Origin: Planctomycetota bacterium
Lineage (GTDB): Bacteria; Planctomycetota; UBA8108; SXIK01
Direction of reading: 5' to 3'
DNA: 64,000 bases
Assembly (NCBI GenBank): GCA_965223845.1
Contig: CBDCXR010000004.1
Coordinates: 2,432,001-2,496,000 of the forward strand
Shown here: positions 1 through 64,000 of the stretch, piece by piece
Layout of the letters: each line of letters begins with the position of its first letter
How positions within the stretch are numbered: the first letter of the stretch is position 1
Translations under genes and position numbers: made by a program
The notes under the pieces: model-generated
The model's input: only the letters and a program-made list of their open reading frames with translations
What the model was told of the DNA's origin: nothing
The model's database searches: none

Positions 1-3000
1 GAGATAGGCGAAAGCGGCGGCGGTGCCGGCGAGCTCGTCCGGCGCGGAGAGCTCCACCGCGTGGACGGGCGCCGGGACCCCCGGAAGGTCGAGCGGCGAC
101 GCGAAGACGACCCAATAGCGGATGGAGGTGTTGTGCCGGAACGCCGAGTAGACGAGCCGCCAGTAGTCCGTCACGAACCGTCGCTGGCCCGCGACGCTGA
201 ACTCGCCCCACTCGACGCTCGCGGGTCCCGTCTTGGCGGTGTTTTCGGGCGGCAGAAACCGTTCCTCGAGTGCGAGGCGCGCGCCGCCCTCGAGTAGAGC
301 GCTCACCGTCCAGCGCGGCAGAGACGAGACGTCGCACGCCGCGAACGACGCGACGGCGATGTCGTCGATCCAGCCGACGACGAGCTCCTCTCCGGCCGGG
401 GGAAGAAGAGTCGGGCCGTCGAGAATCACGGTGGGATCGATCGGCTCGGCGCCCCGACCGCGCAGCTCTCTCGGGAGCCTCAGCTCAACGCGGAGGATGT
501 CCCCGCTCGCCGTCTCGAACTCCTCCTCGTAGCCGAACACGAAGCTCGCGTCGCTCCCGTCCCCCGGGATCCGCGTCACGCGAATCCTTCCCGGACCGAG
601 AGAAGCAGCGAGTGCGCGCTCGGGGCCGAACCGAACTTCCTCGATGAGCCGCGCATCGAAGGTGTCCGCGGACGTCGGGAGATCGAACGTGCCGGCCGCC
701 AGTCGAATCTGCCCCTTCCGCTCGTACTCTTCGCGCGGACCGCGCACGTCGCTCGCGAGTCGAAACGCGCCGCAGACGACCGTTTCCCTCGGAATTTCGA
801 GGGCGAACGTCGGCGCGGGCGGAGCCGGAAGGACGTGGAGAAACGGGCGCACCTGCTTGAGCGCGATCGTTCCGTCCGCGACGATCTTGAACTCGAAGTC
901 GAGCAGGACCCGCTCGCGCGGGTGCGCGCCGAGCTCGACGGGGAACGCCGCGTCGACGTGAGCCATCAGCGCACCGAGATCGCGGAGCTCGTCGTCGGAA
1001 AGCACCCAAGTCCCTGCGGGAACCAGCGACGACCCCCGCGCCGGCCTCACGATACGGGCGACGGTTCCGTCGCGCATCTCGAGGAGATCACGTTCGGCCA
1101 CGATTCCCGGGCGCGGGCTGACGACGCTCTCTTCGCCCACCTGAACCGTGACGACGTAGCGTCGATCGCGCGGATTCGCGGTGTTTCCGGTGAAGGCGAC
1201 TCCATTCGCTCGCTCGCCGTCGAACGCGATCGACACGAGAACGCCCATCGCGGCCTTCGCTTGATCGATGCCGAAAAACTCGCGCTCTTCGTACGCGCGG
1301 AACGTCCAGAGGCTCGTCCAGACGATCTTGAGTGCGTCGGCGATGTTTCGCTCGTCTCTCTCGGCGGCGTCACAAGCGGACGGCCCGTCCTCGTCCGGGT
1401 CGAGATCGTCGGCCGCGCACGCGCCCGTCGACTCGTAGAGTCCCGCACCGCTAAACTCGAGAAGGTCTTCGACGTTCGACGACGAACGGCAGCGCACTCC
1501 GAGCCGCGTCGAGCCGAATTCGTCCGCGACCTTGAGTGCGATTCGCGTCACGAGCCCACTCGACACCACGCCCCGTTCGCGCGCGTAGTCGCGGAAATAA
1601 GCCAGCCGGTCGAAGCGCTCGGACGGGTCCGTCGCGAAAGAATCGAGCGCCATCAGCTCGGAGAGATACTCTGCGTACGAGACGATACGCTCAGCATCGA
1701 GCGCCGATGGGATCTCGTTCGTGCGCATGAACTCGGAGTACTCGCGAACGGGCACCGCGAATCCGCGTGGCGCGAGATCTGCGTGAGGGCCTCCGGCGAG
1801 AGCCGAACGCAGCCGAGCGAGATTCGAGGCCTTACCGCCGTAGCGGCTCTCGGGGGAGACCTCGCCCGCCGCATCCAGGGCGGCGATCTCATCGAGCGTC
1901 GCGAGCGAGCTCGTCGTCTCGTCCGGAGCCGCGAAGTCAGGGACCTCCGGGCGCGTTTCACGCCAGAACTCTTCGGCCTCCTCGACCGTCGCGAGCCGAA
2001 CCTCGTAACCGTCGCCGTGAACTTCAAGTCGCACCAGCTCGCCGGAAAACGCCTCGAACGCTTCGTGGGCTTCGGCCACGAACGCGTTCGGGGTACCGCG
2101 GCGCGCCGTCCTCACCGCGACGTGGCTGAGCTGACCTTGCGGCTCGCCGGTAATCACGCCTCCGACGACTCCTTCGATGTCCTGGGGAGCGTGATCGAGA
2201 ACGATCAGATTCTGAAAGCTGATGATCCCGCGGTCGTTCGCCGTGGCGAACGCCTCCGCGTCGAGGATGCGAACGCGACCGTAGCCGACGGCTAAGGTGT
2301 AGGCCTCGTAGTCGGCGCCATCGGCCGACTGGGACGCGAAGATCGGAAAGGGCGGGTCATTCCAGCTTCGAGCTGCGGCGTCTTCAGCGGCGGTGAGGGG
2401 CAGGTATCCGAGCGGTCCTAGCCCGAAACGCTCCAAAAGAAGCGAATACACCCACTCGGCCTCGATCGCATTCGCCGGCTCGCTTCCCGCGAGGCTGAAC
2501 CCGTAGCCGACTTCGGTGCCGCCGTCGCCCGTCGGAACGCGGAGCCGGCTGATGCTGCCGGCGAAGTACGCTCGCGTGCCGCGTTCGAGAGCGAGCCGTG
2601 AGTACTCGAGTGCGGTGAGACCCGGAAAACGGTCGGGGAAGACGGCGGCGAGAAACTGCTGGTGGAGGGGAAACCGAACCGAGTTTTGAAAGACGGGCGG
2701 GAGCAGATCGGGGTCCTCCGTCGCGGGGACGACGAACTTGAGGACGCGCTCGATCTCGCCCGCGCGAGAAACGGCCGAGAGACGCGCGAAGTCACGTCCG
2801 GTACAGATGCGCTCGAGGTGCGTCGCGGGAAACGCCCGGCTCACCGACTGATTGAGCAAGTACGTCACCGTGAGCGAGCTGCGGTCGGCCGTCGCGACGT
2901 CGACATCGCCATCGGCGTCGAGGTCGACGACCTCGGCACCGAGGGGCTGCTGTCCCACGAAGTGTTCGTGTGGTGGAGAAAATGTCCCGTCGCCATTCCC

Positions 3001-5091
3001 GATGAACGTCCCGACGGAGCTGGATTCGCGGTTGTCGCTCAAAAAGTCGACTCGACCGTCCAGATTGAAGTCGCCGATCTCGATGGTGTACGTCGAAAAC
3101 TCGACGTCGATCACTTCCGGCGCAGAGAATCGACCTCCACCGGCGTTGAGCGACACGGTAACGCGCCGGTCGTTCGCCGTCGCGAGGTCCAGACGACCGT
3201 CGCCGTCGAAGTCACCGAATCCAACTCCGAGCACCGGGCCCGGGAGGGTGTGGGTCCTCACTTGAGGGAACTCCGCCGAGCCGTCGTTCTCGAGCAAATT
3301 CACCACAGCGAGCGCGAGATTCGCGACGGCGAGATCGAGATCGCCGTCGCCGTCGAAATCTCCCGCGTCGATCGTCACGGGCTCCCCGCCGAGAGGAACG
3401 AGACGTCGCGTATCGAGGATTCCGCTCCCGTCGTTGAGGAGAAGCGCGACTCCGCCGCCGCCCCGAAGCGTCGCGGCGACATCGATGTCGGAGTCTCCGT
3501 CCAAGTCGCCTATGGTCATCGTCCAGGGACGGACGCCAAGGGCGTACGGTCGAGAGAGAGTGAGCTGGCCGGACCCGTCGTTTTCGTACGCGAAGAGTCG
3601 ACCGCCGTCCTGGTCGAGGACGATCAGGTCGAGGTCACGGTCGCCATCGAGGTCCGGCGCCTCGACATCGTTGAAGTGACCGACATTCGCTTGGTTGTGC
3701 TCGTCTCGATCGGCGAACTCGCCGCCGCCGAGATTTCGAAACACGGTGAACGAGTCGAAATGACCGTTCGCGGTGATCACCTCCGGGAGCCCGTCGCCGG
3801 TGAGATCTCCGGCTCCGATGCCGTGGGGGCGGTCATCGACGAACAAGGACCGCGTCCGGAACGCAACCCGGGACAGCGACGGCTCTGCGTTCCACAGAAT
3901 CTCCGCGTGCTCGAGTCCGAGCGCGATCGCTGCGAGATCGACGTCACCGTCGCCGTCGAAGTCTCCCGGCGCGAGGACCGAGCGACGAAATCCGGAAACG
4001 AGCGGATCTCTTGGCGCGAATACGCCCGCGCCGAGGTTTCCGAGAACGACGACATCGTTCGCCTCGAAGTCGCCGTAGACGATGTCGAGCGCGCCGTCCT
4101 CGTCGATGTCGAACACGGCGAGAGACTCGGGGCGACACGGGTAAACGTCCGGCTCGCGGAACGAGCCATCGCCCGCGCTCAACCAGACGACGATCGCGTC
4201 GGCGCTTCCGAGCACGACATCCGCCGCCCCGTCCCCGCTCACGTCGACGAGCTCGATGGCAAACGGATTCGTCGTCTCCACGGCGAGCGAGTCGCGCGCG
4301 ACGAGCCGCGCCGCGCCGGCGCTCTCGGGCCCGGCGTTCTCGAAGATGGAAACATCGCCCGATCGTCGATTCGCGGTCGCGAGATCGAGATCGCCATCGC
4401 GATCGAAATCTCCGGCGGCAACCGCCTGGGGCGAGTCGCCTGCACTCCAGCTGAGCGGCGCGCCGAACTCACCGGCTTCGGTTTGCTCGGCGACCAGAAC
4501 TGCGTCGCTCGAGGTCGAGGTCGCGAGAAGATCGACGCGGCCGTCTCCGCTGACATCCGCCGCGGCCACGAAACGGGTGCCGTTCGGGACGACGACTTCG
4601 ACCGGCCGAGAGAATCGGCGGCCGCCCTCGTTGTACGAGATCTGGAGTCGGTCGGAGACCGCGGTGGCGAGATCAACGTCCCCGTCGCCATCGAGATCGA
4701 CGGCGACGGCGGCCCGCGGCGATCCGGGGACGGCGACGATCGTGCCCGGTTCGAACGCCTGACCTGCGCTGAAGAAGACCGCGATTCGACCGGCACGCTC
4801 GACCGTCGCGAAATCGTCGAGACCGTCTCCGTCAAAATCCGCGGCGACGATGTCTCGCGGTGATTCGGCGAGCGCGATCGAATCCGTCCCGAGCGCGATC
4901 TCGAGCGGTGCCCGCTCACATTCGTCGGGGACGCCGTCTGCGTTACAGTCGACGGAGGCTCCCGCAGCGATGTCGTCGAGGTCCTCGCGGCCGTTACGAT
5001 TGCAGTCGAGGGCTCGCGCGCTGCTCGCGGAGACGAGCGCGAGCAGGATGAGGCCGGTGAATCGCCGCGTCGAAACTCGTCGCCAGCGCAA
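1..5091 (-). CDS. Large secreted FG-GAP repeat protein fused to PEP-utilising phospho-His swivel and PEP/pyruvate-binding (PPDK_N, ATP-grasp) domains; 3' end beyond the window edge
   Basis: Absent from the ORF track, apparently because no stop codon falls inside the window. Reading the minus frame gives a TTG start at 5091, a signal-like 'FTGLILLALVSASSARA', 'DCNRNG..DCNADGVPDECE', many 'DLDGDGDxDL' repeats, 'GQLSHVAVRTARRGTPN' (His codon 2122-2124), 'RFRSSSNVED..FSGAGLYES', 'LKQVRP' and 'DYWRLVYSAFRHN'. The long + ORFs 61-297, 835-2295 and 2662-4863 are its antisense shadows in the same frame. Confidence 0.85.
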   Translation of the reverse strand, partial: MRWRRVSTRRFTGLILLALVSASSARALDCNRNGREDLDDIAAGASVDCNADGVPDECERAPLEIALGTDSIALAESPRDIVAADFDGDGLDDFATVERAGRIAVFFSAGQAFEPGTIVAVPGSPRAAVAVDLDGDGDVDLATAVSDRLQISYNEGGRRFSRPVEVVVPNGTRFVAAADVSGDGRVDLLATSTSSDAVLVAEQTEAGEFGAPLSWSAGDSPQAVAAGDFDRDGDLDLATANRRSGDVSIFENAGPESAGAARLVARDSLAVETTNPFAIELVDVSGDGAADVVLGSADAIVVWLSAGDGSFREPDVYPCRPESLAVFDIDEDGALDIVYGDFEANDVVVLGNLGAGVFAPRDPLVSGFRRSVLAPGDFDGDGDVDLAAIALGLEHAEILWNAEPSLSRVAFRTRSLFVDDRPHGIGAGDLTGDGLPEVITANGHFDSFTVFRNLGGGEFADRDEHNQANVGHFNDVEAPDLDGDRDLDLIVLDQDGGRLFAYENDGSGQLTLSRPYALGVRPWTMTIGDLDGDSDIDVAATLRGGGGVALLLNDGSGILDTRRLVPLGGEPVTIDAGDFDGDGDLDLAVANLALAVVNLLENDGSAEFPQVRTHTLPGPVLGVGFGDFDGDGRLDLATANDRRVTVSLNAGGGRFSAPEVIDVEFSTYTIEIGDFNLDGRVDFLSDNRESSSVGTFIGNGDGTFSPPHEHFVGQQPLGAEVVDLDADGDVDVATADRSSLTVTYLLNQSVSRAFPATHLERICTGRDFARLSAVSRAGEIERVLKFVVPATEDPDLLPPVFQNSVRFPLHQQFLAAVFPDRFPGLTALEYSRLALERGTRAYFAGSISRLRVPTGDGGTEVGYGFSLAGSEPANAIEAEWVYSLLLERFGLGPLGYLPLTAAEDAAARSWNDPPFPIFASQSADGADYEAYTLAVGYGRVRILDAEAFATANDRGIISFQNLIVLDHAPQDIEGVVGGVITGEPQGQLSHVAVRTARRGTPNAFVAEAHEAFEAFSGELVRLEVHGDGYEVRLATVEEAEEFWRETRPEVPDFAAPDETTSSLATLDEIAALDAAGEVSPESRYGGKASNLARLRSALAGGPHADLAPRGFAVPVREYSEFMRTNEIPSALDAERIVSYAEYLSELMALDSFATDPSERFDRLAYFRDYARERGVVSSGLVTRIALKVADEFGSTRLGVRCRSSSNVEDLLEFSGAGLYESTGACAADDLDPDEDGPSACDAAERDERNIADALKIVWTSLWTFRAYEEREFFGIDQAKAAMGVLVSIAFDGERANGVAFTGNTANPRDRRYVVTVQVGEESVVSPRPGIVAERDLLEMRDGTVARIVRPARGSSLVPAGTWVLSDDELRDLGALMAHVDAAFPVELGAHPRERVLLDFEFKIVADGTIALKQVRPFLHVLPAPPAPTFALEIPRETVVCGAFRLASDVRGPREEYERKGQIRLAAGTFDLPTSADTFDARLIEEVRFGPERALAASLGPGRIRVTRIPGDGSDASFVFGYEEEFETASGDILRVELRLPRELRGRGAEPIDPTVILDGPTLLPPAGEELVVGWIDDIAVASFAACDVSSLPRWTVSALLEGGARLALEERFLPPENTAKTGPASVEWGEFSVAGQRRFVTDYWRLVYSAFRHNTSIRYWVVFASPLDLPGVPAPVHAVELSAPDELAGTAAAFAYL

Positions 5092-5157
5092 GAGCCTTAC
5101 CCCCTCTCTGCAGAGATTCTCGCGTGCCGAAGGCGCTCGAGCGTCGCGAGGTTCATC

Positions 5158-6747
5158 CTACCGCTGCGCGGCGCCAGCTCGGGCGCCCCCGAGACCAGCA
5201 CGCTTCTTCGAAGATCCACGCTTCACCTTCTCGCGGGGCGAGTTCTCCGCGTCCCGTGCGGGCAGCCAGCGCCCCAAGCGCGCCTTCACCAGGGCGAGAT
5301 CCTCCCTCTCGGCGACGTTCCGCCACTCACCCGGGTCGCCGTCGTGATCGTAGAGTTCTTCCGAGCCGTCGGCGTAACGAATGTACCGCCACCGCTCCGA
5401 TCGAACCGCATGGTTCCCGCGACCGTGAGTCGTCACGACGGGCCGATCCCACTTCGCTTCGACGTTTCGAAGAAGCGGAACCAGGCTCCGCCCTTCGAGC
5501 TCGACGAGCGGGGCGATGCCCGCGAGGTCGAGGAGCGTCGGATAGAGATCGAGCAAGCTCACCGTTCGAGCGCAGCGCGTTCCGGCCGTCGTCACGCCGG
5601 GTGCAGCCACGATGAGCGGAACCCGAGTCGCCTCTTCCCACAGCGCGAATTTGCGCCAGTGCTCTTTTTCGCCGAGGTGCCAGCCGTGATCGCCCCAAAG
5701 AACGATGATCGTGTTCTTTCCGTACTCACTCGCGTCGAGCGCAGCGAGGAGTCGCCCCACCATGGCGTCGGCGAATGCGACGCTCGCCAGGTATCCCGAG
5801 ACCGCGCGGCGCCAGTTGTTCGTCTGCGTGACGCGCCGATGGTCTCCTCGGGGTCTCGCCATCTTCCGCCCGGCGGCAGGGACGTCCTCGAGGTCGTCTT
5901 CGGGGACGCGCGGCAGGGTGACCGTCTCCGGCGGGTGGGCGGCGAAGTACTTCTCGGGAACGTACCACGGAAGGTGCGGGCGGTAGAGTCCAACCGCGAG
6001 AAAGAACGGTGCGTCGTGCTTCTTCCGGAGGAACGTCTCCGCCCAGTCCACGACCTTCGCATCCCCCATCGCGCCGTCGGAAACCGCGACCGGCCCCCAG
6101 TCGAAGTGCGCGGCGTTCTTGATGCCGTTGAGCGGTCGACCTGACGGGACGGGATCTCTCGGGCGGGGAAAGCGCGCGGACCACGATTCTGCGTGGGGGT
6201 AGGCGCCGTGGTAGATCTTCCCGCCGCTTTCGGCGACGTATCCCGCCTTTGCGAAGTGCTGAGGGAGCGTGAGGGCAGAGCGAAGTCGCGGCGATTGACG
6301 CCATGGCTGATTGTTGTGGTAGACACCCGAGGTGGAGGGACGGACTCCCGTCATGAGGCTCGCGCGCGAGGGATTGCACGCGGGCGCGCTGCAGTACGCC
6401 CGTGTGAAAAGGACGCCGCGGGCAGCGAGACGGTCGATGTTCGGCGTCCGGCACTGAGGATGGCCGCCGAGACTGCTCACCCAGTCGTTCAGGTCGTCGA
6501 CCGCGATGAAGAGGACGTTCTTCGGCCGTTCGGAATCGTCTCCGGCGTCCGCGCGCGCCTCGGTGACAATTCCGGTCGAAGAGACGATCACCGCGGCGAC
6601 GATCGCAAGGAACTCGAAATTCGGCACGAAGACGCTCCGTTCGGGATCCAAAGGGGTTTCACCAACGTCGGCGGCCATCCTGCGCCGAAGCGGCGGGACG
6701 AACTCGGCCTTCGCTCCGGTCGAACCGTCCGAGTACACTGCCGGCAA
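5158..6747 (-). CDS. Sulfatase (iduronate/choline-sulfatase-like)
   Basis: 'NVLFIAVDDLND', formylglycine motif 'CNPSRASLMTG', 'GKIYH', 'RPHLP', 'WGDHGWHLGEK'. True start is probably downstream (~6678 or ~6627), before a signal peptide. Confidence 0.92.
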   Translation of the reverse strand: MPAVYSDGSTGAKAEFVPPLRRRMAADVGETPLDPERSVFVPNFEFLAIVAAVIVSSTGIVTEARADAGDDSERPKNVLFIAVDDLNDWVSSLGGHPQCRTPNIDRLAARGVLFTRAYCSAPACNPSRASLMTGVRPSTSGVYHNNQPWRQSPRLRSALTLPQHFAKAGYVAESGGKIYHGAYPHAESWSARFPRPRDPVPSGRPLNGIKNAAHFDWGPVAVSDGAMGDAKVVDWAETFLRKKHDAPFFLAVGLYRPHLPWYVPEKYFAAHPPETVTLPRVPEDDLEDVPAAGRKMARPRGDHRRVTQTNNWRRAVSGYLASVAFADAMVGRLLAALDASEYGKNTIIVLWGDHGWHLGEKEHWRKFALWEEATRVPLIVAAPGVTTAGTRCARTVSLLDLYPTLLDLAGIAPLVELEGRSLVPLLRNVEAKWDRPVVTTHGRGNHAVRSERWRYIRYADGSEELYDHDGDPGEWRNVAEREDLALVKARLGRWLPARDAENSPREKVKRGSSKKRAGLGGARAGAAQR

Positions 6748-6796
6748 CGAGGTCTTCCGCTTGCTCTAGCCCCCATTCTCTCGAGGAGTCCACTTC

Positions 6797-8059
6797 GTGT
6801 CGATTGCGAACTCACTTTTGCGACCACCTCTCGTCGCCGCTCTCGTTCTTTTCGTCGTGCCCGCCCTCAGCGCCGGCGACTGGCCCCAGTTCCGCGGCCC
6901 CGGCGGCCTCGGCGCATCGAACGTCAAAGGCATCCCCACGAAATGGAGCCCGACCGAGAACGTCGCCTGGAAAACTCCGCTGCCCGGCCAAGGTGCATCG
7001 AGCCCGATCGCGCTCGGTGAGAGGCTCTACCTTACGTGCTACAGCGGCTACGGCAGCTATCCGGCGAACTTCGGAGAGATGGAGGCCCTCACGCTCCACG
7101 TCGTCTGCGTCGACGCGAAGAACGGCAGGATCGTCTGGGAGAAAAAGCTGAAGCCGGCGCTCCCCGAATCGAAGCGCGTTCGCGATCACGGCTACGCCGC
7201 TCCGACGCCGGCCACGGACGGCGAACACCTCTACGTGTTCTTCGGAAAGAGCGGAGTCTACAAGTTCGACCTCAACGGTAACGAGAAGTGGCGGGCAGGC
7301 GTCGGCTCGAAGACCCACGGCTGGGGCTGCGGCACGTCGCCCGTCCTCTTCGATGATCTCGTCATCGTCAACGCGAGCGTCGAGAGCGGGTCTCTCGTCG
7401 CGATCCACAAGAAGACGGGAAAGGAGGCCTGGAGCCGCGGCGGCATGAGATCGTCGTGGAACACGCCCCACCTCGTGCGGCTCGCGAACGGGAAGACCGA
7501 GCTCGTCGTGAGCGTGAAAGACAAGATTCTCGCGTTCGATCCCAAGTCGGGCGACCCGCTCTGGGAGTGCGATGGAATCGAGGACTACGTCTGTCCGAGC
7601 ATCATCTCGCACGAGGGTGTCGTCTACGCCGTCGGCGGCCGTTCGTCGCGCGCGATCGCCGTGCGGGCAGGCGGTCGCGGCGACGTGACGGACAGCCACC
7701 TACTCTGGAACGCGGGGGCCGGCGCGAACGTGTCGTCGCCGGTGATCCACGAAGGTCACCTCTACGGTGTGAGCGATCGCAATCGGACGGCGTACTGCAT
7801 CGATCTCAAGACGGGCGATGTGGTCTTCAAGGAACGCTTCCCGGGGCAACCGTACGCCTCGGCGCTCCTCGTCGACGGAAAGGTCTACGTGGTGACGCGC
7901 CACAGCGGAACCTTCGTTCTACCGGCGAAGCCGAAGCACGAGATCCTCAGCCAGAACGATCTCGATGACGGGAGCACCTTCAACGCGTCGCCGATCGTCG
8001 CCCACGGGCGACTGTACCTTCGGAGCGACAAGTTCCTCTACGCGATCGGAGGGAAGTAG
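6797..8059 (+). CDS. Secreted PQQ-binding-like (BamB-like) beta-propeller protein
   Basis: Signal peptide then 'DWPQFRGPGG', 'WKTPLPGQGASSPI', and C-terminal 'ASPIVAHGRLYLRS', the typical planctomycete propeller pattern. Confidence 0.88.
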   Translation: MSIANSLLRPPLVAALVLFVVPALSAGDWPQFRGPGGLGASNVKGIPTKWSPTENVAWKTPLPGQGASSPIALGERLYLTCYSGYGSYPANFGEMEALTLHVVCVDAKNGRIVWEKKLKPALPESKRVRDHGYAAPTPATDGEHLYVFFGKSGVYKFDLNGNEKWRAGVGSKTHGWGCGTSPVLFDDLVIVNASVESGSLVAIHKKTGKEAWSRGGMRSSWNTPHLVRLANGKTELVVSVKDKILAFDPKSGDPLWECDGIEDYVCPSIISHEGVVYAVGGRSSRAIAVRAGGRGDVTDSHLLWNAGAGANVSSPVIHEGHLYGVSDRNRTAYCIDLKTGDVVFKERFPGQPYASALLVDGKVYVVTRHSGTFVLPAKPKHEILSQNDLDDGSTFNASPIVAHGRLYLRSDKFLYAIGGK

Positions 8060-8200
8060 GGCGCCTTCCGCCACCTCGCGACGGTAGTCCGCGGTCTACG
8101 GACAGGGTCTAAACCCTCATTCCGCAGCGCCTTAAAGCCGAGGAGCGAGCGCCCTCCGCGCGGGCCAAGTTGGAGGCGATGGCGATCTCGAACAAAATAC

Positions 8201-8229
8201 TTGACCGTACGGTCAAATAACCGTATCCT
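8201..8229 (+). promoter_or_regulatory. Sigma70-type promoter overlapped by a palindromic TetR operator
   Basis: TTGACC-N17-TATCCT (8201-8206 / 8224-8229). A perfect 16-bp palindrome TTGACCGTACGGTCAA (8201-8216) covers the -35 box upstream of the TetR gene. Confidence 0.75.
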
Positions 8230-8293
8230 TCCATAGTCAGCCGCTGCCCGGGCCTCCGGACCCAGCGGCGAAGCCGACCCAAGGAGCCTCACC

Positions 8294-8881
8294 GTGCCGC
8301 GCCACCGCGAATTCGACCTCGACGCCGCCCTCGACACCGCCATGGAGGAATTCTGGCGCTGTGGATACGAGGCGACGTCTCTCAGCGATCTGCTCGCGGC
8401 CATCGGCATCCACAAGGGAAGCCTGTATCAGGCTTTCGGCGACAAGCACTCGCTGTACGTCGCGGCGCTCGAGCGTTACCTAGCGCGGGCTCGAGCGGAG
8501 CTGAGCGATCGGCTGGAGCACGCCGAGACGGCGCGCGAAGGCTTGATCCTCTGGCTCCGGTCGGCCGCCGAGCGGTGCGCCTGCACCAACGCGAGGATGG
8601 GTTGTTTCGGCGTGAACGCGATCGTCGAGCTCGCCCCGCACGACGAGACCGTGCGGGAGATCGTCGCTCGGCATATCGCCTCGATCGAACGGATCGTCCA
8701 AGGGGCGATCTCGCGCGGGCGACGCAGCGGCGAAATCCGCTCGAACGCGCCGTCCCCCCGGCTCGCGAAGGTTCTCGTGAGCAGTGTCTTCGGCCTCTAC
8801 GTGCGCGCAAAGGCAGCGCCGTACAAAGCGCGCGAGGTCGAAGAGATCGTCGCCACAGTGTCAAAGGTTCTCGATGGCTGA
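8294..8881 (+). CDS. TetR/AcrR family regulator (NemR/ComR-like)
   Basis: 'MPRHREFD...FWRCGYEATSLSDLLAAIGIHKGSLYQAFGDK' HTH; 'GCFGVN' in the ligand domain. Confidence 0.92.
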   Translation: MPRHREFDLDAALDTAMEEFWRCGYEATSLSDLLAAIGIHKGSLYQAFGDKHSLYVAALERYLARARAELSDRLEHAETAREGLILWLRSAAERCACTNARMGCFGVNAIVELAPHDETVREIVARHIASIERIVQGAISRGRRSGEIRSNAPSPRLAKVLVSSVFGLYVRAKAAPYKAREVEEIVATVSKVLDG

Positions 8882-8916
8882 GGCAAGAACGGACGGATTT
8901 TTTATTTGGCACAAAA

Positions 8917-8932
8917 ATGACCGATCGGTCAT
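8917..8932. promoter_or_regulatory. Second TetR operator, upstream of thioredoxin
   Basis: Perfect palindrome ATGACCGATCGGTCAT sharing TGACCG-NN-CGGTCA with 8201-8216, in an AT-rich intergenic context. Confidence 0.75.
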
Positions 8933-8982
8933 CTATTTTACCCCACGAACCTCTCGGTTCGGCACTCCCGAAAGGACCTGAC

Positions 8983-9006
8983 ATGAAGCTCGCGAATTGT
9001 TGCTGA
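8983..9006 (+). other. Putative upstream mini-ORF MKLANCC, in frame with thioredoxin
   Basis: RBS-like GAAAGGA ~6 nt before ATG 8983; TGA at 9004-9006; 72 nt (in frame) to the thioredoxin ATG at 9055. Confidence 0.35.
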
Positions 9007-9054
9007 GACAGCTCTCCGGAAGAACAACTCCCCCGAATCGAAAGGAATCATTCG

Positions 9055-9405
9055 ATGAACTCGAACACCCGAAAGTTCACCCAGCGGAATTTCCAGTCCG
9101 AAGTCCTCGACCGAGGCGGCGTCGTTCTCGTCGACGCCTACGCCGACTGGTGCGGTCCCTGCCGCGCGCTCGCGCCGGTCATCGATGAGCTCGCAGACGA
9201 GTTCGCGGGCCGTGCCGAGGTCGGAAAGCTCGACGTAGACGAAGCACCGGAAACGGCGGCGACCTACGGGATCGCGTCGATCCCGACGGTGCTCGTATTC
9301 TCCGGCGGCGAGCTCGTGACACAGCTCACCGGACTCCGGCCGAAGTCGGAGTACGCCGCGGCGGTCGAAAGCGCCGAGGCGGCGCTCGCCCGGCGTGCTT
9401 CGTGA
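9055..9405 (+). CDS. trxA: Thioredoxin
   Basis: 'VLVDAYADWCGPCR', 'KLDVDE', 'YGIASIPT'; RBS GAAAGGA. Confidence 0.93.
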   Translation: MNSNTRKFTQRNFQSEVLDRGGVVLVDAYADWCGPCRALAPVIDELADEFAGRAEVGKLDVDEAPETAATYGIASIPTVLVFSGGELVTQLTGLRPKSEYAAAVESAEAALARRAS

Positions 9406-9422
9406 TGACGAACTCCGTTCAC

Positions 9423-9613
9423 TGACCCGAGTTTCTCACCAGATTCGGTGAGCGCAGCGGCGAGCCACCGTAGGTCGCGAACTGAGCATCGAATGTGTCG
9501 CCACCCTGACCCTCACTGTGCCAAAAGCACACGTCCGATCAGTGCGGCGCCACCTCCTTGTCAGTTCAAGACCTACGGTGGCGCAGTAGAATCTGGTGAG
9601 AAATCCGGGCTAA
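9423..9613. repeat. Nested inverted-repeat (MITE/REPIN-like) element, copy 1
   Basis: Outer IR TTTCTCACCAGATTC (9432-9446) / GAATCTGGTGAGAAA (9589-9603). Inner IR GCCACCGTAGGTC (9464-9476) / GACCTACGGTGGC (9570-9582). Homologous to 14862-15043. Confidence 0.8.
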
Positions 9614-9705
9614 TCCAAAAAAGGAAGCGGCGGCTCGCCGGTGGCCTCTTCGGCCGGACCGGCGAGCCGCCGCTCATCGAGCGAACGGGGTTCCGCAGTC
9701 GGCCC

Positions 9706-11406
9706 TCACCCCGAGAGCGACGCGCAGGAGATCCCGTCCGGAGTCGGGTCCGGCCCCTCCTCCGGGAACGGCGCCGGCAGCGCGGCCGGGCCGTCCTCGG
9801 CGAAGAGGTGGACGAGAGTGAAGAGTGGATCGCTGATGTTGAGCCGTCCGTCGTCGTTGGCGTCCGCCGCGTCGAAGCACGGGGGCCGAACGCCGTCCGC
9901 CGCAAAGAGGTAGTTGAGTGTCCACTGAGCGTCGGCGAGATTGACCGCGTCGTCGCGATTGGAATCGCCGCGGACGAATGTCGTGATGTCGACGATCGCC
10001 TGAACGAGCAGCGTGCAGTCGACGAGGACGAAGTTCTCGTGGAGGTCCGGCGAGACGGCTACCCCCTGCGTGGTGGCGATGTTCTCGACGGGTTGACCGC
10101 TCACCTGGCCGCCGTTCATGAAGCGGATCTCGGTGGGGCCATCGATGGCCTCTTCGTCGATGTCGAAGTGGAAGTGGAGAACTTCGACGTCCTCGTCTGC
10201 CGGGAGGGACACATCTCGCGTGAAGGAGAACACGCACGCGGCGATGATGAACCCTTCGTCCACGCCCGCATTGCCCTCCGTCTCGTTGTCGTTGTTCCAT
10301 TCGTACTTGGCGAACGACATATCGTAGTCGCCCGGTATCCGCCAAGCCTCGGTTACGTCGACAGCTTGGAGCACCTCCTCGTCGAAGTCCGCCGACATCG
10401 CGTAGCCGTTGATGCTGCCGTTGCTGTGGACGACGAACGGAACGACGACCGGGGATCCCGGAGCCGCGGCGGCGTCAGCGAGGGTGAACTGAATCGAGGT
10501 GGCGCGATTCTCGGGTCCGATCGGCGGACCGCCGGGGACGTGGTTCGGCGGCGGCGACGGCGGATCCGGATCCGGGTCGGGATCGACGGCAGGGAACGGG
10601 CACTCCGCCCCCGCGTTCACGTCGTCACCGACGGAGAGATCGCCGCTCCCCGAAGTGCGAATCGCGCGTCCGGACTGGTGATCGACGAGCTCCGCGTCGA
10701 CCGTCAGGGGATAGGAGCCGGCCGCAGTCCCCTCGGGAAGGCAGACATAGATCTCGAACAGCGCCGCGGCGGTATCCGTAGCGGGCACGGAGTGCTTACC
10801 GACGAGCGAGAAGAGGAGACTCGCTTGGACGCTGTCCCCGGATACCGTCACCGAACGGAATCCGTCTTGGAACGATCCGGTGACTTGAACGCCGAGCGGA
10901 CGCGAGTTCTGAAGCGCGAACGGAAACTTCACGTGGGCATCGAATCCCGCGATCGCAGTTGCGTGCGCGAAGCCGAGAACGATCTTCGCGGAGGCGTCGT
11001 CGCCGCCGACGGAGCTCGCCGAGAGGATCTCGACCGCGGCAACGGGGTCGTCGATCGGACTTCCGTCGCCGGCGCTCGCGCAGTCGAGCTCGTCCTCCGT
11101 CGGATCCTCTCCGGCTTCCGGATACGGCGCCGGGAGCGGAGGGCCTCCCCGCGAGACGCGATTGAGGATGTAGACTCCGTCGGCGATGTTCATGAGGCCG
11201 TCGTCGTTCGCGTCGAACGCGTCCTCACACTCGGGCGGCGAAATGCCGTTGAACAGGTAATTCATGATCGCGTGGGCGTCCGCGACGCTCAACGTGCCGT
11301 CGTCGTTCCCGTCGCCGCGAACGAATTCCGCCGCCGGTGCCGAGCTCGTGGCGGCGCAGAGGAGCAACCCCACCACCGACCCCAATCCAATCGAGCGAAT
11401 CGTCAT
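9706..11406 (-). CDS. Secreted protein: dockerin-like / cohesin-like x2 / dockerin-like
   Basis: ATG 11406 with a GGAGGGG RBS and a signal peptide; 'FVRGDGNDDG..DAFDANDDG' and 'FVRGDSNRD..DAADANDDG' at the two ends; two beta-sandwich segments separated by a Pro/Asp linker. The cohesin call is an inference. Confidence 0.8.
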   Translation of the reverse strand: MTIRSIGLGSVVGLLLCAATSSAPAAEFVRGDGNDDGTLSVADAHAIMNYLFNGISPPECEDAFDANDDGLMNIADGVYILNRVSRGGPPLPAPYPEAGEDPTEDELDCASAGDGSPIDDPVAAVEILSASSVGGDDASAKIVLGFAHATAIAGFDAHVKFPFALQNSRPLGVQVTGSFQDGFRSVTVSGDSVQASLLFSLVGKHSVPATDTAAALFEIYVCLPEGTAAGSYPLTVDAELVDHQSGRAIRTSGSGDLSVGDDVNAGAECPFPAVDPDPDPDPPSPPPNHVPGGPPIGPENRATSIQFTLADAAAAPGSPVVVPFVVHSNGSINGYAMSADFDEEVLQAVDVTEAWRIPGDYDMSFAKYEWNNDNETEGNAGVDEGFIIAACVFSFTRDVSLPADEDVEVLHFHFDIDEEAIDGPTEIRFMNGGQVSGQPVENIATTQGVAVSPDLHENFVLVDCTLLVQAIVDITTFVRGDSNRDDAVNLADAQWTLNYLFAADGVRPPCFDAADANDDGRLNISDPLFTLVHLFAEDGPAALPAPFPEEGPDPTPDGISCASLSG

Positions 11407-11760
11407 CGATTCCCCTCCGAGTGAGACCTGACCAAACGATGCGGGCGGCCGTTCGCCGCCCGATCGCGCGTTCCCGTCCGCCGGCGCCAACGCGGGCGGA
11501 CCCCCCAGCAGCGCCGTCCAGGGCGCGGTTCTGTAGAGACTGACCCGGCGATTACGCAAGGCGCGGGCCATCGCCGCTGAGGCGCGACGCTGGTTCTTCG
11601 GCAAGTCGTTTCAACCAATCAGGTTAAGCCAGATTCACACCAAGCGCTACGCGCGGCACTGTAAAGCACCGTTTGCAGTCGAACGGAGGGAGTACCGCTC
11701 GCCACGGCAATCCGATCGCCGGCTCGCGTTCCCGCGCCCGATCGCGCTATGGTGTTGCCG

Positions 11761-12426
11761 ATGCGCCCGAACGAATTCCGACCCGCGTTCACGCGTTCCG
11801 ACGGAACTCTCCTCGTCGCCACCGGGGCACTGACGGTCTGGTCGGCGATCGTCCCCAAAGACTACGCGACCTGGTTCTTCGAGCTCCTCCTCGGCGCGAT
11901 CGGCGTCGCAGTCCTCGTCGTCGCCTCGCGCCGGGTTCGATTTTCGGGGCTCGTCTATGCCGTCGTCGCGCTTCACTACGCGATCCTCGCGGTCGGGGCC
12001 AAGTACACGTACGCCGAAGAGCCGGTGTTCAGCTGGATCCGAGACGTCCTCGAGCTCGAGCGGAACCACTTCGATCGCGTCGGGCACTTCGCGCAAGGCG
12101 TCACGCCTGCGCTCCTCACGCGCGAGGCGCTCCTGCGGTGGACTTCGATCGGACGGAGTCGCTGGGTTCCGATTCTGTCCGTCTCGGTCGCGCTCGCCTT
12201 CAGCGCGCTCTACGAGATCCTCGAGTGGGCCTGGGTCGTGCTCTTCTACCCCGACAAAGGCCCCGAGTGGCTGGGACACCAAGGCGATCCGTTCGACGCC
12301 CAGGCCGACATGTTGATGGCGCTCGCCGGAGGGATGGTCGTCGTCTCGATTCTTCGCCGACTCCACGACGCCTCGATCGTGCGACGCGAAGCCAGCGAAC
12401 GAATCGAACCCCCCGCGGAACATTGA
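11761..12426 (+). CDS. DUF2238 (YjdF-like) inner-membrane protein
   Basis: 'YTYAEEP', 'RNHFDRVGHFAQG', 'YEILEW', 'LGHQGDPFDAQADM'; several TM helices. Confidence 0.85.
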   Translation: MRPNEFRPAFTRSDGTLLVATGALTVWSAIVPKDYATWFFELLLGAIGVAVLVVASRRVRFSGLVYAVVALHYAILAVGAKYTYAEEPVFSWIRDVLELERNHFDRVGHFAQGVTPALLTREALLRWTSIGRSRWVPILSVSVALAFSALYEILEWAWVVLFYPDKGPEWLGHQGDPFDAQADMLMALAGGMVVVSILRRLHDASIVRREASERIEPPAEH

Positions 12427-12541
12427 TCCGATCCTCGGGAGAGCCGACGACGAAGAACGCATTCGCGCGCCAAGGAGCGCGCCCACGGGGATCGAGTCGC
12501 TCCGATGCTGCGTGCTGCCGCGGTTCTGCGCAGCGCTCGGG

Positions 12542-13633
12542 CTAACGCTGAACGCGTGCGGACCCGCCCGTCGCGAACGCCTCGACTTCGGGCAGCTTCG
12601 CAAGCGAGACGTCGCCCGGGAACGTCGTGAGCAGCGCTCCGTGGGCCCAGCCGAGTCGGAGAGCCTCTTCGGGCGACCTTCCGCTGAGGAGCCCGTAGAT
12701 GAGCCCCGAGGCGAACCCATCGCCACCGCCGATCCGGTCGATCACATCGAGCTGGCACGTCGGGCTCACGTAGCGTTCGCCGTCGAGCCAGAGCACCGCC
12801 GCCCAGTCGTGGCGATTGGTCGAATGAACTTCGCGGAGCGTCGTCGCGACGAGCTTCACGTTCGGAAACTTCTCTCGCGCCCGCTCGATCATGTCGAAGA
12901 ACGTGCCCGGATCGAGCTTCGCCGAGGCTTTCGCTTCGACCTCGGGGCCAGCGATGCCAAGGCCCTTCTGCAGGTCCTCTTCATTTCCGATGAGCGCGTC
13001 GACGTTCTCGACGATGCGCGCGATCATCTTCTGGCCGTGCTCGAGCCCGCCGATGGTGTTCCACAGCTTCGCGCGGTAGTTGAGATCGAACGAGTTGATC
13101 GCTCCGGCCGCTTTCGCCGCCTTCATTCCCTCGATGATCACCTCCGACGTCGTCTTCGAGAGTGCGGCGAAGATTCCGCCGGAGTGAAACCAGCGGATGC
13201 CGCCGCCAAAGATCGTCTTCCAGTCGAAGTCGCCCGGCTTGAGGAGCGCGCCGGCTTCGTTCGAGCGATTGTAAAAGACGACCGGCGCCCGGACGCCCTG
13301 CCCGCGATCGCTGTAGACCGTTGCGATGTTCGGTCCGCGAACGCCGTCGTGCTCGAAGTGCTTGTAGAACGGCCGAACTCCCATTTCGCGAACGCGGGCC
13401 TCGACGAGCTCGCCGATGCCGTTGTCGACCATCGCCGTGGCGATCCCGGTGTTCAGTCCGAAACAGGATGCGAGGTTCGCCGCGACGTTGTACTCGCCGC
13501 CCGAGACGTGGATGTCGAACGAGCGCGCTCGACGAAACGGGATGATCCCGGGATCGAGGCGGTGAACGAGGGCCCCCACCGAAGCGAAGTCGAGGTCACA
13601 GGGGTCTTGGCGAATTTTGAGCTCCGACATCAA
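12542..13633 (-). CDS. kdgK: PfkB sugar kinase, 2-keto-3-deoxygluconate kinase-like
   Basis: 'SGGEYNVAANL', 'SFDLNYRAKLW', 'GNEED', 'DRIGGGDGFASG'; adjacent to a uronate-type SDR. Confidence 0.8.
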   Translation of the reverse strand: MMSELKIRQDPCDLDFASVGALVHRLDPGIIPFRRARSFDIHVSGGEYNVAANLASCFGLNTGIATAMVDNGIGELVEARVREMGVRPFYKHFEHDGVRGPNIATVYSDRGQGVRAPVVFYNRSNEAGALLKPGDFDWKTIFGGGIRWFHSGGIFAALSKTTSEVIIEGMKAAKAAGAINSFDLNYRAKLWNTIGGLEHGQKMIARIVENVDALIGNEEDLQKGLGIAGPEVEAKASAKLDPGTFFDMIERAREKFPNVKLVATTLREVHSTNRHDWAAVLWLDGERYVSPTCQLDVIDRIGGGDGFASGLIYGLLSGRSPEEALRLGWAHGALLTTFPGDVSLAKLPEVEAFATGGSARVQR

Positions 13634-13736
13634 ACGAACTCCAGCAATGAGTCTCAGCGAGGGACGAGTGGAATCTGTAATCGCTCATCGCAAAGTGCGA
13701 TTGCGCGCGAGGCGGTGAGCTTCGGAAGGGCCGCGA

Positions 13737-14549
13737 TCAGATCGTGACGGAGGAGAATCCGCCGTCGACGACGATGTTCTGTCCCGTCACGAACGACGAC
13801 GCGCTCGGAGACGCCAGCCAGACGATCGCGCCGGCGAGCTCGTCCGACTTTCCGAACCGCGCCATCGGCGTGTGACCGATGATCTGCGCGCCGCGTTCGG
13901 TATAACTGCCGTCCTCGTTGTAGAGCAAGGCCCGGTTCTGATCGGCCGGAAAGAAGCCCGGGCTGATCGCGTTCACCCGGACGCCTCGCTCCGCCCACTC
14001 CCGAGCGAGGAACTTTGTGAGATTGAGCACGGCGGCCTTCGCGGCCGAGTAGCCGACGACGCGGGAGAGCGGGATCATGCCCGACATCGACGCGATGTTG
14101 ATCACGCTCCCGCGCTTCGCAGCGAGCATGTCCTCGCCGAAGACCTGCGCGGGAAGGAGTGCGCCGCCGACGAGATTGAGGTCGACGACGTCGCGCCAGT
14201 CGTCGAGCGAGAGCGCGCAGAAGTCACTGCCGGGCGGCAGGGTCGCGCCGGGGCGGTTTCCCCCCGCGGCGTTCACGAGAACGCTGACCGGACCGAAGGC
14301 TTCGCGGATTGCTCCTCGCGCGGCTTCGAGCGAAGCGCGGTCGAGTGCGTCGGCCGGATGGAACATCGCTCGACCACCGGCGGCCTCTATCGCGCGCACT
14401 CGCGCGGAGCCGCGCTCCTCGCTTCGGCCGAGGACGCACACCTTCGCTCCGAAAGCGCCGAGGGCGTCGGCCATCGCGCCGCCGAGAACTCCGGTTCCAC
14501 CCACCACCACCGCGGTCTCGCCTTCGAGACTGAACAGTGTCTCTCTCAT
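13737..14549 (-). CDS. SDR oxidoreductase (D-mannonate oxidoreductase / gluconate 5-dehydrogenase-like)
   Basis: Start 'MRETLFSLEG'; 'GGTGVLG', 'VNAAGGN', 'YSAAK', 'VNAISPGFF', 'VTGQNIVVDGG'. The ORF-track N-terminal extension is not supported. Confidence 0.88.
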   Translation of the reverse strand: MRETLFSLEGETAVVVGGTGVLGGAMADALGAFGAKVCVLGRSEERGSARVRAIEAAGGRAMFHPADALDRASLEAARGAIREAFGPVSVLVNAAGGNRPGATLPPGSDFCALSLDDWRDVVDLNLVGGALLPAQVFGEDMLAAKRGSVINIASMSGMIPLSRVVGYSAAKAAVLNLTKFLAREWAERGVRVNAISPGFFPADQNRALLYNEDGSYTERGAQIIGHTPMARFGKSDELAGAIVWLASPSASSFVTGQNIVVDGGFSSVTI

Positions 14550-14605
14550 GCCTCGCCCGGGTGAGCCTCGCGTTCCAGCAAGATACGGAACTCTGGCCGA
14601 GGTCT

Positions 14606-14642
14606 CGTTCCCACTCCCGATGCCCCGTTCCCACTCCCGATG
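14606..14642. repeat. 17-bp direct repeat (20-bp period) upstream of the SDR-kinase operon
   Basis: CGTTCCCACTCCCGATG at 14606-14622 and 14626-14642; possible regulator site. Confidence 0.6.
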
Positions 14643-14861
14643 TTTCGTCTCCGTGCGCGAAACAGGCGGACCGGGGACCGGGGCCGTCGACCACGGCCAA
14701 ACCAAGCGAGCCATTCTCCGCTTTTGGCCGGGAGATGAAACCCCGTCGCGACAAAAGCCCGGCGGCGACACACTGGATCGCTCGGCGGCTTCTGACGCGA
14801 CGGGGGAGTGAGCGAGTTCCAACTCGATTCCGCGAGCCGGCGGGCCGAATCGAAAGTCGAT

Positions 14862-15043
14862 CTAGCCCGCATTTCTCACCAGATTCGGTGAGCGAAGCGG
14901 CGAGACGGCGTAAGACGGGAAGGTGGGGACGCACCGACCGGAGGTGTGCTCCTAGCACAGTGAGGATCGAGGTGTTGACACATCCGATGCGCAGTTCTCG
15001 TCTTACGGCGCGGCAGTAGAACCTGGTGAGAAATGCGGGCTAG
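14862..15043. repeat. Nested inverted-repeat (MITE/REPIN-like) element, copy 2
   Basis: Perfect 21-bp terminal IR CTAGCCCGCATTTCTCACCAG (14862-14882) / CTGGTGAGAAATGCGGGCTAG (15023-15043). Inner IR CGTAAGACG (14909-14917) / CGTCTTACG (14999-15007). The right CTAG contains the stop codon of the ECF gene. Confidence 0.85.
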
Positions 15044-18000
15044 CGCCCGTCCCAGACGACGTCCGACGTCTGACCGGCGGACACCTCGACGTCCTCTTCG
15101 AGGATGGTCTCGGGCTCCCCCACCTCCTCGAGCGACATGAGCCCCGCGTTGGGCCCGAGCGCCATCCGTTTCCCCGGCCGCATCACCTGACGATTCACTC
15201 GAACGCGGTAGGTCCCCGGCTCGAGACTCTCGAACTCGAACCGATCGCTATTGACGAACGAGATCATTCGCGTGTTCGGATCCGGCTGACCATCGCGGAG
15301 CCGCACGGCCTCAACCCGGAAGTTCAGCGTGTCTTTCTTCTCGAGCTTCACGCTCGCGCGCGAGAGATTCGTGTTGACGCGTCCCTCGATGCGGCCCACC
15401 TCGCGCATGCGAAGCTCGATGTGAGCGGAGCGGTCGACGACGATCGGCGCGGGCTTTTCAACCAGCGCCCAGAGCGCGTCCCTCGCCCTCACTTTGTGCT
15501 CACCCGGCGTGAGTCCTTCGAGCCGAAACTCGCCGGTTTCGCTGCTCGTCGCGGTCGCGGAGTGGTAGAACTCGAACGACCCCGGCTCGGGCGCGTCTGT
15601 GGTGAGTGCCGCCCGAACGTGGACACCGGGGATCGGTTTCCCCGCTTCGGTGACAACTCTTCCGGTGATCGTCGCGCCCGGATCGAGCGCGAGGTCCAGC
15701 TCCTTGGCCTCGCCGGCGTCGAGCGTGAGCTCCCGTCGGTAAGGACGGAATCCGTCCGCGAGGACCTGGATTTCGTAGCGCCGCGCCGTGAGACCGTCGT
15801 AGCTGTACCGTCCGGCGGAATCGGCGAACCGGAGTGAGCCGACCGAGCCCGCACGGTAGTTGGTCATGCCCGACTCGCGTTGGATGCGCTTTCGCCTTTC
15901 GACGTCGACGAGCGTGATGCCGAACTCTCGGACGGGCTCGCCCGTACGCAGGTTCGTCGCGCGTCCCCAGAGAACGGCGAAACGCTCGAGCACGATGTCG
16001 TCCAAGGGCTCGCCCGCGGTCACGGCGTCGATGCTCCTAGCTTCGTAGCCGCGCCGCCGAGCGACGATGAGATACTCACCGTCTCCGAGGTCGCGGAGCT
16101 CGAACCGACCGTCCTCCCCCGTATGCGTCCACGACTCCCCCTTCGCCGTGAGCAGAGACATGCGGTGCCCGAACTCGTCGTCCGAATACCGACGTCCAGA
16201 CGCCGAATCGACGGAGGAAGCCCGGGCCGCTACCTGCACTCCCGCGAGCGCGCGCCCTTCTTGGTCGACGACTCGCCCTTCGAGCGTTTTCCCGGCCTCG
16301 AGCACGAAGTCTCGGTTGGGCTCGACGGCGACCTCGATGGTTTCGGAGATGCGAGCGAAGCCCGGCGCGGATACCGTGATCGGCACGACCGCCCGCGGGA
16401 GCCGACGGAACCGGTAGCGCCCCGCCGCGCCCGAAAACGTCGCGCGAACGCTCGCGCGCTCGAGACCCGCGCGCTCCGCCTCGCCGTATTCGCCGTCGAG
16501 CGCAATCCGCGCTCCGGCGATGGGCTCACCTTCGGCGTCGAGCACTTTCCCGGAGAGCTCGAGTCCACGATCGAGCTCGACGACGAGAGGCGAGCCTTCA
16601 CTCTGGTGGTCGGTCCAGCGAATCGGACCGGTTCGAACGGGCGCGAACGACTCGTGCGTCACGACCACGTGGACTTCGCCGAATGAACGCCCCTCTCGTG
16701 AAGCAACCGAGTGTCGGCTGAGCCCCTCCTCGTCCGTCGACAAGCGCCGCGAGAGGATCACTTCGTCGTACCAGTCGCCGATGCCCTCGACTTCGAGCCT
16801 CACGCGAGCGCGCGGCACGGGCTCGCCATCGGTCGTCCTCGCGAGCACGAAGAGGGTCGACGGACGAGGAAAGCGAAACTCGACCTCGGAGCGCTTCCCG
16901 CCGTCCGGAGCCAGCGTCACGAGCTCCGAGTTGTGTCCGATCTCCGGATGCTCGGCGTAGATTCGCAGTCGACCACCGAGGACGCGTTCGATGGGAATGC
17001 CGGCGAGCTCGAACAAGCCGTTCTCATCCGTCGTCGTCTCTCGCGGGACGTCCTGTCGAACCTTGATCACCGCACCCGCGATGGGCTCTCCGTCGGGTTC
17101 GAACACCACGCGACCAGCAACCGAGACTCCTTCGCGGAGACGCACGTCGACCGCCGATGAACCGGCGGCGACCCCTGGGAGCGTCGCATCCACGTAACGT
17201 TCGTGACGGATCTCGAGTGTCCACTCACCCTCGCTCACCGGCTCGAGAATGAACGTACCGTCGTCTCCAGTGCGCGTCTCGACCAGCGGATCCGCAGTGT
17301 CCCTCGATCTGAATCCACCGTTCACCTCGAGTCGGTTCCAGTCGATCGCCACCTCGGCGTCCGCGATCGGCGCGCCGTCGGCATCCACGACTCGGCCTGA
17401 GATCTCCAGAGGAACGGCGAGGACGATGTCGCCGAGTTCGGTGATCTCGCCGACTTCGACCTCGCGCGTGAAGAAAGGGAACGCGTCGGCACGGACAACG
17501 AGGTCGAACGCGCCCGTGCCCGCTCCGGTGAGCTCGAACGCGCCGGTCGCGTCGGTGCGCGTCTCGCCGCCCGCTTGATCGTTCGCGTCCGCGACGACGA
17601 TCTCGCTCGCGAAAAGGCGATGGACCTCACCGCGCGCGAGTCGAGCGAGTCGCACTGCCGCGTTCTCCACGGCTTCGCCCCGGGCGTCGACGACGCGGCC
17701 GCGGACGACTCCCGCGGGTTCCATTTCGATCCGTACGTCGTCGGTCCCGCTCTTCACGTCGCGGGTAAACGCCGAACGATAGCCGCGGAGCTCCGCTTCG
17801 AGGTCGTAGACGACGGGTTCGAGGGAATCGAAGTGAAACTTTCCGTTCTCGTCCGACTGGAGTTCGCGCGGCTCGAAGAGGATCCTCCCTCGGCGCCACT
17901 GGGAAACGAGCTCCCGAACGCGCTCGACGGAGTCCGTGTGCCACCCCCGAGCCGCGTAGGCGGTCAAACGTACGCCGGGAATGGGAGTACCGGTTCGATC

Positions 18001-19326
18001 CACCACACGACCGGCGATCTCCGCGGCCGGGGCGAGCTCGACGGTTGCCTCGGCGACGGCCGGCGGACGGATATCGACGAAGACGTCCGACCGGGGCAGG
18101 AAGCCCCCCTTCGATACGACGAGGCGATAGTCTCCGGCGGCCACGTCGGCGAACGCGAAGCTTCCGTCGACGTCCGATTCGACGCGGGGTGCGTCCGACA
18201 CGATCTGGACGAACTCTTCGCGCAGCTCGCGCGACCACGCGCCGAGTTCGCGCATCGTCTCGTTCGCCAACTCGGAATCGGGTCGCGCGAGATCGCTCTC
18301 AGCGATGAGACGAACGACGGCCTCCGGAATCCCGCGGCCGAGTCCGTCCGTCACTCTGCCCGTGAGATTCGGCGGCGGAACCAGGGTCGCGACCTCCGCG
18401 GCCGAGTCCGCCGCGGGCTCAACGGGCGTCGTCCTCGCGGCGCCACGCCCGAGATTCGAGACCTCGCCGGTCTCCTCGTCGTCGATTCGCTCGAGCGAAG
18501 TCGTCTCCGGTCCAGCTTCGTCGTCGATCCCGATAGCCCACCAACCGCCGAGGAGTATGGCGATCGAAGCCACCGCCGCGGCGACAACCTTCTTGCTACT
18601 CACGATGGATCCTCCGGTGATGATCGGTGTCCAAGCACTCGAGGTCACTCCCGCTCCCGCACCGGCACCTGCGGCCGTGAGGCCTTCGAGTGCGGTGCCG
18701 AGTGCGGTGATGCGGTCGAGTCCACTGACGACGGCCTCGGGAAGCGGCGGAATGACTCCGCCGTGGAGCCCACCCGCCGCTCCGAGGAGCGTCGCCGAGC
18801 CGATTCCGAGGCGCCGTTCGAGGAACGCGCGCGCCTTCCCGAGCCGGAAGCGGACCGCACGCTCGGTGATTCCGAGCGCGCTGGCCACTTCGCCGGGGGA
18901 GAGATCTGCGAGGTAGCGAAGCTCGATGGCCGCCCTTTGATCGCGCGGCAACTCGTCGAGCGCTCGGTCGAGGGCTTCGACGTCGTCCGCCGACTCGCCC
19001 GAACCTCGCAGTCTCTCGTGTAAACGCCGAACGTGCTCCTCCTCGCGGCGCCGACGACGTTCGCGCGAACGCCGCAAGCGCCCGACTCGGCCGAACACGC
19101 ACCACACCAAGTACCCACGAACCGACTCGACGTTCTCACCCCGCGGCGGTGAGACGAGGAGCTTCACGAAGACGTCCTGGCAGACGTCGGCGGCGTCCTC
19201 CGAGCTCGACGTCATCCGGTAGGCGACGCGCCAAACGAACTCGCGGTACTCGGCGACGACGCGCGCGAGGTTACGGCGGTTCGGCCGGCGGAGATACCGG
19301 GTGAAGGAGTCGGGCTTCGGGGACAT
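15040..19326 (-). CDS. ECF sigma factor fused via a TM helix to many carboxypeptidase-regulatory-like repeats
   Basis: Sigma2 'DAADVCQDVF', sigma4 'LPRDQRAAIELRY..EVASALGITERAVRFRL', a TM helix, then repeated 'GRVVDxxGxPIxGA..TDxxGxFxL' units. Confidence 0.88.
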   Translation of the reverse strand: MSPKPDSFTRYLRRPNRRNLARVVAEYREFVWRVAYRMTSSSEDAADVCQDVFVKLLVSPPRGENVESVRGYLVWCVFGRVGRLRRSRERRRRREEEHVRRLHERLRGSGESADDVEALDRALDELPRDQRAAIELRYLADLSPGEVASALGITERAVRFRLGKARAFLERRLGIGSATLLGAAGGLHGGVIPPLPEAVVSGLDRITALGTALEGLTAAGAGAGAGVTSSAWTPIITGGSIVSSKKVVAAAVASIAILLGGWWAIGIDDEAGPETTSLERIDDEETGEVSNLGRGAARTTPVEPAADSAAEVATLVPPPNLTGRVTDGLGRGIPEAVVRLIAESDLARPDSELANETMRELGAWSRELREEFVQIVSDAPRVESDVDGSFAFADVAAGDYRLVVSKGGFLPRSDVFVDIRPPAVAEATVELAPAAEIAGRVVDRTGTPIPGVRLTAYAARGWHTDSVERVRELVSQWRRGRILFEPRELQSDENGKFHFDSLEPVVYDLEAELRGYRSAFTRDVKSGTDDVRIEMEPAGVVRGRVVDARGEAVENAAVRLARLARGEVHRLFASEIVVADANDQAGGETRTDATGAFELTGAGTGAFDLVVRADAFPFFTREVEVGEITELGDIVLAVPLEISGRVVDADGAPIADAEVAIDWNRLEVNGGFRSRDTADPLVETRTGDDGTFILEPVSEGEWTLEIRHERYVDATLPGVAAGSSAVDVRLREGVSVAGRVVFEPDGEPIAGAVIKVRQDVPRETTTDENGLFELAGIPIERVLGGRLRIYAEHPEIGHNSELVTLAPDGGKRSEVEFRFPRPSTLFVLARTTDGEPVPRARVRLEVEGIGDWYDEVILSRRLSTDEEGLSRHSVASREGRSFGEVHVVVTHESFAPVRTGPIRWTDHQSEGSPLVVELDRGLELSGKVLDAEGEPIAGARIALDGEYGEAERAGLERASVRATFSGAAGRYRFRRLPRAVVPITVSAPGFARISETIEVAVEPNRDFVLEAGKTLEGRVVDQEGRALAGVQVAARASSVDSASGRRYSDDEFGHRMSLLTAKGESWTHTGEDGRFELRDLGDGEYLIVARRRGYEARSIDAVTAGEPLDDIVLERFAVLWGRATNLRTGEPVREFGITLVDVERRKRIQRESGMTNYRAGSVGSLRFADSAGRYSYDGLTARRYEIQVLADGFRPYRRELTLDAGEAKELDLALDPGATITGRVVTEAGKPIPGVHVRAALTTDAPEPGSFEFYHSATATSSETGEFRLEGLTPGEHKVRARDALWALVEKPAPIVVDRSAHIELRMREVGRIEGRVNTNLSRASVKLEKKDTLNFRVEAVRLRDGQPDPNTRMISFVNSDRFEFESLEPGTYRVRVNRQVMRPGKRMALGPNAGLMSLEEVGEPETILEEDVEVSAGQTSDVVWDGR

Positions 19327-19556
19327 GCTCGGCGGGTGCGTTCGAGGATCCCAACGCGGTCGCCGACGCGATCGCGCGTGGAGCTACATGGTAGCGCGTC
19401 GACGCTCGGTCCGGTCCATCCTGGACGTCGACGCCCGGTGGGAGTACGGACCGAGATCGGTGCACGTTCATCGCTTGAGGATCCGCCGAGCAATCGGAGC
19501 GGAAACGAAAAATCGACCGGGTCGCACGACGGCAGCACCTCGAAGTCGCTCGTTCG

Positions 19557-22500
19557 CTAGTCCGACGAATTCTCGTTCGCGGTGTTTGCCACCGGGATCG
19601 CTCCGGGCGGGAGGAGATGTTTCTGCAGCTCGCACAGCCAATCGACCACGCCGCGCGAGGCCGATGCGTCCGCGTTGAACGTTCCCGCAACGCCCTCGTC
19701 GAACAGCAGGTCACCGATATGCTCACCGAGCGCGCGGTAAGCTTCGAACTGGTCTTCATCGAAGAGCTGGTCCGCAGTGCTCTGGTGCGGAAACTCCGGA
19801 TGGCGCTCGTGGTAGTCGAGAATCTGGACGTCCTCGTCGCCCGTGAGCGAGGCCTTCACGTAGAGGATGTAGCCGCGCGGGAGCTTCTTCCCATCGAGGT
19901 CCGTACCGTAGTCGACGACACCGAGAGCGAAATGAGCCCCGCTGTACTCGTCTCGCGAGCGGCGAATCGACGATAGATCGATCTCGGTCGAAACTCCGAG
20001 ATCGATCTTCGCGTGGCGAAGCGCTTTGACGATAGCCCGGCACGAGCGGTCCGCGTCGGCCTCGCCGTCGACGACGATCATGAGCTTGCAGCGGCGGCGA
20101 AGGAGCTCGTAGAGACCGAGATTCTCGATGTGCCCCCCGTCCGAGACGTAGACGAACGGCAGGTTCTCGTGCACCTGACCGCGCGCCTCGCAGAGCAGGT
20201 ACCGGGCGTCGGGTGAACTCGGACCGGTCACCTTCTCGTGCCCTGGATTCCGCAGCCAGTAACCGAGGCGAAGGTTCGCGAGGGTCGTGAGCGGAGTCAA
20301 AGCGGCGATCGTGAATCGCCCCATGAGCGATGACACCGCCGCACCCGAGGTCGCCATCGCCGTCGCGAGATCGAGCGCCGGATTGACGTTCGTCCACTGC
20401 GCGGTCGGCCTATACCCGACGATCGGGCTCCCCGAGTGATGCCGGCTGTAGACGAAAAAGTCCGCGCGCCGTCCGCGCAGATCGGGGTTCTTGCTCGCCG
20501 GAAGATTTACCGCCGAGTTGATCAAGTGGTACGGCGCCGCTCCTGACGCGAGGTCGGCGAGCTCGCGTCGACGAGCCTGTCCGTTCGCATCGACAATAAA
20601 CGTCGCGGCGAGACGCGCTCGGTAAAGGAAATGAAGTGCGGTCTCGTTGACGTCTACGGAGAAGAAGAGCGCGAGCGTCGAGAGGCCCGCAACGAGCGCG
20701 AGACCCGTCGGCGTCAACGGGACGACGGAACCGAGGTGGATGGCGATCGCTAGCGCCGCCGCCGGCGCCGCGACCACGAGCACGAACGCTCCCCAGACCT
20801 CGAGAGATTTCGACGCGCGCGGGACGGCCGAGATCGCTACGAGAATCGCCGCGAGAAGGGCCAGCCCTCCAGCGACCAACGCGGGGTGGAATCGAAGTGC
20901 CGCGTCGTCCGCACTCAGGAACTTCTCGAATAGAGCAAGCGCGAGATAGAAGAAGCCCGCGACGCCGATCGTGAGTCCTGCGCCTCGAACGAAGACCGAC
21001 ACCGTGCGCGTCCAGCGAGAAGGGTGTCGCCAGTTCATAACGAGAACCGCCGCGACCGCCGCCGCGATCGCAACGAGGCCCAAGAGAATCCACTGCCACG
21101 TGAAGTCTCCGGTCGGTCCGCCCGTTGCGGCGTCCGGTGCGCCCACGCCCTCCGCCGACGACGAAGAGTCCGTCGCGAGAAGATTCGCGAGAACGAGGAA
21201 CGACAATGCGACAGCGACCGGCAAGACCGTCCCCAGGAGAGCGATCACGACTCCCAGCGCTCCGCGACGACGGCGGAAGAGGAAGAGGACGCCCGCGACG
21301 ACGAGACTGGCGCCGTAGATTCCCCCGACGACGAGAAGGAGTCGCCCGTCGGTTTGCCAGTGGCTGAATGCAGCGCAGGCTAGCTCCGCAGCGCCGAGGA
21401 CGAGCGATGCGACCAGCGTCAGCGCCGCCGCTTTCCCGACCGACGACGTAAATCCCGCGCGCGGCGACGCACACCGAAGAAAGAGGTACAGAAACGGAAG
21501 CGAGACGACAGTCACTCCGATCCAGCCCCAGACCTGCCCCGGAAGAATCGACGAGTTCGCCTCGAGGATCGCTCCCACGTGTTCGGGAGCGATCGCTGCG
21601 ACGAGCGAGGCGATCGCGATCAAGCCCGCGAACAGAACGGCGGTGTTGATGACGATCCCGTAGGCGATCGCCGCCGCCGCGACGGCCTTGCCGACGAGAT
21701 CGTCGACGCGAAGAAATCGCGCACCGTTTCGAACCGCGCGTCCGGCAACGGATTCGTCGCGGAGCTGCGTATCGACCGGTAGCGAAGGCGGCGGCGACGC
21801 CGTCGAGGCCGATTCGGAATCTCCCGCGCCCGACTCGTCACTCGGCGCCGTCTCCGGCGGGGATTCGCCTTCGGAAGACGACGCGGCGAGACACGAGCTG
21901 ATGAAGGCGCCCGTGTACCCTCCACCCGACACGGTCGAGAGGTAGTCGATGTCGCGAAACACCTTGTGCTTAACGAGCGACTGAACGAAGCCGAGCGAAA
22001 ACGTCGCCGAGCGGATGCCTCCGCCGGAGAGACTGAGCCCCGAGCGACCTTTCCGTTCGCCGCACTTCGAACCGACGAGTTTCCTTCGGCGCTCGATGTT
22101 CGCCGATTCGTCGGTGTAGATCTTCTCCCAGCCTTCGATGAGCGTCCGGCAGCTCGCAGCCGAGAGACTCCAGTCGTCGTCGACCGGATCCTTCCTCGGC
22201 TCGAAGCCCGTCTCCGTGCCGCGGATGTGGTTGTCTTCGGCGAGCTCCGCGAGGACGGTCATAAACTCGCGCACGCTCTCTTGAACGCCGACGAGCTCCG
22301 AACGGAACTTCCGGCAATCATCGTCCGATTTGAACGCGCCGGCGACGAGCTTACCGTGCCAGTTCGCGGTAAACGGACGCAGTCGACGATTGAGAAGAAT
22401 GGTGCTCAGCGTCGCGAAGTGCCACGCCTTGCGGCCCTTGTCCCTCGTCAGCTTCCGAACGAGATCGAAAAGCGAGAAAACGCTCTTCAGTGCTGTCGCT

Positions 22501-22724
22501 TCATCGCCGGAACGCGGGTGGAGCGGCTGAGTGGTGATCCGCGTGCGGAGCTCCGTGTAGAGATCCCACGCTGCCTCGCCGTCCTCCTTGCTCGGCTGCC
22601 ACGGCGCCTCCGCGAGATGGGCCAGCGGCGAGTCGCCCGTCGTCGCGTCTTCGCCGAGCACGCGCTCGAGCCTCGATTTCCACGTGCCCGCTGACGTCGT
22701 CTCTTCGTTCCCCGCTTCGACCAT
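19557..22724 (-). CDS. Membrane-embedded patatin/cPLA2-type phospholipase with an N-terminal helical domain of unknown function
   Basis: 'GLSLSGGGIRSA', nucleophile 'DYLSTVSGGGY', 'YVSDGGHIENLG', 'FPHQSTADQLFDEDQFEAYRALG'; a long multi-TM insert lies between the catalytic halves. ATG 22724 has a GGAGGGG RBS. Confidence 0.88.
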   Translation of the reverse strand: MVEAGNEETTSAGTWKSRLERVLGEDATTGDSPLAHLAEAPWQPSKEDGEAAWDLYTELRTRITTQPLHPRSGDEATALKSVFSLFDLVRKLTRDKGRKAWHFATLSTILLNRRLRPFTANWHGKLVAGAFKSDDDCRKFRSELVGVQESVREFMTVLAELAEDNHIRGTETGFEPRKDPVDDDWSLSAASCRTLIEGWEKIYTDESANIERRRKLVGSKCGERKGRSGLSLSGGGIRSATFSLGFVQSLVKHKVFRDIDYLSTVSGGGYTGAFISSCLAASSSEGESPPETAPSDESGAGDSESASTASPPPSLPVDTQLRDESVAGRAVRNGARFLRVDDLVGKAVAAAAIAYGIVINTAVLFAGLIAIASLVAAIAPEHVGAILEANSSILPGQVWGWIGVTVVSLPFLYLFLRCASPRAGFTSSVGKAAALTLVASLVLGAAELACAAFSHWQTDGRLLLVVGGIYGASLVVAGVLFLFRRRRGALGVVIALLGTVLPVAVALSFLVLANLLATDSSSSAEGVGAPDAATGGPTGDFTWQWILLGLVAIAAAVAAVLVMNWRHPSRWTRTVSVFVRGAGLTIGVAGFFYLALALFEKFLSADDAALRFHPALVAGGLALLAAILVAISAVPRASKSLEVWGAFVLVVAAPAAALAIAIHLGSVVPLTPTGLALVAGLSTLALFFSVDVNETALHFLYRARLAATFIVDANGQARRRELADLASGAAPYHLINSAVNLPASKNPDLRGRRADFFVYSRHHSGSPIVGYRPTAQWTNVNPALDLATAMATSGAAVSSLMGRFTIAALTPLTTLANLRLGYWLRNPGHEKVTGPSSPDARYLLCEARGQVHENLPFVYVSDGGHIENLGLYELLRRRCKLMIVVDGEADADRSCRAIVKALRHAKIDLGVSTEIDLSSIRRSRDEYSGAHFALGVVDYGTDLDGKKLPRGYILYVKASLTGDEDVQILDYHERHPEFPHQSTADQLFDEDQFEAYRALGEHIGDLLFDEGVAGTFNADASASRGVVDWLCELQKHLLPPGAIPVANTANENSSD

Positions 22725-22768
22725 CGGCCCCTCCGTCGGCTCGCTCGCTCCCGCTTTGACGTGACGGC

Positions 22769-22873
22769 ATCTTCTTCTGTCCACGAAACACTGTCAATCG
22801 AGGCGAGACGTTCGTACTCGTGCGGGCTCCGTGATCGACCGGCGTTGACATCGAATCACGAGAGGACGACACT
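22769..22873. promoter_or_regulatory. Back-to-back divergent sigma70-like promoters
   Basis: Minus strand: TTGACA (22797-22792)-N17-GAAGAT. Plus strand: TTGACA (22845-22850)-N17-GACACT. Confidence 0.5.
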
Positions 22874-22979
22874 GAGACCCAACGGTAACGATCGTGGAAC
22901 GGGCGGCTGTGGTCTCGCGCGACGCCCGCCGTCCAGTCGTGCGCCTTACGATCGAGCGTCTCGTCTGGGAGTCGACGTA

Positions 22980-23507
22980 ATGCCTCTCAAGCTCAGCTCC
23001 TTCAGCATCAATCTTCCGTTCGGAATCGGAGGGATGGACGTCATCGTCTCCGAAGCCCAAGCGAACGCGGCATGGGCGCTCTACGTCGAGCTCGCGACGC
23101 GCATCGCAACCGAAAAGCTCGAGCCTGGGCAGGGTCTCGTCCGTGAAGCCTTGACCTCGATCTACAAGCTCTTCGACATCATCCGAGGCGTGCTCAAAGA
23201 CCAGGGCCCGGGTGTCGCGGCCGGACCGAACTCGGTCGGGCCGATCGCGATCGAAGTGCTCAATCGCGGGCTCCGTCCGTTTCTGGTCCGCTGGCACACG
23301 AGCTTCAGCGAATTCGAGCGAGCGGAGACGAAGCGGCAGCGCGTCGAATTCGGCGCGGACGCTCCGGTGGTAATCGAGGACCGCGATTGGCCGGAGCGCG
23401 ACGCGTTTTACGAGGCGCTCGAGGAGAATCGTCTGGCTCTCAAGCAGTACGTCGACGCGCTCGGAGCGATCGCCGGCGTCGCGCAATCGGAGAGTGACGG
23501 TCGCTGA
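22980..23507 (+). CDS. Hypothetical helical protein homologous to the N-terminal domain of the neighbouring lipase
   Basis: 'AAWALYVELATRIATEKL...ALTSIYKLF...LNRGLRPFLVRWH' aligns with lipase 'AAWDLYTELRTRITTQPL...ALKSVFSLF...LNRRLRPFTANWH'. Confidence 0.85.
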   Translation: MPLKLSSFSINLPFGIGGMDVIVSEAQANAAWALYVELATRIATEKLEPGQGLVREALTSIYKLFDIIRGVLKDQGPGVAAGPNSVGPIAIEVLNRGLRPFLVRWHTSFSEFERAETKRQRVEFGADAPVVIEDRDWPERDAFYEALEENRLALKQYVDALGAIAGVAQSESDGR

Positions 23508-23537
23508 CGTCGGCCGCCTAGGGCGTGAAGGGACGCG

Positions 23538-25622
23538 GTGAGCGGAACCTCGATGACTCGTCTTCCGTTTCGGATCCAGGTCCTCCACCACCCGCAGTCC
23601 GATGCGGGCGCGCGATTCGCGCGAGCGCTATTCGATCGGTTCTCCCTCTCGCGCGGACCGCGGATTCCGCTCGTCTACGGGAGCGAGCAACCGAACGGCG
23701 GGCCGCCCGATCGACTCGAGCTCGACGCGGCGGAGAAATCGGTCGTCGTCGTCCTCGCCGACAAACGCATGGCGCGCCGTGTCGCGGGTGGCAGCGGCCC
23801 AGCGTGGGCGAAGTTTCTGATCGAGTCGCTCGCGCTCGTCCCGCCGGGCTCTCCCGATCACTGTGTTCTTCCCGTGGCGCTCGACGTCGGAGCGTTCGAC
23901 CTCGGATCCGAGCTCGAAGAGACGAGCTTCGTCCGCTTGGACGCGATCAAGGACGAAGAGAAGGAAGCGGAGCTCGAGTATCGAGTCGCGGTCAACAGCC
24001 TCGAAATCTTGGGGTTTCGAGTCCCAGACAAGTCGACGGTGACGAGCGATCGACCGCGTCCGCCGGTCAACTTCTTCCTCAGCCACGCGAAGCAGGACCT
24101 TCCCGCCCCGGGGGAAGACGGTCCCGTCGGCGCAATCCTCAAGCACTTCGCCGACGGTCGTGTCGATAGTTGGTACGACGCGAAAGACATTCGCGCGGGG
24201 GAAAACTTCGCCGCCCGCATCGAGAGTGGAGTCGATCGCGCCTCGGCGCTGATCGCGGTGATCACCGATTCCTTCGCCTCGCGCGAGTGGTGCCGGAAGG
24301 AGATCCTCTTCGCGAAGACCCGCTGCGGACCGGTGGTCGTCGTCGACGCCGTTGAGGCGGGCGAATCGCGCGCGTTTCCCTACATCGGAAACGCACCGAC
24401 CATCCGTTGGCGACCGGGCCCCTACGCAGCGCGAGACGTCGTCCTCGCCGCCGTGCGGGAGGCGCTCAAGTTCGAACATCACCTGGCGACGCTGCGCGCG
24501 AGAGAGAACGAGTCGACGAAGGTGCTTCCGAGCGCACCGGAGCTCATTTCCATCGCGGGGCTCGACGCAGCGGTTCGTCGCATCGTCTATCCCGACCCTC
24601 CCCTCGGCCGCGAGGAGCTCGAGCTCCTCGGGAATGCACGCGGCGACCTCGAGTTCACGACCCCGCTCTCGGAGCTCGCGTCGCACCGTCCGCACTCCGG
24701 GACGCGTCCGCATCGTCTCGGACTCTCGATCTCGGGGAGTCAAGACATCCGGGCGTACGGCGTCGGCCCCGAGCACATGGCCGCGTTCGCCGACGACCTC
24801 GCCCTCTTCTTTCTCCTCGCCGGCTCGCAGCTCGTCTACGGCGGCAATCTGTCCCACGGTGGCGGCGACGGGGACGAGGAGAATTTCGTGACGAGGCTCT
24901 TCGGCGCGGTGCGCAGTTACTCCCCGCTCGCGAAGGATCTCGGTCTCGAAGATCGGGCGGGCGTGTATCCACTCGTCAACTACGCGCCGTGGCCGCTTCA
25001 CCACGCCTTCTCCGACGAGCAGTACGATCAGTTCGGGAAGCTCGCGGGTCTCGAAGAGCTCGAGCGACCCCACTCGCTCGGCGTCGACGAGGGGGAGCTC
25101 GGCGTGAAGGACGGGGAGTTCTTCATCGCCGACACTCCGGCCCGGCGATTCGCCTGGGCGCGGTCGCTCACGGAGCTCCGCACGAGGCTCGTCGCAGAGA
25201 CCGACTCCCGCGTCGTCCTCGGCGGGAAGACGAAGGGGTTCTTCGGCGTGTACCCCGGAGTTCTCGAGGAGGCGGTTCTCACCCTCGAGTCGCAGGATCC
25301 GAAGCCACTCTTCGTCGTCGGAGCCTTCGGCGGCGCGGGACGGATCGTCGTCGACATGCTTCGCGGCGTCGACCGCGAGGAACTCACGACCGAGTGGGCG
25401 GAGCAGAATATCGACGACTACGACGCGGTCGTCGACCTCTACGCCCGCGCCGGAATCCCGTTTCGAACGCCGGAGTCCATCGCGGATTCGCTCCGGGCGA
25501 AGCGCGCTCTCGGTTTCGCCGGTGCGCTGCGGAACGGACTGAGCGACGAGGAGAACGAAGAGCTCTTCGACGGGACGGATCCACGGCGACTCGTGGAGCT
25601 CGTGCTCAGGGCTCGCGAATAA
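23538..25622 (+). CDS. TIR-like + TIR + SLOG (cluster-2-like) protein
   Basis: TIR: 'FFLSHAKQD..WYDAKDIRAG..SREWCRKE' (catalytic Glu present). Linker 'VYPDPPLGREE'. SLOG: 'LSISGS..LVYGG..RVVLGGK..GVLEEA..VVGAFGGAG'. Confidence 0.85.
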   Translation: MSGTSMTRLPFRIQVLHHPQSDAGARFARALFDRFSLSRGPRIPLVYGSEQPNGGPPDRLELDAAEKSVVVVLADKRMARRVAGGSGPAWAKFLIESLALVPPGSPDHCVLPVALDVGAFDLGSELEETSFVRLDAIKDEEKEAELEYRVAVNSLEILGFRVPDKSTVTSDRPRPPVNFFLSHAKQDLPAPGEDGPVGAILKHFADGRVDSWYDAKDIRAGENFAARIESGVDRASALIAVITDSFASREWCRKEILFAKTRCGPVVVVDAVEAGESRAFPYIGNAPTIRWRPGPYAARDVVLAAVREALKFEHHLATLRARENESTKVLPSAPELISIAGLDAAVRRIVYPDPPLGREELELLGNARGDLEFTTPLSELASHRPHSGTRPHRLGLSISGSQDIRAYGVGPEHMAAFADDLALFFLLAGSQLVYGGNLSHGGGDGDEENFVTRLFGAVRSYSPLAKDLGLEDRAGVYPLVNYAPWPLHHAFSDEQYDQFGKLAGLEELERPHSLGVDEGELGVKDGEFFIADTPARRFAWARSLTELRTRLVAETDSRVVLGGKTKGFFGVYPGVLEEAVLTLESQDPKPLFVVGAFGGAGRIVVDMLRGVDREELTTEWAEQNIDDYDAVVDLYARAGIPFRTPESIADSLRAKRALGFAGALRNGLSDEENEELFDGTDPRRLVELVLRARE

Positions 25623-25921
25623 TCCGCGCCGCTTGCCCCGTTTCAACTACACGATCTCGGCGATCGAAGAGCCTCCCTGCGCGCCACCGAGTCGACAAGT
25701 CGTTTCGGAGGCAGCACTTATCGCCTTGACAGCCCGGTCTTAATACGAGCACACTGGGCGCGTCGTCAGAACGCAGCGAAGGTCCGAATCGGTCGGACCC
25801 CGGGACAAGTGGACGCCTGTCGAATCGAACACTCGGTTTTCTTGTGTTCCTCCGAACAGACGACAACTGCGCGCGCAGGTTCGGGTGGGCAGTCGACGGG
25901 ACGGAGCAGTGAGGAACTCAC

Positions 25922-26314
25922 GTGTACATCGTCAACGCGAGTCAGGCGCAGATTGAGTACGATCTGTCGTTTTCGGGACAGTATTCCGGGACGCTCGACC
26001 CGGGCGAGGCGACGCAGTATCCCTCGGGGTTCATACCCTCGGGGGAGTCGGGGACGATCACGGTAAGCGGGTACAACAACGTCACCGTGACGGACGACGA
26101 AACGGTCGAGTACAAAGACAACCAAACCGTGACGGAGTCGACGGCTAGTCCGACGCTGTCGAACTGGTGTGAGTTCGAGTGGCAAAACGGGGCTTGGGAG
26201 CCGACGGGCATGAATCAGTGCGGCACGAATAAGGTCTGTCCGACGGTGGAGGAAGTAAACGCCAGCAAAGGTCCTGGGACGGACGGCCAGCAAATCTACG
26301 AGCAGTGCGAGTGA
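25922..26314 (+). CDS. Hypothetical acidic beta-rich protein with a 4-Cys C-terminal module
   Basis: GAGGA RBS before GTG; non-shadow composition; 'WCEFEWQNGAW..C...VCP...CE'. Confidence 0.6.
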   Translation: MYIVNASQAQIEYDLSFSGQYSGTLDPGEATQYPSGFIPSGESGTITVSGYNNVTVTDDETVEYKDNQTVTESTASPTLSNWCEFEWQNGAWEPTGMNQCGTNKVCPTVEEVNASKGPGTDGQQIYEQCE

Positions 26315-26593
26315 TCGCGGCGGGCGAAGAGGTCTCGTCCGCGGGTTCTGGCAGGACACCTGAGCCCGTACGACGATCTTAAAGGCTTCGTGAGGGTCGT
26401 GGACTCACCGAGCGACCCTCACCGAGCCACCCAGCGGGTTTCTGATCGGAAGAGTCGAGTTTCGAAAAGTCTAGCGCGAGCAGAGGTGGGACGAGCCTCG
26501 CTCGGGCGACCGGCGGTTCGTGTTCGACTGTAGTCGTCGACAGTCCATCCTGTCGAGGCACTGGCGCTCTTACTCTCCTTAGGTCATCTCCCA

Positions 26594-29500
26594 GTGAGTC
26601 CCGATCCCCTCGAGCGCCTCCGCGGTCAAATCAACGAGGAACTGGCTCGGCTCTGCGACGAACACCCGGAACGGAGCGGGGAGTTCACGACATTCGGGCA
26701 CGGCGTCGTCGCAATCCTCGACCGGCTCGCAGATTCTCTCGCCGGTGATGTAGACCGCACGGTATCGCTCGCGCCGGCAGACGCGGCCGCCCTTGATACG
26801 ATTTCAACTCCGGCGGGCGCCGGCTCTTACGAGGAACGGAGCGAGCTCGGACGTGGGGGGATGGGCGTGGTCCTCGAAGTCTGGGATCAGCGCATCCAGC
26901 GACCGCTCGCCATGAAGGTTCTCCTCAACGAGGGCGGCGCGGTGTCCGGATCGAACACGACGAGCGGCGTCGTCGCGCGGTTTCTCCGAGAGGCGCGGAT
27001 CACGGGCCAGCTCAGTCACCCGGGGATCGTGCCCGTTCACGAGATCGGCAAGGATCCCGCCGGTCGAGTGTACTTCACCATGCAGGTGGTTGCAGGTAAG
27101 AGCCTCAAGGAGGAACTGACCGACGCGCGTAGCGAATCCGAGACGTCCGCTCCGACCCGATTTCTCGGCGTCCTCGTTAGAGTGTGCGAGACCTTGTCGT
27201 TCGCCCACTCCCGCGGGGTCATCCATCGCGATCTCAAGCCGGCGAATATCATGGTGGGTCGCTTTGGCGAGGTGTACCTCATGGATTGGGGGCTCGCGAA
27301 GGTCATCCGCGAAACGGATGAGCTCTTCGGCGTCACCGAACTAGACCCAGGTTCTGGCGCGGCGTCCGAATCATCGGCGGTGGAAATGACCATCGACGGC
27401 GCGGTCATCGGAACTCCGATGTACATGCCCCCCGAGCAAGCGATGGGTCACATCGACGTCTTGGACGAGCGTTCGGACGTCTATTCTCTCGGCGCCATTC
27501 TCTACGAGTTGATCGCCGAGCGCGCGCCGTATCGCGACCAGGAGGGTTTGAGCAGCCCGATGGAAATCGTGGATGCGGTGCGAACTGGCCCGCCGACCGC
27601 CCTCCATCGTGTTCGGGCGAACACACCTCCTGAACTCCTGGCCATTTGCGAGAAGGCGATGGCCCGAGGCCCGGATGACCGCTATCAGTCCGCAGAGGAG
27701 ATGCGTGAGGATCTCCGTGCGTTTCTCGACAACCGAGTCGTTGAGGCGTACCGGACGGGAGCGCTCGTCGAGCTTCGGAAGTGGATCGCTCGCAATCGCA
27801 GCGAAGCCGCCGCGATCGGAGCCGCAGCGGCCATCGCAATCGCGGCGTTTGTGTCCGTAGCGTGGGTGCAGTCTCGCCGGGCCACGGATCTCGAGGAGTA
27901 TTCTCGTGGCGTCGAGGAAGCCCGCGGCCGCACGGAGCAGGCCCTCCGCGAGGAGGAAGCCGCCCATCGGCGTTCTCAGGGATTGTATCTCGCCGCTCAG
28001 TCGACTCGCGTCGAATCGGAGAATCCCGGTCTCGCGCTTCGACTCGCGCTGGAGTCGCACCGGGAACTCCCCAGCGTGTTCGCGAACAGCTCCATTCTCC
28101 GGTCACTGCGGGTATCGCATGAGATTTCGGACTCAGCATTTGGTCTAGATCCTAAGGGCTCGCCGCCTCAACTGAGTCCCCGAGGCGATCGATTCGCGTA
28201 CGCGCGAACGGATGGGGCGGTCGTCGTCGCGGATTTCGAGTCCGGCGCTACAGTGTCTCTGCTGGTCGACCAAGGACGACGACTGGATCAGCTCACGTTT
28301 CACCCTGACGGACAACGGATCGCGACGTCGTCCTCCGATGGGACTGCGTGCGTTTGGGACGCAGAATCTGGACGTCTCCTCACGCGCTTCACGGGTCACT
28401 TAGACGATGGCGACGAACCCTTTGTCGCGTCCATTGCGTTTAGCCCGGATGGCTCGCAGGCAGTTTCCGCGGGTCGCGGCGTCGCACGAATTTGGCGACC
28501 GGATACCGGCGAGGAAATACGAAAACTCCGCGGTCATGACGCGGCCGAATTGATACACGGCGCGGTCTACAGTCCAGATGGGTCGTTGATCGTGACGCAC
28601 TCGCACGATCGAACGGCCCGAATCTACAATACCGCGGTGGTCGATCTGGGCGCGGTCATCGCGAGGCACGAGGGGTGGATCAGCACTGCTCTGTTCGATC
28701 CGACCGGACGCTTCGTCTTAACGCTAGACGACGAACGGAATCGAAAGCCGACGCCCTCAATGCGCCGAATTCTTCGTGTCTGGAACGTATTGGAAGGGCG
28801 TGAGGAAGAACCCCGCCGACACGAGGAAAAGATCGTCGGCGCGTGCTTCACTCCCGACGGACGCAAGATCATCAGCGCGACGTCGGATGGAATCTTTATC
28901 TGGGACACCGATTCCGGCGAGTGCACGACTGTCAATCCGCTCGGAGGAGGAATTCCGTCCTGTATCGCGATTCGAGGCGACGGCGCGCAGCTCCTCGAGG
29001 GTCGATCCGATGGCACGGTTCGGATCTGGGACTTAGAGTCGATTGCCGTCGCCCGCGTGCTGCGCGCGCACGATTCGCGCATAACGTCGGCGTTGTTCAC
29101 TCGTGACGGACGCGGAGTCTTGACGAGCTCGTTCGATGGAACCGTGCGCGCTTGGCGCACAAACCGTCATCACGAGCTTAGCGCCACGCGCGTCGGAGGC
29201 GAGCCGAGGTTTGCCGAGGTCAGCGCGGACGGGAGGTTGATGGTCGCGGCCGTGCTCAACGCCCGATCTGCTACCGTCTCGTCGGTTGGCGACCCCCGCC
29301 CCTCGATAGTGCTTGATCACGCCGCGAACATCGCGGGGGTCGAGCTGCGTGCTGAACAGAACACTGTCGTTACCTGGGACAAGGAGAAGACAGCACGGGT
29401 ATGGGATATAGAGAGCGGGCGTCTTCGTTCGACGATCGGCCCGGTATCAACTCGGAGCGTGAGTCGAGACGCTCGTTTTTTGATGGGAATCGGTTCCGAT

Positions 29501-30772
29501 GGACGTGCCCAGCGCTGGGGCCTCGAGGACGGGACCCTCAGTAGCGAACTGCGCGGTGAAGGCAGGTTTGAAGACGCTACTTGGTTCTTCTCACCGGATG
29601 GCCAGCACGCATTTCTCGTCTCTAAATCCAGTGACCGGCTCGATGTCGACGTCGATGTGTACTCGTTCTCTAAGCCTGAGTTAGTTAAGAGTCTCAAATC
29701 GGTGGGGTTCGGTGCGCACGTGTCGAGTTCACCGACTGGTGACCGATTCTTGATTCTGCGGTTTGGTTACCATTCGCTCAGCGTACACGAGACAGCGACC
29801 GGTGAAAGGATCCGAGAACTGACCGGTCATACAGATACCGTGTGGAGCGCAGTCTTCTCTGGCGACGGGCGTTGGATCGTCACCGCGTCTAAAGACGGAA
29901 CTGCTCGCTTGTATTCGACGACGGATGCGTCCGAAGATCGCGTGTTTCGGGGGCACGAGGCGCCGATCACGACTGCACACGTCGACTACAGCGGAACTCG
30001 CATCGTCACCCGTTCGCCGGGAGATCATTCTAGTCGCTTGTGGGACGCTCGGACGACCGAAGAGATCGATCATCTCGAGTACGAGGCATGGTTTCGCGCC
30101 GAGTTCGGTCGGACCGGACAATACTTGTTCGTCCACTACCAATCGGGCATCGTTCAAGTCGTCAACGCCCGCACCGGCGATCCCGTCCTCTCGCTCGGGG
30201 ACAAAGATGACCCGATACGAATCATGGACTTCACCGATGACGAGCAATGGTTGCTCACCGCAACGCAGAGCGGCGTCGTCCAGCTCTCCCCCACCGACCC
30301 CGCCGCCTACGCCCGGCAATTCAACCCCCGCGAGCTCTCCTACGTCGAACGCGTTCGCCACCAAGTCGGCACGCCCGAAGAGCGCGAGGAGTACCGCCGA
30401 ACGTCTTCCTTTCGGCTGCACATTCAGGAGCTCAGACTCATCGCGAAATCGATCGCGGAGCCGAACGACTCCCCGGGGCGCGTTCTCCCGGTGTTGCGCC
30501 GGCGGCTGAAAGATATCACCGATCTCCTCGCCGAGGACTTCCCCGTCGATAAGGAGATCCCGCGCGTCGCGGCCTTTGAAGCAAAGGTCGTCCTCGAGCG
30601 CGATGGAACACCGGATCCCGAAGCGCTCCAGCTTCTCGCCACGATCCAGGAAGCGGCCGGTGATCTCGACGGTGCAGTGGATTCGCTCGAAACCGCGGCG
30701 AAGGATTCCGACGCGCCCGCGGAGATCAAGACGAAGCTCGAGGAGCTTCGCGCCGCACGAGTTCGTGACTAG
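26594..30772 (+). CDS. Ser/Thr protein kinase with WD40 repeats
   Basis: 'LGRGGMGVV', 'AMK', 'HRDLKPANI', 'DWGLAK', 'GTPMYMPPEQ', followed by many GH..WD repeats. Confidence 0.93.
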   Translation: MSPDPLERLRGQINEELARLCDEHPERSGEFTTFGHGVVAILDRLADSLAGDVDRTVSLAPADAAALDTISTPAGAGSYEERSELGRGGMGVVLEVWDQRIQRPLAMKVLLNEGGAVSGSNTTSGVVARFLREARITGQLSHPGIVPVHEIGKDPAGRVYFTMQVVAGKSLKEELTDARSESETSAPTRFLGVLVRVCETLSFAHSRGVIHRDLKPANIMVGRFGEVYLMDWGLAKVIRETDELFGVTELDPGSGAASESSAVEMTIDGAVIGTPMYMPPEQAMGHIDVLDERSDVYSLGAILYELIAERAPYRDQEGLSSPMEIVDAVRTGPPTALHRVRANTPPELLAICEKAMARGPDDRYQSAEEMREDLRAFLDNRVVEAYRTGALVELRKWIARNRSEAAAIGAAAAIAIAAFVSVAWVQSRRATDLEEYSRGVEEARGRTEQALREEEAAHRRSQGLYLAAQSTRVESENPGLALRLALESHRELPSVFANSSILRSLRVSHEISDSAFGLDPKGSPPQLSPRGDRFAYARTDGAVVVADFESGATVSLLVDQGRRLDQLTFHPDGQRIATSSSDGTACVWDAESGRLLTRFTGHLDDGDEPFVASIAFSPDGSQAVSAGRGVARIWRPDTGEEIRKLRGHDAAELIHGAVYSPDGSLIVTHSHDRTARIYNTAVVDLGAVIARHEGWISTALFDPTGRFVLTLDDERNRKPTPSMRRILRVWNVLEGREEEPRRHEEKIVGACFTPDGRKIISATSDGIFIWDTDSGECTTVNPLGGGIPSCIAIRGDGAQLLEGRSDGTVRIWDLESIAVARVLRAHDSRITSALFTRDGRGVLTSSFDGTVRAWRTNRHHELSATRVGGEPRFAEVSADGRLMVAAVLNARSATVSSVGDPRPSIVLDHAANIAGVELRAEQNTVVTWDKEKTARVWDIESGRLRSTIGPVSTRSVSRDARFLMGIGSDGRAQRWGLEDGTLSSELRGEGRFEDATWFFSPDGQHAFLVSKSSDRLDVDVDVYSFSKPELVKSLKSVGFGAHVSSSPTGDRFLILRFGYHSLSVHETATGERIRELTGHTDTVWSAVFSGDGRWIVTASKDGTARLYSTTDASEDRVFRGHEAPITTAHVDYSGTRIVTRSPGDHSSRLWDARTTEEIDHLEYEAWFRAEFGRTGQYLFVHYQSGIVQVVNARTGDPVLSLGDKDDPIRIMDFTDDEQWLLTATQSGVVQLSPTDPAAYARQFNPRELSYVERVRHQVGTPEEREEYRRTSSFRLHIQELRLIAKSIAEPNDSPGRVLPVLRRRLKDITDLLAEDFPVDKEIPRVAAFEAKVVLERDGTPDPEALQLLATIQEAAGDLDGAVDSLETAAKDSDAPAEIKTKLEELRAARVRD

Positions 30773-30805
30773 CGAACGGCGCGTCCCAGTCGCGCGCAAC
30801 GTTCG

Positions 30806-32026
30806 TCAGAGCACCGAGCGAAACACCGCGCGCCAAGTCTCCGCGATTCCCCGCCAGCGATAGTCTTCGCTCGTGACGCGATCGAACGCCTTCCGTTCGA
30901 AATCGTCGCGGTGAGCGGAGTCACGGTAGAGCCGCTCGAGCGCGGCCGCGACATCGTCCGGTGAGACGATGTGGAGATCGAGCCCCGAGGGATCGGTCAG
31001 CGTCAACAGAGTCGGAATCGTCTCGCCGGCGCCGTCCCAGATCTCGCCGAGGTTCCCATGCGCGGGAACGATCTGTGCCGCGCGCGTCGCCGCATGCTCG
31101 CATGAGACGAGTCCCCATCCCTCGGCGGCGGCGGTGTTGAGCCCGACGTCGCAAGCGTTGTAAATCAGATTCAGCTCGCCGTCGGTGCAGCTCGGCGGTC
31201 CGTCCGACTCGCCCGTCATGATGAGGCGCTCGTCGAGTCGGTGGCGACGGACGAGCTCGAGCACCTCCCAGCCGTGATCTTTCCGCCCCATGTGGAGGTA
31301 GAGCTTCACGGACGGATCCTTGTCGCGCGCGAATCGCGCGAAGCTCTCGACGGTGAGATCGATCCGTTTCCGCGGCTGGTTCCGGTTCGCGTTGAGAACG
31401 ACGAACGACATCTCGCCGGCTGCTTCTGCGCCGAGGAGCTTCACTCGCGCCCTGCGCCTAACCGCCGCGCGATCGGGCTCGTTCGGCTCGAGCGGATGGA
31501 ACGTGTCCCCATCGATCCCGTGCGGGACGACGTCGAGCTCGGGAAAATCGTCCCACTCGTTCGCCCCTCTGATCTCCGCGCGAGCCCGCTCGACCGCGCG
31601 GCGCCCGAACTCCGTATACAATACGAGCCGCGTCGCGCCGCGAATCTGATGCGCGAGGCGGGTATCGACCGGCGCCGATTCGACCGGGCAATACGCGACG
31701 AACGGAACATCGCGACGAGCGTTCGCCACCTCGCGGACGTACTTCACCACGTTCGAGAGATCTCCGACCGCGAAGACGAGATCCGGCTCGACTCGCCCGC
31801 AAACCTCTTTCACGCGGTTCACCCCGAACGGATCGCCGCGGCCGTTCGCCGGGTAGAGATTCCACGGCCAGTCGTGAGGATCGCCGAAATAGTTCACCGC
31901 GAGCTGGTGTACGGCGAACGCGTCGAGAAGCGGCTCGAGTACGTTTCGCACCACTCGGGCGTATCCCGTCAGTACACCGCCATCGCCGATCGCTAGAATC
32001 GTCGGCTTTCGCTGCGGATCGTTCAC
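30806..32026 (-). CDS. GT4 glycosyltransferase
   Basis: 'TGYARV', 'NANRNQPRKRID', 'EGWGLVSCE'; the GTG start overlaps the upstream stop (GTGA). Confidence 0.88.
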   Translation of the reverse strand: MNDPQRKPTILAIGDGGVLTGYARVVRNVLEPLLDAFAVHQLAVNYFGDPHDWPWNLYPANGRGDPFGVNRVKEVCGRVEPDLVFAVGDLSNVVKYVREVANARRDVPFVAYCPVESAPVDTRLAHQIRGATRLVLYTEFGRRAVERARAEIRGANEWDDFPELDVVPHGIDGDTFHPLEPNEPDRAAVRRRARVKLLGAEAAGEMSFVVLNANRNQPRKRIDLTVESFARFARDKDPSVKLYLHMGRKDHGWEVLELVRRHRLDERLIMTGESDGPPSCTDGELNLIYNACDVGLNTAAAEGWGLVSCEHAATRAAQIVPAHGNLGEIWDGAGETIPTLLTLTDPSGLDLHIVSPDDVAAALERLYRDSAHRDDFERKAFDRVTSEDYRWRGIAETWRAVFRSVL

Positions 32027-34512
32027 GAGCGTTCGATCCCGCTGCTGCGCACGGTGTACGCCGGATCGGCGACGCCCGAGCGCCGAACGATCCACGGCGT
32101 CCAGACGAGCGCGACGTGATGGATCGCGATGTCCGACTTTCGCGGCCGGACGTTCTTGGTCGCGATGTCGATCTCGTCCGGGTCGTACTCTTCCCGAAGC
32201 TCCTCCAGCTCCTCACGCAGCTTTTCCTCGAGTGCCTCGAGTTTTTCTTCGCGAGCCTCCACATCGGCTACCGCCCGCGAGACGTCTCCGCGTTCCTTCG
32301 CCGCTCGCCCGGCGCCGCGCGCGGCTGTCGTCGCGCGGCCGATATTCGTTCGACTCGCGACCTTGCGCCCGAACAACGCGCCGAGCACGGTCGCACCGAA
32401 GGAGAGCGCGGTCTGATACTTCTGCTGCGAGTACTGGGCCTTCTCGCGATCGAGCCTCTCGCGCGCCTTTCGGATCCGCTCCTTCGCCGTCGCGACCTTC
32501 GCAGCGTAGCGGTCGCGCAGTTTTTCGATCGCCGCGTCGCGTTCTTCCCGCAGCATCTCGCGGAGACGCGCACGGAACTGTCCCTCCGACTCGCCGGGAC
32601 GCGACGAGGCCTTGGGAAAGCGCGAGCTAAAGAGCGGGACCCACTGCGATCGGTAGGCGAACTCCTTGAGCTCTTTCGTCCACGTTCGGTACTGGCGGAC
32701 GTTCGTCGCCGCCGCGGGCGGAGTCTCGAAGTCCGCGGCGGAGGAGATGTCGTCGCGGAGATCGAGCGAACCTGCGATGAGATCCGCGTCATCCCAGATA
32801 CCGTCCGAGTCGTCGCCCTCGATCGGGGCGATGAGAGAGAGTCGGCGCCATTCGTCGAGTCCGCGCCGAGCGTCTACGAAGTGGAGGCGGACCGCTCCGG
32901 TCAGGGCGGGACGATAAAGAAGTCGCTCCTCCGCGCTCGGAGTTTCGACCGCGGGAAGAAAGAACTCTGGAACTTCCGGGGGAAGTACGGGGCGCGAGCT
33001 CGGAGTCGAGCCCGTCCGCTTCCGCGCGGGCTTCTTTCGCCGTCGACTCGCTCCGGGCGTCGAGGCTCGTGCAGCTTCGGTCAGCGCCGCGGCGCGCCTC
33101 GGGCCCATCAATCTCGTGATCTCGCCGCTTTGGAGCGGACCGCGAAGATAAGAAAGCACCCACCGCGTGTGAAACAGAACGGGTTCGTCATCGTGGACGT
33201 TGTTCATGAGGAACACGCGGCTCTCGAGGCCGGAGAGGAGCGCATCGATTTCGGAGCGATCGAACGATGCGCCCGTCGCGGCGGCGGCTCCTTCGAGTCC
33301 GTCCATGACGCGCTTCTTGTCTCGTTCCGTCTGCAGTCGTCCGAGAAACCACGTTCCCGTGTTCGCGAGCCCCTTGTAATCGAGATCGACGGGATTCTGC
33401 GTCGCGAGCAGCACACCGAGGCCGAACGCGCGCGCCTGCTTTAGGAGAGTGAGCATCGGCGTCTTCGACGGCGGGTTCGCCGTCGGCGGAAAGAAACCGA
33501 ACACTTCATCCATGTAGAGGAGCGCACGCAGCGTCGCTGTGCCGCTCTGCCGGCGCACCCACGCGAGGACCTCATCGAGGATCGCCGTGACGACAAACAT
33601 CCGCTCGGCGTCCGAGAGATGGGCGATCGAGATGATCGAGATCCGCGGGGTACCGTCCGTCGTCCAAAGGAGACGGTCGATGTCGAGGGGCTCGCCCTCC
33701 GTCCACGCGGCGAACGACGGCGACGCGACGAGATTGTTGAGCATCATCGCGAGCCCGAATCGCTCGGTTGCCGGATAGAACGTCTCGAGATCGAAGACTC
33801 CGACGCGTTCGAGAGGCGGCGACTGCACGTCGCGGATGAGGGACGGCAGGTCGACGTCGAGGCCCGCGCGCCAGCGATCGTCGAGAATGCTCGAAAGAAG
33901 AATGTGATCGCGACTCTTCACCGGATCGGCGTCGAGACCGACGAGCGCGAGCAAGCCGGAGACCGCGCTCGCAGTCCGCGCGCGAAAGGCATCGCCATTC
34001 GCGACGAGCTCCGGCGGCGGCGCGGCGAATCCCTTCAGGATTCCGAGTGGGAGGCCCGCCCCACTTCCGGGTGTGTAGATCGCAACGTCGCAGGCATCGC
34101 GGAACCGTCGAATCCGATCCTTGCTCTGTCCCCACGACTCGATCCCGCTCTTCCAACGCGCCGCAATCTTCTTGGCGCGCTCAGCGGTGGCTTCGCCCTT
34201 TCGCCGCGCCTCCGCTTCGTCGATCCAGGACTCGAAATCGGCGGGACGAAGATCCGGAAACGCGAGAGCGAGGTTCCCGAGGTCACCCTTCGGGTCGATC
34301 GCGATCGTCGGAATCCCGTCGATCGCCGCTTCCTCGAGGAGCGCGAGACAGAGTCCGGTTTTTCCGCTTCCCGTCATCCCGACGCAAACGCCGTGCGTCG
34401 TGAGATCTTTCGCGTCGTAGAGGAGGAGGTCCTCGTTCACCGCCGACGCCTCGGCATCGTAGGTCTTCCCGAGGTAGAAGGCCCCCAGACGCTCGAACTC
34501 GTTCACTCGCAC
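32023..34512 (-). CDS. HerA/FtsK-like (DUF87/DUF853) ATPase
   Basis: Walker A 'GMTGSGKT', 'IDPKGD', Walker B 'LYMDE', 'ATQNPVDLDYK', C-terminal coiled coil. Confidence 0.88.
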   Translation of the reverse strand: MRVNEFERLGAFYLGKTYDAEASAVNEDLLLYDAKDLTTHGVCVGMTGSGKTGLCLALLEEAAIDGIPTIAIDPKGDLGNLALAFPDLRPADFESWIDEAEARRKGEATAERAKKIAARWKSGIESWGQSKDRIRRFRDACDVAIYTPGSGAGLPLGILKGFAAPPPELVANGDAFRARTASAVSGLLALVGLDADPVKSRDHILLSSILDDRWRAGLDVDLPSLIRDVQSPPLERVGVFDLETFYPATERFGLAMMLNNLVASPSFAAWTEGEPLDIDRLLWTTDGTPRISIISIAHLSDAERMFVVTAILDEVLAWVRRQSGTATLRALLYMDEVFGFFPPTANPPSKTPMLTLLKQARAFGLGVLLATQNPVDLDYKGLANTGTWFLGRLQTERDKKRVMDGLEGAAAATGASFDRSEIDALLSGLESRVFLMNNVHDDEPVLFHTRWVLSYLRGPLQSGEITRLMGPRRAAALTEAARASTPGASRRRKKPARKRTGSTPSSRPVLPPEVPEFFLPAVETPSAEERLLYRPALTGAVRLHFVDARRGLDEWRRLSLIAPIEGDDSDGIWDDADLIAGSLDLRDDISSAADFETPPAAATNVRQYRTWTKELKEFAYRSQWVPLFSSRFPKASSRPGESEGQFRARLREMLREERDAAIEKLRDRYAAKVATAKERIRKARERLDREKAQYSQQKYQTALSFGATVLGALFGRKVASRTNIGRATTAARGAGRAAKERGDVSRAVADVEAREEKLEALEEKLREELEELREEYDPDEIDIATKNVRPRKSDIAIHHVALVWTPWIVRRSGVADPAYTVRSSGIERS

Positions 34513-34554
34513 CCTCGCAGGATCATGCGCGACGGACTAACGGGCCGGGCCGAC

Positions 34555-35313
34555 TCACCCGCGCGGCTTCGTCGCGTGGAATCGAAGACGGACGTAGTCG
34601 GCGAACCAGTCACCGTTCGCATCGCGCAGTCGAGAGTCGAGCGATGCGACCACCTCCGCGATTAGGCCGTCTCGCTCAGAGGGTGGCAAGGCGGAAATGT
34701 ACGGTGAGGCGAAGGTCTCGAGCCAACCGCCGACGTCTCCCGGGAGAGTCGTCGGACGCCGAAAGAGGTCGATCGTCTCGACGGTGAAGCCGCGCGCAGA
34801 GAGAAGTCGCGCGTACTCGTCCGGGTGGGGAAAGTACCACGGGCACTCGGTCGCCACTCCGCGCGTTGCGAGCGCGGCCTCGACCGCGGCGACGATCGCA
34901 GACACGTTCCCTTCGCCGCCGAACTCACCGACGAATCGCCCTCCGCGCCGAAGCGCGCGCCAGACGCGATCGATGACGCGCTCGGGCTCTTTCATCCAGT
35001 GGAGCGCGGCGTTCGAAAACACGGCGTCGAATTCACTCTCGAATTCGAGCGCGTCGCCGCTTCGTCTCTCGACGTCGAGTCCACGCGCGCGAGCGGCCTC
35101 GACCATCTCGGCGCTCGCGTCGACACCGGCGACATCGCAACCGAGCTCAGCGATCTTCGCGGTCAACACTCCGTCGCCGCACCCGAGATCGAGAACGCGC
35201 TCCCCCGGCTGCGGCGCGAGAAGCTCGACGACCGGCCAACCGAGATCGGAGACGAATCGCGCGTTTCTCTCGTAGCGGCTGGCGTCCCAGCCCTGAACGT
35301 TTTCGTCGGCCAT
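34555..35313 (-). CDS. Class I SAM-dependent methyltransferase (Tam-like)
   Basis: 'VLDLGCGDG', 'FDAVFSNAALHW', 'ADYVRLRF'. Confidence 0.9.
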   Translation of the reverse strand: MADENVQGWDASRYERNARFVSDLGWPVVELLAPQPGERVLDLGCGDGVLTAKIAELGCDVAGVDASAEMVEAARARGLDVERRSGDALEFESEFDAVFSNAALHWMKEPERVIDRVWRALRRGGRFVGEFGGEGNVSAIVAAVEAALATRGVATECPWYFPHPDEYARLLSARGFTVETIDLFRRPTTLPGDVGGWLETFASPYISALPPSERDGLIAEVVASLDSRLRDANGDWFADYVRLRFHATKPRG

Positions 35314-35351
35314 GGGACGAGATCCGATCGGGCGGTCGCGCCCGCGACAAC

Positions 35352-35383
35352 AAAAGAGCCCTCCGCCAGTTCAGCGAAGGGCT
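35352..35383 (-). terminator. Rho-independent terminator after tRNA-Pro
   Basis: Minus strand GAGCCCTTCGC..GCGGAGGGCTC followed by TTTT. Confidence 0.7.
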
Positions 35384-35387
35384 CGGA

Positions 35388-35465
35388 TGGTCGGGGTGAG
35401 AGGATTTGAACCTCCGACCTCTACGTCCCGAACGTAGCGCTCTAGCCAAGCTGAGCTACACCCCG
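35388..35465 (-). tRNA. tRNA-Pro(CGG)
   Basis: Reverse complement CGGGGTGTAGCTCAGCTTGGCTAGAGCG-CTACG-TTCGGGA-CGTAG..GGTTCAAATCC..CACCCCGACCA. Confidence 0.95.
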
Positions 35466-35579
35466 AGAGGGCTTCCGCCGTGGCGGGCGGCGAGAGGCGA
35501 TCGGCCAATGGTACTCCCCGGAGTCGCGGAGTCAAGGCGGCGTCCGGAATCCGGCGACGGCGCGTAAACTCCGCCGTAC

Positions 35580-36659
35580 TCAGCGCTTCGGCGGCGCCGG
35601 AGAAGAGCGGGGTGGCGGTCGATTTCCCGCGCCGCGCCCGCGGTTTCGCTCCCGCATGAACGTCTCGGCGCAGCGATCGCCGCAGAAATAGAGAACGTTT
35701 CCACCGATCGCGAAGCGCACGGCCGAGTCGGGACTGTCGACGGTCTTCTTACAGCGCTGACAGGCGACGGGTCCGTCCCCTTCCTTCAGTTCTTCGGCGT
35801 TCGGCGGCAGCTCGAAAAACGCGGACGGGACTTCGCGCGTGACGAGACTCTTCACCTCGGCTTCGAGATCGTAGCGTGGGAGCGCCGTTACGACCGTGAT
35901 CTTCGCCTTGAGTGGCACGCCTTTCGCGCCTTCGATCTTCTCGAGCACTTCGTCCGAGAAGACGCCGAGCCGCCGGAAGAGATGGTAGTAGTTCTTCGCG
36001 CCGGGGATGTCCTCGGCGATCTGCGCGTCGATCACCGTGAGACAATTCTCTTTGACGACCAGGCGCTTACACACGCGGTTCAGAATCGTTTCTCCCGGGC
36101 TCGTCTCGACGGTGACGATTCGCTTTCGGTCGGGACGGAGATGGCAGTTGTCGGCGAACCACCGGTCGCGTTCGCGCCTCGTCATGCGCCGCGCGCGCTT
36201 GATCTCGTTCATCTCCGCGATCCGGCGCTCCTTCTGGAGCTCGTTCAGATCTTCGGTGTGCTCGGTGTAGAACCGGCCGTCGGCCGAGATGCGATAGACG
36301 CGCGGGGCGTTCCCATCCATCCGCAGGAGAATATGCTGCTTGAGGCGCGTCTTGCCGTTCCCCGCGGCTTCGAAATCCGCCATGTAGAGCTTCTCGCCCT
36401 TGAGATCGACGATCATGACCTGACGCGTCTCGCTCACGCGGCGCTCCGCACCCCGCCCGCTCGGCTCCCGGCGGATCTGCTCGATGACGAGCGCGGGCAC
36501 TTTCGGAAGCTCCTCGACCGCGTCGCGACCGGGCGGACGGAGAAGCCCGCCGGTCTGCGCGTGGGCGGCGGCCGTCACGGCGAGTGCGACCGCGATGAAC
36601 GCGAGTCGGGCGATCGCGCATCTCCCGCCGCGCGTAGTTCGGATCGTTCGCTCGATCAT
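35580..36659 (-). CDS. Secreted hypothetical protein (DUF4412-like) with a C-terminal CxxC..CxxxC (TRASH/YHS-like) motif
   Basis: Signal-like 'LAFIAVALAVTAAAHA', 'GETILNRVC', 'VPSAFFELP', 'CQRC..YFCGDRC'. Start uncertain. Confidence 0.6.
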   Translation of the reverse strand: MIERTIRTTRGGRCAIARLAFIAVALAVTAAAHAQTGGLLRPPGRDAVEELPKVPALVIEQIRREPSGRGAERRVSETRQVMIVDLKGEKLYMADFEAAGNGKTRLKQHILLRMDGNAPRVYRISADGRFYTEHTEDLNELQKERRIAEMNEIKRARRMTRRERDRWFADNCHLRPDRKRIVTVETSPGETILNRVCKRLVVKENCLTVIDAQIAEDIPGAKNYYHLFRRLGVFSDEVLEKIEGAKGVPLKAKITVVTALPRYDLEAEVKSLVTREVPSAFFELPPNAEELKEGDGPVACQRCKKTVDSPDSAVRFAIGGNVLYFCGDRCAETFMRERNRGRGAGNRPPPRSSPAPPKR

Positions 36660-37165
36660 TTCCCGTACAACCTCTTCACTCGGTGCGAATTCCGCGGGTC
36701 CCGGGTCGAACCCACGTCGGAACCGTTCGACGCCGAGGAGCCGCTCGCCATTCACCGGGGGCGGAGAAGGCGGCTCCTGGGATCCCGTCCTCGGGGATCC
36801 TAACTCCGCGTGGCGTATGGCTCAACCAGCGAGCTCGGGCGAGCCGCGACCGGACGCGTTCCCCCTCGACGCTACGCAACTCGGCCGCCAGGGCCCGGCG
36901 ATACGGGGCTGGCGCGATCCTTGCGCTGCCCGAATAGCCCGAATAGAATCGATCCCGGCTCCACGGTTGGGGCCAGATTTGGGTCTTTCACCGCGTCTTG
37001 CATCACCACGATTCGACTCCATTCTGCAGCCTGGGGCGGAGAGGCCGCGATGAGCGGCTGAGGCAGGCGGCAGAAGGATGGGAGATCTTGCGGCCTCGTC
37101 TAGCGCGATGTCGCCGGTGCACCGCGGACAACGAGCGCTCTCCACGAGCGCGAGGGGAGAAACCG

Positions 37166-38350
37166 ATGGCTTCACTTGCCCGCAGCTCTGTCGCCCGTGC
37201 GTGCGCTCTTCTGTTCGGTTTGGCCGGGGTGGTTCTTCCGCAAGGCGTGGAAGCTCAGGATTCCGCCGATTGCGAGTTCGTGCGGGGGAATCTCGTCAAC
37301 CTCGAGGGGGACGAAGCCGACGTCGTGGTCGATCTCAACGACGCCGTCGATCTCGTCGCCTACCTCCTGATCTCGCGGAGCGTGCCGGTCTCGGGCTGCA
37401 AGGCAGCGGCCGACGTGAACGACGACGGTCTTCTCACGATGGCGGACTACACGTATCTCGTCGAGCACCTCTTCAATGACGGCCCGCCGCCGCCCGCGCC
37501 CTACCCGGAGCCGGGCGTCGACCCGACGGACGAGATCACGATCTCCGACGAGCGCGACGAGCGCTTCAGTCTCGCGATCGGAACGACCGCGGGGGCCGCA
37601 GGGAACACCGGCCTCTCCCTTCCGATTACGATCTCGAACTCCGTGCCGATTACGGGCCTCCAGATCGCGCTCACGTACGATCCGGCGCAGATTCGAATCG
37701 ACGAGATTCAGACGGAGGAAGAGACGCTTCTCTCTTCGGTGAGCGCCGAGTACATCACCGCGGAGTTTCACAACAACGAGGGCGTCGCGTACATCGCAGT
37801 CCTCAAGGACTTCGCGACGCCGTTCTACTTTCACACCGGTGAAGACCGCTTTCTCCCGGCCGGCGACGATCAGCTCGTCGCGACGCTCAAGTGCGCGCTC
37901 GTCTTCACGGCGGTGAAGGGATTCGCACCGATTCAATTCGCCGACGGCATCGGAGTCCCGAGCGGCGAGGTGCCGGCACCGCCGCCCGAGCTCGTCCCCG
38001 AGCTGCACACGTTCGTGTTCGACGGGACAACGCCGATTCGGCCGGTTCTCGGGACGGACGGCGGCATCGAGGTGCGCGAGAGCTTCATCCGCGGCGACGC
38101 GAACTTCGATCGCGTCGTCGATATCGCCGATCCGGTCTACAAGCTCAATTACATCTTCGGTGCCGGCCCCGCCCCGATCTGTCTCGACGCGGCAGACGCA
38201 AACAACGACACGGGAATCGACATCTCGGATCCGATCTGGCTGCTCAATTACCTCTTTAAGGGAGGGCCGCAGCCGCCCGAGCCGTTCCCGCAGCCCGGAG
38301 TCGATCCGTCGGACGACGGGAGCGGCAGCCTCGGCTGCGATATCGAGTAG
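37166..38350 (+). CDS. Secreted dockerin-like / cohesin-like / dockerin-like protein
   Basis: ATG 37166 with RBS; signal peptide; 'FVRGNL..AADVNDDG', cohesin-like 'LPITISNSVPITGLQIALTYDP', 'FIRGDANFD..DAADANND'. Confidence 0.82.
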   Translation: MASLARSSVARACALLFGLAGVVLPQGVEAQDSADCEFVRGNLVNLEGDEADVVVDLNDAVDLVAYLLISRSVPVSGCKAAADVNDDGLLTMADYTYLVEHLFNDGPPPPAPYPEPGVDPTDEITISDERDERFSLAIGTTAGAAGNTGLSLPITISNSVPITGLQIALTYDPAQIRIDEIQTEEETLLSSVSAEYITAEFHNNEGVAYIAVLKDFATPFYFHTGEDRFLPAGDDQLVATLKCALVFTAVKGFAPIQFADGIGVPSGEVPAPPPELVPELHTFVFDGTTPIRPVLGTDGGIEVRESFIRGDANFDRVVDIADPVYKLNYIFGAGPAPICLDAADANNDTGIDISDPIWLLNYLFKGGPQPPEPFPQPGVDPSDDGSGSLGCDIE

Positions 38351-38488
38351 CGAAGCTCTTCGCCGGGACTCGGTCCCGGCGGTTCGCCGAACCGCACGCC
38401 GCCCCCGCGTGGGCCGTGGCCGACGTGCCATGGATCCGCACGCGGAATCGGTCGCGGCCTCTCGTCCACCGTTTGGCCGCGCCGCGCT

Positions 38489-38902
38489 TCAGTCGGCGGT
38501 GATCGGATCGAGCTCGAAGGTGTAACCGGCGGTTCCCAGAATCCGCTGGACGCCGAGATTGAACCCGATGTTGCCGAGCGAGCGGCTCTCGGTGAGCTCG
38601 CCGTTCTCGACGACGAAGGCGTACGCACCGCCCCACGACGTGACGAAGCCCCGGCGTTCACGCTTCGCGTCGAGGATGAAGCGCGTACCGTCCGGATCGT
38701 CCTCGGTCGATCGTTTCTCGACAAATCCGACGTGCACGCGGTCCTTCTGCGTGCCGTCGACGACGACGTGGTAGAGGCGTTGGTACTCGGTGAAGAACAG
38801 CGGCTCTGCGCGGCCGGTCCGCGGCGACGGATCCTCACTCCACGCGCAACCGCCCGCGACCGACAACAAACCCACGAGTAGAAGACACCTCAATTCGCCC
38901 AT
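38489..38902 (-). CDS. Putative lipoprotein
   Basis: 'MGELRCLLLVGLLSVAGG|C' lipobox. Confidence 0.65.
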   Translation of the reverse strand: MGELRCLLLVGLLSVAGGCAWSEDPSPRTGRAEPLFFTEYQRLYHVVVDGTQKDRVHVGFVEKRSTEDDPDGTRFILDAKRERRGFVTSWGGAYAFVVENGELTESRSLGNIGFNLGVQRILGTAGYTFELDPITAD

Positions 38903-39341
38903 TGCGTGATCCTGATCGTTTTCGATTGGTCGTTGGAAGCTAAGATCCCGTCCAAGAAAGCAGGATTCGGCCGCGGAGCGGTTCTCGGACAGATTCCCGC
39001 GCTCGCGCGAAGGCGGGACGGCGCGGACGATCGAAGGGAGGACCCGAGTCGAGGCGCGAGAGCCGCACTCGCCTCTCGTACAGACTATCAGATGGCGGAT
39101 CGGAGAGCACTCCTCCCCTCGGGAACGGCGCATCTCCCAAACATGCCGCGAAGGCGAAGCGCCCCAGGTGGAGACGGCGAACCGCCGACGAGCCGGTAAG
39201 ACACCCCGGCTCAGCTTCGCGGATTCGACCTTCCCGGCACCGCGGTGAAGAACGCGCGATGTCCCTACCGATAAGGGGACTGACGCGGTGGTCTCTCTCG
39301 CCGGCGCGTCGCGTTTCCTCCCTCCCCCAGACGACGGCGAC

Positions 39342-40340
39342 ATGAGTTCGCACCGACGAGTCCGCCTCTCCATTCGCTCGATCGCTAGCGCGCCCGTTCG
39401 ACGCTGGTATGCGTTCGCTCCGGCGCTCGCGTTCGCTGGCGCCCTCGCGCTTTGGGCCCATCAGCTGGTGACGCAGCGCGCGCTGCCCCAGAGCCTCCCG
39501 GCGATCGCGGCGATCACCGCGTTTGCCGTGGTCGTCGGTGGCATCGTGAGCGTCGCGTGCGAATGGCCGAATCGCCTGCTCGTGTCTGCGGACGACTTCG
39601 AGCGAACTCTCGGCTGGGCGGTCGTCGGGGAACGGATCGATCGCGACGGCCACCGTCGGAGTGACGCCGATGCGATCGCTGCGTTCATCGACAACAACGC
39701 GGAACGCTACGAGATCCGCTCGTTCGCAGTGCTCGGCTGGGAAGGCGTCGACGTCGACTGGGTCTCGCGCGCAGGTCGGCAGCTCGCGGGTGAGAACCGA
39801 ACCGTGATCTTCGTCGACGCGAGCGGCGATCTCCAGCTCGGCGACCTCGCGGCACAAGAATCCCACACGAGCGAGGGACTCGTGCGCACGGCGGCGCGAA
39901 TGTTTCCTCGCGGCGAGCCCGACGAAGATCTGATCGCGGAGGCGCGCGAAATCCTCGCCGAACAACTCGTTGCGACGAGGGTCGACGGGATCCGGTGGCT
40001 CCCGCGCGGTGCGGGCACCGATTCCGTCTCCCCGGTCGCCGCGGACCGAATCGTCCGCGAGCTCAAGCGGCTCGCCGAGATCGTCCTCGTCGTTCTTCCG
40101 TCGTACCCGCGCGCATCGGTCGACGCGAGCATCGCCGCCGCCGGCGATGCCGTGCTCCTCGCGCTTCCCACGAATCGAGTTCGCGAGCTCGAGGTCTGGA
40201 CGCTCGAGGCTCGACTCCGATCGCTCGGCGCGAACGTCGCCGGAATCGTTCTCGACCACTCCCGCGAAGCACGCCCCCGCGTCTCCGCGCGCCGAACCGA
40301 AGCGCGCGAAGCCGCCGTCCACGGAGCTTTTCACGCATGA
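39342..40340 (+). CDS. Degenerate Wzc/CpsD (BY-kinase/MinD-like) membrane protein
   Basis: Two TM helices, then 'DDFERTLGWAVVG', 'RTVIFVDA', 'DAVLL', 'LRSLGANVAGIVL'; Walker A is lost. Confidence 0.6.
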   Translation: MSSHRRVRLSIRSIASAPVRRWYAFAPALAFAGALALWAHQLVTQRALPQSLPAIAAITAFAVVVGGIVSVACEWPNRLLVSADDFERTLGWAVVGERIDRDGHRRSDADAIAAFIDNNAERYEIRSFAVLGWEGVDVDWVSRAGRQLAGENRTVIFVDASGDLQLGDLAAQESHTSEGLVRTAARMFPRGEPDEDLIAEAREILAEQLVATRVDGIRWLPRGAGTDSVSPVAADRIVRELKRLAEIVLVVLPSYPRASVDASIAAAGDAVLLALPTNRVRELEVWTLEARLRSLGANVAGIVLDHSREARPRVSARRTEAREAAVHGAFHA

Positions 40341-41665
40341 ACGAACCGACTCCCGTCCTTACCTGGATCCCGGGCCGAACGGCCGAGTCGACGCGAGCAC
40401 CCCGCGTCGCTGCGCGCCCCTTTCCGCTGCGCTCGGAGCAGCCGACGGCCGCGCTCATCGAATCGGTGGCGCGGCGCGGACTCTTCGCCCCGCTCCTCGT
40501 GCGCCCACGCGGGGACGAATTGGAGATCGTGTGCGGATGGAAACGCTACCGTGCGGCCCTCGCGGCGGGCGTCGAGTGGATTCCCGCGCTCGTTCGAGCG
40601 ATGGACGACCTGGAGGCGGCGCGCTGCTACTTCGAAAGCAAGCTCACGCGGCGACCCATCGGCGTGGCCGCCCAAGAGGAGGCAGTGCGCGTGCTCCGGG
40701 AGGCGCGTGCGACCGGGGAATCGAATCGCCGTGCGGCCGCGGAATCGAGTGCTCACGAGTCGGGGCCCTCTCGAGGAGTCTCTCTCGCGGGAGACATCGA
40801 GGTCGACCGCGCGTTTGCGCAGTTCGCCGGGCGTGGATCGGGCCCGGCGTCCGGCCTCGCCGAAACCGGCTCTTCGCCGGCGCTCACCGAACAACGGCGG
40901 CGAGCTCAGAATCTTCTTCGGCGGACGGAGTCCCTCTTCGAAGAGGCGCTTCGCCGGAGAGCCCTCACTCCGGCTCGCGTCGAGAGCATCGTCGACGCTC
41001 TCATCGAGATGCTCGACGAGACTCCGAGCGCGACACCGGGTCTCATCCTCTCGGCGCGAGAAGGGAGTGACCCCACCGCTCTCCACTGCCTCCTCGTCGC
41101 GAGTCTCTGCTCCCTCTTCGGAAGGCGTCGCTACGCCGCGACGGACGAGAGGCTGCGCGATCTCATTCTGGGCGGGCTTCTCCACGACGTCGGGATGGTC
41201 TTCGTCCGGCGGGCGGCAATCGTCGACGATCCCGGCTCCGGCGATCCCGATCGTCAGTTCCTCAAAAGCCACACGCGCATCGGCCACGCTATCGTGTCCG
41301 CGACCCGAGCGTGGAACGACTCGGTTGCCGCGTGCGCGCGAGACCATCACGAGCGCGTCGATGGATCCGGCTATCCCGACGCCCTCCGCGCGGTCGAGAT
41401 CAGCGACGAGGCCCAGATCGTCGGCTTGATCGACAGCTACGCGACACTGATTAGTCCGCGGGCCCATCGCGCGCCGCTCTCGCGGCTGGAGGCGCTCGCT
41501 CGCCTCGAAGCTGCCGCGCGGGACGGGCGGTTCAGCCCGCGGTACGTCCAGGCGCTGAAGGCAGTTGCGGAGCCTGAAGGCCACACCGAGACCCCACCTC
41601 ATCCCGAAAATCTTCCGGAAAAACGGCTTGAGGAACCCGAAGATCTCGTTAAACTCCTCACTTGA
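40337..41665 (+). CDS. ParB/Srx-like N-terminal domain fused to an HD-GYP phosphodiesterase
   Basis: 'LIESVARRGLFAPLLVRP..EIVCGWKRYRAA'; 'LLHDVG', 'HTRIGH', 'HHERVDGSGYP'; ATGA overlap with the upstream gene. Confidence 0.82.
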   Translation: MNEPTPVLTWIPGRTAESTRAPRVAARPFPLRSEQPTAALIESVARRGLFAPLLVRPRGDELEIVCGWKRYRAALAAGVEWIPALVRAMDDLEAARCYFESKLTRRPIGVAAQEEAVRVLREARATGESNRRAAAESSAHESGPSRGVSLAGDIEVDRAFAQFAGRGSGPASGLAETGSSPALTEQRRRAQNLLRRTESLFEEALRRRALTPARVESIVDALIEMLDETPSATPGLILSAREGSDPTALHCLLVASLCSLFGRRRYAATDERLRDLILGGLLHDVGMVFVRRAAIVDDPGSGDPDRQFLKSHTRIGHAIVSATRAWNDSVAACARDHHERVDGSGYPDALRAVEISDEAQIVGLIDSYATLISPRAHRAPLSRLEALARLEAAARDGRFSPRYVQALKAVAEPEGHTETPPHPENLPEKRLEEPEDLVKLLT

Positions 41666-42432
41666 GAGTTGGAGAGTTCGGGGGAATGTGTTGTTCGCGT
41701 CTCCGCCAGAGCTCTTTTCTCTTGGCATTCCGGGTGGAGCCATCTCTGGTTACCCGTCGCCAGTGAGCACCGAGGAGTTGGTGCCGGCGAGTTCGGGTCG
41801 GGCGGGTGTTCCTTTCCCGCTCTCCCCACCGGGCGTGCTCAGCGAATGGAAGTAGGAGATTGAGTTCTTCTCTCTGGTTCCCGCTAGGGACCCGGGACGA
41901 AGCACTCAACATGTGGTGTCTTGGCGATTCGGTCAGACTCCTCGACGCGGCGAGTTCGACATCGTCGGGTGCAATTCCCGTCGGCGAAGTGTCGAAGCGT
42001 CACTCGCGATCCGGTTGCCGCCGGTTCACGCACTATGCTGCGCGTAGAGAGTCCCGTCCGGCTCGCTAGGTGGTTGGTCTCACACGATTCACACTCTCGA
42101 GACTTCGCGCTCTCGCGCCGGAGATGAGCGTTTGCCCGTGGGAACGCACTTCGAATTGGCGCAGACGTGAACGAATCGCGCCGGTGAACGTGGAGTCACA
42201 GCTGAGGAGGAGAAGCTGTCCGCCGCAGAGTCTCGATCGAGAGGACTTCGTGAGTCTTTCGCGAAGTTCGACCGGCCGGGTTTTCCGCGGCGAGTGCCGG
42301 AGGATCGCGCCCATGGCGCGGCGTCTGGAATCAATCCGCTGAACAAGTTCGTTTTCCGCGCGGGGCGACGCCGTTCGGAACGAACCCAGGCCGCGCCGAC
42401 GCAGCGGAGCGGCTCGAAGGGGGAAGTCGAGA

Positions 42433-43161
42433 ATGTTAGCCAACGTGCCGAGGAGCGTGCTCGAAGAGCTGACGGTCCGAGACCTCGAACAGCTTCTCGA
42501 GTGGAAAAAGAGGAATACGTCCATCGGTGATCTGCTCCGGGAACGAGACCGACTGCGTCTCGAGCTCCGGCGGGTCGAGGACGAGATCGAAGCCCTGGAA
42601 AAGGAAGATCGAGAAACGCGCGAGCGAGAGCAGACCGAGAACGGCGGTCCGGAGACGAGCTTCCTCGCCGGCAAGCGAAAGAAGAACCTGAAGGATTACA
42701 TCGCGCAGGTTCTCCTCGAAGCGGGCGAGGCTCTCTCCCCGTCCGAGATTCAAAAGCGTCTCCCGGGGGCCGGCTACCAGTCGAGCTCGACGAACCCGCG
42801 GTCGTTCTACAACACCGTCTTCCAGGCGCTCCAGCGCTACGACGCGTTCTACAAGGAGGGGAAGAAATACGCGCTCGCCGATCACGCCTCCGAACGCGCG
42901 ACGACGGCGGCGAACATCCTCCCGAAGAACAAGACTCGCTTGAAAGACTACATCGTCGACGTGCTGAGTAAGGCGCCCAGCCCGCTCAAGGTCTCCGAGA
43001 TCTCGAGTCGAGTCGTGATCGAAGGCTACGAAACCGATCTCGCGATGGACGAGCTCACGCAGCGCGTCTCGGCTACGCTCAAGAAGTACCTGAACAAGGA
43101 CTTCGACTGGGACAGCCAGCGTTACCGGCTCGCCGAGCGGACGGTGGGCGTCGCGACCTAG
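42433..43161 (+). CDS. Coiled-coil protein with tandem winged-helix DNA-binding domains
   Basis: N-terminal coiled coil; two repeats 'LKDYIAQVLLEAGEALSPSEI' and 'LKDYIVDVLSKAPSPLKVSEI'. Confidence 0.75.
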   Translation: MLANVPRSVLEELTVRDLEQLLEWKKRNTSIGDLLRERDRLRLELRRVEDEIEALEKEDRETREREQTENGGPETSFLAGKRKKNLKDYIAQVLLEAGEALSPSEIQKRLPGAGYQSSSTNPRSFYNTVFQALQRYDAFYKEGKKYALADHASERATTAANILPKNKTRLKDYIVDVLSKAPSPLKVSEISSRVVIEGYETDLAMDELTQRVSATLKKYLNKDFDWDSQRYRLAERTVGVAT

Positions 43162-43600
43162 TCCCCGGACTCGGCACGCGAGCGAGCGAAGCGGCCGGCG
43201 TCCGGTTCCGCCCGGCCGAAAACGGAAGTCCAAGCGAGCACGCCGGCGAAGTGATCGACCGAATTCGCCGCGAATTCGCCCCCCTCCGCACGCCGTCTCG
43301 TCCGCCCGTTCGGGCGAGACCGGCCGGGAAGCACGAAACGCTCGCTCCCGACAGAAGCGCCCGTCAACGCACGATCTCGCGCCTTCGACGCGACGCCGAT
43401 CTCGCGCTCGCACCACTCGATTGGAAGGCCCCGCACGGCGCTCGGATCCCGGTTGACAACCCCGAAGACGCGAAGTATATCACTATGCTCCCTGCAGATC
43501 GGGAACGACCGAAAAGCAGGAAACCCTCACGCGAACCGCGGCGATTCACGGGTGCGCGTGGCGGCTCAACGCGAGCCGTCAAGCCCGCGCCGCACGCTGG

Positions 43601-43678
<78 letters not shown>

Positions 43679-43688
43679 AGAAACCACA

Positions 43689-43746
43689 AGGACTTACGAC
43701 TTCGAGTCGTGAGTCCTTTTTCCTTGGTGTAGCAGAATTGTAGCAT
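43689..43746 (+). terminator. Hairpin/terminator followed by an arm-type-like direct repeat
   Basis: AAGGACTTACGAC-TTCGA-GTCGTGAGTCCTT then TTT; followed by TGTAGCAGAATTGTAGCA. Confidence 0.6.
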
Positions 43747-43770
43747 TTCACTTTCGCGTCCCCCTCTCTC

Positions 43771-44004
43771 TCACGGTTCGCGCCGAGCGTTTCGGCGCAT
43801 CCAGTTGATCAGTTCGGAACGGACGTACTGCGCACGCCGACCGGCGCGAAGAAACGGAAGCGGGTCCTTCTTGCGCCGCCTGAACACCAACAGGCGCTGC
43901 TTCGAGATCGGCTTTCCCGGCGGACCAAGAAGCTCGCGCGCTTCCTTCTCGCCGAGCAAATCGTCGCCACCTGCGGCTATCGACTCTGCTGTCATCGTCG
44001 GCAT
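43771..44004 (-). CDS. Excisionase-like HTH (HTH_17/MerR-type)
   Basis: 'LLGEKEARELL..PLPFLRAGRRAQYVRSELINW'; GGAGGGAG RBS. Confidence 0.7.
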   Translation of the reverse strand: MPTMTAESIAAGGDDLLGEKEARELLGPPGKPISKQRLLVFRRRKKDPLPFLRAGRRAQYVRSELINWMRRNARREP

Positions 44005-44013
44005 GCTCCCTCC

Positions 44014-44346
44014 CTACCCGCGCTTCGCGCGCTTCTTCTTGATGGTGGTTTTCTTCCTCGTCGACGCCTTTCTCTTCACCACCTTCTTCTTGTTCTTCTT
44101 CCCGCCCCGGCGCCGCGGGCGCGCGGAGCGCTTGCGGCGATAGTCGCGCTGCTCTCCCCAGGCCAGAAGGTCTCGGCCGCAATACCGAATCCCAGAGCGT
44201 TCCCCGAAACGGTAGAACTTGAGCTCCCCAGATTTTCGCGCTGCCCTTAAGACTTCGCGCGAAACACGGAGCAGGGAGGCAGCCTCCTGCTCCGTGTAAA
44301 TCTCTTCTGCGCGACCGAACGCCCCAGAGTCGGTCGTTCCCCTCAC
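44014..44346 (-). CDS. Excisionase-like HTH with a Lys/Arg-rich tail (start uncertain)
   Basis: 'IYTEQEAASLLRVSREVL..GELKFYRFG..IRYCGRDLLAW' plus 'KKNKKKVVKRKASTRKKTTIKKKRAKRG'. Confidence 0.65.
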   Translation of the reverse strand: MRGTTDSGAFGRAEEIYTEQEAASLLRVSREVLRAARKSGELKFYRFGERSGIRYCGRDLLAWGEQRDYRRKRSARPRRRGGKKNKKKVVKRKASTRKKTTIKKKRAKRG

Positions 44347-44388
44347 CTGTTCGGCATCATCGAAAAGGAAGTCGACCTCCCGCGAAGA

Positions 44389-44586
44389 GTGGCCTTCCGC
44401 CTCAGAACCACGCGGGAGCTCACCCGCGCCGAGATCCGGAAGATCGCCGAAAGACTGCGCGACGAGCGTGCGGAGCGAACGTTCATCGTCTACTATCTTC
44501 CGGGGATGGACGTCGACGCCGGAGCATGGGCGTCGTCGCACTTCAACCCCGATCTCGAGATCAGGATCTACGGCCGCGAGAAGTGA
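44389..44586 (+). pseudogene. Probable 5'-truncated fragment of a conserved hypothetical protein
   Basis: 'ERTFIVYYLPGM..GAWASSHFNPDLEIRI' reads like a real domain, but only ~40 bp separate it from the divergent gene. Confidence 0.45.
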
Positions 44587-44606
44587 CGCGGCGATAGGAT
44601 GAACGC

Positions 44607-45425
44607 ATGAAGTTCGAAGTGATTACCGAAGAGAACTTTCGGCAGCTGCCGCGATGGGCGAACGTCGCCTTCGCAGCTCGATGCGCCCGGCGGGTGCTGC
44701 ACGTATTCTTGGATTGGACGGGGGCGAGTGCCGTTCAGAAGGCCGCGGTGAAGAACGCGGTCTCGATTGCGATCGTTTATTCCTCCCGCGGCGACCAGCA
44801 CGACGACGGTCTCATCCATGTCTCCAACTCCGCCGCTCACGCCGCCGTGCGTGCCCGCGCCGACGGCGACGGCGACGTGAGGGCCTCCGCCGCCTCCCTC
44901 GCAGCCGAATCTGCCGCCGCCGCCGCAGCAGCTGCGGCGGCGGCCGGTCATCCCGGTCTCGACTGCGCCATCGCCGCCGCCTCCGCCGCCTCCGCCGCCG
45001 CCGGCGTCGGAGGCGAATTGGCCGAATCCGACTCCGACGCCGCAGATGCCTACGACGCTGTCGCCTCCGCCCAGCGGCACGACTACGAGCTCCTCCGCGA
45101 AACCGCGAAGCGCGAACACTGGACCGACGACACACTTGTATCGCCCGAGTTTTTCGGCGAGCTCTGGCCAGACGGCGAGCCGGACTGGTGGCCGAAGGCG
45201 AAGACCGTCGAGATCAAAATTAGCGCGAACGCGCAGGTGGGTGCGTCGATGGAACTCGCACCGCCACCGCTACGCGTCTACGTCGACCCGGGTGACGCGC
45301 CGCGGGACGCGATCACGGACTTTTACGTAGCGCTTGCCGCGTACTACAAGTCGTTGGGCGGATCCGGACTTCGATTCAAGGAGGACGAAATCGGAACGGT
45401 CATTCCGGCGGAGTCCGAGCTATGA
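44607..45425 (+). CDS. Ala-rich helical hypothetical protein
   Basis: 'LPRWANVAFAARCARRVL', an Ala-rich core, 'LWPDGEPDWW'; ATGA-coupled to the next gene. Confidence 0.7.
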   Translation: MKFEVITEENFRQLPRWANVAFAARCARRVLHVFLDWTGASAVQKAAVKNAVSIAIVYSSRGDQHDDGLIHVSNSAAHAAVRARADGDGDVRASAASLAAESAAAAAAAAAAAGHPGLDCAIAAASAASAAAGVGGELAESDSDAADAYDAVASAQRHDYELLRETAKREHWTDDTLVSPEFFGELWPDGEPDWWPKAKTVEIKISANAQVGASMELAPPPLRVYVDPGDAPRDAITDFYVALAAYYKSLGGSGLRFKEDEIGTVIPAESEL

Positions 45426-45904
45426 GCGAGTTTAAGGAGCGCGAACTCGTTCAGCGGTCGGAACAGGTGCCCGCGAAAAGGGGTGACCCGCCGAATGTTT
45501 GGGACCAGTTCCTTTCGGGGCTGAAGAGTGTAGCGCAGGCTCCGTTTTTCGCGACGCGTTTCTTCCAAGCGAAAGTAGAGCAGGAGGAGGCGAAAGCCGA
45601 CGGCATGCGCCTCGACAACGCGATCAAGCGGATGGACGCGGCAAGGAGGGACTACGAGCAAGTTGTCGACGCCGAATACACCGAGAAGCGGGAGGAGAGC
45701 CAGGGGGTTCGTCAGGACGCGCTGCCGCCCGCGCGCGTCAAAGAACTGAGGGGCCAGCTCGAGAGTCCCGAGGAACCAGACGACGCCCGCGCCACCCTCA
45801 AGGCGGCGATCGAGAGGATCAAGATGGCCGGCGGTCACGTCGAGTTTGAGCTTCCAGAAGAGACCGACGACGGAGAGCTCGACGGCGAAGACGAAGCCGA
45901 GTAA
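45422..45904 (+). CDS. Hypothetical coiled-coil protein
   Basis: ATGA overlap with the upstream gene; followed by a terminator. Confidence 0.65.
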   Translation: MSEFKERELVQRSEQVPAKRGDPPNVWDQFLSGLKSVAQAPFFATRFFQAKVEQEEAKADGMRLDNAIKRMDAARRDYEQVVDAEYTEKREESQGVRQDALPPARVKELRGQLESPEEPDDARATLKAAIERIKMAGGHVEFELPEETDDGELDGEDEAE

Positions 45905-45926
45905 CCACCAACGCCCACAACTGCCC

Positions 45927-45957
45927 GCCCCCGCCGGGTTCGCTCGGCGGGGGTTTT
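45927..45957 (+). terminator. Rho-independent terminator
   Basis: CCCCCGCCGGG-TTCG-CTCGGCGGGGG followed by TTTT. Confidence 0.7.
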
Positions 45958-45971
45958 GTCTCGAGTGAACG

Positions 45972-47186
45972 ATGGCGAATCCTGAGCATGTCGCGAAGCT
46001 GAAGAAGGGGGTGAAGGCTTGGAATGCGTGGCGGGAGGAGAATCCGGAGGTTCGGCCTGACCTTAGCGGCGCGGACCTCCGCGGCGCGGACCTCCGCGGC
46101 GCGGACCTCCGCGGCGCGGACCTCCGCGGCGCGGTCCTCAACGACGCGAACCTCGGCGGCGCGGACCTCCGCGGCGCGGTCCTCAGCGACGCGGACCTCA
46201 GTGGCGCGATCCTCAGCGGCGCAAACCTCAGCGGCGCGACCCTCCCCAGCGCGGACCTCCGCATCGCGGGCCTCCGCAGCACGAACCTCAGCGACACGAT
46301 CCTCAGCGACGCAAACCTCAGCGACGCAAACCTCGGCGACGCAAACCTCGGCGGTGCAAACCTTAGCGGCGCAATCGTCTGCCGCGCGGACCTCAGCGGC
46401 GCAAACCTCGGCTTCGCTAATCTCTACCGCGCAGACCTCAGCGAATCGAAGCTTGGCCACGCGAAACTTTGGTCGACAATCTTTGCCGAGTGCAATCTCT
46501 CATCGACCACCGGCCTCGATTCGGTCGCTCATTGGGCGCCAAGCACGATCGGCCTCGACACACTCCAGCGCTCCGGCTCGCTTCCGGAAGTGTTCCTGAG
46601 AGGCTGCGGCTACTCGAAGTGGCACGTGGAGATGGCCAAGCTCCACGACTCGAATCTCTCCGCCCACGAGATCTCGGAGATCACGAACTCCATTTTCCTC
46701 GCACGCGTCGAAGGCCCGCTCTACCTCGGCGGCTTTTTCATCTCGTACTCGCGCGACGATGGCGAGCTCGCCGAGAAGCTGCGCGTTTCGCTAATCGAGG
46801 CTGACGCGTCGGTATGGATGGACGTACACGATGCGGTTGGTGGCCCACTCGAGCGTCAGATCGTCGACGCGGTTCGGCTGAACGACATCGTGCTGCTCGT
46901 TCTTTCCGAGCGATCGGTGAACAGCGAGTGGGTCGAAGGAGAGCTCCGCACGGCGAACCGGAAGGCGAAGGAAGAGAAGCGGGACGTGATCCTGCCGATC
47001 GCTCTCGACAAGTCGTGGGAACCGAAGGTCGAAGCGGAGCCGGTGCTCTGGCGGCAGGTTCAGCGGTGCAATGTGCTCGACTTCTCGGAGTGGCAAGATT
47101 CGGCGAAGTTCAGCGAGCAGTTCGAGAAGGTGCTCGCTGGCGCGAAGCGGTATTACGCGCCGAAGGCGAAGGAGACAGCCCCATGA
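45972..47186 (+). CDS. Pentapeptide-repeat + TIR domain protein
   Basis: 'MANPEH..WNAWR', A(D/N)LxG repeats, 'FFISYSRDD', 'SVNSEWVEGE'. Confidence 0.92.
   Translation: MANPEHVAKLKKGVKAWNAWREENPEVRPDLSGADLRGADLRGADLRGADLRGAVLNDANLGGADLRGAVLSDADLSGAILSGANLSGATLPSADLRIAGLRSTNLSDTILSDANLSDANLGDANLGGANLSGAIVCRADLSGANLGFANLYRADLSESKLGHAKLWSTIFAECNLSSTTGLDSVAHWAPSTIGLDTLQRSGSLPEVFLRGCGYSKWHVEMAKLHDSNLSAHEISEITNSIFLARVEGPLYLGGFFISYSRDDGELAEKLRVSLIEADASVWMDVHDAVGGPLERQIVDAVRLNDIVLLVLSERSVNSEWVEGELRTANRKAKEEKRDVILPIALDKSWEPKVEAEPVLWRQVQRCNVLDFSEWQDSAKFSEQFEKVLAGAKRYYAPKAKETAP
46071..46130 (+). repeat. Perfect 15-bp tandem repeat x4 encoding ADLRG
   Basis: GCGGACCTCCGCGGC four times. Confidence 0.9.
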
Positions 47187-47686
47187 GCCCGATTCGGCTT
47201 GAATCAGAAGACTCCAATTTCAAAGGAATGACGTTCGAGCAGAGAATCTTCCGCATTCTTCGCTCGTTCCAATCGCTTTGCCCCGAACGCCTTGTTTCGC
47301 TCACGCATCAACCGCGGATCAGACTCGTGACAGGCGAGTTTCGTGTCCCCGATTTCCAACTGATCGTCGAACGCGGCGCAACACGAGACTGGTGGTTGAT
47401 CGAATGTCAAGATCGTAAGAAGAGTTCGAACGCGATTCTGGAGAAGCTCTCGCACATTCGACAATTCGGTCGTCAGGGCGCAGGAGATACGCTCCCGACA
47501 ACGAAATTCTTGTTCGTCCACGGACACGCACTCTCCGACGCCTTCCGACAACAAATGAGGGCTAGTGTCGGAGCGCACTGTATGGATCCGGGCGAGCTCG
47601 AGCTTTGGCTTCGCACTCTCATTGTCGATGTCAAACCGGTGAAACCACCGTCGATAAATTCTTCGAGCCCGATCCCATACCCATGA
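47183..47686 (+). CDS. PD-(D/E)XK restriction-endonuclease-like (Mrr-like) protein
   Basis: 'FEQRI..RVPDFQL..WLIECQDRK'; ATGA overlaps at both ends; AT-richer than its flanks. Confidence 0.6.
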   Translation: MSPIRLESEDSNFKGMTFEQRIFRILRSFQSLCPERLVSLTHQPRIRLVTGEFRVPDFQLIVERGATRDWWLIECQDRKKSSNAILEKLSHIRQFGRQGAGDTLPTTKFLFVHGHALSDAFRQQMRASVGAHCMDPGELELWLRTLIVDVKPVKPPSINSSSPIPYP

Positions 47687-47991
47687 CCCCCGGCCGAAAG
47701 ATCCTGAACCTCCGGCTCGATGCCGGGATCAAACAGCAGGAGCTCGCGAAGATGGCCGGCGTCTCGCCCGCGGCGATCTCCAAGATCGAGACGTACGAGC
47801 ATGAACGGAACCCGCGTGCGAACGTGCTACACGCGATCGCTCGCGCGCTGTGGGTGACGGCTGACTACCTGCTCGACGAGGAGGCGCCGTACCCTCCGCC
47901 GGTTGGTGAGGATCCGCCGACAGTTGAGCGGCCCCGGGAGATGGTGGAGATGCGGGTGACGCTCGAGGAGCGGGCGGTGACCGCGCGATGA
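47683..47991 (+). CDS. XRE-family HTH regulator, copy A (shorter C-terminus)
   Basis: 'ILNLRLDAGIKQQELAKMAGVSPAAISKIE..NPRANVLHAIARALWVTADYLL'. Confidence 0.85.
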   Translation: MTPGRKILNLRLDAGIKQQELAKMAGVSPAAISKIETYEHERNPRANVLHAIARALWVTADYLLDEEAPYPPPVGEDPPTVERPREMVEMRVTLEERAVTAR

Positions 47992-48098
47992 AGACGAAAG
48001 CCAAGCTCACCCTCTGGCTGCTGAAGCACCGGAAGTGGCTGATTCCGGCGGGGATTTTGGTCGCGGCGGGCGTGGCTTGGTGGGTTTGGGGGCGTTGA
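47988..48098 (+). CDS. 36-aa single-pass membrane peptide, copy A
   Basis: MKTKAKLTLWLLKHRKWLIPAGILVAAGVAWWVWGR; ATGA-coupled to the HTH gene; paralog at 59905. Confidence 0.7.
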   Translation: MKTKAKLTLWLLKHRKWLIPAGILVAAGVAWWVWGR

Positions 48099-48271
48099 GA
48101 AACCGCAAAGGCCGAAATTCGGGAGAGCGTAGGTTCGCAGACCGATAACGCCAGTACGAGCGGAACTGGCGCGAACGGGCACGGCTACTGGGGTAAGATT
48201 GGAGTGGCCTAATCTCTGTCGAAATCGACCCTCTAACGTCATCACATCTGCAGAAAACTCAGGCGCGTGCC

Positions 48272-49039
48272 GTGACGAAGTACAAACACAAGCAAGTCCA
48301 GCAGATATTTGAAGTCCGGTATGAGCGCGGATATCGCTATCTCGACCGATGCGGCGAGACGATGCTTGCCCTAGAGGAATCGCTCGAGCAGTTGACAGGC
48401 GCACTGTGGATGCCGGCTGAGGCTAAGCCCACCGGGGCGCGGCTTGTTTGTCCCGACCTCGACACGGTGATAGCGTTCGACACAACCCGCCTTGTCGTCG
48501 ATCAGACGCCGGGAGAGCGTCCGCAATTCTCGAACATCGCGGAAGAGGCCTACGCCGTGGTCAAGACCCAACTAGTTCTTCAGACGATCGTCCGGTACGG
48601 AAGTAGAAACGTCTATCGGGTGGCCAGGGACTCCGTGTCAGATGCTCGAACACTCGCCGTCAAATTTTCTGCCAAGCCGTTTCCGAAGATCGCAGATGAA
48701 TGGAAATTGAAGGACACGGACCTAAACTGCACCTTCCACAAAGATGAAGATCGCGGCATGAGGGTTGTCCTGAAGGCCGCCCAGAGCGTCAACGCCCCCG
48801 TGCAGATTCCAAGCGATCAGCTTGAGGCGCATCCACGCACGCTGAGCAAGGGGCAGCGGAAGGCGTTTCTGGATTACATCGACCGCAAGAAGCGTAGGGA
48901 GCAGGACCCCTCCGCATGGGTGGTAGTCGATCTCGATTGCTTTCACATGCGACCGGGGATGCGAATCGAGGAATTTCTTCAGGACGCCGGGGCCTCGCAC
49001 AGCGAGTTCCTGGAGAAGATCGTGAGGCCTAATCAATGA
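48272..49039 (+). CDS. TIGR04255-like hypothetical protein
   Basis: 'QIFEVRY..YLDRCG', 'VRYGSRNVY', 'VVDLDCF'. Family assignment is by eye only. Confidence 0.55.
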   Translation: MTKYKHKQVQQIFEVRYERGYRYLDRCGETMLALEESLEQLTGALWMPAEAKPTGARLVCPDLDTVIAFDTTRLVVDQTPGERPQFSNIAEEAYAVVKTQLVLQTIVRYGSRNVYRVARDSVSDARTLAVKFSAKPFPKIADEWKLKDTDLNCTFHKDEDRGMRVVLKAAQSVNAPVQIPSDQLEAHPRTLSKGQRKAFLDYIDRKKRREQDPSAWVVVDLDCFHMRPGMRIEEFLQDAGASHSEFLEKIVRPNQ

Positions 49040-49632
49040 ACGACGGAACAGCGAGCGCATTCGAAGTGTCGACGCAGAAGCACGAATCAGGCGAAGACGT
49101 GTCGACCCTCGACACCTCGAAACTAGCCTCGACACCTCTGGTTGACGGCGAGTGGGGATTTGAAACCCAGGCTGTACGGCCGCAAATCTACCGCCGCGGC
49201 GAGGAGGGTTCGCACCGGAGGGGTGCTCCCATGCATCGCACGCACGCCCGCAAACGGCCCGAAAGCGCGGAGGTCGAGCGGGCGATTGCGATCGCCGATT
49301 CGCTCTCGGAGGGCCATGACCCGCAGACCATGACGGTGAACATCGCGGCCATCGCCGCCCATGTCGGTGAATTGTGGCGATTCGCGGATTCGAATCAAGA
49401 AGAGCGATTCGCAGTTGTGGCGTTGGCAGAGAACGCTCTCGACTCTCTAGTTCGGTCGGACTCCGCGATCAACAGGGACCAGATAATCTTCGTCCAACGC
49501 GCGCTGTACACCCTTCGCCACAAGCGGGTGACCGATACCGACGTCGAATCTGTTCGCGCGAGCTTCGTGGCCGCGGGGTTTTCTCCGTTGTCGTTCGCCA
49601 GCGGGGCCGACGACGGGGAACTCGATGACTAA
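49036..49632 (+). CDS. Hypothetical protein (middle gene of a coupled triad)
   Basis: ATGA overlap upstream and an 8-nt overlap downstream. Confidence 0.65.
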   Translation: MNDGTASAFEVSTQKHESGEDVSTLDTSKLASTPLVDGEWGFETQAVRPQIYRRGEEGSHRRGAPMHRTHARKRPESAEVERAIAIADSLSEGHDPQTMTVNIAAIAAHVGELWRFADSNQEERFAVVALAENALDSLVRSDSAINRDQIIFVQRALYTLRHKRVTDTDVESVRASFVAAGFSPLSFASGADDGELDD

Positions 49633-50455
49633 ACGTGATCGCTCCGGCACGGTGTTAGTGGAGACGACACTGCAGATCGAGCGTCAAAAAGCACGTGGCT
49701 CGTCCCGGAGAGTCGAGGCATTCTTGTCTGGCTTTCGCTTCACGGCGACTTCGAGCTACTCCCGGCTGGAGTTCAAGCGAGCGTGGCTGCGCGATCTCGC
49801 CTATCTTCATGTCAAGTGTTCGAAGTGCAGTCGGCTGGAGGACGTAGAAGAAGCGATCCAAGAGAGCTTCGCGAAGCACCCCTCACAACGCCGCCGCCTC
49901 AATCGGTGCTGGCAAGCGCTTAACTCGTTCCAGAAGAGACTTCCCGGGTCGGAGCCCTACAACCAATCCGTTTTCCGGATTCGAATGCACATCGAAGAGG
50001 CGCTCCTAACCGCTTACGACTGGTGGGATGCGAGCGTCACGCATGAATACACGGGAACATCCTGCGTTCGCGCGGAAGAGAGGCCGATGAAAGGCAAAAA
50101 CGGGAGAATCGACTGCGCGATTCCCGATTGTAGCCCGAACAAGATCGCTTGCAGAATTCATGAGTTCTTCGTGCAGGATCAGTCGAAATTTGACGCAGTC
50201 GAGGAATTGGCGACTTCAGGCAAATGCGGCCCGTGCTCCTCAGAGCTTTCCTCCTCATTCGAATGCATGGAAAACGCGCGAAGAGACCCTAAGACTCTCT
50301 GCGATAACCGAGTCTGCGCAAAAATGGGCGACCTGATTATTGCGGTTGATGGAAGTGACATGGAGTGCTTCGCCGCGAACAATGACAACGAGTGGTCCGT
50401 GATCTCCCGAGCCCTAGGAAAAAAGCTCGAAAATCCCGTATCCGCGAAAGAATAG
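49625..50455 (+). CDS. Cys-rich, PIN-like hypothetical protein
   Basis: 'VLVETTLQI', 'TSSYSRLEF', 'GDLIIA', 'FAANND' resemble the spacing of PIN acidic motifs. Confidence 0.5.
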
Positions 50456-50471
50456 ACTGCCGCCTGTTGCC

Positions 50472-51794
50472 CGTCGTGTCCAAAAACTCAACCGAGTCGT
50501 AAACCACGTGTCGAACCGAGTTTGCTCCCGGGCCGTTCGCCCGATTAGCATCGGAAGTATGAACACGATTCACCCTTGGCAGCTGCTGCTGATCACCGTG
50601 GTCGGCTGGATCAATCGCCACCAGCAAGGAATCATCGGCTACCTCGTTGAGGAGAACCGAGTCCTCAAGCGGCAACTCGGCGGCAGGCGTGTTCGCCTGA
50701 CCGATGACGAGCGCCGTCGATTGGCGGTAAAGGGCAAGGCCCTCGGACGTCGCCTTTTGGGCGAGGTCGCGACGATCGTTACGCCAGACACGATTCTCGC
50801 CTGGTATCGACATTTTGATCGCTCGGAAATGGGATTACTCCGACCGAAGAAGGCCCGGACGACCAAGAACGAAGGCCGAGCTTTCGGACCTCGTGGTCCG
50901 CATGGCGCGAGAGAATCCGACGTGGGGATACACGAGGATCCAAGGAGCGCTTGCCCACGTCGGTCACGAGCTCTCGCGAGGAACGATCGCCAACATCCTG
51001 AAGGAGAATGGGATCGAGCCCACGTTCGAGCGAACGAAACGAACGCCCGTTTCTGCGAGCTCACTGGGACGTGCTCGCCGCGGCCGACTTCTTCACCGTC
51101 GAGGTCGCTCGACCCACGGGTTTGATCTCGTACTACGTGCTGTTCGTCATGGAGTTGAAGACCCGACGGGTCCACGTAGCGGGCATCTCCCCCACTCCGG
51201 ACTCGCGCTTCATGCTCCAGGTCGGCCGTGGCCTCACGGACGCCTTCGATGGCTTTCTTCTCGGCAAGCAACTTCTGATTCTCGATCGCGACGCGAAGTA
51301 CACCGGGGATTTTCGCGAGATCTTGACCGGTGCTGGGGTGAGCGTCGTACGCTTGCCCGCGCGATCGCCGAACCTGAACGCCTACGCCGAGCGATTCGTC
51401 TTGTCGATCAAGAGCGAGTGCCTCGATCGAATGATCTTCTTCACGGAGGAGTCGCTTCGACGCGCCGTCAGGTCGTTCGTCGATCACTATCACCGAGAAC
51501 GATGTCACCAGGGGCTCGGCAACAATTTGATTGATGGTGATCCCGAACGTGCACATGGCAGACTCCAATGTCGCGAACGGCTCGGTGGTCTGCTCCGGTA
51601 CTACTACCGGCAGGCGGCGTAGATCGCACCGTCTCCTCTTTCCTCTCGCGGTCGAGCCTCTCGCCGGTATTTGCTGCGTGATTTCGACGACCAGTTGGCC
51701 GATTGATCGATTCCGTTGAGATTCGAGATCGTCTACGTCGATAAGCTTCGGTCAGTTCGGGAATTTCACGTCCGATGAGTTTTTGGACAGGACG
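50472..51794 (+). mobile_element. Insertion sequence with an rve/integrase-core DDE transposase
   Basis: Terminal IRs CGTCGTGTCCAAAAACTCA (50472-50490) / TGAGTTTTTGGACAGGACG (51776-51794), 18/19 match. Confidence 0.85.
50559..51622 (+). pseudogene. Frameshifted integrase-core transposase
   Basis: Split over three frames: '[18 protein letters not shown]' / '[12 protein letters not shown]' / '[22 protein letters not shown]'; shifts near 50815 and 51050. Confidence 0.85.
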
Positions 51795-51851
51795 TCCAAG
51801 CCACAACCTAGCCCGATCGTGTGGCAGCAATCCGCGACAAGGGCATCTGCA

Positions 51852-52907
51852 TCAACAAGACGGATCCTCACACCCGAGCGATGTGTCCGGATCGGGATCG
51901 GCGCCACACACATTCGGTCCGGGAGCCGGGGGAGGGGGAGCTGTCCCGCCGAACAGGAAGCCCAGCACGAAAAGAGGGTCGGATATGTTCGTCAAGGCGT
52001 CGCCGTTGGCGTCACATGCTTCCTCACAACGTGGTGCCGCCGCGTCGCTGAACAGCCGATTCAAATGAAAAACCGCATCTGTGATGTTTAAGTGTCCGTC
52101 ACTGTTGCAATCTCCGCGTCGAAACAGCGGGCCATCGTTGCACGCGATGTCACAGGAGACGGACACGATGCCGCCGCGATACATCGCCTCTCTCACACCA
52201 TCTGCTGCTTCTAAGAACCCGATGACCGTGATCTCATGCTGCCCGGGGAGCGTGTGAGGAAAGCGCGCTTCACTATCTGTTCCATCGACGACCTGCTCCG
52301 GTCCATCATCGTCGAGGAGCACAAGCTGAAACGACGGAGGCGCCGCCGACACCGTCCAACTCGCGCGCAGAACGCACGTGCCGTCGCCCTCACCAGTGCT
52401 CGCACCACAGGCGATGTCCGTGGAATCCGAAAACGGCTGCTCGGGAAGAATCTCGAGAGACCCTACTGCATGTACAGGATCTTCAACACCGGTTTCCTCC
52501 ACACGAAAGTCGTGAGCGCCGACGTCGAGGGAGTCCAAGAAGACCAAGGAGATCGGTGCCGATCTCGGGTTTTCCACCTCCCCCACGTCACTACCGTCGA
52601 CGAGTATTCGCAGTGTCGTTGCGAGCATCGAGCCCGGCTCCCAGATCAGCAGCGCAACATTGCCATGCAAGGTATGGCTGTAATCCGTCTGAACGACGGT
52701 CAGTGATTCGCCGTCAGCTCTCTTGCGGCCAGGTGCGCTCCGCCGCCGAGGGACGAGGCTCGCCCAGCGCTGCTCACCTGCGCTCGAGTGTCGAACCCGA
52801 ACACCCAGATCGTCGTGACGATCGGCCGAAGGCAGAGGGGAGGCAGACGCAAGAAGGACTACCAGGATGAAGCTGAGCGAATGTCGCTGGCTCATGATGC
52901 CCACCAT
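51852..52907 (-). CDS. Secreted protein with a C-terminal dockerin-like domain
   Basis: Signal-like N-terminus; 'FRRGDCNSDG..EACDANGD..GADPDPDTSLGC'. Confidence 0.75.
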   Translation of the reverse strand: MVGIMSQRHSLSFILVVLLASASPLPSADRHDDLGVRVRHSSAGEQRWASLVPRRRSAPGRKRADGESLTVVQTDYSHTLHGNVALLIWEPGSMLATTLRILVDGSDVGEVENPRSAPISLVFLDSLDVGAHDFRVEETGVEDPVHAVGSLEILPEQPFSDSTDIACGASTGEGDGTCVLRASWTVSAAPPSFQLVLLDDDGPEQVVDGTDSEARFPHTLPGQHEITVIGFLEAADGVREAMYRGGIVSVSCDIACNDGPLFRRGDCNSDGHLNITDAVFHLNRLFSDAAAPRCEEACDANGDALTNISDPLFVLGFLFGGTAPPPPAPGPNVCGADPDPDTSLGCEDPSC

Positions 52908-52989
52908 GTTTAGTGAAACACGACAGCACTCGACGTGAATCCGACAAGGAGAGCGACCTGCTCGCGGCAGGCCGCTCTCCTTGAATAAA

Positions 52990-55900
52990 TCAGAACTGTA
53001 CGTCGACATCTCCGTTGAAGTCGCAGCTGTCGACGTTGAATCCCACGGTTCGGGTTTCACGTTTCGCGTCGATCACTGCGGTCACCGAAACCTGGTAGAA
53101 ACCAGGCAGAAGCTGGATCGGATTCGACACCGTCCCGTACTCCCGGTGGAAATCGAAAGGCGGACACGGCAGAGTCGGAACGACGTCCTCGACGGGCACG
53201 TCTTGCACCACGTCGATACTGTCCAGACCGGCTGCCGTCCTGTTGCGGTTGGCGTTGATCCGCATGAGGTGAACCTTCTCCACCGCTTCAAGCGGAACGC
53301 CGCCTAGTGTCGCGACAACGCGAGCACCCGTCTTGACACCTTCTCCGCAGAGCGAACGCGTGACCGTTGTCGCGTCGCCGGTGACGGGGTCGGAGACGTA
53401 CGTGATCGAGATCTCTCCGAGTCGGGACCTTCCCACCTCCGTCGGCGAGAATGCGATGCGGAAGTCACCAGCGCCCACGATTTGCCCTGTCTGCAATACG
53501 ATCGGCATTGTGGGCAGCGCTACGAGCGAGTACTCGTCGGGATTCACGCTGATCGAGACGTCGGTAATTGTGAGATTACAGGTGCCCGAATTGAGAATCG
53601 GGAAGGGCAACCCACTCACGCAGGGTGCGATCGGCTGAATGACCGTCGCTGGGAACGCTAGGTCGTCAGGAACGCCGATCTCCGGCGCCGGGGTCGTTGC
53701 TGTTACCGTGAGCTCGATCACGGGTGTGTCCGGATCGTTGCTGACTATGCGGATCGTACAGGTGTGAGTCCCCACCTCAGTCGGCGTGTAGCGAATCGTA
53801 ACCGGCACGCAGAAGTCGTGGCTGACGGGGCGGGGGAATGGATTGTTTACGATTTCGAAGTCGTCGCACGGAGGAACGAAGGACACTGACGACACTTCGA
53901 GGTTGCTGAGCCCAAAGTTGCAGATGTGGAACTCTTTTTCCGCTTGTTCGTCCGGGCAAACGACGCCGAAGTCCGTCGAGCCTGTCACGCCGATATCTGG
54001 AGGCGGGGAATCCCCAGCGACGTCGATGTCGATCGTGGGTTGATCTGGGTCGTCCGTAGTGACGCGGAAGGTCGCCACCTGCGGCCCGAACACTGTCGGC
54101 TTGAACTGCAGAGGAATACCGACGTGCGCGTCGGGTCCGAGGATGATCGGGAACGGATCATCACCCGGGATTGTGCCGACAGAGAAGTCTGGGCCACCGG
54201 CGATCCGTACGACATCGATGATCTCGAGATCGCACGTCCCTTGGTTGAGCAGCTCTAGCGTCAGCACGCGATCTGAGTCAGAAGGAACATCGCCGAAATC
54301 ACCGCCAGCTTCGAGCGTCGCGTTGATGTCGGGGACGCCACCCTCGCCCGTCATCTCCAGATCGAGGACGGGCTCATCCCCGTCGTTCGACTCTATCCGC
54401 AGCGTGCCCGCCTTGAGTCCAGGAGAGCTCGCCGCGAACCGCACGGTGACGTCGATGTGACTTCCGGGTCTGACGATAAACGGCTGCGTTGGGTGATCCA
54501 GGACCGAGAAGTCGAGAGCACCGGCCACGACGGACACGCTGTCGACGAGAAGATCGGCACCGCCGATGTTGAAGATCGAGACGCGTGACTCCTCGAAGCT
54601 GTCCTCACAGGTGATGTTGAAATCGAGCGGAGCGTTGACACGAAGGTCGGGCTCATCGTCGAGTGAAAACGGTGCATTGGCGACGAGAGCGTAGTTCTGC
54701 GGCCCGTCGGGAACCGAAGTTCCTCTGACGCGGACGGTCCAGAATCCTTGCGCAGCGGCCGTCACCTGCAAGTTCTCGACCGTGTCGATCGTGTTGGGCC
54801 CCGTTGCCGTAGCATTGTTCGTGACGTTCACGGTTCCCGGGCCCGTGAACGGAAACCAGATGCCGCCGTCGGGATCTTCAGCTTCGACATCGAGATCGTT
54901 GACGATGTCATTCGCGGCGTTCGCAGCGACACCTTCGGGATCGATCCAGTTGAGCGTCAGCCGCAAGTTCCCAAGGTCGCCGGGAACGGCGAGCAGATAC
55001 TCGTCGACGTCGTCTTGGTCGACCGATCCCGTGATGATGCGTACCGCCCCGGCATCGATCGTGTTGACGGCCGCGAGCGCATCGAGAAGACCGTGCCCGA
55101 ACAGATAGTCGGGACCCGGACGGCCAAGATCCTGGGCCGTGTTCACGAGAAGCGCTTTGACGACGTCCGGCGATGGGTCTGCGCCGGCGTACTGGTCGCG
55201 ATAGCGTTCGACGAGAAGCGCCGTCGTTCCCGCCACCGTCGGCGAGGCCATGGATGTACCGCTCTTGGCGTCGTAGAGTCCACCCATGCCGGCCGGATCG
55301 GTAGCAGGCGGGCAAGAAGCGGCGTCGGCGGGATCGCACGTCGACTGCAGGTTGACACCGGTTGCCACCACGTCGGGTTTGATGCGTCCGTCGTCCGCGG
55401 GACCAGCAGAGCTAAACGCTGCTATCGCTGTCGGCGTCACGTCGATGACTGCGCCGACGGTGATGATGTTTTTCGAGTTTCCGTGCGTGCCTAGCGTGTC
55501 GTACTGCTGACCATCGGCGCCGGTTGTTCCGTCGCAGTCGCCGGGAGGATTCGGATTGCAGTCGTTCCGGTCGTTGCCAGCCGCTTTTACAACGATCAAG
55601 CCCGTGTCCTGGACAAGATCATCCCAGTCGGCGGCAACACTGTCGTACTGGCCAAAGAGGTTCTGATTGCCGGTCTGCGACGTCACTCCGCCTTGCGTGT
55701 CCCACCCAATGATCGATCCCCACGAGTGGTTGGCGATCACGATGTCATTGTCGTCGACAGCGTCGTCCTGCTCGGTCGCCGGGTCGTCACCAAAATCGTA
55801 GGAGAAGAGCTGGCCGGCGTTCGGCGCCATGCCCTCGCCGGCGGCGAAGTTGGCACCGCTGCTGATCATGGTTCCCGCGACGTGCGTTGCGTGGCCGCTA

Positions 55901-57030
55901 GCGGCTTGATCGTTCTCGACGACGGTTACACGCGGTGTCAGATCGGCGTGGGTCGCTAGGACGGGACCTCCATCCCACATCCCGATGACTACTCCTGTTC
56001 CGTCGAGATTGAACGGAGGTGCTTGGATGTCATCGACATTGGAGTTCTGTTGCGATACGACGTTGAATTCTCGCGGTGGCGGTGCGATCTCGGCGATCGA
56101 CCGGACAGCGGCGTCGGTCGCGAGTCTGGCGATCTGTGCAGCGTCGACTCGCGCCATAAACCGCTCGTTGAACAGGAGTCGGCTGCGATCGCCCACCTGG
56201 ACGCCGTAGCTGTCGACGACGCGCAGGGCGTGCGCCAGAGACACGTCTTCGTAGAATCGCAGATCGACCGACCAGGTTTGGTCTGCGTTCACGACATGTT
56301 CGCTGACGTTTCCGTAGAAAAGCGCAGCGGTGACTTTGTCTGCGGGCTCCACTAACTCGACGCCGCGGATGAGCGGATGACCATACAGCGCTTGCAACGC
56401 CCTGGAGTTGACCTTTGCCAGGTACGTCGTTCGCGCAATCGATTGATAGAAGCGCACGCCAGAGCGCACGAGACTAGCGCGCTCCCTGCCGCGCAGAGGT
56501 CTCGAGAATTGCACATAGACCTCACTGCGGCCAACCGGAGAGTCTATGGGTGTGGTGAGATTTGGAAGGAGGAATCTTGCACCGACATCCACAAGAAATG
56601 CTCTGTCTTCTGCGGAAGCCTGCGCTTGAACGATCGCTCGCGCGTCCTCGTTGAAGGCGTCCGCTCTGAACGGACTCTGCGCGGGCGAGCAAGCGACGGG
56701 AGCAGGGCCGCCACCAAATAAGGTCTGCGTGAGGTGGACGACGTCGGCGAGATTGATGTTGCCGTCGCCATCGACGTCGCCGTTCTGAACTCCTTCACTC
56801 GTCTCGCTGCAGGGAACCGGCGGCGGTCCTCCAGTGTAGAGATAGCGAAGGATATGAACCACATCGCCGATGTCGATATGCCCGTCGTTGTTCGCGTCCC
56901 CGTTTCGCGGCGGATCGAGATTGGTGGGCGAGGCTAGCGTCTGCGCCGTCAGCGGTGTCGCGAAACACGCAACTCCAACAGCCAGGCTCCAAACGAAACT
57001 CGGAATCGTCCTATCGGCCCGTAGCATCAT
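52990..57030 (-). CDS. S8 subtilisin-like protease with an N-terminal dockerin-like pair and C-terminal Ig-like (ASH/choice-of-anchor D) repeats
   Basis: Catalytic triad 'MWDGG', 'HATHVAGT', 'GTSMASP'; 'KPDVVA'; 'NGDANNDG'/'NGDVDGDG'; repeated 'N.G..DL.I'; AAGGAGG RBS. Confidence 0.92.
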   Translation of the reverse strand: MMLRADRTIPSFVWSLAVGVACFATPLTAQTLASPTNLDPPRNGDANNDGHIDIGDVVHILRYLYTGGPPPVPCSETSEGVQNGDVDGDGNINLADVVHLTQTLFGGGPAPVACSPAQSPFRADAFNEDARAIVQAQASAEDRAFLVDVGARFLLPNLTTPIDSPVGRSEVYVQFSRPLRGRERASLVRSGVRFYQSIARTTYLAKVNSRALQALYGHPLIRGVELVEPADKVTAALFYGNVSEHVVNADQTWSVDLRFYEDVSLAHALRVVDSYGVQVGDRSRLLFNERFMARVDAAQIARLATDAAVRSIAEIAPPPREFNVVSQQNSNVDDIQAPPFNLDGTGVVIGMWDGGPVLATHADLTPRVTVVENDQAASGHATHVAGTMISSGANFAAGEGMAPNAGQLFSYDFGDDPATEQDDAVDDNDIVIANHSWGSIIGWDTQGGVTSQTGNQNLFGQYDSVAADWDDLVQDTGLIVVKAAGNDRNDCNPNPPGDCDGTTGADGQQYDTLGTHGNSKNIITVGAVIDVTPTAIAAFSSAGPADDGRIKPDVVATGVNLQSTCDPADAASCPPATDPAGMGGLYDAKSGTSMASPTVAGTTALLVERYRDQYAGADPSPDVVKALLVNTAQDLGRPGPDYLFGHGLLDALAAVNTIDAGAVRIITGSVDQDDVDEYLLAVPGDLGNLRLTLNWIDPEGVAANAANDIVNDLDVEAEDPDGGIWFPFTGPGTVNVTNNATATGPNTIDTVENLQVTAAAQGFWTVRVRGTSVPDGPQNYALVANAPFSLDDEPDLRVNAPLDFNITCEDSFEESRVSIFNIGGADLLVDSVSVVAGALDFSVLDHPTQPFIVRPGSHIDVTVRFAASSPGLKAGTLRIESNDGDEPVLDLEMTGEGGVPDINATLEAGGDFGDVPSDSDRVLTLELLNQGTCDLEIIDVVRIAGGPDFSVGTIPGDDPFPIILGPDAHVGIPLQFKPTVFGPQVATFRVTTDDPDQPTIDIDVAGDSPPPDIGVTGSTDFGVVCPDEQAEKEFHICNFGLSNLEVSSVSFVPPCDDFEIVNNPFPRPVSHDFCVPVTIRYTPTEVGTHTCTIRIVSNDPDTPVIELTVTATTPAPEIGVPDDLAFPATVIQPIAPCVSGLPFPILNSGTCNLTITDVSISVNPDEYSLVALPTMPIVLQTGQIVGAGDFRIAFSPTEVGRSRLGEISITYVSDPVTGDATTVTRSLCGEGVKTGARVVATLGGVPLEAVEKVHLMRINANRNRTAAGLDSIDVVQDVPVEDVVPTLPCPPFDFHREYGTVSNPIQLLPGFYQVSVTAVIDAKRETRTVGFNVDSCDFNGDVDVQF

Positions 57031-57618
57031 GCGGTCCCTCCTTCGAGTCCATGACTCGACAAACCAAACCATTGCTACAAGGCACGTTCTCCACACAGCA
57101 CTCGCTGTGATAAGCGCGCGCCTTCACCCCATACCGATGACCAAAGAGGCGGCTGCAGAGCGCCACTTGCAACGGCTGCGATCGATCCTCAGTCGCCCGT
57201 TGCGTTTTCCACACGCCGCATTAGAGCACGATACCTGACCGAGTGTGACGCGCAATTACGTCAAATCTTTGATGCGAGCGTCTCGCGACGCGCGGGGCAT
57301 CGAGCGTCGTGGCGATACAAGACTGTTCGTTGCTATCTTTTGCGACGCCGCGCGTGAAAATCCTCGACGGCGGGGGGCTCCTGGGCAGATCGCAGGTGAC
57401 GTCTTGCCACGGGCGTGGAGCGTTACGTCAAGCCGGGTGGATTCAGAGACGGAGAGTCCTACTCCGCTTGCGCGTCGGTCCTGCAGCTGTCTCCAATTGC
57501 GCGTTCCGGCTAGTGCCGGCAACTCGCGACGTCCGCGCAGCCGAGCGCCTCGTCCGTCGGTCTCGGCCCGGGGGTCGCTCGGGTACACTGACGGCACTGT
57601 CCTCCTCGGAGTGCCGCC

Positions 57619-57831
57619 GTGTCCGCGATCGACTGGTCCATCGTCGCCCTCATCGATCTCCTCGTCATCGCGTACGGCTGGTACCTCGCGCGCGGCACAC
57701 GGACGAGCGGCGAATGGTTCCTCGCTCGCCGCGCGCTGCCGTGGTGGGCGGTCGGCGTGTCGATGTTCGCGGCTGACCTCGACATCGCGGATCTCGTTTC
57801 GCTCGCTGGCCTGCCCGGGCGCCGGACGTGA
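57619..57831 (+). pseudogene. N-terminal fragment of a sodium:solute symporter
   Basis: 'IDWSIV..EWFLARRALPWWAVGVSMFA' then an early stop, joined to an unrelated TIR tail. Confidence 0.75.
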
Positions 57832-57859
57832 CGGGAGATGGTCAAGAGCGGACGGTTAC

Positions 57860-58030
57860 GATTCTTGGAAGATCAAAGTAAAAGATGAGCCTCATCTCTG
57901 GCGCCAAGTGCGTAAGGCCAACGTGCTCGACTTCTCGAATTGGGAGGCGCGGTTCGCAGAGCAGTTCAAGGAACTCGTCAAGTCCGCGAAGCTGTACTAC
58001 GCACCGAACGCGAAGGAACCGACGTCGTGA
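57860..58030 (+). pseudogene. C-terminal remnant of a TIR protein paralogous to 45972-47186
   Basis: 'DSWKIKVKDEPHLWRQVRKANVLDFSNW..QF..AKLYYAPNAKE' vs 'KSWEPKVEAEPVLWRQVQRCNVLDFSEW..QF..AKRYYAPKAKE'. Confidence 0.8.
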
Positions 58031-58473
58031 CCTGGTCCACCGACCGAAAGATCCTGAACCTCCACCGCGATCTCGGGATCGAACAGCAAGAACTCGCCGA
58101 GCTAGCCGGCATCACGCCGTCGGCGACGTCGGAAATCGAGAGGATGGAGTTTGGCCGGAATCCGCGGGCCGAGGTGCTGCGCGGCGTCGCTCGAGCGCTG
58201 TGGGTGACGGCGGACTACCTGCTTGAAGAGAGCGCGCCCTACCCTCCGACGGTTGGGGAGGATGCTCCGAAGGTCGAGCGGCCGAGGGAGATGGTTGAGA
58301 TGCGGGCGTCGGCCGAGGGGCGGGCGCACTTACGGGCTATGCGGAACCGACCGGTCGAGGCTCTTCGCGTGGCGAGGGCGGTTTTGGCGGCTGGTGAGCG
58401 GGGGCTGGTTGGTGGGGTTCGAGCGTTGGGCGAGAAGGGAACGAACGATGCCAGAGAAGGAAACGGGCCGTAG
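58027..58473 (+). CDS. XRE-family HTH regulator, copy B
   Basis: GTGA overlap; 'RKILNL..ARALWVTADYLL..APYPP.VGED.P.VERPREMVEMR' shared with copy A. Confidence 0.85.
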   Translation: MTWSTDRKILNLHRDLGIEQQELAELAGITPSATSEIERMEFGRNPRAEVLRGVARALWVTADYLLEESAPYPPTVGEDAPKVERPREMVEMRASAEGRAHLRAMRNRPVEALRVARAVLAAGERGLVGGVRALGEKGTNDAREGNGP

Positions 58474-59896
58474 ACGCGGCGACAGCTTCATGCCGTTCGC
58501 ACTGGGCGTGCTGACGGCTCTTCTCGTTGGAGTGCCGTTCACGATCTTCGGGCTGCACTTCCTGCGAGACAACGTGACGATGCTCGCAGTCGTCGCGGCG
58601 ATTTGCCTCGTGCTGTGCGGTCTCGTGTTCGCGTTCGTCTACGTGTTTCGCGAACGGATCTTCAATTGGTTCGGCGATCGCATGGGGCGCGGGGTCGTCG
58701 ACGTTCACCAGGCCGTGTCGGACGCAGTCGGTGACGTGGTGAACGGTGAATACAAGGCCGCAGCTCGCAAGGTCGACGTCGCGGCCGGCAGGTTTCTCAC
58801 GGCGTTCGCGTGGTTTCGGGCGCGGCAATTCCTTCTCATGGCGACCGTTGGGACGTGCGGAGCGTTTGCCGCTCTGATCGCCGATACTCTCCTCTTTCGG
58901 CAGAATGAACTGGTCGGAAAGCAGAACGGTCTTATCGAGCTCCAGAACAACACGCTCCTCGGACAGACGCGGCTGCTGGATATGCAGACGCAGTTCGCGA
59001 TCCGGCAGACGAGCCTGCTCGACGCACAAAATGTGCTGATCGAGGAACAGAACAAAGCGTTGCAGGATCAGCTGAAACAATTCGAGGAGCAGGACTATCG
59101 GGCGCGTAAAGCCCAGCTGGTTGCGACGCTGTACGACACGGAGGAATCGGGGCCGTTCGGTTTTCCCGGCCCAAAGGCGAGCGTTCGGGCCCGGGCGGAG
59201 GCAGCGAAGGCGCTTGTGGAGATCGAGAGGGGGCGCGACGACAGTGCGGATCTCTCGAATGCCGATCTGTCGGGTGCGAACCTCAGCGGCGCGAACCTCA
59301 GCGGCGCGAACCTCAGCGGCGCGAAACTCAGCGGCGCGAAACTCAGCCGAGCCGACCTCAGCGGCGCGAAACTCAGCGGCGCGGACCTCTTCCGCGCGAA
59401 TATGGAGGCAGCGAACCTCAGCGGCACGGACTTAGACAGAGCGGACCTCAGAGACGCGATCCTCTTCGAAGCGAATCTCAGCGACTCGACCCTCGCCGAA
59501 GCGGACCTCAGCGGCGCGATTCTCGTCCAAGCGGCCCTCGAAGGCGCGAAGTTACACCGCGCAGACCTCAGCCGCGCGAATCTCTCAGGCGCGATTCTCC
59601 GCCACGCGATCCTATCCACGGCGACCCTCAGCGAAGTGGACCTCGATGCGGCGGACCTCAGCGACGCGACTCTCGTCGAAGCGAACCTCAGCGGCGCGAA
59701 CCTGAAATCCGCGAGCCTCATCAGGGCGGACCTCAGTCGAGCGAACCTTCGCGGCGCGAATCTCAGCCCGCTAACACGGTATAGAGAATCAATCTGGGCC
59801 GGCGCCAACATCACGGGAATTAAGGACCCACCCGAGGGCCTCGCGGGGCATGCGCTGTCGCAAGGGGCCATCGCGGGCGCGACGGACGAGGAGTGA
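58448..59896 (+). CDS. Membrane-anchored coiled-coil + pentapeptide-repeat protein
   Basis: Three hydrophobic segments, Q-N heptads 'QNELVGKQNGLIELQN', and a long A(D/N)LS repeat tract including 15-bp perfect repeats at 59276-59320. Confidence 0.88.
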   Translation: MPEKETGRRRGDSFMPFALGVLTALLVGVPFTIFGLHFLRDNVTMLAVVAAICLVLCGLVFAFVYVFRERIFNWFGDRMGRGVVDVHQAVSDAVGDVVNGEYKAAARKVDVAAGRFLTAFAWFRARQFLLMATVGTCGAFAALIADTLLFRQNELVGKQNGLIELQNNTLLGQTRLLDMQTQFAIRQTSLLDAQNVLIEEQNKALQDQLKQFEEQDYRARKAQLVATLYDTEESGPFGFPGPKASVRARAEAAKALVEIERGRDDSADLSNADLSGANLSGANLSGANLSGAKLSGAKLSRADLSGAKLSGADLFRANMEAANLSGTDLDRADLRDAILFEANLSDSTLAEADLSGAILVQAALEGAKLHRADLSRANLSGAILRHAILSTATLSEVDLDAADLSDATLVEANLSGANLKSASLIRADLSRANLRGANLSPLTRYRESIWAGANITGIKDPPEGLAGHALSQGAIAGATDEE

Positions 59897-59904
59897 ACAC
59901 TTCG

Positions 59905-60021
59905 ATGAAGACGAAGACCAAAGCCAAGCTCGCCCTCTGGCTGCTAAAGCACCGGAAGTGGCTAGTTCCGGCGGGGATTGTGATTGCGGCGGGCGTAGTT
60001 TGGTGGGTCTGGGGGCGTTAG
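59905..60021 (+). CDS. 38-aa single-pass membrane peptide, copy B
   Basis: MKTKTKAKLALWLLKHRKWLVPAGIVIAAGVVWWVWGR; GAGGAG upstream; differences from copy A preserve the frame and are mostly conservative. Confidence 0.7.
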   Translation: MKTKTKAKLALWLLKHRKWLVPAGIVIAAGVVWWVWGR

Positions 60022-60613
60022 CGTCGGCCAGCCTGAGGATCGACCGGCGGCGGCAGGAAACTCAGAACAGCCGCGATTCGTCGGGACCTGGAAGAACCCG
60101 TGCGGAATCGAGATTGATTCGACTCCCCCACGTCGCCTACCGTGAGTAGGTCGTCACCGGTGGTGCTGGTTGGGCTCCGGGAGGTAGGCAGCTGTGAATT
60201 CTCGCTGTGGCGGCAACGCCTGCGGCGTTGTCGCCGGGGTGCGTACGCGTCGCAGGCTTTACGATCGTCTCAACGCGATTCGCCGAGCTATCGACGGCGG
60301 GCGACTACAGTCGCTCCGCGGCGCGAATGGAGGGCGAGAGCGCTCGAGCGATTCCTCTCCGCATCCGCTCACCGCTACGAGCGTCGAAGAAGCGGTCGAC
60401 AAGGCCTCGACACCGCCGAAGGCGCGATCGCGCTCGTTGACGGATCGATCTCTTTCGATTGGTGGCGGATTCCGAACGCCTTCGGCCAACCGGCCTACAC
60501 GTTCGAGGCTGAGGTTCTGATCGGCTCAGGCGCGCCCCCCTGCGCGTCGCCCTCGTCCGAGGTGAGTAAACCCTTACGGGTGGTCCTTGCGATTAGATTA
60601 GTGGTTATCATTT

Positions 60614-61345
60614 ATGAACGAAAAACTCTCTCGTTACTACCGAAGCGCTATTGGGAAAGGTGTCTGGATCGTCACATTTTGCGGCGTGTTCATCGCCCTA
60701 ACCGCGGAGAGACTTTCCGGCATCATCGGGCGCGACAATATCGCAATTGACCTCCTACGTAGCCTACTTTCGATGGCCGTCGTCGCTACGGTATTTCTTT
60801 TTTTTGAGAAGCAGGTTCGCACGCGATTATGGAAACACGCCTACCCCGAGCTCGATGTCTCCGGGAACTGGACGGGCGAAACGACGTATCAAATCCAGCA
60901 GATTCCCGAAGAGGGAAAGAAACCAGAGGATTACGAGCCCGAGACAGTCGATCACAGAATTGAATTCGACCAAACCTGCCTAACGCTAAAGGTCAAACCG
61001 ACCCTCGTAAAAGACTATCCGGGCGCATGGTACTCCCTTGTGGCCGGCTTCGAGGGAAATGAATTACGCTATGCTTATCAAGTAAACTATGGCAACGCTC
61101 CAAATCGACCGGAAAGCGCGACGGGGTACGAACAGTTACAGCTCATGGGCACGGAAGATGGAAAATCTCCGGCACAACTAACGGGAACTTTTTGTCATTG
61201 TGCGTGGGGACAACGGCCCGTCTATAGCGGCACGGTGACGTTTCGCCGGCAGCCGCCGCGCGAGGACCGAAGAGGAGTCTTTTCGCGCACGTGGACGATC
61301 TGCGTGGGACTGTTTGCCAAGTTTCTGAAGCCACGAGTGGATTAG
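60614..61345 (+). CDS. Cap15-like SMODS-associated 2TM beta-barrel (S-2TM-beta) effector
   Basis: Two N-terminal TM helices, 'LW...P.LDVSGNWTG', 'I.FDQT..TLKV', 'LRYAYQ', 'GYEQL', 'LTGTF', 'GTVTFRR'. Confidence 0.7.
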   Translation: MNEKLSRYYRSAIGKGVWIVTFCGVFIALTAERLSGIIGRDNIAIDLLRSLLSMAVVATVFLFFEKQVRTRLWKHAYPELDVSGNWTGETTYQIQQIPEEGKKPEDYEPETVDHRIEFDQTCLTLKVKPTLVKDYPGAWYSLVAGFEGNELRYAYQVNYGNAPNRPESATGYEQLQLMGTEDGKSPAQLTGTFCHCAWGQRPVYSGTVTFRRQPPREDRRGVFSRTWTICVGLFAKFLKPRVD

Positions 61346-61349
61346 TTCT

Positions 61350-62132
61350 ATGAATGCACGCAAGCCTCCGTGTCGCTCCGATCTACGCGGCGTTCTGATT
61401 ACCGGCGCCGCTTCGAGCATTGGGCGGCACGTGACGGAAAGGCTCGTAGGGCATGACGACCTTCAGTTCGTTCTCACCAGCAACAAATCGACCGTCACGA
61501 AGGAAATTACGGCCCGGCCCAACGTTGAGGCACGGGGCGGACTCGACTTGACACATCCAGGCTCTCTTGCAGTTCTGCGAGAGTGCTCCGAAAAATGTTT
61601 CGATGGACCGTTCGGCCTTGTGCACAGCGTTGGCGACTTTTGGTGCCATCGAATGATATCGGAGGTTTCCGTTTCAGAGGCTGCCAAGATGATGTCGAGC
61701 CACTATACGACTTTGTATGGAGTCCTCCACACTCTCCTCCCCGTCATGAAGAAACTCGGAGGTGGGCGCGTTCTGGCTTTTAGCTGCACTTCGGTTGGCT
61801 TCAACTATCCCGAGATGGCAGCGTTTACGAGTGCAAAGGCGGCTGTCGAAGCGCTAGTTCGGTGCGTCGCCAATGAATGGGGAGGCTTCGGGATCGCTGC
61901 AAACAGTATCGCCCTGTCCACCGTGGACACGCCTGACGTGCGGAAGACCAAGCCTCTCGCCAACATGGAAAACTACCTTTCTGCTCAAGAGATCGGCGTT
62001 TTGGTCGAGGACATCCTGCTGGCGTCAGGTCCGTATTTAAGCGGCAACGTCGTCAGACCACTCAAGTATTCGAAGACTTTTTATGGTCACGCATACTTTG
62101 CGAGAAACCCACCGTCGACTTGCAATGAATAG
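61350..62132 (+). CDS. Atypical SDR-fold protein
   Basis: 'VLITGAASSIG', 'VHSVG', 'AAFTSAKAA' (Phe in place of the catalytic Tyr of YxxxK), 'YLSGNVV'; 4 bp after the Cap15-like gene. Confidence 0.8.
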   Translation: MNARKPPCRSDLRGVLITGAASSIGRHVTERLVGHDDLQFVLTSNKSTVTKEITARPNVEARGGLDLTHPGSLAVLRECSEKCFDGPFGLVHSVGDFWCHRMISEVSVSEAAKMMSSHYTTLYGVLHTLLPVMKKLGGGRVLAFSCTSVGFNYPEMAAFTSAKAAVEALVRCVANEWGGFGIAANSIALSTVDTPDVRKTKPLANMENYLSAQEIGVLVEDILLASGPYLSGNVVRPLKYSKTFYGHAYFARNPPSTCNE

Positions 62133-62302
62133 CCGGTGCTGCTGTCGAGTGGCCAAAGGATTGAAGCGCGGTCGACCTCACAACACCCGGCGGCAATTTC
62201 CTTGAAACGGCTCACCGCTCGTGCAGACCAGAGGAGAAGCCGTTGACGCCCCCGACTCGCCTCCTCTACCGTGAGTAGATCGTAGGCATCGATCAAAGAC
62301 CG

Positions 62303-62575
62303 ATGAGTGAACGCGTCACCAAAAGATTGGTGAAAGGAGGGTTGCTGGGCTCCTGCGTTGCGCCCGCACTCCTGGTCACCTTCGGGGCGATTTGCGGCTA
62401 CGCCGGCGGGACGAAGATGTTCGGTTCGTGGGGCGGCGGCTCCCCGCCGGGAACGTTCCAGGCGGCGTACAGTGGTGCCCTCTTGGTGACACTCGCCTTT
62501 GGCCTGCCGGTCGCCGGTATCGGCTTGGCAGTCGGAGCTGCCATCGCCTACAGGACTCGCTCGCGCAGTCGATGA
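62303..62575 (+). CDS. Small two-TM membrane protein
   Basis: Two hydrophobic helices; weak support. Confidence 0.45.
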   Translation: MSERVTKRLVKGGLLGSCVAPALLVTFGAICGYAGGTKMFGSWGGGSPPGTFQAAYSGALLVTLAFGLPVAGIGLAVGAAIAYRTRSRSR

Positions 62576-62713
62576 TTTCTCAGCGATCGGCGCACGTTGA
62601 CGACGGTCGATTCCACCGGCCGAGAGGCACCGTGCCTCCCGCGCCCACAACTGCACGCCTCGCCAAGCCCCCTCGGCTGGGTCTTTTCGCGAAACGAAAC
62701 AACGAGCTCGGAC

Positions 62714-62941
62714 ATGAGTGACTCGAAAGCCCCCTCGGCATTTCAGTTTCCGGGCACGCTCCCGGGCATCGTGTTGCTGGTCTGGGCCGTCTCGTTCTCG
62801 TTGTTCAAATCCGACATTCCATCTACGGTCTTCTGGTTGGTGTTCGTTTCGGTGTCTCTCTTGATCGTCCTCGTTCCGAGTTGGCTAGCGGGGCAACGGG
62901 CTAAGCGGACCTACCTCGAGAAATCGGGGTCGCCCGAATAG
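62714..62941 (+). CDS. Small two-TM membrane protein
   Basis: 'MSDSKAPSAF..LVWAVSFSLF..FWLVFVSVSLLIVLVP'. Confidence 0.5.
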   Translation: MSDSKAPSAFQFPGTLPGIVLLVWAVSFSLFKSDIPSTVFWLVFVSVSLLIVLVPSWLAGQRAKRTYLEKSGSPE

Positions 62942-63159
62942 GAAGCGCCTTGGATACCCAGAGCCGCCTAGGCGCGACTCACTTTCAAGGCGGAGTGGGA
63001 ATCGCCGGCTGACTCGTGCGACGTGCGGCGTCGATTCCGGGCGAGTCTCCGGACGATCGGACGATCGCAGACCGAAGTTCGAGAATCGCGTGCGGGGCAG
63101 CATGAATCACATCACGGCGATCCGCGACCGATCCCTCGGGCCGAGCGCATTCGCCTAGA

Positions 63160-63666
63160 TCACACCAGTCCCTCAAGCTGCCCCTCCTCGAGATTCGAAT
63201 AGAACTCGATTTCGTTGCGAGGAGTGGACTGCACGGTTTGGTAGGAAGGGAAGTAACCCGTCGGTCGCAGCTGGAAGCGGGAAAACGTCGCGAGGATCGC
63301 CGATCTTCTCCGGCGAAGGTAGCTCACCAGCAGGGGCTGATCGAAGTCGTTCTGGCTGAGCAACCGGAGCGCGGAAAAGAGCTGAGAGAGCGAAACTCGA
63401 AAGAACGGCGGATCGCAGAGAATCAGGCCGAACTTGCGCCCGGTCCACTCGGGACGGTGGATGTCGAATCTGCGGAACCCTGGAAGACTCGCGAATCGAT
63501 CATCGATGTCGAGAATCGAGACCTCGACGTTCGACTCGACCAGTCGCTTCCCGAGAAGAGGCGCGCAGAGCAAACACGGCGAGGCCCACCCTCCGACGAA
63601 CGCGGCCAGTCGGTCCAGAGTGGCGGCGTCGAAGAAGTATTGCTCGTTCTCGTGGAGTTCGTACAT
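63160..63666 (-). CDS. DPPF-type methyltransferase resembling the N6-adenineMlase/EEF1AKMT1 family
   Basis: 'ELHENEQYFFD', 'LLCAP', 'LDIDDRF', 'LILCDPPFF', 'IEFYSN'. Confidence 0.7.
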   Translation of the reverse strand: MYELHENEQYFFDAATLDRLAAFVGGWASPCLLCAPLLGKRLVESNVEVSILDIDDRFASLPGFRRFDIHRPEWTGRKFGLILCDPPFFRVSLSQLFSALRLLSQNDFDQPLLVSYLRRRRSAILATFSRFQLRPTGYFPSYQTVQSTPRNEIEFYSNLEEGQLEGLV

Positions 63667-63794
63667 TGAGAACTGGCGGCTACGGGTGGAGCCAACCACA
63701 AAACGGGTGGCGGTAGTTCATGATCCTCTGCATCCCGAACAAGGACAAGTGCTGGCGTCGAGTGCTCGACGCTGCCGATTAGAGGTCGAATCCG

Positions 63795-64000
63795 ATGAAC
63801 GAGTATCGCGTGTCCGCGATCGTGCTCTCCGTGTACGCCGCGCTGAGCGCATCCGCTCTGGCCGTCGAGATTGACCTCTCGCGCTTCCGCTCCGATGGCC
63901 CCGTCGCCGTGGAAAGGACTGAGCGCGGCCTCACCGCACGCTGGCCGATGGATCACGGCGAATCGGGTCACTTGACGCTCGACCTCAAGTCGCCCGAATC
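63795..64000 (+). CDS. Secreted protein, truncated by the window end
   Basis: AGAGG RBS; 'MNEYRVSAIVLSVYAALSASALA|VEIDLSRF..', open to the edge. Confidence 0.65.
   Translation, partial: MNEYRVSAIVLSVYAALSASALAVEIDLSRFRSDGPVAVERTERGLTARWPMDHGESGHLTLDLKSPE

What the first reader, a model, noticed from the sequence alone, without database searches (positions are those of the whole stretch)
19557..25622. Divergent TIR-SLOG / membrane phospholipase locus linked by a shared, unnamed helical domain: candidate immune signalling system
Seen: a ~120-aa domain at the lipase N-terminus (~22235-22600; AAWDLYTELRTRITTQPL..ALKSVFSLF..LNRRLRPFTANWH) recurs as the whole divergently transcribed neighbour (AAWALYVELATRIATEKL..ALTSIYKLF..LNRGLRPFLVRWH). 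A TIR-like/TIR/SLOG gene follows 30 bp later, and two TTGACA-N17 promoters sit back to back between the arms. Known: TIR domains make NAD-derived signals and SLOG domains bind them (Thoeris ThsB/ThsA); patatin lipases are suicide effectors (CBASS CapV); homotypic effector-associated domains couple components in ternary conflict systems of multicellular bacteria. Inference: TIR-SLOG senses or signals, and the stand-alone copy acts as an adaptor or decoy inhibitor that docks homotypically onto the multi-TM lipase to control membrane destruction.
Basis: partly seen in the sequence, partly recalled or inferred. Interest (0 to 1): 0.85.

Follow-up and report, generated by a model that had tools for sequence, protein, structure and literature searches.

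The report
TIR signalling locus with shared receiver domain
A small helical protein and the front end of a neighbouring membrane lipase share one unnamed domain that, across many bacteria, sits next to or is fused to TIR immune-signalling enzymes, so it most likely passes a TIR-made signal on to cell-killing effectors.

Summary
The 175-aa protein (22980-23507,+) and the N-terminus of the divergent 1055-aa lipase (19557-22724,-) share a domain (40% identity over 83 aa, E 2e-15). A TIR-SLOG gene starts 30 bp after the small gene.

The link is to TIR enzymes, not between the two copies.
- 65 of 80 loci with the stand-alone form have a TIR domain within 3.5 kb. None of the 80 has the lipase.
- All 119 listed lipase relatives carry the domain. 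24 of 41 such loci with enough flank have a TIR nearby.
- Other forms carry membrane helices, metallophosphatase, HTH or TIR itself.

The domain has no Pfam match. [quoted passage not shown] The score is 30.9 against at most 20.6 in 61 controls, with HHalign probability 41%.

Best reading (0.55): a Thoeris-like system in which TIR-SLOG makes a signal and two effectors share a ThsG-like receiver domain. No defence function, ligand or binding has been shown.

The parts
19557..22724 (-). Membrane patatin-like phospholipase with an N-terminal receiver-type domain (1055 aa from ATG 22724; a GTG at 22784 is an alternative start)
   Evidence: ORF, translation. The family has 3256 hits at E<=1e-3 among 8000 scored candidates, and most listed ones carry PF01734. 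The protein itself has no Pfam hit.
22194..22664 (-). Lipase N-terminal copy of the shared four-helix domain (residues about 21-177); it lacks the LPFGxGG hairpin motif
   Evidence: HMM match at residues 21-177, E 3.7e-47; the lipase NTD was itself a row of the alignment behind that HMM. BLASTP against the small protein gives E 2e-15. Alignment. Invariant R62, S81, R90, N112, R116, W122 and H123 in 32 lipases.
21921..22028 (-). Patatin oxyanion motif SGGGIRS (residues 233-239) and nucleophile motif STVSGG (residues 263-268, Ser266)
   Evidence: Motif positions. Invariant in 32 aligned lipases.
20649..21686 (-). Polytopic membrane insert, about 11 hydrophobic segments (residues 347-692), between the Ser and Asp motifs of the patatin fold
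   Evidence: Kyte-Doolittle scan. The family median is 6 segments (range 0-8) in 119 homologues.
20130..20144 (-). Patatin catalytic Asp motif SDGGH (residues 861-865, Asp862)
   Evidence: invariant S861 D862 G863 G864 H865.
22725..22979 (.). Divergent intergenic region, 255 bp, with two outward-facing TTGACA hexamers (22792-22797 on the - strand, 22845-22850 on the + strand)
   Evidence: Sequence. Hexamer list (15 in the window; shuffles give 11.6 +/- 2.9). Neither is called a promoter by the scan, and the -10 elements are weak.
22980..23507 (+). Stand-alone 175-aa member of the domain family (ThsG-like candidate receiver or effector)
   Evidence: Translation. 221 homologues at E<=1e-3, all unnamed and without Pfam domains. 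AlphaFold2 model with pLDDT 90.1. TIR adjacency in related loci.
22998..23045 (+). N-terminal beta-hairpin (residues 7-22) carrying the invariant L12-P13 and G17 of the NLPFGxGG motif
   Evidence: Strands E7-12 and E17-22 in the model. Invariant columns.
23052..23474 (+). Four-helix bundle (helices 25-41, 54-80, 86-124, 140-165) with invariant W32, R41, S60, R69, N95, R99 and W105
23538..25622 (+). TIR-SLOG protein (694 aa), the candidate signal generator; starts 30 nt after the small gene
   Evidence: Pfam. Full-length homologues (28-41% identity over about 700 aa) lie next to either the lipase or the stand-alone gene in other loci.
23538..24053 (+). N-terminal domain of TIR-SLOG (residues 1-172), possibly TIR-like, unproven
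   Evidence: No Pfam hit. HHalign against TIR gives probability 0.3%. The named hits of the ESM Atlas feature search are all TIR families, at 0.88-0.92.
24072..24437 (+). TIR domain (about residues 179-300) with catalytic Glu255 (24300-24302)
   Evidence: TIR_2 at 4.7e-10. The Glu column is 38 of 38. Position.
24711..25565 (+). SLOG cluster 2 domain (PF18163, residues 392-676) with the glycine-rich stretch LGGKTKGFFG at residue 561
   Evidence: (4e-58).

Best explanation
The locus is a Thoeris-like TIR signalling system with one signal generator and two effectors that carry the same receiver domain.

Shown:
- An unnamed domain of about 150 aa (an N-terminal beta-hairpin in stand-alone forms, then a four-helix bundle) defines a large family.
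- Its members are either encoded next to catalytically intact TIR proteins or fused to effector-type modules. These modules are a membrane patatin lipase, 1-3 TM helices, metallophosphatase with or without SLOG, HTH, or TIR itself.
- This window combines two widespread two-gene modules around a single TIR-SLOG gene: stand-alone protein + TIR-SLOG, and domain-lipase + TIR-SLOG.

Inferred:
- On infection or stress, TIR-SLOG (Glu255) converts NAD+ into an ADP-ribose-derived signal.
- The signal is bound by the conserved Arg/Trp/Asn/His positions of the helical domain, probably with oligomerisation.
- In the lipase this switches on Ser266/Asp862 phospholipid hydrolysis in the membrane.
- The stand-alone protein acts as a second, ThsG-like effector, or as a receiver subunit for another protein.
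- The domain is probably a remote relative of DUF6650/ThsG, the effector of type VI Thoeris.
For: (1) TIR adjacency of the stand-alone form.
- In 43 of 74 loci the immediately adjacent same-strand gene is a Pfam TIR protein. The TIR is fused to varied modules: SLOG cluster 2, FGE-sulfatase, WD40, TPR, NB-ARC, GUN4, VMAP-C, A_deaminase, HD-CE, EAD8 and DUF3110.
- With a TIR HMM, 65 of 80 loci have a TIR domain within 3.5 kb and 50 of 80 within 1 kb.
- TIR-bearing ORFs number 16.8 per 100 kb in the near flanks against 3.8 per 100 kb in the far flanks of the same loci.
- In the window's own phylum, 3 of 4 stand-alone genes have a TIR within the 1.5-kb flank.

(2) The lipase form.
- 119 of 119 listed homologues carry the domain.
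- Of domain-bearing lipase loci with at least 1.5 kb of flank, 24 of 41 have a TIR within 3.5 kb and 10 of 41 a SLOG. With both flanks at least 3 kb, 11 of 16 have a TIR.
- Patatin-TM relatives without the domain: 1 of 7 and 0 of 16 (1.5-kb flanks) have a TIR.

(3) Architectures typical of a receiver domain.
- Of the 150 best of 1977 representative clusters, 70 are stand-alone, 50 are TM-anchored (19 of them with two or more copies) and 30 are other forms.
- Fusions include TIR+domain, TIR-AAA-domain, BTAD-STAND-domain (domain at the C-terminal end), domain-Metallophos with or without SLOG cluster 2, and HTH_3-domain.

(4) The invariant residues shared by the stand-alone, lipase and TM forms are mostly Arg, Trp, Asn and Ser.

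(5) The TIR catalytic Glu is present in 38 of 38 associated TIR domains.

(6) The same TIR-SLOG family pairs with either partner. It shows 41% and 37% identity to lipase-linked proteins and 34% to proteins linked to the stand-alone gene.

(7) Likeness to ThsG/DUF6650.
- HHalign of a 278-segment profile against 5 PF20355 members gives score 30.9, E 2.9e-4, probability 41%, over 141 collinear columns.
- Controls: reversed alignment 16.0, 30 column shuffles at most 16.6, 30 block shuffles at most 20.6.
- DUF6650 is the only named family in the ESM Atlas list (0.83, 182 of 256 features).
- ThsG is reported next to TIR genes, with or without N-terminal TM helices (bioRxiv 10.64898/2025.12.03.692087, section 7 read). 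That preprint also reports Thoeris operons with two effectors that answer one signal (section 8).
Against: - No ligand, enzymatic product, binding or phenotype has been shown for any member.
- The family does not match PF20355: 0 of 38 members at E<=10, and 0 matches in the window's own genome.
- The narrow profile against DUF6650 gave only E 0.01-0.05 and probability about 2%. Even the broad profile reaches only 41%.
- The five DUF6650 genes used for the comparison have no recognisable TIR neighbour. No TIR HMM hit was found in their loci, and 0 of 5 neighbours tested have a Pfam hit.
- 15 of 80 stand-alone loci and 17 of 41 lipase loci show no TIR within 3.5 kb. Seven of those 15 have under 3.5 kb of flank on at least one side.
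- TIR+domain fusions are not what a generator/receiver split predicts, unless the TIR there is the NAD-depleting effector.
- SLOG is the receiver in type I Thoeris, so the helical domain need not be the receiver here.
- The window's neighbourhood shows no known defence genes.
- How a soluble 175-aa helical protein would harm a cell is unknown.
Confidence: 0.55

Rival explanations
1. Direct protein partner of TIR. The helical domain binds the TIR protein itself. It would act upstream as an infection sensor or activator, or as an inhibitor or antitoxin that keeps the NADase silent. In the lipase it would tether or co-regulate the enzyme with the TIR assembly. No diffusible signal is needed.
For: - Adjacency is tight and often consistent with translational coupling. 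Gaps of about 0-40 nt between the small gene and the TIR gene are common.
- The domain is fused to TIR in single polypeptides (P0274, P0330, P0339, P0373).
- In STAND fusions the domain occupies the C-terminal sensor position.
- The partner TIRs are very diverse while the small protein is well conserved: 42% mean column identity and 20 invariant columns.
Against: - Fusions to HTH, metallophosphatase, TM helices and patatin are more typical of a ligand-receiver domain than of a TIR-specific binder.
- The conserved residues are Arg, Trp, Asn and His rather than a hydrophobic interface.
- One well-conserved small protein would have to recognise TIR domains that have diverged widely.
- No test of small protein x TIR binding was run here.
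Confidence: 0.2
2. First reader's model. The stand-alone copy is an adaptor or decoy that docks homotypically onto the lipase N-terminal domain (EAD or Death-like logic) to control membrane destruction, with TIR-SLOG as sensor or signaller.
For: - Two copies of one domain are encoded divergently in one locus.
- Tandem copies of the domain within one polypeptide exist: 19 of the 150 best clusters have two or more copies. So domain-domain contacts are plausible.
- If the domain is ThsG-like it may oligomerise. A homo-hexamer model for ThsG is reported in 10.64898/2025.12.03.692087, section 7.
Against: - The lipase is found in 0 of 80 loci that encode the stand-alone protein.
- Only 2 of 80 lipase loci hold a second domain ORF.
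- The two copies rank only 28th and 29th of 120 as each other's relatives, so there is no locus-specific co-evolution.
- No Pfam EAD or Death-like model matches.
- TIR-SLOG, the supposed core, carries no copy of the domain.
Confidence: 0.12
3. Not an immune system. This would be a housekeeping or developmental NAD/ADP-ribose signalling circuit that remodels membrane lipids or controls transcription in response to stress. The TIR-SLOG would be a metabolic nucleotide-processing enzyme.
For: - The window's neighbours are ordinary genes (sulfatase, TetR, PfkB, SDR, ECF sigma, Ser/Thr kinase-WD40), with no recognised defence genes.
- HTH fusions of the domain exist.
- The family is richest in cyanobacteria, Chloroflexota, Planctomycetota and actinomycetes with complex life styles.
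- GUN4, a tetrapyrrole-binding domain, is the commonest TIR fusion partner in the cyanobacterial loci: 10 of the 43 adjacent TIR proteins.
Against: - The TIR partners are fused to WD40, TPR, NB-ARC, FGE-sulfatase, VMAP-C and EAD8 modules. The conflict-system literature treats these as immune sensor or adaptor modules (PMC7159879 and PMC8195603, passages read).
- Membrane patatin and TM-only partners are classic suicide effectors.
- Distribution is patchy: 18 of 401 genomes of the phylum match the lipase query at E<=1e-20, including the window's own genome and hits to the stand-alone form or to lipases lacking the domain, and 0 of 2 genomes of the same family match.
Confidence: 0.08

Closest known systems
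Type VI Thoeris (ThsB TIR + ThsG, DUF6650/PF20355), Yirmiya et al., bioRxiv 10.64898/2025.12.03.692087 (outline and sections 5, 7, 8, 9 read; further passages by term search)
   Same: - A two-gene TIR + small (about 160-180 aa) helical protein of no known function.
- Variants with N-terminal TM helices.
- Spread over Pseudomonadota, Actinomycetota and Cyanobacteriota.
- An end-to-end collinear profile alignment that scores above all 61 controls.
- DUF6650 is the only named family in the language-model look-alike list.
   Different: - No PF20355 match for any of 38 members. HHalign probability is only 41%.
- Here the domain is also fused to patatin, metallophosphatase, HTH and TIR.
- The TIR partner here is TIR-SLOG, or TIR fused to large sensor modules.
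- The signal (2'cADPR for type VI) and hexamer formation are untested for this family.
Type I Thoeris (ThsB TIR + ThsA SIR2-SLOG)
   Same: A TIR enzyme plus a SLOG domain in one locus, with the logic of a NAD-derived signal and a downstream effector.
   Different: The SLOG (cluster 2, PF18163) is fused to the TIR itself, not to an effector. There is no SIR2. The ThsB models score only weakly (E 0.0019-0.0067). The candidate receiver is a different, helical domain.
Type III Thoeris (several TIR proteins + a SLOG effector), known here only from one sentence in 10.64898/2025.12.03.692087 and a weak NCBIfam ThcB4 hit (E 0.015, 14.1 bits against a cut-off of 220)
   Same: More than one TIR-type domain may be combined with SLOG, if the N-terminal domain of the 694-aa protein is TIR-like (lead only).
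   Different: All domains are in one polypeptide. No model reaches its cut-off. The primary paper was not read.
CBASS CapV and other signal-activated patatin phospholipases
   Same: A patatin Ser-Asp lipase as a probable membrane-destroying effector switched on by a nucleotide signal.
   Different: - No CD-NTase family was found among the products scanned: the three locus proteins and 21 other ORFs of the window.
- The lipase is an integral membrane protein, with about 11 hydrophobic segments inserted in the patatin fold.
- It carries a dedicated N-terminal domain.
- Its conserved neighbour is a TIR.
Effector-associated domains (EADs) and bacterial Death-like domains of ternary conflict systems (Kaur et al., PMC7159879 and PMC8195603; passages read)
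   Same: A small helical module that recurs on different components of conflict systems in multicellular bacteria. One adjacent TIR protein carries EAD8 (L079).
   Different: The fold is a four-helix bundle with a hairpin, not a six-helix Death fold. There are no Pfam EAD matches. The core protein lacks the domain. In STAND fusions the domain sits at the C-terminal end. The pairs are not co-evolved.
TIR-associated TPR receiver of type VIII Thoeris (ThsI) and BcTir/Tpr assemblies (Burroughs & Aravind 2020, not held: recalled and as cited in 10.1101/2023.05.26.542521, section 9 read)
   Same: A helical module linked to TIR. Its gene neighbours or fusion partners include patatin, calcineurin-like phosphoesterase and SLOG-family domains, which is the same partner set seen here.
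   Different: No TPR model matches this domain. The size and fold differ: a single four-helix bundle rather than TPR repeats.

Membership tests
Thoeris-type TIR signalling system (generic) | A TIR-domain protein with the catalytic glutamate | tested here: met
   TIR_2 at 4.7e-10. E255 lies in WCRKE, and the Glu column is 38 of 38.
Thoeris-type TIR signalling system (generic) | An effector gene conserved next to the TIR gene across genomes | tested here: met
   Stand-alone form: 65 of 80 loci have a TIR within 3.5 kb. Lipase form: 24 of 41. Near versus far TIR density is 16.8 versus 3.8 per 100 kb.
Thoeris-type TIR signalling system (generic) | The effector is activated by a TIR-made ADPR-derived molecule | not testable with these tools
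   Needs LC-MS and binding or activity assays.
Thoeris-type TIR signalling system (generic) | Protects against phage; enriched in defence islands | tested here: inconclusive
   No phenotype data. The window's neighbours show no known defence families (21 ORFs scanned). No genome-wide enrichment test was done.
ThsG / DUF6650 (PF20355), type VI Thoeris effector | Matches PF20355 above the 27-bit cut-off | tested here: not met
   0 families for the small protein at E<=0.1. 0 of 38 members at E<=10. 0 matches in the window's own genome.
ThsG / DUF6650 (PF20355), type VI Thoeris effector | Remote homology at profile level | tested here: inconclusive
   Broad profile: score 30.9, E 2.9e-4, probability 41%, 141 columns, above 61 of 61 controls. 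Narrow profiles: probability about 2%. The AlphaFold2 model of a DUF6650 protein was too poor to compare (pLDDT 52.9).
ThsG / DUF6650 (PF20355), type VI Thoeris effector | Soluble and N-terminally TM-anchored variants | tested here: met
   Of the 150 best clusters, 70 are stand-alone and 50 TM-anchored.
ThsG / DUF6650 (PF20355), type VI Thoeris effector | Responds to 2'cADPR; homo-hexamer with basic inter-protomer pockets | not tested
Patatin-like phospholipase (PF01734) | Gly-rich oxyanion motif, GxSxG-type nucleophile Ser and DG(G/A) catalytic Asp | tested here: met
   SGGGIRS at 233, STVSGG at 263 and SDGGH at 861, invariant in 32 members. Most listed homologues carry PF01734. The window protein itself is below Pfam's reporting level.
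CBASS | A CD-NTase (cGAS/DncV-like) cyclase next to the effector | tested here: not met
   No CBASS model hits the three proteins. No cyclase family appears among the locus products or the 21 other window ORFs scanned.
Type I Thoeris ThsA | SIR2 NADase fused to SLOG | tested here: not met
   The SLOG cluster 2 domain is fused to TIR, and there is no SIR2.
EAD / bacterial Death-like adaptor domains | The same adaptor domain on the core NTPase or sensor and on the effector; matches to EAD or bDLD models | tested here: not met
   No EAD or Death models match. TIR-SLOG lacks the domain. The lipase is absent from 80 of 80 stand-alone loci. The two copies are not mutual best relatives.

The most novel reading that the evidence does not exclude
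The unnamed domain and DUF6650/ThsG form one superfamily of receivers for TIR-made nucleotides. This would be the most modular Thoeris receiver seen so far. It is plugged into membrane patatin lipases, TM-only pore formers (single and tandem), metallophosphatases, TIR NADases and even HTH transcription factors. That would define a large unrecognised branch of TIR signalling: at least 1977 clusters at 50% identity, dominant in cyanobacteria, Chloroflexota, Planctomycetota and actinomycetes. The HTH fusions would mean that TIR signals can also control transcription. Loci like this one would fire two different effectors from one signal.
Probability: 0.35. Interest if true: 0.8.

Novelty: new variant of a known kind. 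Interest (0 to 1): 0.62.

Why it matters
TIR signalling (Thoeris) is now known to use many effector types, but how effectors recognise the signals is known for only a few receiver domains (SLOG, Macro and a few others).

This locus points to a receiver-type domain family with these properties:
- It is large and is missing from Pfam, PADLOC and NCBIfam.
- It is linked to TIR enzymes across at least six phyla.
- It is re-used on very different outputs, including a very large family of integral-membrane patatin lipases (3256 hits at E<=1e-3) whose N-terminal domain was unexplained.

If the receiver reading is right, three things follow. It gives a direct handle for finding new TIR-derived signals in phyla that laboratory screens rarely reach. 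It explains how the membrane lipases are switched on. It ties the enigmatic ThsG effector to a broader superfamily.

If the reading is wrong and the domain binds TIR proteins directly, it would still be a new conserved TIR regulator.

Tried and rejected
- Complex prediction, small protein x lipase N-terminal domain. Verdict 'no answer' (0.04 and 0.01 against a mark of 0.32), and the controls were not run. It says nothing for or against binding.
- AlphaFold2 of a DUF6650 protein from a two-sequence alignment. pLDDT 52.9, too poor for any fold comparison.
- HHalign of the TIR-SLOG N-terminal 172 aa against a TIR profile. Probability 0.3%.
- Promoter scan. No site was called in the divergent intergenic region.
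- RNA evidence. No RNA holder is listed; the four runs that hold the stretch come from one sample and one study.
- The search of earlier findings.
- DUF6650 searches. 0 of 351 cyanobacterial genomes and 0 of 10 genomes that hold the small protein. 2 of 401 Pseudomonadota genomes. 9 plasmid records.
- Profile A1 against the two DUF6650-bearing genomes. Nothing at E<=10.
- A first DUF6650 alignment contained one wrong-frame sequence (L189). It was dropped.
- Six of the 80 loci (L010, L011, L012, L017, L025, L059) lost the small gene in my greedy ORF picking. They are missing from the Pfam neighbour scan, which covered 79 neighbours of 74 loci. All 80 loci were used.
- Literature. Burroughs & Aravind 2020 (by DOI, by PMC id) is not held. 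Burroughs et al. 2015 did not appear in the searches. Figure 1C and Tables S1-S3 of 10.64898/2025.12.03.692087 list 29 predicted Thoeris effector types, including 'phospholipases' and proteins of unknown function. They could not be seen, so this family, or the TIR + lipase pairing, may already be listed there as an unverified prediction.
- Searches for prior description (terms as entered): SLOG + TIR + patatin; SLOG + TIR domain + nucleotide-centric; TIR + GUN4 + cyanobacteria + defense; type III/IV Thoeris; nucleotide-centric systems + SLOG + patatin; Thoeris + patatin + TIR; diverse eukaryotic reformulations + TIR + patatin; SMODS/SAVED/SLOG/LSDAT. None of the listings, or of the passages read from them, describes this domain.

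Full report
**What is in the sequence.**
Between 19.5 and 25.7 kb there are three genes.
- A lipase gene on the minus strand, 19557-22724 (ATG start, 1055 aa).
- A divergent small gene, 22980-23507 (175 aa), after a 255-bp intergenic region.
- A 694-aa gene, 23538-25622, 30 nt downstream of the small gene.

The 694-aa protein has a TIR domain (TIR_2, 4.7e-10, residues 179-261) and a SLOG cluster 2 domain (PF18163, 4e-58, residues 392-676). Its WCRKE glutamate is E255.

The small protein and the lipase get no hit in Pfam, PADLOC or NCBIfam at E<=0.1. The lipase is nevertheless a patatin-type enzyme.
- Most of its 119 listed homologues carry PF01734.
- SGGGIRS, STVSGG (Ser266) and SDGGH (Asp862) are invariant in 32 aligned members.
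- About 11 hydrophobic segments (residues 347-692) are inserted between the Ser and Asp motifs.

**The shared domain is real.**
- BLASTP of the two frames gives 40% identity over 83 residues, E 2e-15.
- The 7.93-Mb genome holds only these two copies.
- An AlphaFold2 model of the small protein from 36 homologues is confident (pLDDT 90.1). It shows an N-terminal beta-hairpin (residues 7-22) followed by four helices.
- Fold searches return only generic helical bundles.
- The lipase copy aligns through all four helices but lacks the hairpin motif NLPFGxGG.
- W32, R41, S60, R69, N95, R99 and W105 are invariant across stand-alone, lipase and membrane-anchored members.

The two TTGACA hexamers exist and face outward. 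Their -10 partners are weak (3 of 6 each, read), and the promoter scan called neither.

**What the stand-alone protein goes with.**
It has 221 homologues of similar length at E<=1e-3, all unnamed. A scan of one genome per species found 362 encoding stretches. I kept the best 80, from cyanobacteria, Chloroflexota, Planctomycetota, actinomycetes, Pseudomonadota and others.
- The patatin part of the lipase was found in 0 of these 80 loci.
- In 43 of the 74 loci where my ORF picking kept the small gene, the immediately adjacent same-strand gene is a Pfam TIR protein. This covers 45 of the 79 neighbours scanned.
- The TIR is fused to very different modules: SLOG cluster 2, FGE-sulfatase, WD40, TPR, NB-ARC, GUN4, VMAP-C, adenosine deaminase, HD-CE, EAD8 and DUF3110.
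- With a TIR HMM built from these domains, 65 of all 80 loci have a TIR domain within 3.5 kb and 50 of 80 within 1 kb.
- TIR-bearing ORFs are 4.4 times denser in the near flanks than in the far flanks of the same loci: 16.8 against 3.8 per 100 kb. The HMM was trained on neighbours from these loci, so this is an internal comparison and not an independent one.
- All 38 aligned TIR domains keep the catalytic Glu.

**What the lipase goes with.**
The lipase family is very large: 3256 hits at E<=1e-3 among the 8000 candidates scored.
- All 119 listed homologues (about 860 aa) carry the same N-terminal domain, with E from 1e-40 to 1e-17. The lipase's own N-terminus was one row of the HMM's alignment.
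- I examined 80 metagenome loci of the family. 41 have a domain-bearing lipase and at least 1.5 kb of flank on one side. Of these, 24 have a TIR within 3.5 kb and 10 a SLOG cluster 2 domain. With both flanks at least 3 kb, 11 of 16 have a TIR.
- Relatives without the domain are rarely near a TIR: 1 of 7, and 0 of 16 in the window's own phylum. The flanks there are only 1.5 kb, and two pairs of those loci come from the same genomes. These control sets are small.
- Only 2 of the 80 lipase loci hold a second domain-bearing ORF.
- The window's TIR-SLOG is a full-length homologue both of lipase-linked proteins (41% and 37% identity) and of proteins linked to the stand-alone gene (34%).

So this window joins two common two-gene modules around one TIR-SLOG gene. 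The two domain copies are not each other's closest relatives; they rank 28 and 29 of 120.

**Other architectures.**
A profile search of 1.84 billion representative proteins found 1977 clusters at E<=1e-3 and 1337 at E<=1e-10. Of the best 150:
- 70 are stand-alone.
- 50 have 1-3 N-terminal hydrophobic helices. Of these, 31 have one copy of the domain and 19 have two or more.
- 30 are other forms.

The fusions scanned include:
- domain+TIR and TIR+domain;
- TIR-AAA-domain and BTAD-STAND-domain, with the domain at the C-terminal end;
- domain-metallophosphatase, with or without SLOG cluster 2;
- HTH_3-domain.

This is the pattern of a receiver or sensor domain that is re-used on many outputs.

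**Relation to what is known.**
A December 2025 preprint (10.64898/2025.12.03.692087; outline and sections 5, 7, 8, 9 read, plus passages found by term search) extends Thoeris to types V-XI and predicts 29 effector types.
- Its type VI effector, ThsG, is a DUF6650 protein of unknown function that lies next to TIR genes.
- ThsG sometimes has N-terminal TM helices.
- It is modelled as a hexamer with basic pockets and is activated by 2'cADPR.
- The preprint also reports operons with two effectors that answer one signal.

My family does not match PF20355. Narrow profile comparisons were not significant. A broader test gave more.
- A broad profile of 278 domain segments against five confirmed PF20355 proteins (four of them re-checked against PF20355) aligns end to end. 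It covers 141 columns with score 30.9, E 2.9e-4 and probability 41%.
- The reversed alignment scores 16.0, and 60 shuffles score at most 20.6.
- DUF6650 is also the only named family in the language-model look-alike list (0.83, below the tool's 0.9 line).

I read this as probable but unproven remote homology. The DUF6650 genes I used have no recognisable TIR neighbours. Their link to TIR therefore rests on the preprint.

**Mechanism.**
Shown: the domain, its conservation, its TIR linkage and its fusions.

Inferred:
- TIR-SLOG makes a NAD-derived signal.
- The helical domain binds the signal through its conserved basic and aromatic residues.
- The lipase is thereby switched on in the membrane.
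- The stand-alone protein acts as a second effector or as a receiver subunit.

What the SLOG domain and the possibly TIR-like N-terminal domain of the 694-aa protein do is open.

The main rival is that the domain binds TIR proteins directly, as an activator or an inhibitor. The one complex prediction gave no verdict and is listed under Tried and rejected.

The window's neighbourhood is not a recognisable defence island.

**Verdict.**
It is an unnamed, widespread, TIR-linked receiver-type domain, here on two effectors beside one TIR-SLOG. It fits the known Thoeris logic and is probably a distant ThsG relative. I therefore rate it a new variant of a known kind. Part of it may already be listed among the preprint's unverified predictions, whose figure and tables I could not see.

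Noticed in passing
L052, L061, L069, L070, L073, L080 (Calothrix-type loci), about 4900-9150: A recurring arrangement: the small gene followed by a 144-171-aa nucleoside 2-deoxyribosyltransferase-like protein (PF15891). In L052, L061, L070 and L080 a WD40-Ras-TIR protein (about 1000 aa) lies directly upstream; L069 has a 390-aa TIR protein there, and in L073 the nearest TIR domain is 1.3 kb upstream. The stand-alone domain may work with a separately encoded nucleotide-processing effector.
   Followed up: partly
P0369, P0372, P0334 (representative proteins): HTH_3 (XRE-type) DNA-binding domain fused to the helical domain. This hints at transcription control by whatever the domain senses. Their genomic context is unknown.
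   Followed up: no
P0362, P0363, P0300: Domain + calcineurin-like metallophosphatase, with or without SLOG cluster 2, plus several hydrophobic segments. This is the same SLOG family as in the window's TIR-SLOG, here in cis with the domain.
   Followed up: no
L083 3098-5498; L063 4419-8480; L058 6814-8477: Two copies of the stand-alone gene in one locus in some cyanobacteria.
   Followed up: no
L022 7267-7725 and L035 1714-2169: A 152-153-aa MerB-like (alkylmercury lyase, PF03243) gene lies about 260 bp upstream of the small gene in two Anaerolineales loci.
   Followed up: no
window 15040-19326 (-): A 1428-aa protein with ECF sigma-70 regions 2 and 4 at the N-terminus, followed by about 1200 aa of CarboxypepD_reg-like repeats. 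This is an unusual sigma-factor fusion directly beside the lipase gene.
   Followed up: no
window 30806-34512 (-): An 829-aa protein with a weak HerA-like ATPase match (1.6e-06) sits next to a 429-aa protein with no Pfam family. It is possibly another conflict-type gene pair.
   Followed up: no
window 26594-30772 (+) and 47000-64000: A Ser/Thr kinase-WD40 protein (1392 aa) lies just downstream of the locus. G+C falls from about 0.65 to 0.56-0.62 at 28-30 kb and over most of 47-64 kb. The latter stretch holds a 1368-aa subtilase with dockerin and a pentapeptide-repeat protein. Foreign origin is possible.
   Followed up: no
window 1-5091 (-): An ORF that runs off the window's end (at least 1697 aa) combines FG-GAP repeats with a PPDK_N (pyruvate phosphate dikinase nucleotide-binding) domain.
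   Followed up: no
L105 6632-13985: A lipase relative whose match starts only at model position 235 (no detectable copy of the domain) still has a TIR-SLOG gene and a second TIR 2.5-3.3 kb downstream. It may carry a different N-terminal receiver.
   Followed up: no

Follow-up and report, generated by a model that had tools for sequence, protein, structure and literature searches.

A conserved pairing of a distant Cap15-type membrane effector with an SDR-fold protein carrying Phe in place of the catalytic Tyr

Introduction

In the published accounts drawn on here, membrane effectors of the 2TMbeta type emerge as ligand-gated executioners of modular build, fed by several unrelated ligand-generating enzymes: CD-NTases, mCpol, mini-DACs and, as the latest case, Cas13b-derived tRNA fragments. 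According to the same accounts, the barrel of the characterised relatives takes up a small nucleotide ligand, and this binding governs how the proteins oligomerise and disrupt membranes; every characterised member of the superfamily serves in defence against phages. In Panoptes and PanDA, as described there, a constitutive ligand keeps the effector off. A preprint (PMC13692257) reports in its main text 2TMbeta-Cas13b systems and 2TMbeta genes adjoining TIR or phosphodiesterase genes; the partners named in these sources comprise CD-NTase, mCpol, mini-DAC, Cas13b, TIR and phosphodiesterase.

A locus in a Planctomycetota bacterium (UBA8108; SXIK01; GCA_965223845.1, contig CBDCXR010000004.1; genome 7.9 Mb) raises the question of what controls such an effector where no nucleotide cyclase accompanies it. 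Within a stretch of 64,000 nucleotides of this contig (the window), an original prediction had proposed a Cap15-like effector gene followed by a gene for a short-chain dehydrogenase/reductase (SDR) with an altered active site. Here, we ask whether the two proteins are what they were taken to be, whether their pairing is conserved, and which mechanism they may share.

Results

Two intact genes of low GC content form a tight unit

Both open reading frames, ORF1 and ORF2, are intact and lie on the plus strand (Table 1). The TAG stop codon of ORF1 (61343-61345) is followed by the four nucleotides TTCT and the ATG of ORF2 at 61350. The GC content of the pair is 0.542, compared to 0.628 in the 5 kb to its left, 0.618 to its right and 0.64 in the window, and in a sliding window it drops to 0.50-0.56 across the two genes. 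Likewise, GC3 values of 0.59 and 0.62 for the two ORFs compare with 0.72-0.82 in most adjoining genes. The two AT-richer genes 4 bp apart were thus verified in coordinates, gap and composition. A promoter/terminator scan found no promoter-like sites and one terminator-like site, which lies inside ORF1 and is below the shuffled expectation. The window itself represents a variable region after a tRNA-Asp gene and contains a TIR fusion gene.

Table 1 Features of the effector-SDR locus (positions within the window)
Feature	Coordinates	Strand	Basis
ORF1, 2TM + beta-barrel protein, 243 aa	60614..61345	+	ORF call, profile homology, AlphaFold2 model
Predicted transmembrane helix 1, residues 13-31	60650..60706	+	Kyte-Doolittle windows 1.8; within model helix 3-38
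Predicted transmembrane helix 2, residues 45-63	60746..60802	+	Kyte-Doolittle up to 1.94; model helices 43-51, 54-76
Cap15-type beta-barrel, presumed ligand receptor, residues 77-214	60842..61255	+	Model strands; VIA alignment to 7N34
C-terminal helix after barrel, residues 223-237	61280..61324	+	Model helix 223-237
ORF2, SDR-fold partner, 260 aa, non-canonical active site	61350..62132	+	Pfam, model, clade conservation
Glycine-rich loop TGAASSIG	61401..61424	+	Clade alignment
HSVGDFWCH, in place of NNAG motif	61623..61649	+	Clade alignment
SCTS with Cys146	61782..61793	+	HMMER alignment to 1AE1; clade alignment
FTSAK, Phe159 at catalytic Tyr position, Lys163 kept	61824..61838	+	Alignment to 1AE1; clade alignment

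ORF1 is a distant relative of Cap15

The predicted architecture of two transmembrane segments and beta-strands was borne out, as ORF1 has two hydrophobic segments followed by a strand-rich part. Its AlphaFold2 model (pLDDT 94.5) contains nine strands at residues 84-212, and the top two structural matches in a VIA search were the Cap15 structures 7N34 (Z 13.0) and 7N35 (Z 12.9). The alignment to 7N34 covers model residues 75-213 with an rmsd of 2.3 A (101/108 residues), and Foldseek gave a TM score of 0.70, normalised to the target. Because designed barrels also reach Z 11-12 against the model, the fold alone is not decisive for ORF1.

Sequence profiles point in the same direction. Comparing a 100-sequence alignment of the ORF1 family with six true Cap15_CD_rec proteins in hhalign gave a probability of 95.9% (E 6.1e-9) over 135 columns, and language-model features put ORF1 among the PF18153 clusters (0.95). 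ORF1 itself has no match in Pfam (E<=0.1), PADLOC or NCBIfam; the Pfam model PF18153 (Cap15_CD_rec) matches nothing anywhere in the host genome at E<=1 and picks up just two of the 100 family members, weakly (best E 0.00099). PF18153 therefore misses ORF1 and nearly all of its family, which marks the latter as a distinct, distant family inside the Cap15 superfamily. A sequence search of solved structures with ORF1 profiles returned nothing meaningful (0 matches; one chance match, E 0.75).

The family comprises 135 representatives at E<=1e-3. Its invariant residues are W86, Q120, Y155, G171, G191 and G206, and its motifs are QDC, YAY, GYE and F.HC; an LKPRV motif after the C-terminal helix is kept only in the closest relatives in the alignments. 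Cap15 of CBASS (7N34/7N35, Yersinia aleksiciae) shares with ORF1 the two N-terminal transmembrane helices, the subsequent eight-stranded barrel of the same topology and an LW...P.L.G.W.G pattern at the barrel start. In contrast, identity between the two is only ~17%, ORF1 is undetected by PF18153, and it has an invariant set of its own. Together, profile and model comparisons place ORF1 in the Cap15/2TMbeta effector superfamily as a distant member, in line with the Cap15-like identity originally predicted. By analogy, its barrel is presumed to act as a ligand receptor that controls oligomerisation and membrane disruption.

No nucleotide cyclase accompanies the effector

While Cap15 is paired with a CD-NTase, the partner of ORF1 is an SDR-fold protein, and a CD-NTase is missing from both operon and host genome. 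Six-frame searches of the host genome revealed neither SMODS (CD-NTase) nor mCpol (PF18182) at E<=1, nor a class III cyclase (PF00211) at E<=0.01. The ORFs flanking the pair (59850-60750 and 62087-62941) match no Pfam family below E 0.05, with no cyclase family among the weak matches. The genome does contain two DAC matches, at C4:1128886 and C4:1521009, whose open frames span 372 and 496 aa; their distances to the locus are ~1.4 and ~1.0 Mb. These searches agree with the prediction that no CD-NTase, Pycsar cyclase or mCpol is found nearby, and they uncovered no remnant of one.

The locus was accordingly rejected as a member of four known system types: CBASS, as the CD-NTase gene is missing; Panoptes, as there is no mCpol (OptS) beside the effector or elsewhere in the genome; PanDA, as the only DAC genes stand ~1.0-1.4 Mb off and none beside the effector; and Pycsar, as the genome holds no class III cyclase. 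SMODS was also absent from five of five other carrier genomes at E<=0.001, and with carrier genomes devoid of SMODS, the pair is therefore not a CBASS guardian either.

One SDR clade recurs behind the effector gene across phyla

Homologous loci were compared with the window for the gene downstream of the effector. All 11 comparison loci were retrieved by one peptide pattern, HCAxGQxPVY, taken from a narrower ORF1-family alignment, and therefore represent one branch of the 135-representative family; divergent branches may hold other partners. Distinct loci with downstream DNA numbered nine, namely the window, three genome loci and five distinct metagenome loci, and in eight of these, which span several phyla, the gene directly downstream of the ORF1 homologue belongs to the same SDR clade. 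An adh_short gene stands directly 3' on the same strand in 3/3 genome loci (L002, L003 and L006) and directly 3' in 5/6 metagenome loci, or 4/5 distinct ones, as L011 and L012 are identical. At the exception, L009, the SDR is absent from the 750 nt downstream of the effector gene. Metagenome contigs scanned with another ORF1 alignment yielded no related locus.

Spacing between the two genes ranges from -4 to +30 nt in seven of the eight pairs; we attribute the 55-nt overlap of the longest ORFs at L002 to over-extended starts. Pairwise identities of effectors and SDRs co-vary (r = 0.67, 28 comparisons). Searches of five carrier genomes found a single partner-grade SDR (378-410 bits), adjoining the effector gene, in four, and in the fifth the contig ends at the effector gene. 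Partner-level members of the SDR clade were present in just 1/401 genomes of the phylum. The pairing is far beyond chance.

A Cap15-like effector with no cyclase present could in principle be an orphan of CBASS, Panoptes or PanDA that has lost its enzyme, with the SDR as an unrelated neighbour. This we regard as having almost no chance of being right, since the same clade recurs close behind the effector in different phyla and diverges along with it, its partner-grade members are so scarce in genomes of the phylum, and SMODS is absent from all six carrier genomes searched. A CBASS remnant, too, is contradicted by the conserved effector-SDR pairing. The search for the pair in other genomes turned out in favour of the prediction, with a Tyr-to-Phe SDR clade following the effector, and the two-gene module reading is well supported by the Cap15-like nature of ORF1, the conserved pairing and the lack of a cyclase remnant. 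We are highly confident that a Cap15-like effector and an SDR form a conserved module.

ORF2 has a remodelled but strongly constrained active site

ORF2 matches the Pfam families adh_short_C2 (2.1e-20) and adh_short (9.5e-18), while the best 25 of its 188 NCBIfam matches all fell under their cut-offs. Its model (pLDDT 91.8) adopts the classical SDR fold, with TM scores of 0.73-0.80 to FabG-type enzymes. The SDR fold, the Tyr-to-Phe change in the YxxxK motif (FTSAK) and the TGAASSIG loop were all found where they had been predicted. In a HMMER alignment, C146, F159 and K163 correspond to Ser146, Tyr159 and Lys163 of tropinone reductase-I (1AE1), and ORF2 reads FTSAKAAVE around Phe159.

Like classical SDRs (FabG, tropinone reductase-I), ORF2 has a Rossmann-type SDR fold and keeps hallmarks of dinucleotide binding, namely Asp66, an Arg/Lys after beta2, Gly95, Lys163 and Thr194. 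In contrast to them, its clade carries Cys/Phe instead of Ser/Tyr, an H-x-x-G motif, more precisely H[SFC][VA]G, instead of NNAG, and Asp, Glu or Ser instead of the middle Gly of TGxxxGxG. The last position is Asp/Glu in 112/128 clade members, within a TGA[NST]S[ED]IG pattern, and Ser in ORF2. All 128 members show both the catalytic Tyr-to-Phe and the catalytic Ser-to-Cys replacement and retain Lys163. F159, C146, S145, S148, K163, H100, W98, G95 and E176 are likewise invariant (128/128), with two further His residues nearly so (H92, 127/128; H118, 125/128). More widely, >200 sequence clusters of the clade keep Cys/Phe/Lys in place of Ser/Tyr/Lys. Judging from the alignment, the invariant Ser145 and Ser148 beside Cys146 may provide a shifted catalytic Ser, and the acidic side chain in the Gly-rich loop could make the NAD(P) pyrophosphate bind less well. 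A sister SDR bearing FxxAK is encoded, in another genome, in one operon with an ABC ATPase and membrane proteins.

With neither the catalytic Tyr nor the catalytic Ser in place, ORF2 lacks the classical SDR proton relay, and its role as an enzyme is therefore uncertain. A decayed SDR pseudoenzyme was rejected, as the former active site is invariant across the clade. Because of the invariant Cys and three invariant or near-invariant His residues, we consider the site remodelled and strongly constrained rather than simply dead.

Among SDR-fold proteins that lack the Tyr, NAD(P)(H)-sensing regulators are known. ORF2 might similarly be a non-catalytic NAD(P)(H) sensor or antitoxin (cf. NmrA, HSCARG) that binds the effector and releases it upon a change in NAD(P)(H) or redox state during infection, with no diffusible product. 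The loss of the catalytic Tyr and Ser in 128/128 members, the retained cofactor-binding-type residues (D66, R45, G95, K163 and T194) and the co-variation of effector and SDR identities would all fit such a role. On the other hand, pure sensors usually tolerate change at ex-catalytic positions, whereas Cys146, His92, His100 and His118 vary hardly or not at all, a pattern that suggests chemistry or highly specific contacts with a ligand. Moreover, the barrel interior is conserved as in the ligand-binding relatives, a feature superfluous in an effector gated by protein contact alone. We therefore consider a non-catalytic sensor unlikely. Complex prediction for the SDR with ORF1 residues 68-243 scored 0.00, a result that weighs neither way on binding.

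The cassette is rare, mobile and often found near defence genes

The effector family was found in none of 400, 400 and 370 other genomes of three clades in HMM searches, and viral contigs contained no relatives of ORF1 or ORF2. Neither gene was found on plasmids by tblastn with two family members, and no PADLOC model is matched by ORF1 or ORF2. We read the pair as a self-contained two-gene cassette that is rare and horizontally transferred.

Defence genes lie near the pair in the window and in four of nine distinct comparison loci with flanking DNA. A PDC-S20 KAP NTPase gene adjoins the pair at L002 (1.3e-138), a type IV restriction-like gene is nearby at L003 (3.7e-40), a TIR gene (1.1e-29) and an integrase gene at L006, and HsdM at L012. 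L007 has a transposase gene nearby, and the remaining neighbours at L010 have housekeeping functions (UvrC, TruB), save one PIN gene.

Some of these features would equally suit a conserved operon outside immunity, either an addiction or toxin-antitoxin cassette keeping mobile DNA stable or an enzyme complex that is anchored in the membrane and acts on a lipid or envelope metabolite. The cassette lacks a PADLOC match, shows the very rare and patchy distribution of selfish cassettes, and has transposase and integrase genes nearby; L010 sits among housekeeping genes, and the operon of the FxxAK sister SDR with an ABC ATPase and membrane proteins can be read the same way. However, the characterised members of the effector superfamily, as far as the published accounts used here go, are all anti-phage, defence genes recur beside the pair, and the pair was not found on plasmids. 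A non-immune role is thus, in our judgement, improbable. An anti-phage or conflict role, which we infer from gene neighbourhood, mobility and effector homology, is probable.

Discussion

The locus combines a distant Cap15-type effector with an SDR-fold protein in a conserved operon. Among the papers listed in literature searches, none was found to describe a Cap15-type effector paired with an SDR, and the main text of PMC13692257 names no dehydrogenase or SDR partner for 2TMbeta ('dehydrogenase', 0 occurrences). The pair resembles Panoptes (OptS mCpol with OptE) and PanDA (PanS mini-DAC with PanE) as an operon of two genes, one for a 2TMbeta effector and one for a small, here putative, ligand-controlling enzyme, and the logic of these systems, in which the ligand holds the effector off, would also suit a metabolic-type enzyme such as an SDR. 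In contrast to Panoptes and PanDA, the effector gene comes first and the partner is not a nucleotide cyclase. The 2TMbeta-Cas13b, TIR and phosphodiesterase systems described in the main text of the preprint (PMC13692257) similarly present the barrel as a modular receptor open to enzymes other than cyclases, and the TIR association reported there makes NAD-derived ligands conceivable.

By analogy, the pair is best read as a new version of the ligand-gated 2TMbeta systems in which the partner controlling the signal would be an SDR-fold protein. ORF1 would provide a two-helix membrane anchor bearing a cytoplasmic eight-stranded beta-barrel, and ORF2 would fill the slot that is taken by a CD-NTase, mCpol, mini-DAC or Cas13b in other 2TMbeta systems. 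As a putative non-canonical enzyme, ORF2 would make, convert or consume a small molecule, most plausibly one that is NAD(P)-derived or NAD(P)-dependent, the level of which would be read by the pocket of the ORF1 barrel. Infection would shift this level, upon which the effector would assemble and the membrane collapse. The ligand might either activate the effector, as for Cap15, or hold it off, as in Panoptes.

Taken as a whole, the proposal that ORF1 and ORF2 form a conflict module, most likely of the abortive-infection anti-phage type, in which a small molecule of the SDR-fold enzyme gates the 2TMbeta effector, could go either way. Counting against it are the missing PADLOC match, the uncertain enzyme status of ORF2 and its acidic Gly-rich loop, the SDR-less locus L009, the single peptide pattern behind all comparison loci, the housekeeping setting of L010, the negative searches of viral contigs and plasmids, and the failure of PF18153 to recognise ORF1. 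The assignment of ORF2 as maker or converter of the gating ligand, by analogy with other 2TMbeta partners, is tentative and falls somewhat short of an even chance. More doubtful is the further-reaching idea that the SDR-fold partner makes or interconverts a second messenger of a non-cyclase, non-nuclease kind (e.g. NAD(P)-derived, redox-modified), or reports on the NAD(P)(H) pool, and that the Cap15-type barrel reads this signal. If true, it would establish either an immune signal of a new class or a guard of cofactor metabolism, coupled to an effector that disrupts the membrane, and a new catalytic type in the SDR fold, with a Cys/Lys/His site and Phe for Tyr.

With two genes in 1.5 kb, the pair is small and thus directly testable. 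The invariant Cys/Phe/Lys arrangement makes the ORF2 clade of enzymological interest. For the 2TMbeta effectors, the SDR pairing brings in a partner from an enzyme class quite unlike the others, and it implies a ligand or a mode of sensing that has yet to be described in this family.

A Cap15-like gene and its SDR partner form a conserved two-gene module

ORF1, encoding a Cap15-like 2TM and beta-barrel protein, and ORF2, encoding its SDR-fold partner, are both intact and are separated by the spacer TTCT (see table). The pair has a GC content of 0.542, below that of its flanks (0.62-0.63) and of the window as a whole (0.64), and GC3 reaches 0.59 and 0.62 in ORF1 and ORF2 compared to 0.72-0.82 in most genes nearby; the cassette therefore looks acquired from elsewhere. 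A direct repeat with the core CTACCGTGAGTAG (17/18 bases alike, copies 2129 nt apart) flanks the pair. Its left copy lies ~450 nt ahead of the GC drop, and the repeat could mark the cassette ends or be due to chance.

Features of the window and of two comparison loci
Feature	Sequence	Position	Strand	Description
tRNA-Asp	window	43601-43678
HTH_17 gene	window	44014-44541	-	excisionase-like; followed by two genes without Pfam match
Pentapeptide-repeat/TIR fusion	window	45972-47186	+	also matches PADLOC SAVED_TIR and ThsB models
S8 subtilase	window	52990-57096	-	1368 aa, secreted-type; dockerin-like segment, HYDIN/VesB-like Ig domains
capH-like HTH_3 gene	window	57940-58473		PADLOC capH, 4.9e-8
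557-aa ORF	window	58223-59896		strong pentapeptide-repeat matches; capH-like gene directly upstream
Direct repeat, left copy	window	60134-60160
ORF1	window	60614-61345	+	243 aa
ORF2	window	61350-62132	+	260 aa
Direct repeat, right copy	window	62263-62289
179-aa protein	window	63160-63699	-	Pfam 'Probable N6-adenine methyltransferase', 3e-14; 1 kb downstream of the pair
KAP-family P-loop NTPase	L002 (Cyanobium MAG)	7610-9001		87 nt downstream of the SDR gene, same strand
Distant SDR relative	L027 (G184:C35:17664-21389)	1495-2286		180 bits against the partner profile

Scanned with a six-sequence alignment of the ORF1 family, a collection of genomes, one per species, yielded five loci; their MAGs carry the labels Cyanobium, Candidatus Angelobacter (two), Thermoanaerobaculia, and Cyclobacteriaceae. 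The next same-strand gene encodes an adh_short protein of 249-283 aa in all three loci with downstream DNA, the contigs of the other two ending at or inside the effector gene. Six further loci were found in metagenomes, five of them with an SDR gene immediately downstream, two of which (L011 and L012) are identical; L009 has no SDR within 750 nt downstream of the effector gene. Including the window, the pairing is present in 8 of 9 distinct loci, with all comparison loci retrieved by one pattern, HCAxGQxPVY, and divergent family branches outside this sample. Such pairs in other genomes, which the original prediction had proposed to look for, therefore exist. The gap between the two genes is -4 to +30 nt in seven of the eight pairs, and the 55-nt overlap between the longest ORFs in L002 was attributed to over-extended starts. 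Effector and SDR divergence are correlated between pairs (r = 0.67, 28 comparisons). Moreover, four of five carrier genomes searched (those with an ORF1 homologue) hold a single SDR of 378-410 bits against the partner profile, abutting the effector gene; in the fifth, the contig ends at the effector gene. Among 401 genomes of the window's phylum, the window's own gene alone scored at that level. Together, these analyses make the two-gene Cap15-like and SDR module secure.

ORF1 is a separate family within the Cap15/2TMβ superfamily

Searches of Pfam, PADLOC and NCBIfam gave no match for ORF1, and a word-indexed search returned only two relatives (61% and 59% identity). When 1.84 billion representatives were scanned in full by HMMER with a three-sequence profile, 135 proteins passed E<=1e-3, of which 112 also passed E<=1e-10; almost all are ~200-250 aa long. 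Hydropathy and a confident AlphaFold2 model (pLDDT 94.5, pTM 0.86) agree with the earlier description of a strand-rich part after two hydrophobic helices: in the model, a helical hairpin leads into a beta-barrel. Its best two VIA matches were the Cap15 structures 7N34/7N35 (Z 13.0/12.9, rmsd 2.3 Å, 101/108 residues; Foldseek TM 0.70/0.69, target-normalised). Because designed barrels and avidins, the next matches, reach Z 9-12, the fold match alone is insufficient for a Cap15 assignment.

Pfam Cap15_CD_rec matched only 2 of 100 ORF1 family members, and weakly. True Cap15_CD_rec genes are present in 7/401 genomes of the window's phylum, and CD-NTase genes were judged to adjoin two of these loci from gene layout and first residues. 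Six of the seven genes served as the reference alignment, omitting that of L015, which is obscured by a longer overlapping ORF. Profile-profile comparison of the ORF1 family with these six proteins gave 95.9% probability (E 6.1e-9, 135 columns), the match starting where TM2 ends and running through to the C-terminus. Fold, profile match and shared 2TM architecture place ORF1 as a separate family inside the Cap15/2TMβ superfamily, in agreement with a language-model atlas.

In a 100-sequence alignment of the ORF1 family, W73, W86, Q120, Y155, G171, G191, and G206 are invariant, and the motifs LWK, QDC, YAY, GYE, and F.HC recur. Conserved barrel residues stand two apart along the strands (W86/G88/T90/Y92; Y155/V157/Y159; G171/E173; G191/F193/H195; G206/V208/F210/R212), and from this spacing we infer that they all point to the same face of the sheet, an arrangement that a pocket would require.

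The partner SDR has a remodelled but conserved site

ORF2 matches Pfam adh_short and adh_short_C2, the best 25 of 188 NCBIfam matches all being far under their cut-offs, and its model (pLDDT 91.8) resembles FabG-type SDRs (TM 0.73-0.80). The motifs TGAASSIG and FTSAK are present as originally reported. Scoring 8000 candidates with a profile of eight partner SDRs recovered a clade of at least 215 clusters at E<=1e-30, the best 120 of which each exceed 300 bits; its few named members carry the MAG labels Methyloglobulus, Pedosphaera, Candidatus Magnetominusculus, Ruminococcus, Oscillospiraceae, and Clostridia.

All 128 sequences in the clade alignment share F159, K163, C146, S145, S148, H100, W98, G95, E176, P154, T194, K201, and R252, with H92 in 127 and H118 in 125. 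In a HMMER alignment, C146, F159, and K163 of ORF2 correspond to Ser146, Tyr159, and Lys163 of tropinone reductase-I (1AE1). The Gly-rich loop of the clade reads TGA[NST]S[ED]IG, and H-x-x-G stands where NNAG is expected. Conservation of this kind is not what a decaying pseudoenzyme would show. Judged from the aligned sequences, the site looks as if it still performs something specific, via chemistry other than the Ser-Tyr-Lys relay.

D66 (121/128) and R45 (114/128), at positions known in classical SDRs to touch the adenine and 2'-phosphate, are mostly kept, and K163 and T194, at positions known to touch the nicotinamide ribose, are invariant. The main rival to an enzymatic role casts ORF2 as a non-catalytic NAD(P)(H) sensor, which would gate the effector by direct contact.

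Two other SDRs share the Tyr-to-Phe exchange. PDB 3I4F, annotated as a 3-oxoacyl-ACP reductase, is the nearest solved natural example seen among the aligned structures (AFAAAK, with a TAGTKGLG loop). A distant partner-SDR relative in L027, from among the 401 genomes of the window's phylum, has Phe at the YxxxK position (AAFDAAK); it lacks the Cys, and its TGATGYVG loop looks canonical. It belongs to a different operon, between an ABC-type ATPase gene and membrane-protein genes without Pfam match, and no 2TMβ gene was found in its genome.

The genomic neighbourhood fits defence-island cargo

The window carries the pair in a variable region that follows tRNA-Asp and also contains the HTH_17 gene, the pentapeptide-repeat/TIR fusion, the S8 subtilase gene, the capH-like gene and a pentapeptide-repeat membrane protein. 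The segment 43601-47186 seems to open a variable island, possibly one reaching as far as the pair. The capH-like gene could form a two-gene module of its own with the 557-aa ORF, whose N-terminal third, on visual inspection of the translation, appears hydrophobic; the other loci do not keep this arrangement beside the pair. No restriction partner was seen for the putative N6-adenine methyltransferase.

Elsewhere, the KAP NTPase of L002 matches the candidate defence system PDC-S20 (1.3e-138), and neighbours include a type IV restriction-like helicase (L003, 3.7e-40), a TIR protein (1.1e-29) and an integrase (L006), a transposase (L007), HsdM (L012), and a PIN protein (L010). These surroundings fit the pair as defence-island cargo, while L010, where it sits amid UvrC and TruB, runs counter. 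The effector family was found neither in 400, 400, and 370 further genomes sampled in three clades nor on plasmids or viral contigs. A defence function of the pair is probable.

An SDR in place of a nucleotide cyclase

The lack of a visible cyclase nearby, as originally reported, was borne out: the ORFs flanking the pair have no relevant Pfam match, and six-frame searches of the whole genome returned no SMODS, mCpol or class III cyclase. Two DAC genes lie ~1.0 and ~1.4 Mb from the pair. SMODS is also absent from five other carrier genomes.

In published accounts of Cap15, the Panoptes and PanDA effectors OptE/PanE, and Cas13b-linked 2TMβ proteins, the barrel binds a small nucleotide, and this binding either sets off or blocks oligomerisation and damage to the membrane. 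The main text of PMC13692257, the most recent of these accounts, describes 2TMβ genes adjoining TIR or phosphodiesterase genes and proposes diverse enzymes as ligand makers. By analogy, ORF2 would control a small-molecule ligand that the ORF1 barrel would read. Since ORF2 keeps dinucleotide-binding features, the most economical guess would be a ligand derived from NAD(P) or dependent on NAD(P)(H).

Our literature search found no paper joining Cap15 with a short-chain dehydrogenase, and looser combinations gave nothing relevant among the matches listed. The main text of the paper on Panoptes does not contain the word 'dehydrogenase', and neither do those of the preprints on PanDA and on Cas13b-2TMβ (PMC13692257 for the latter); neighbourhood surveys in the extended data and supplements of all three could list the pairing. 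PADLOC 2.0.0 has no model for ORF1 or ORF2. On this basis, we rate the module as a known effector superfamily, 2TMβ, joined to a new, SDR-fold class of partner.
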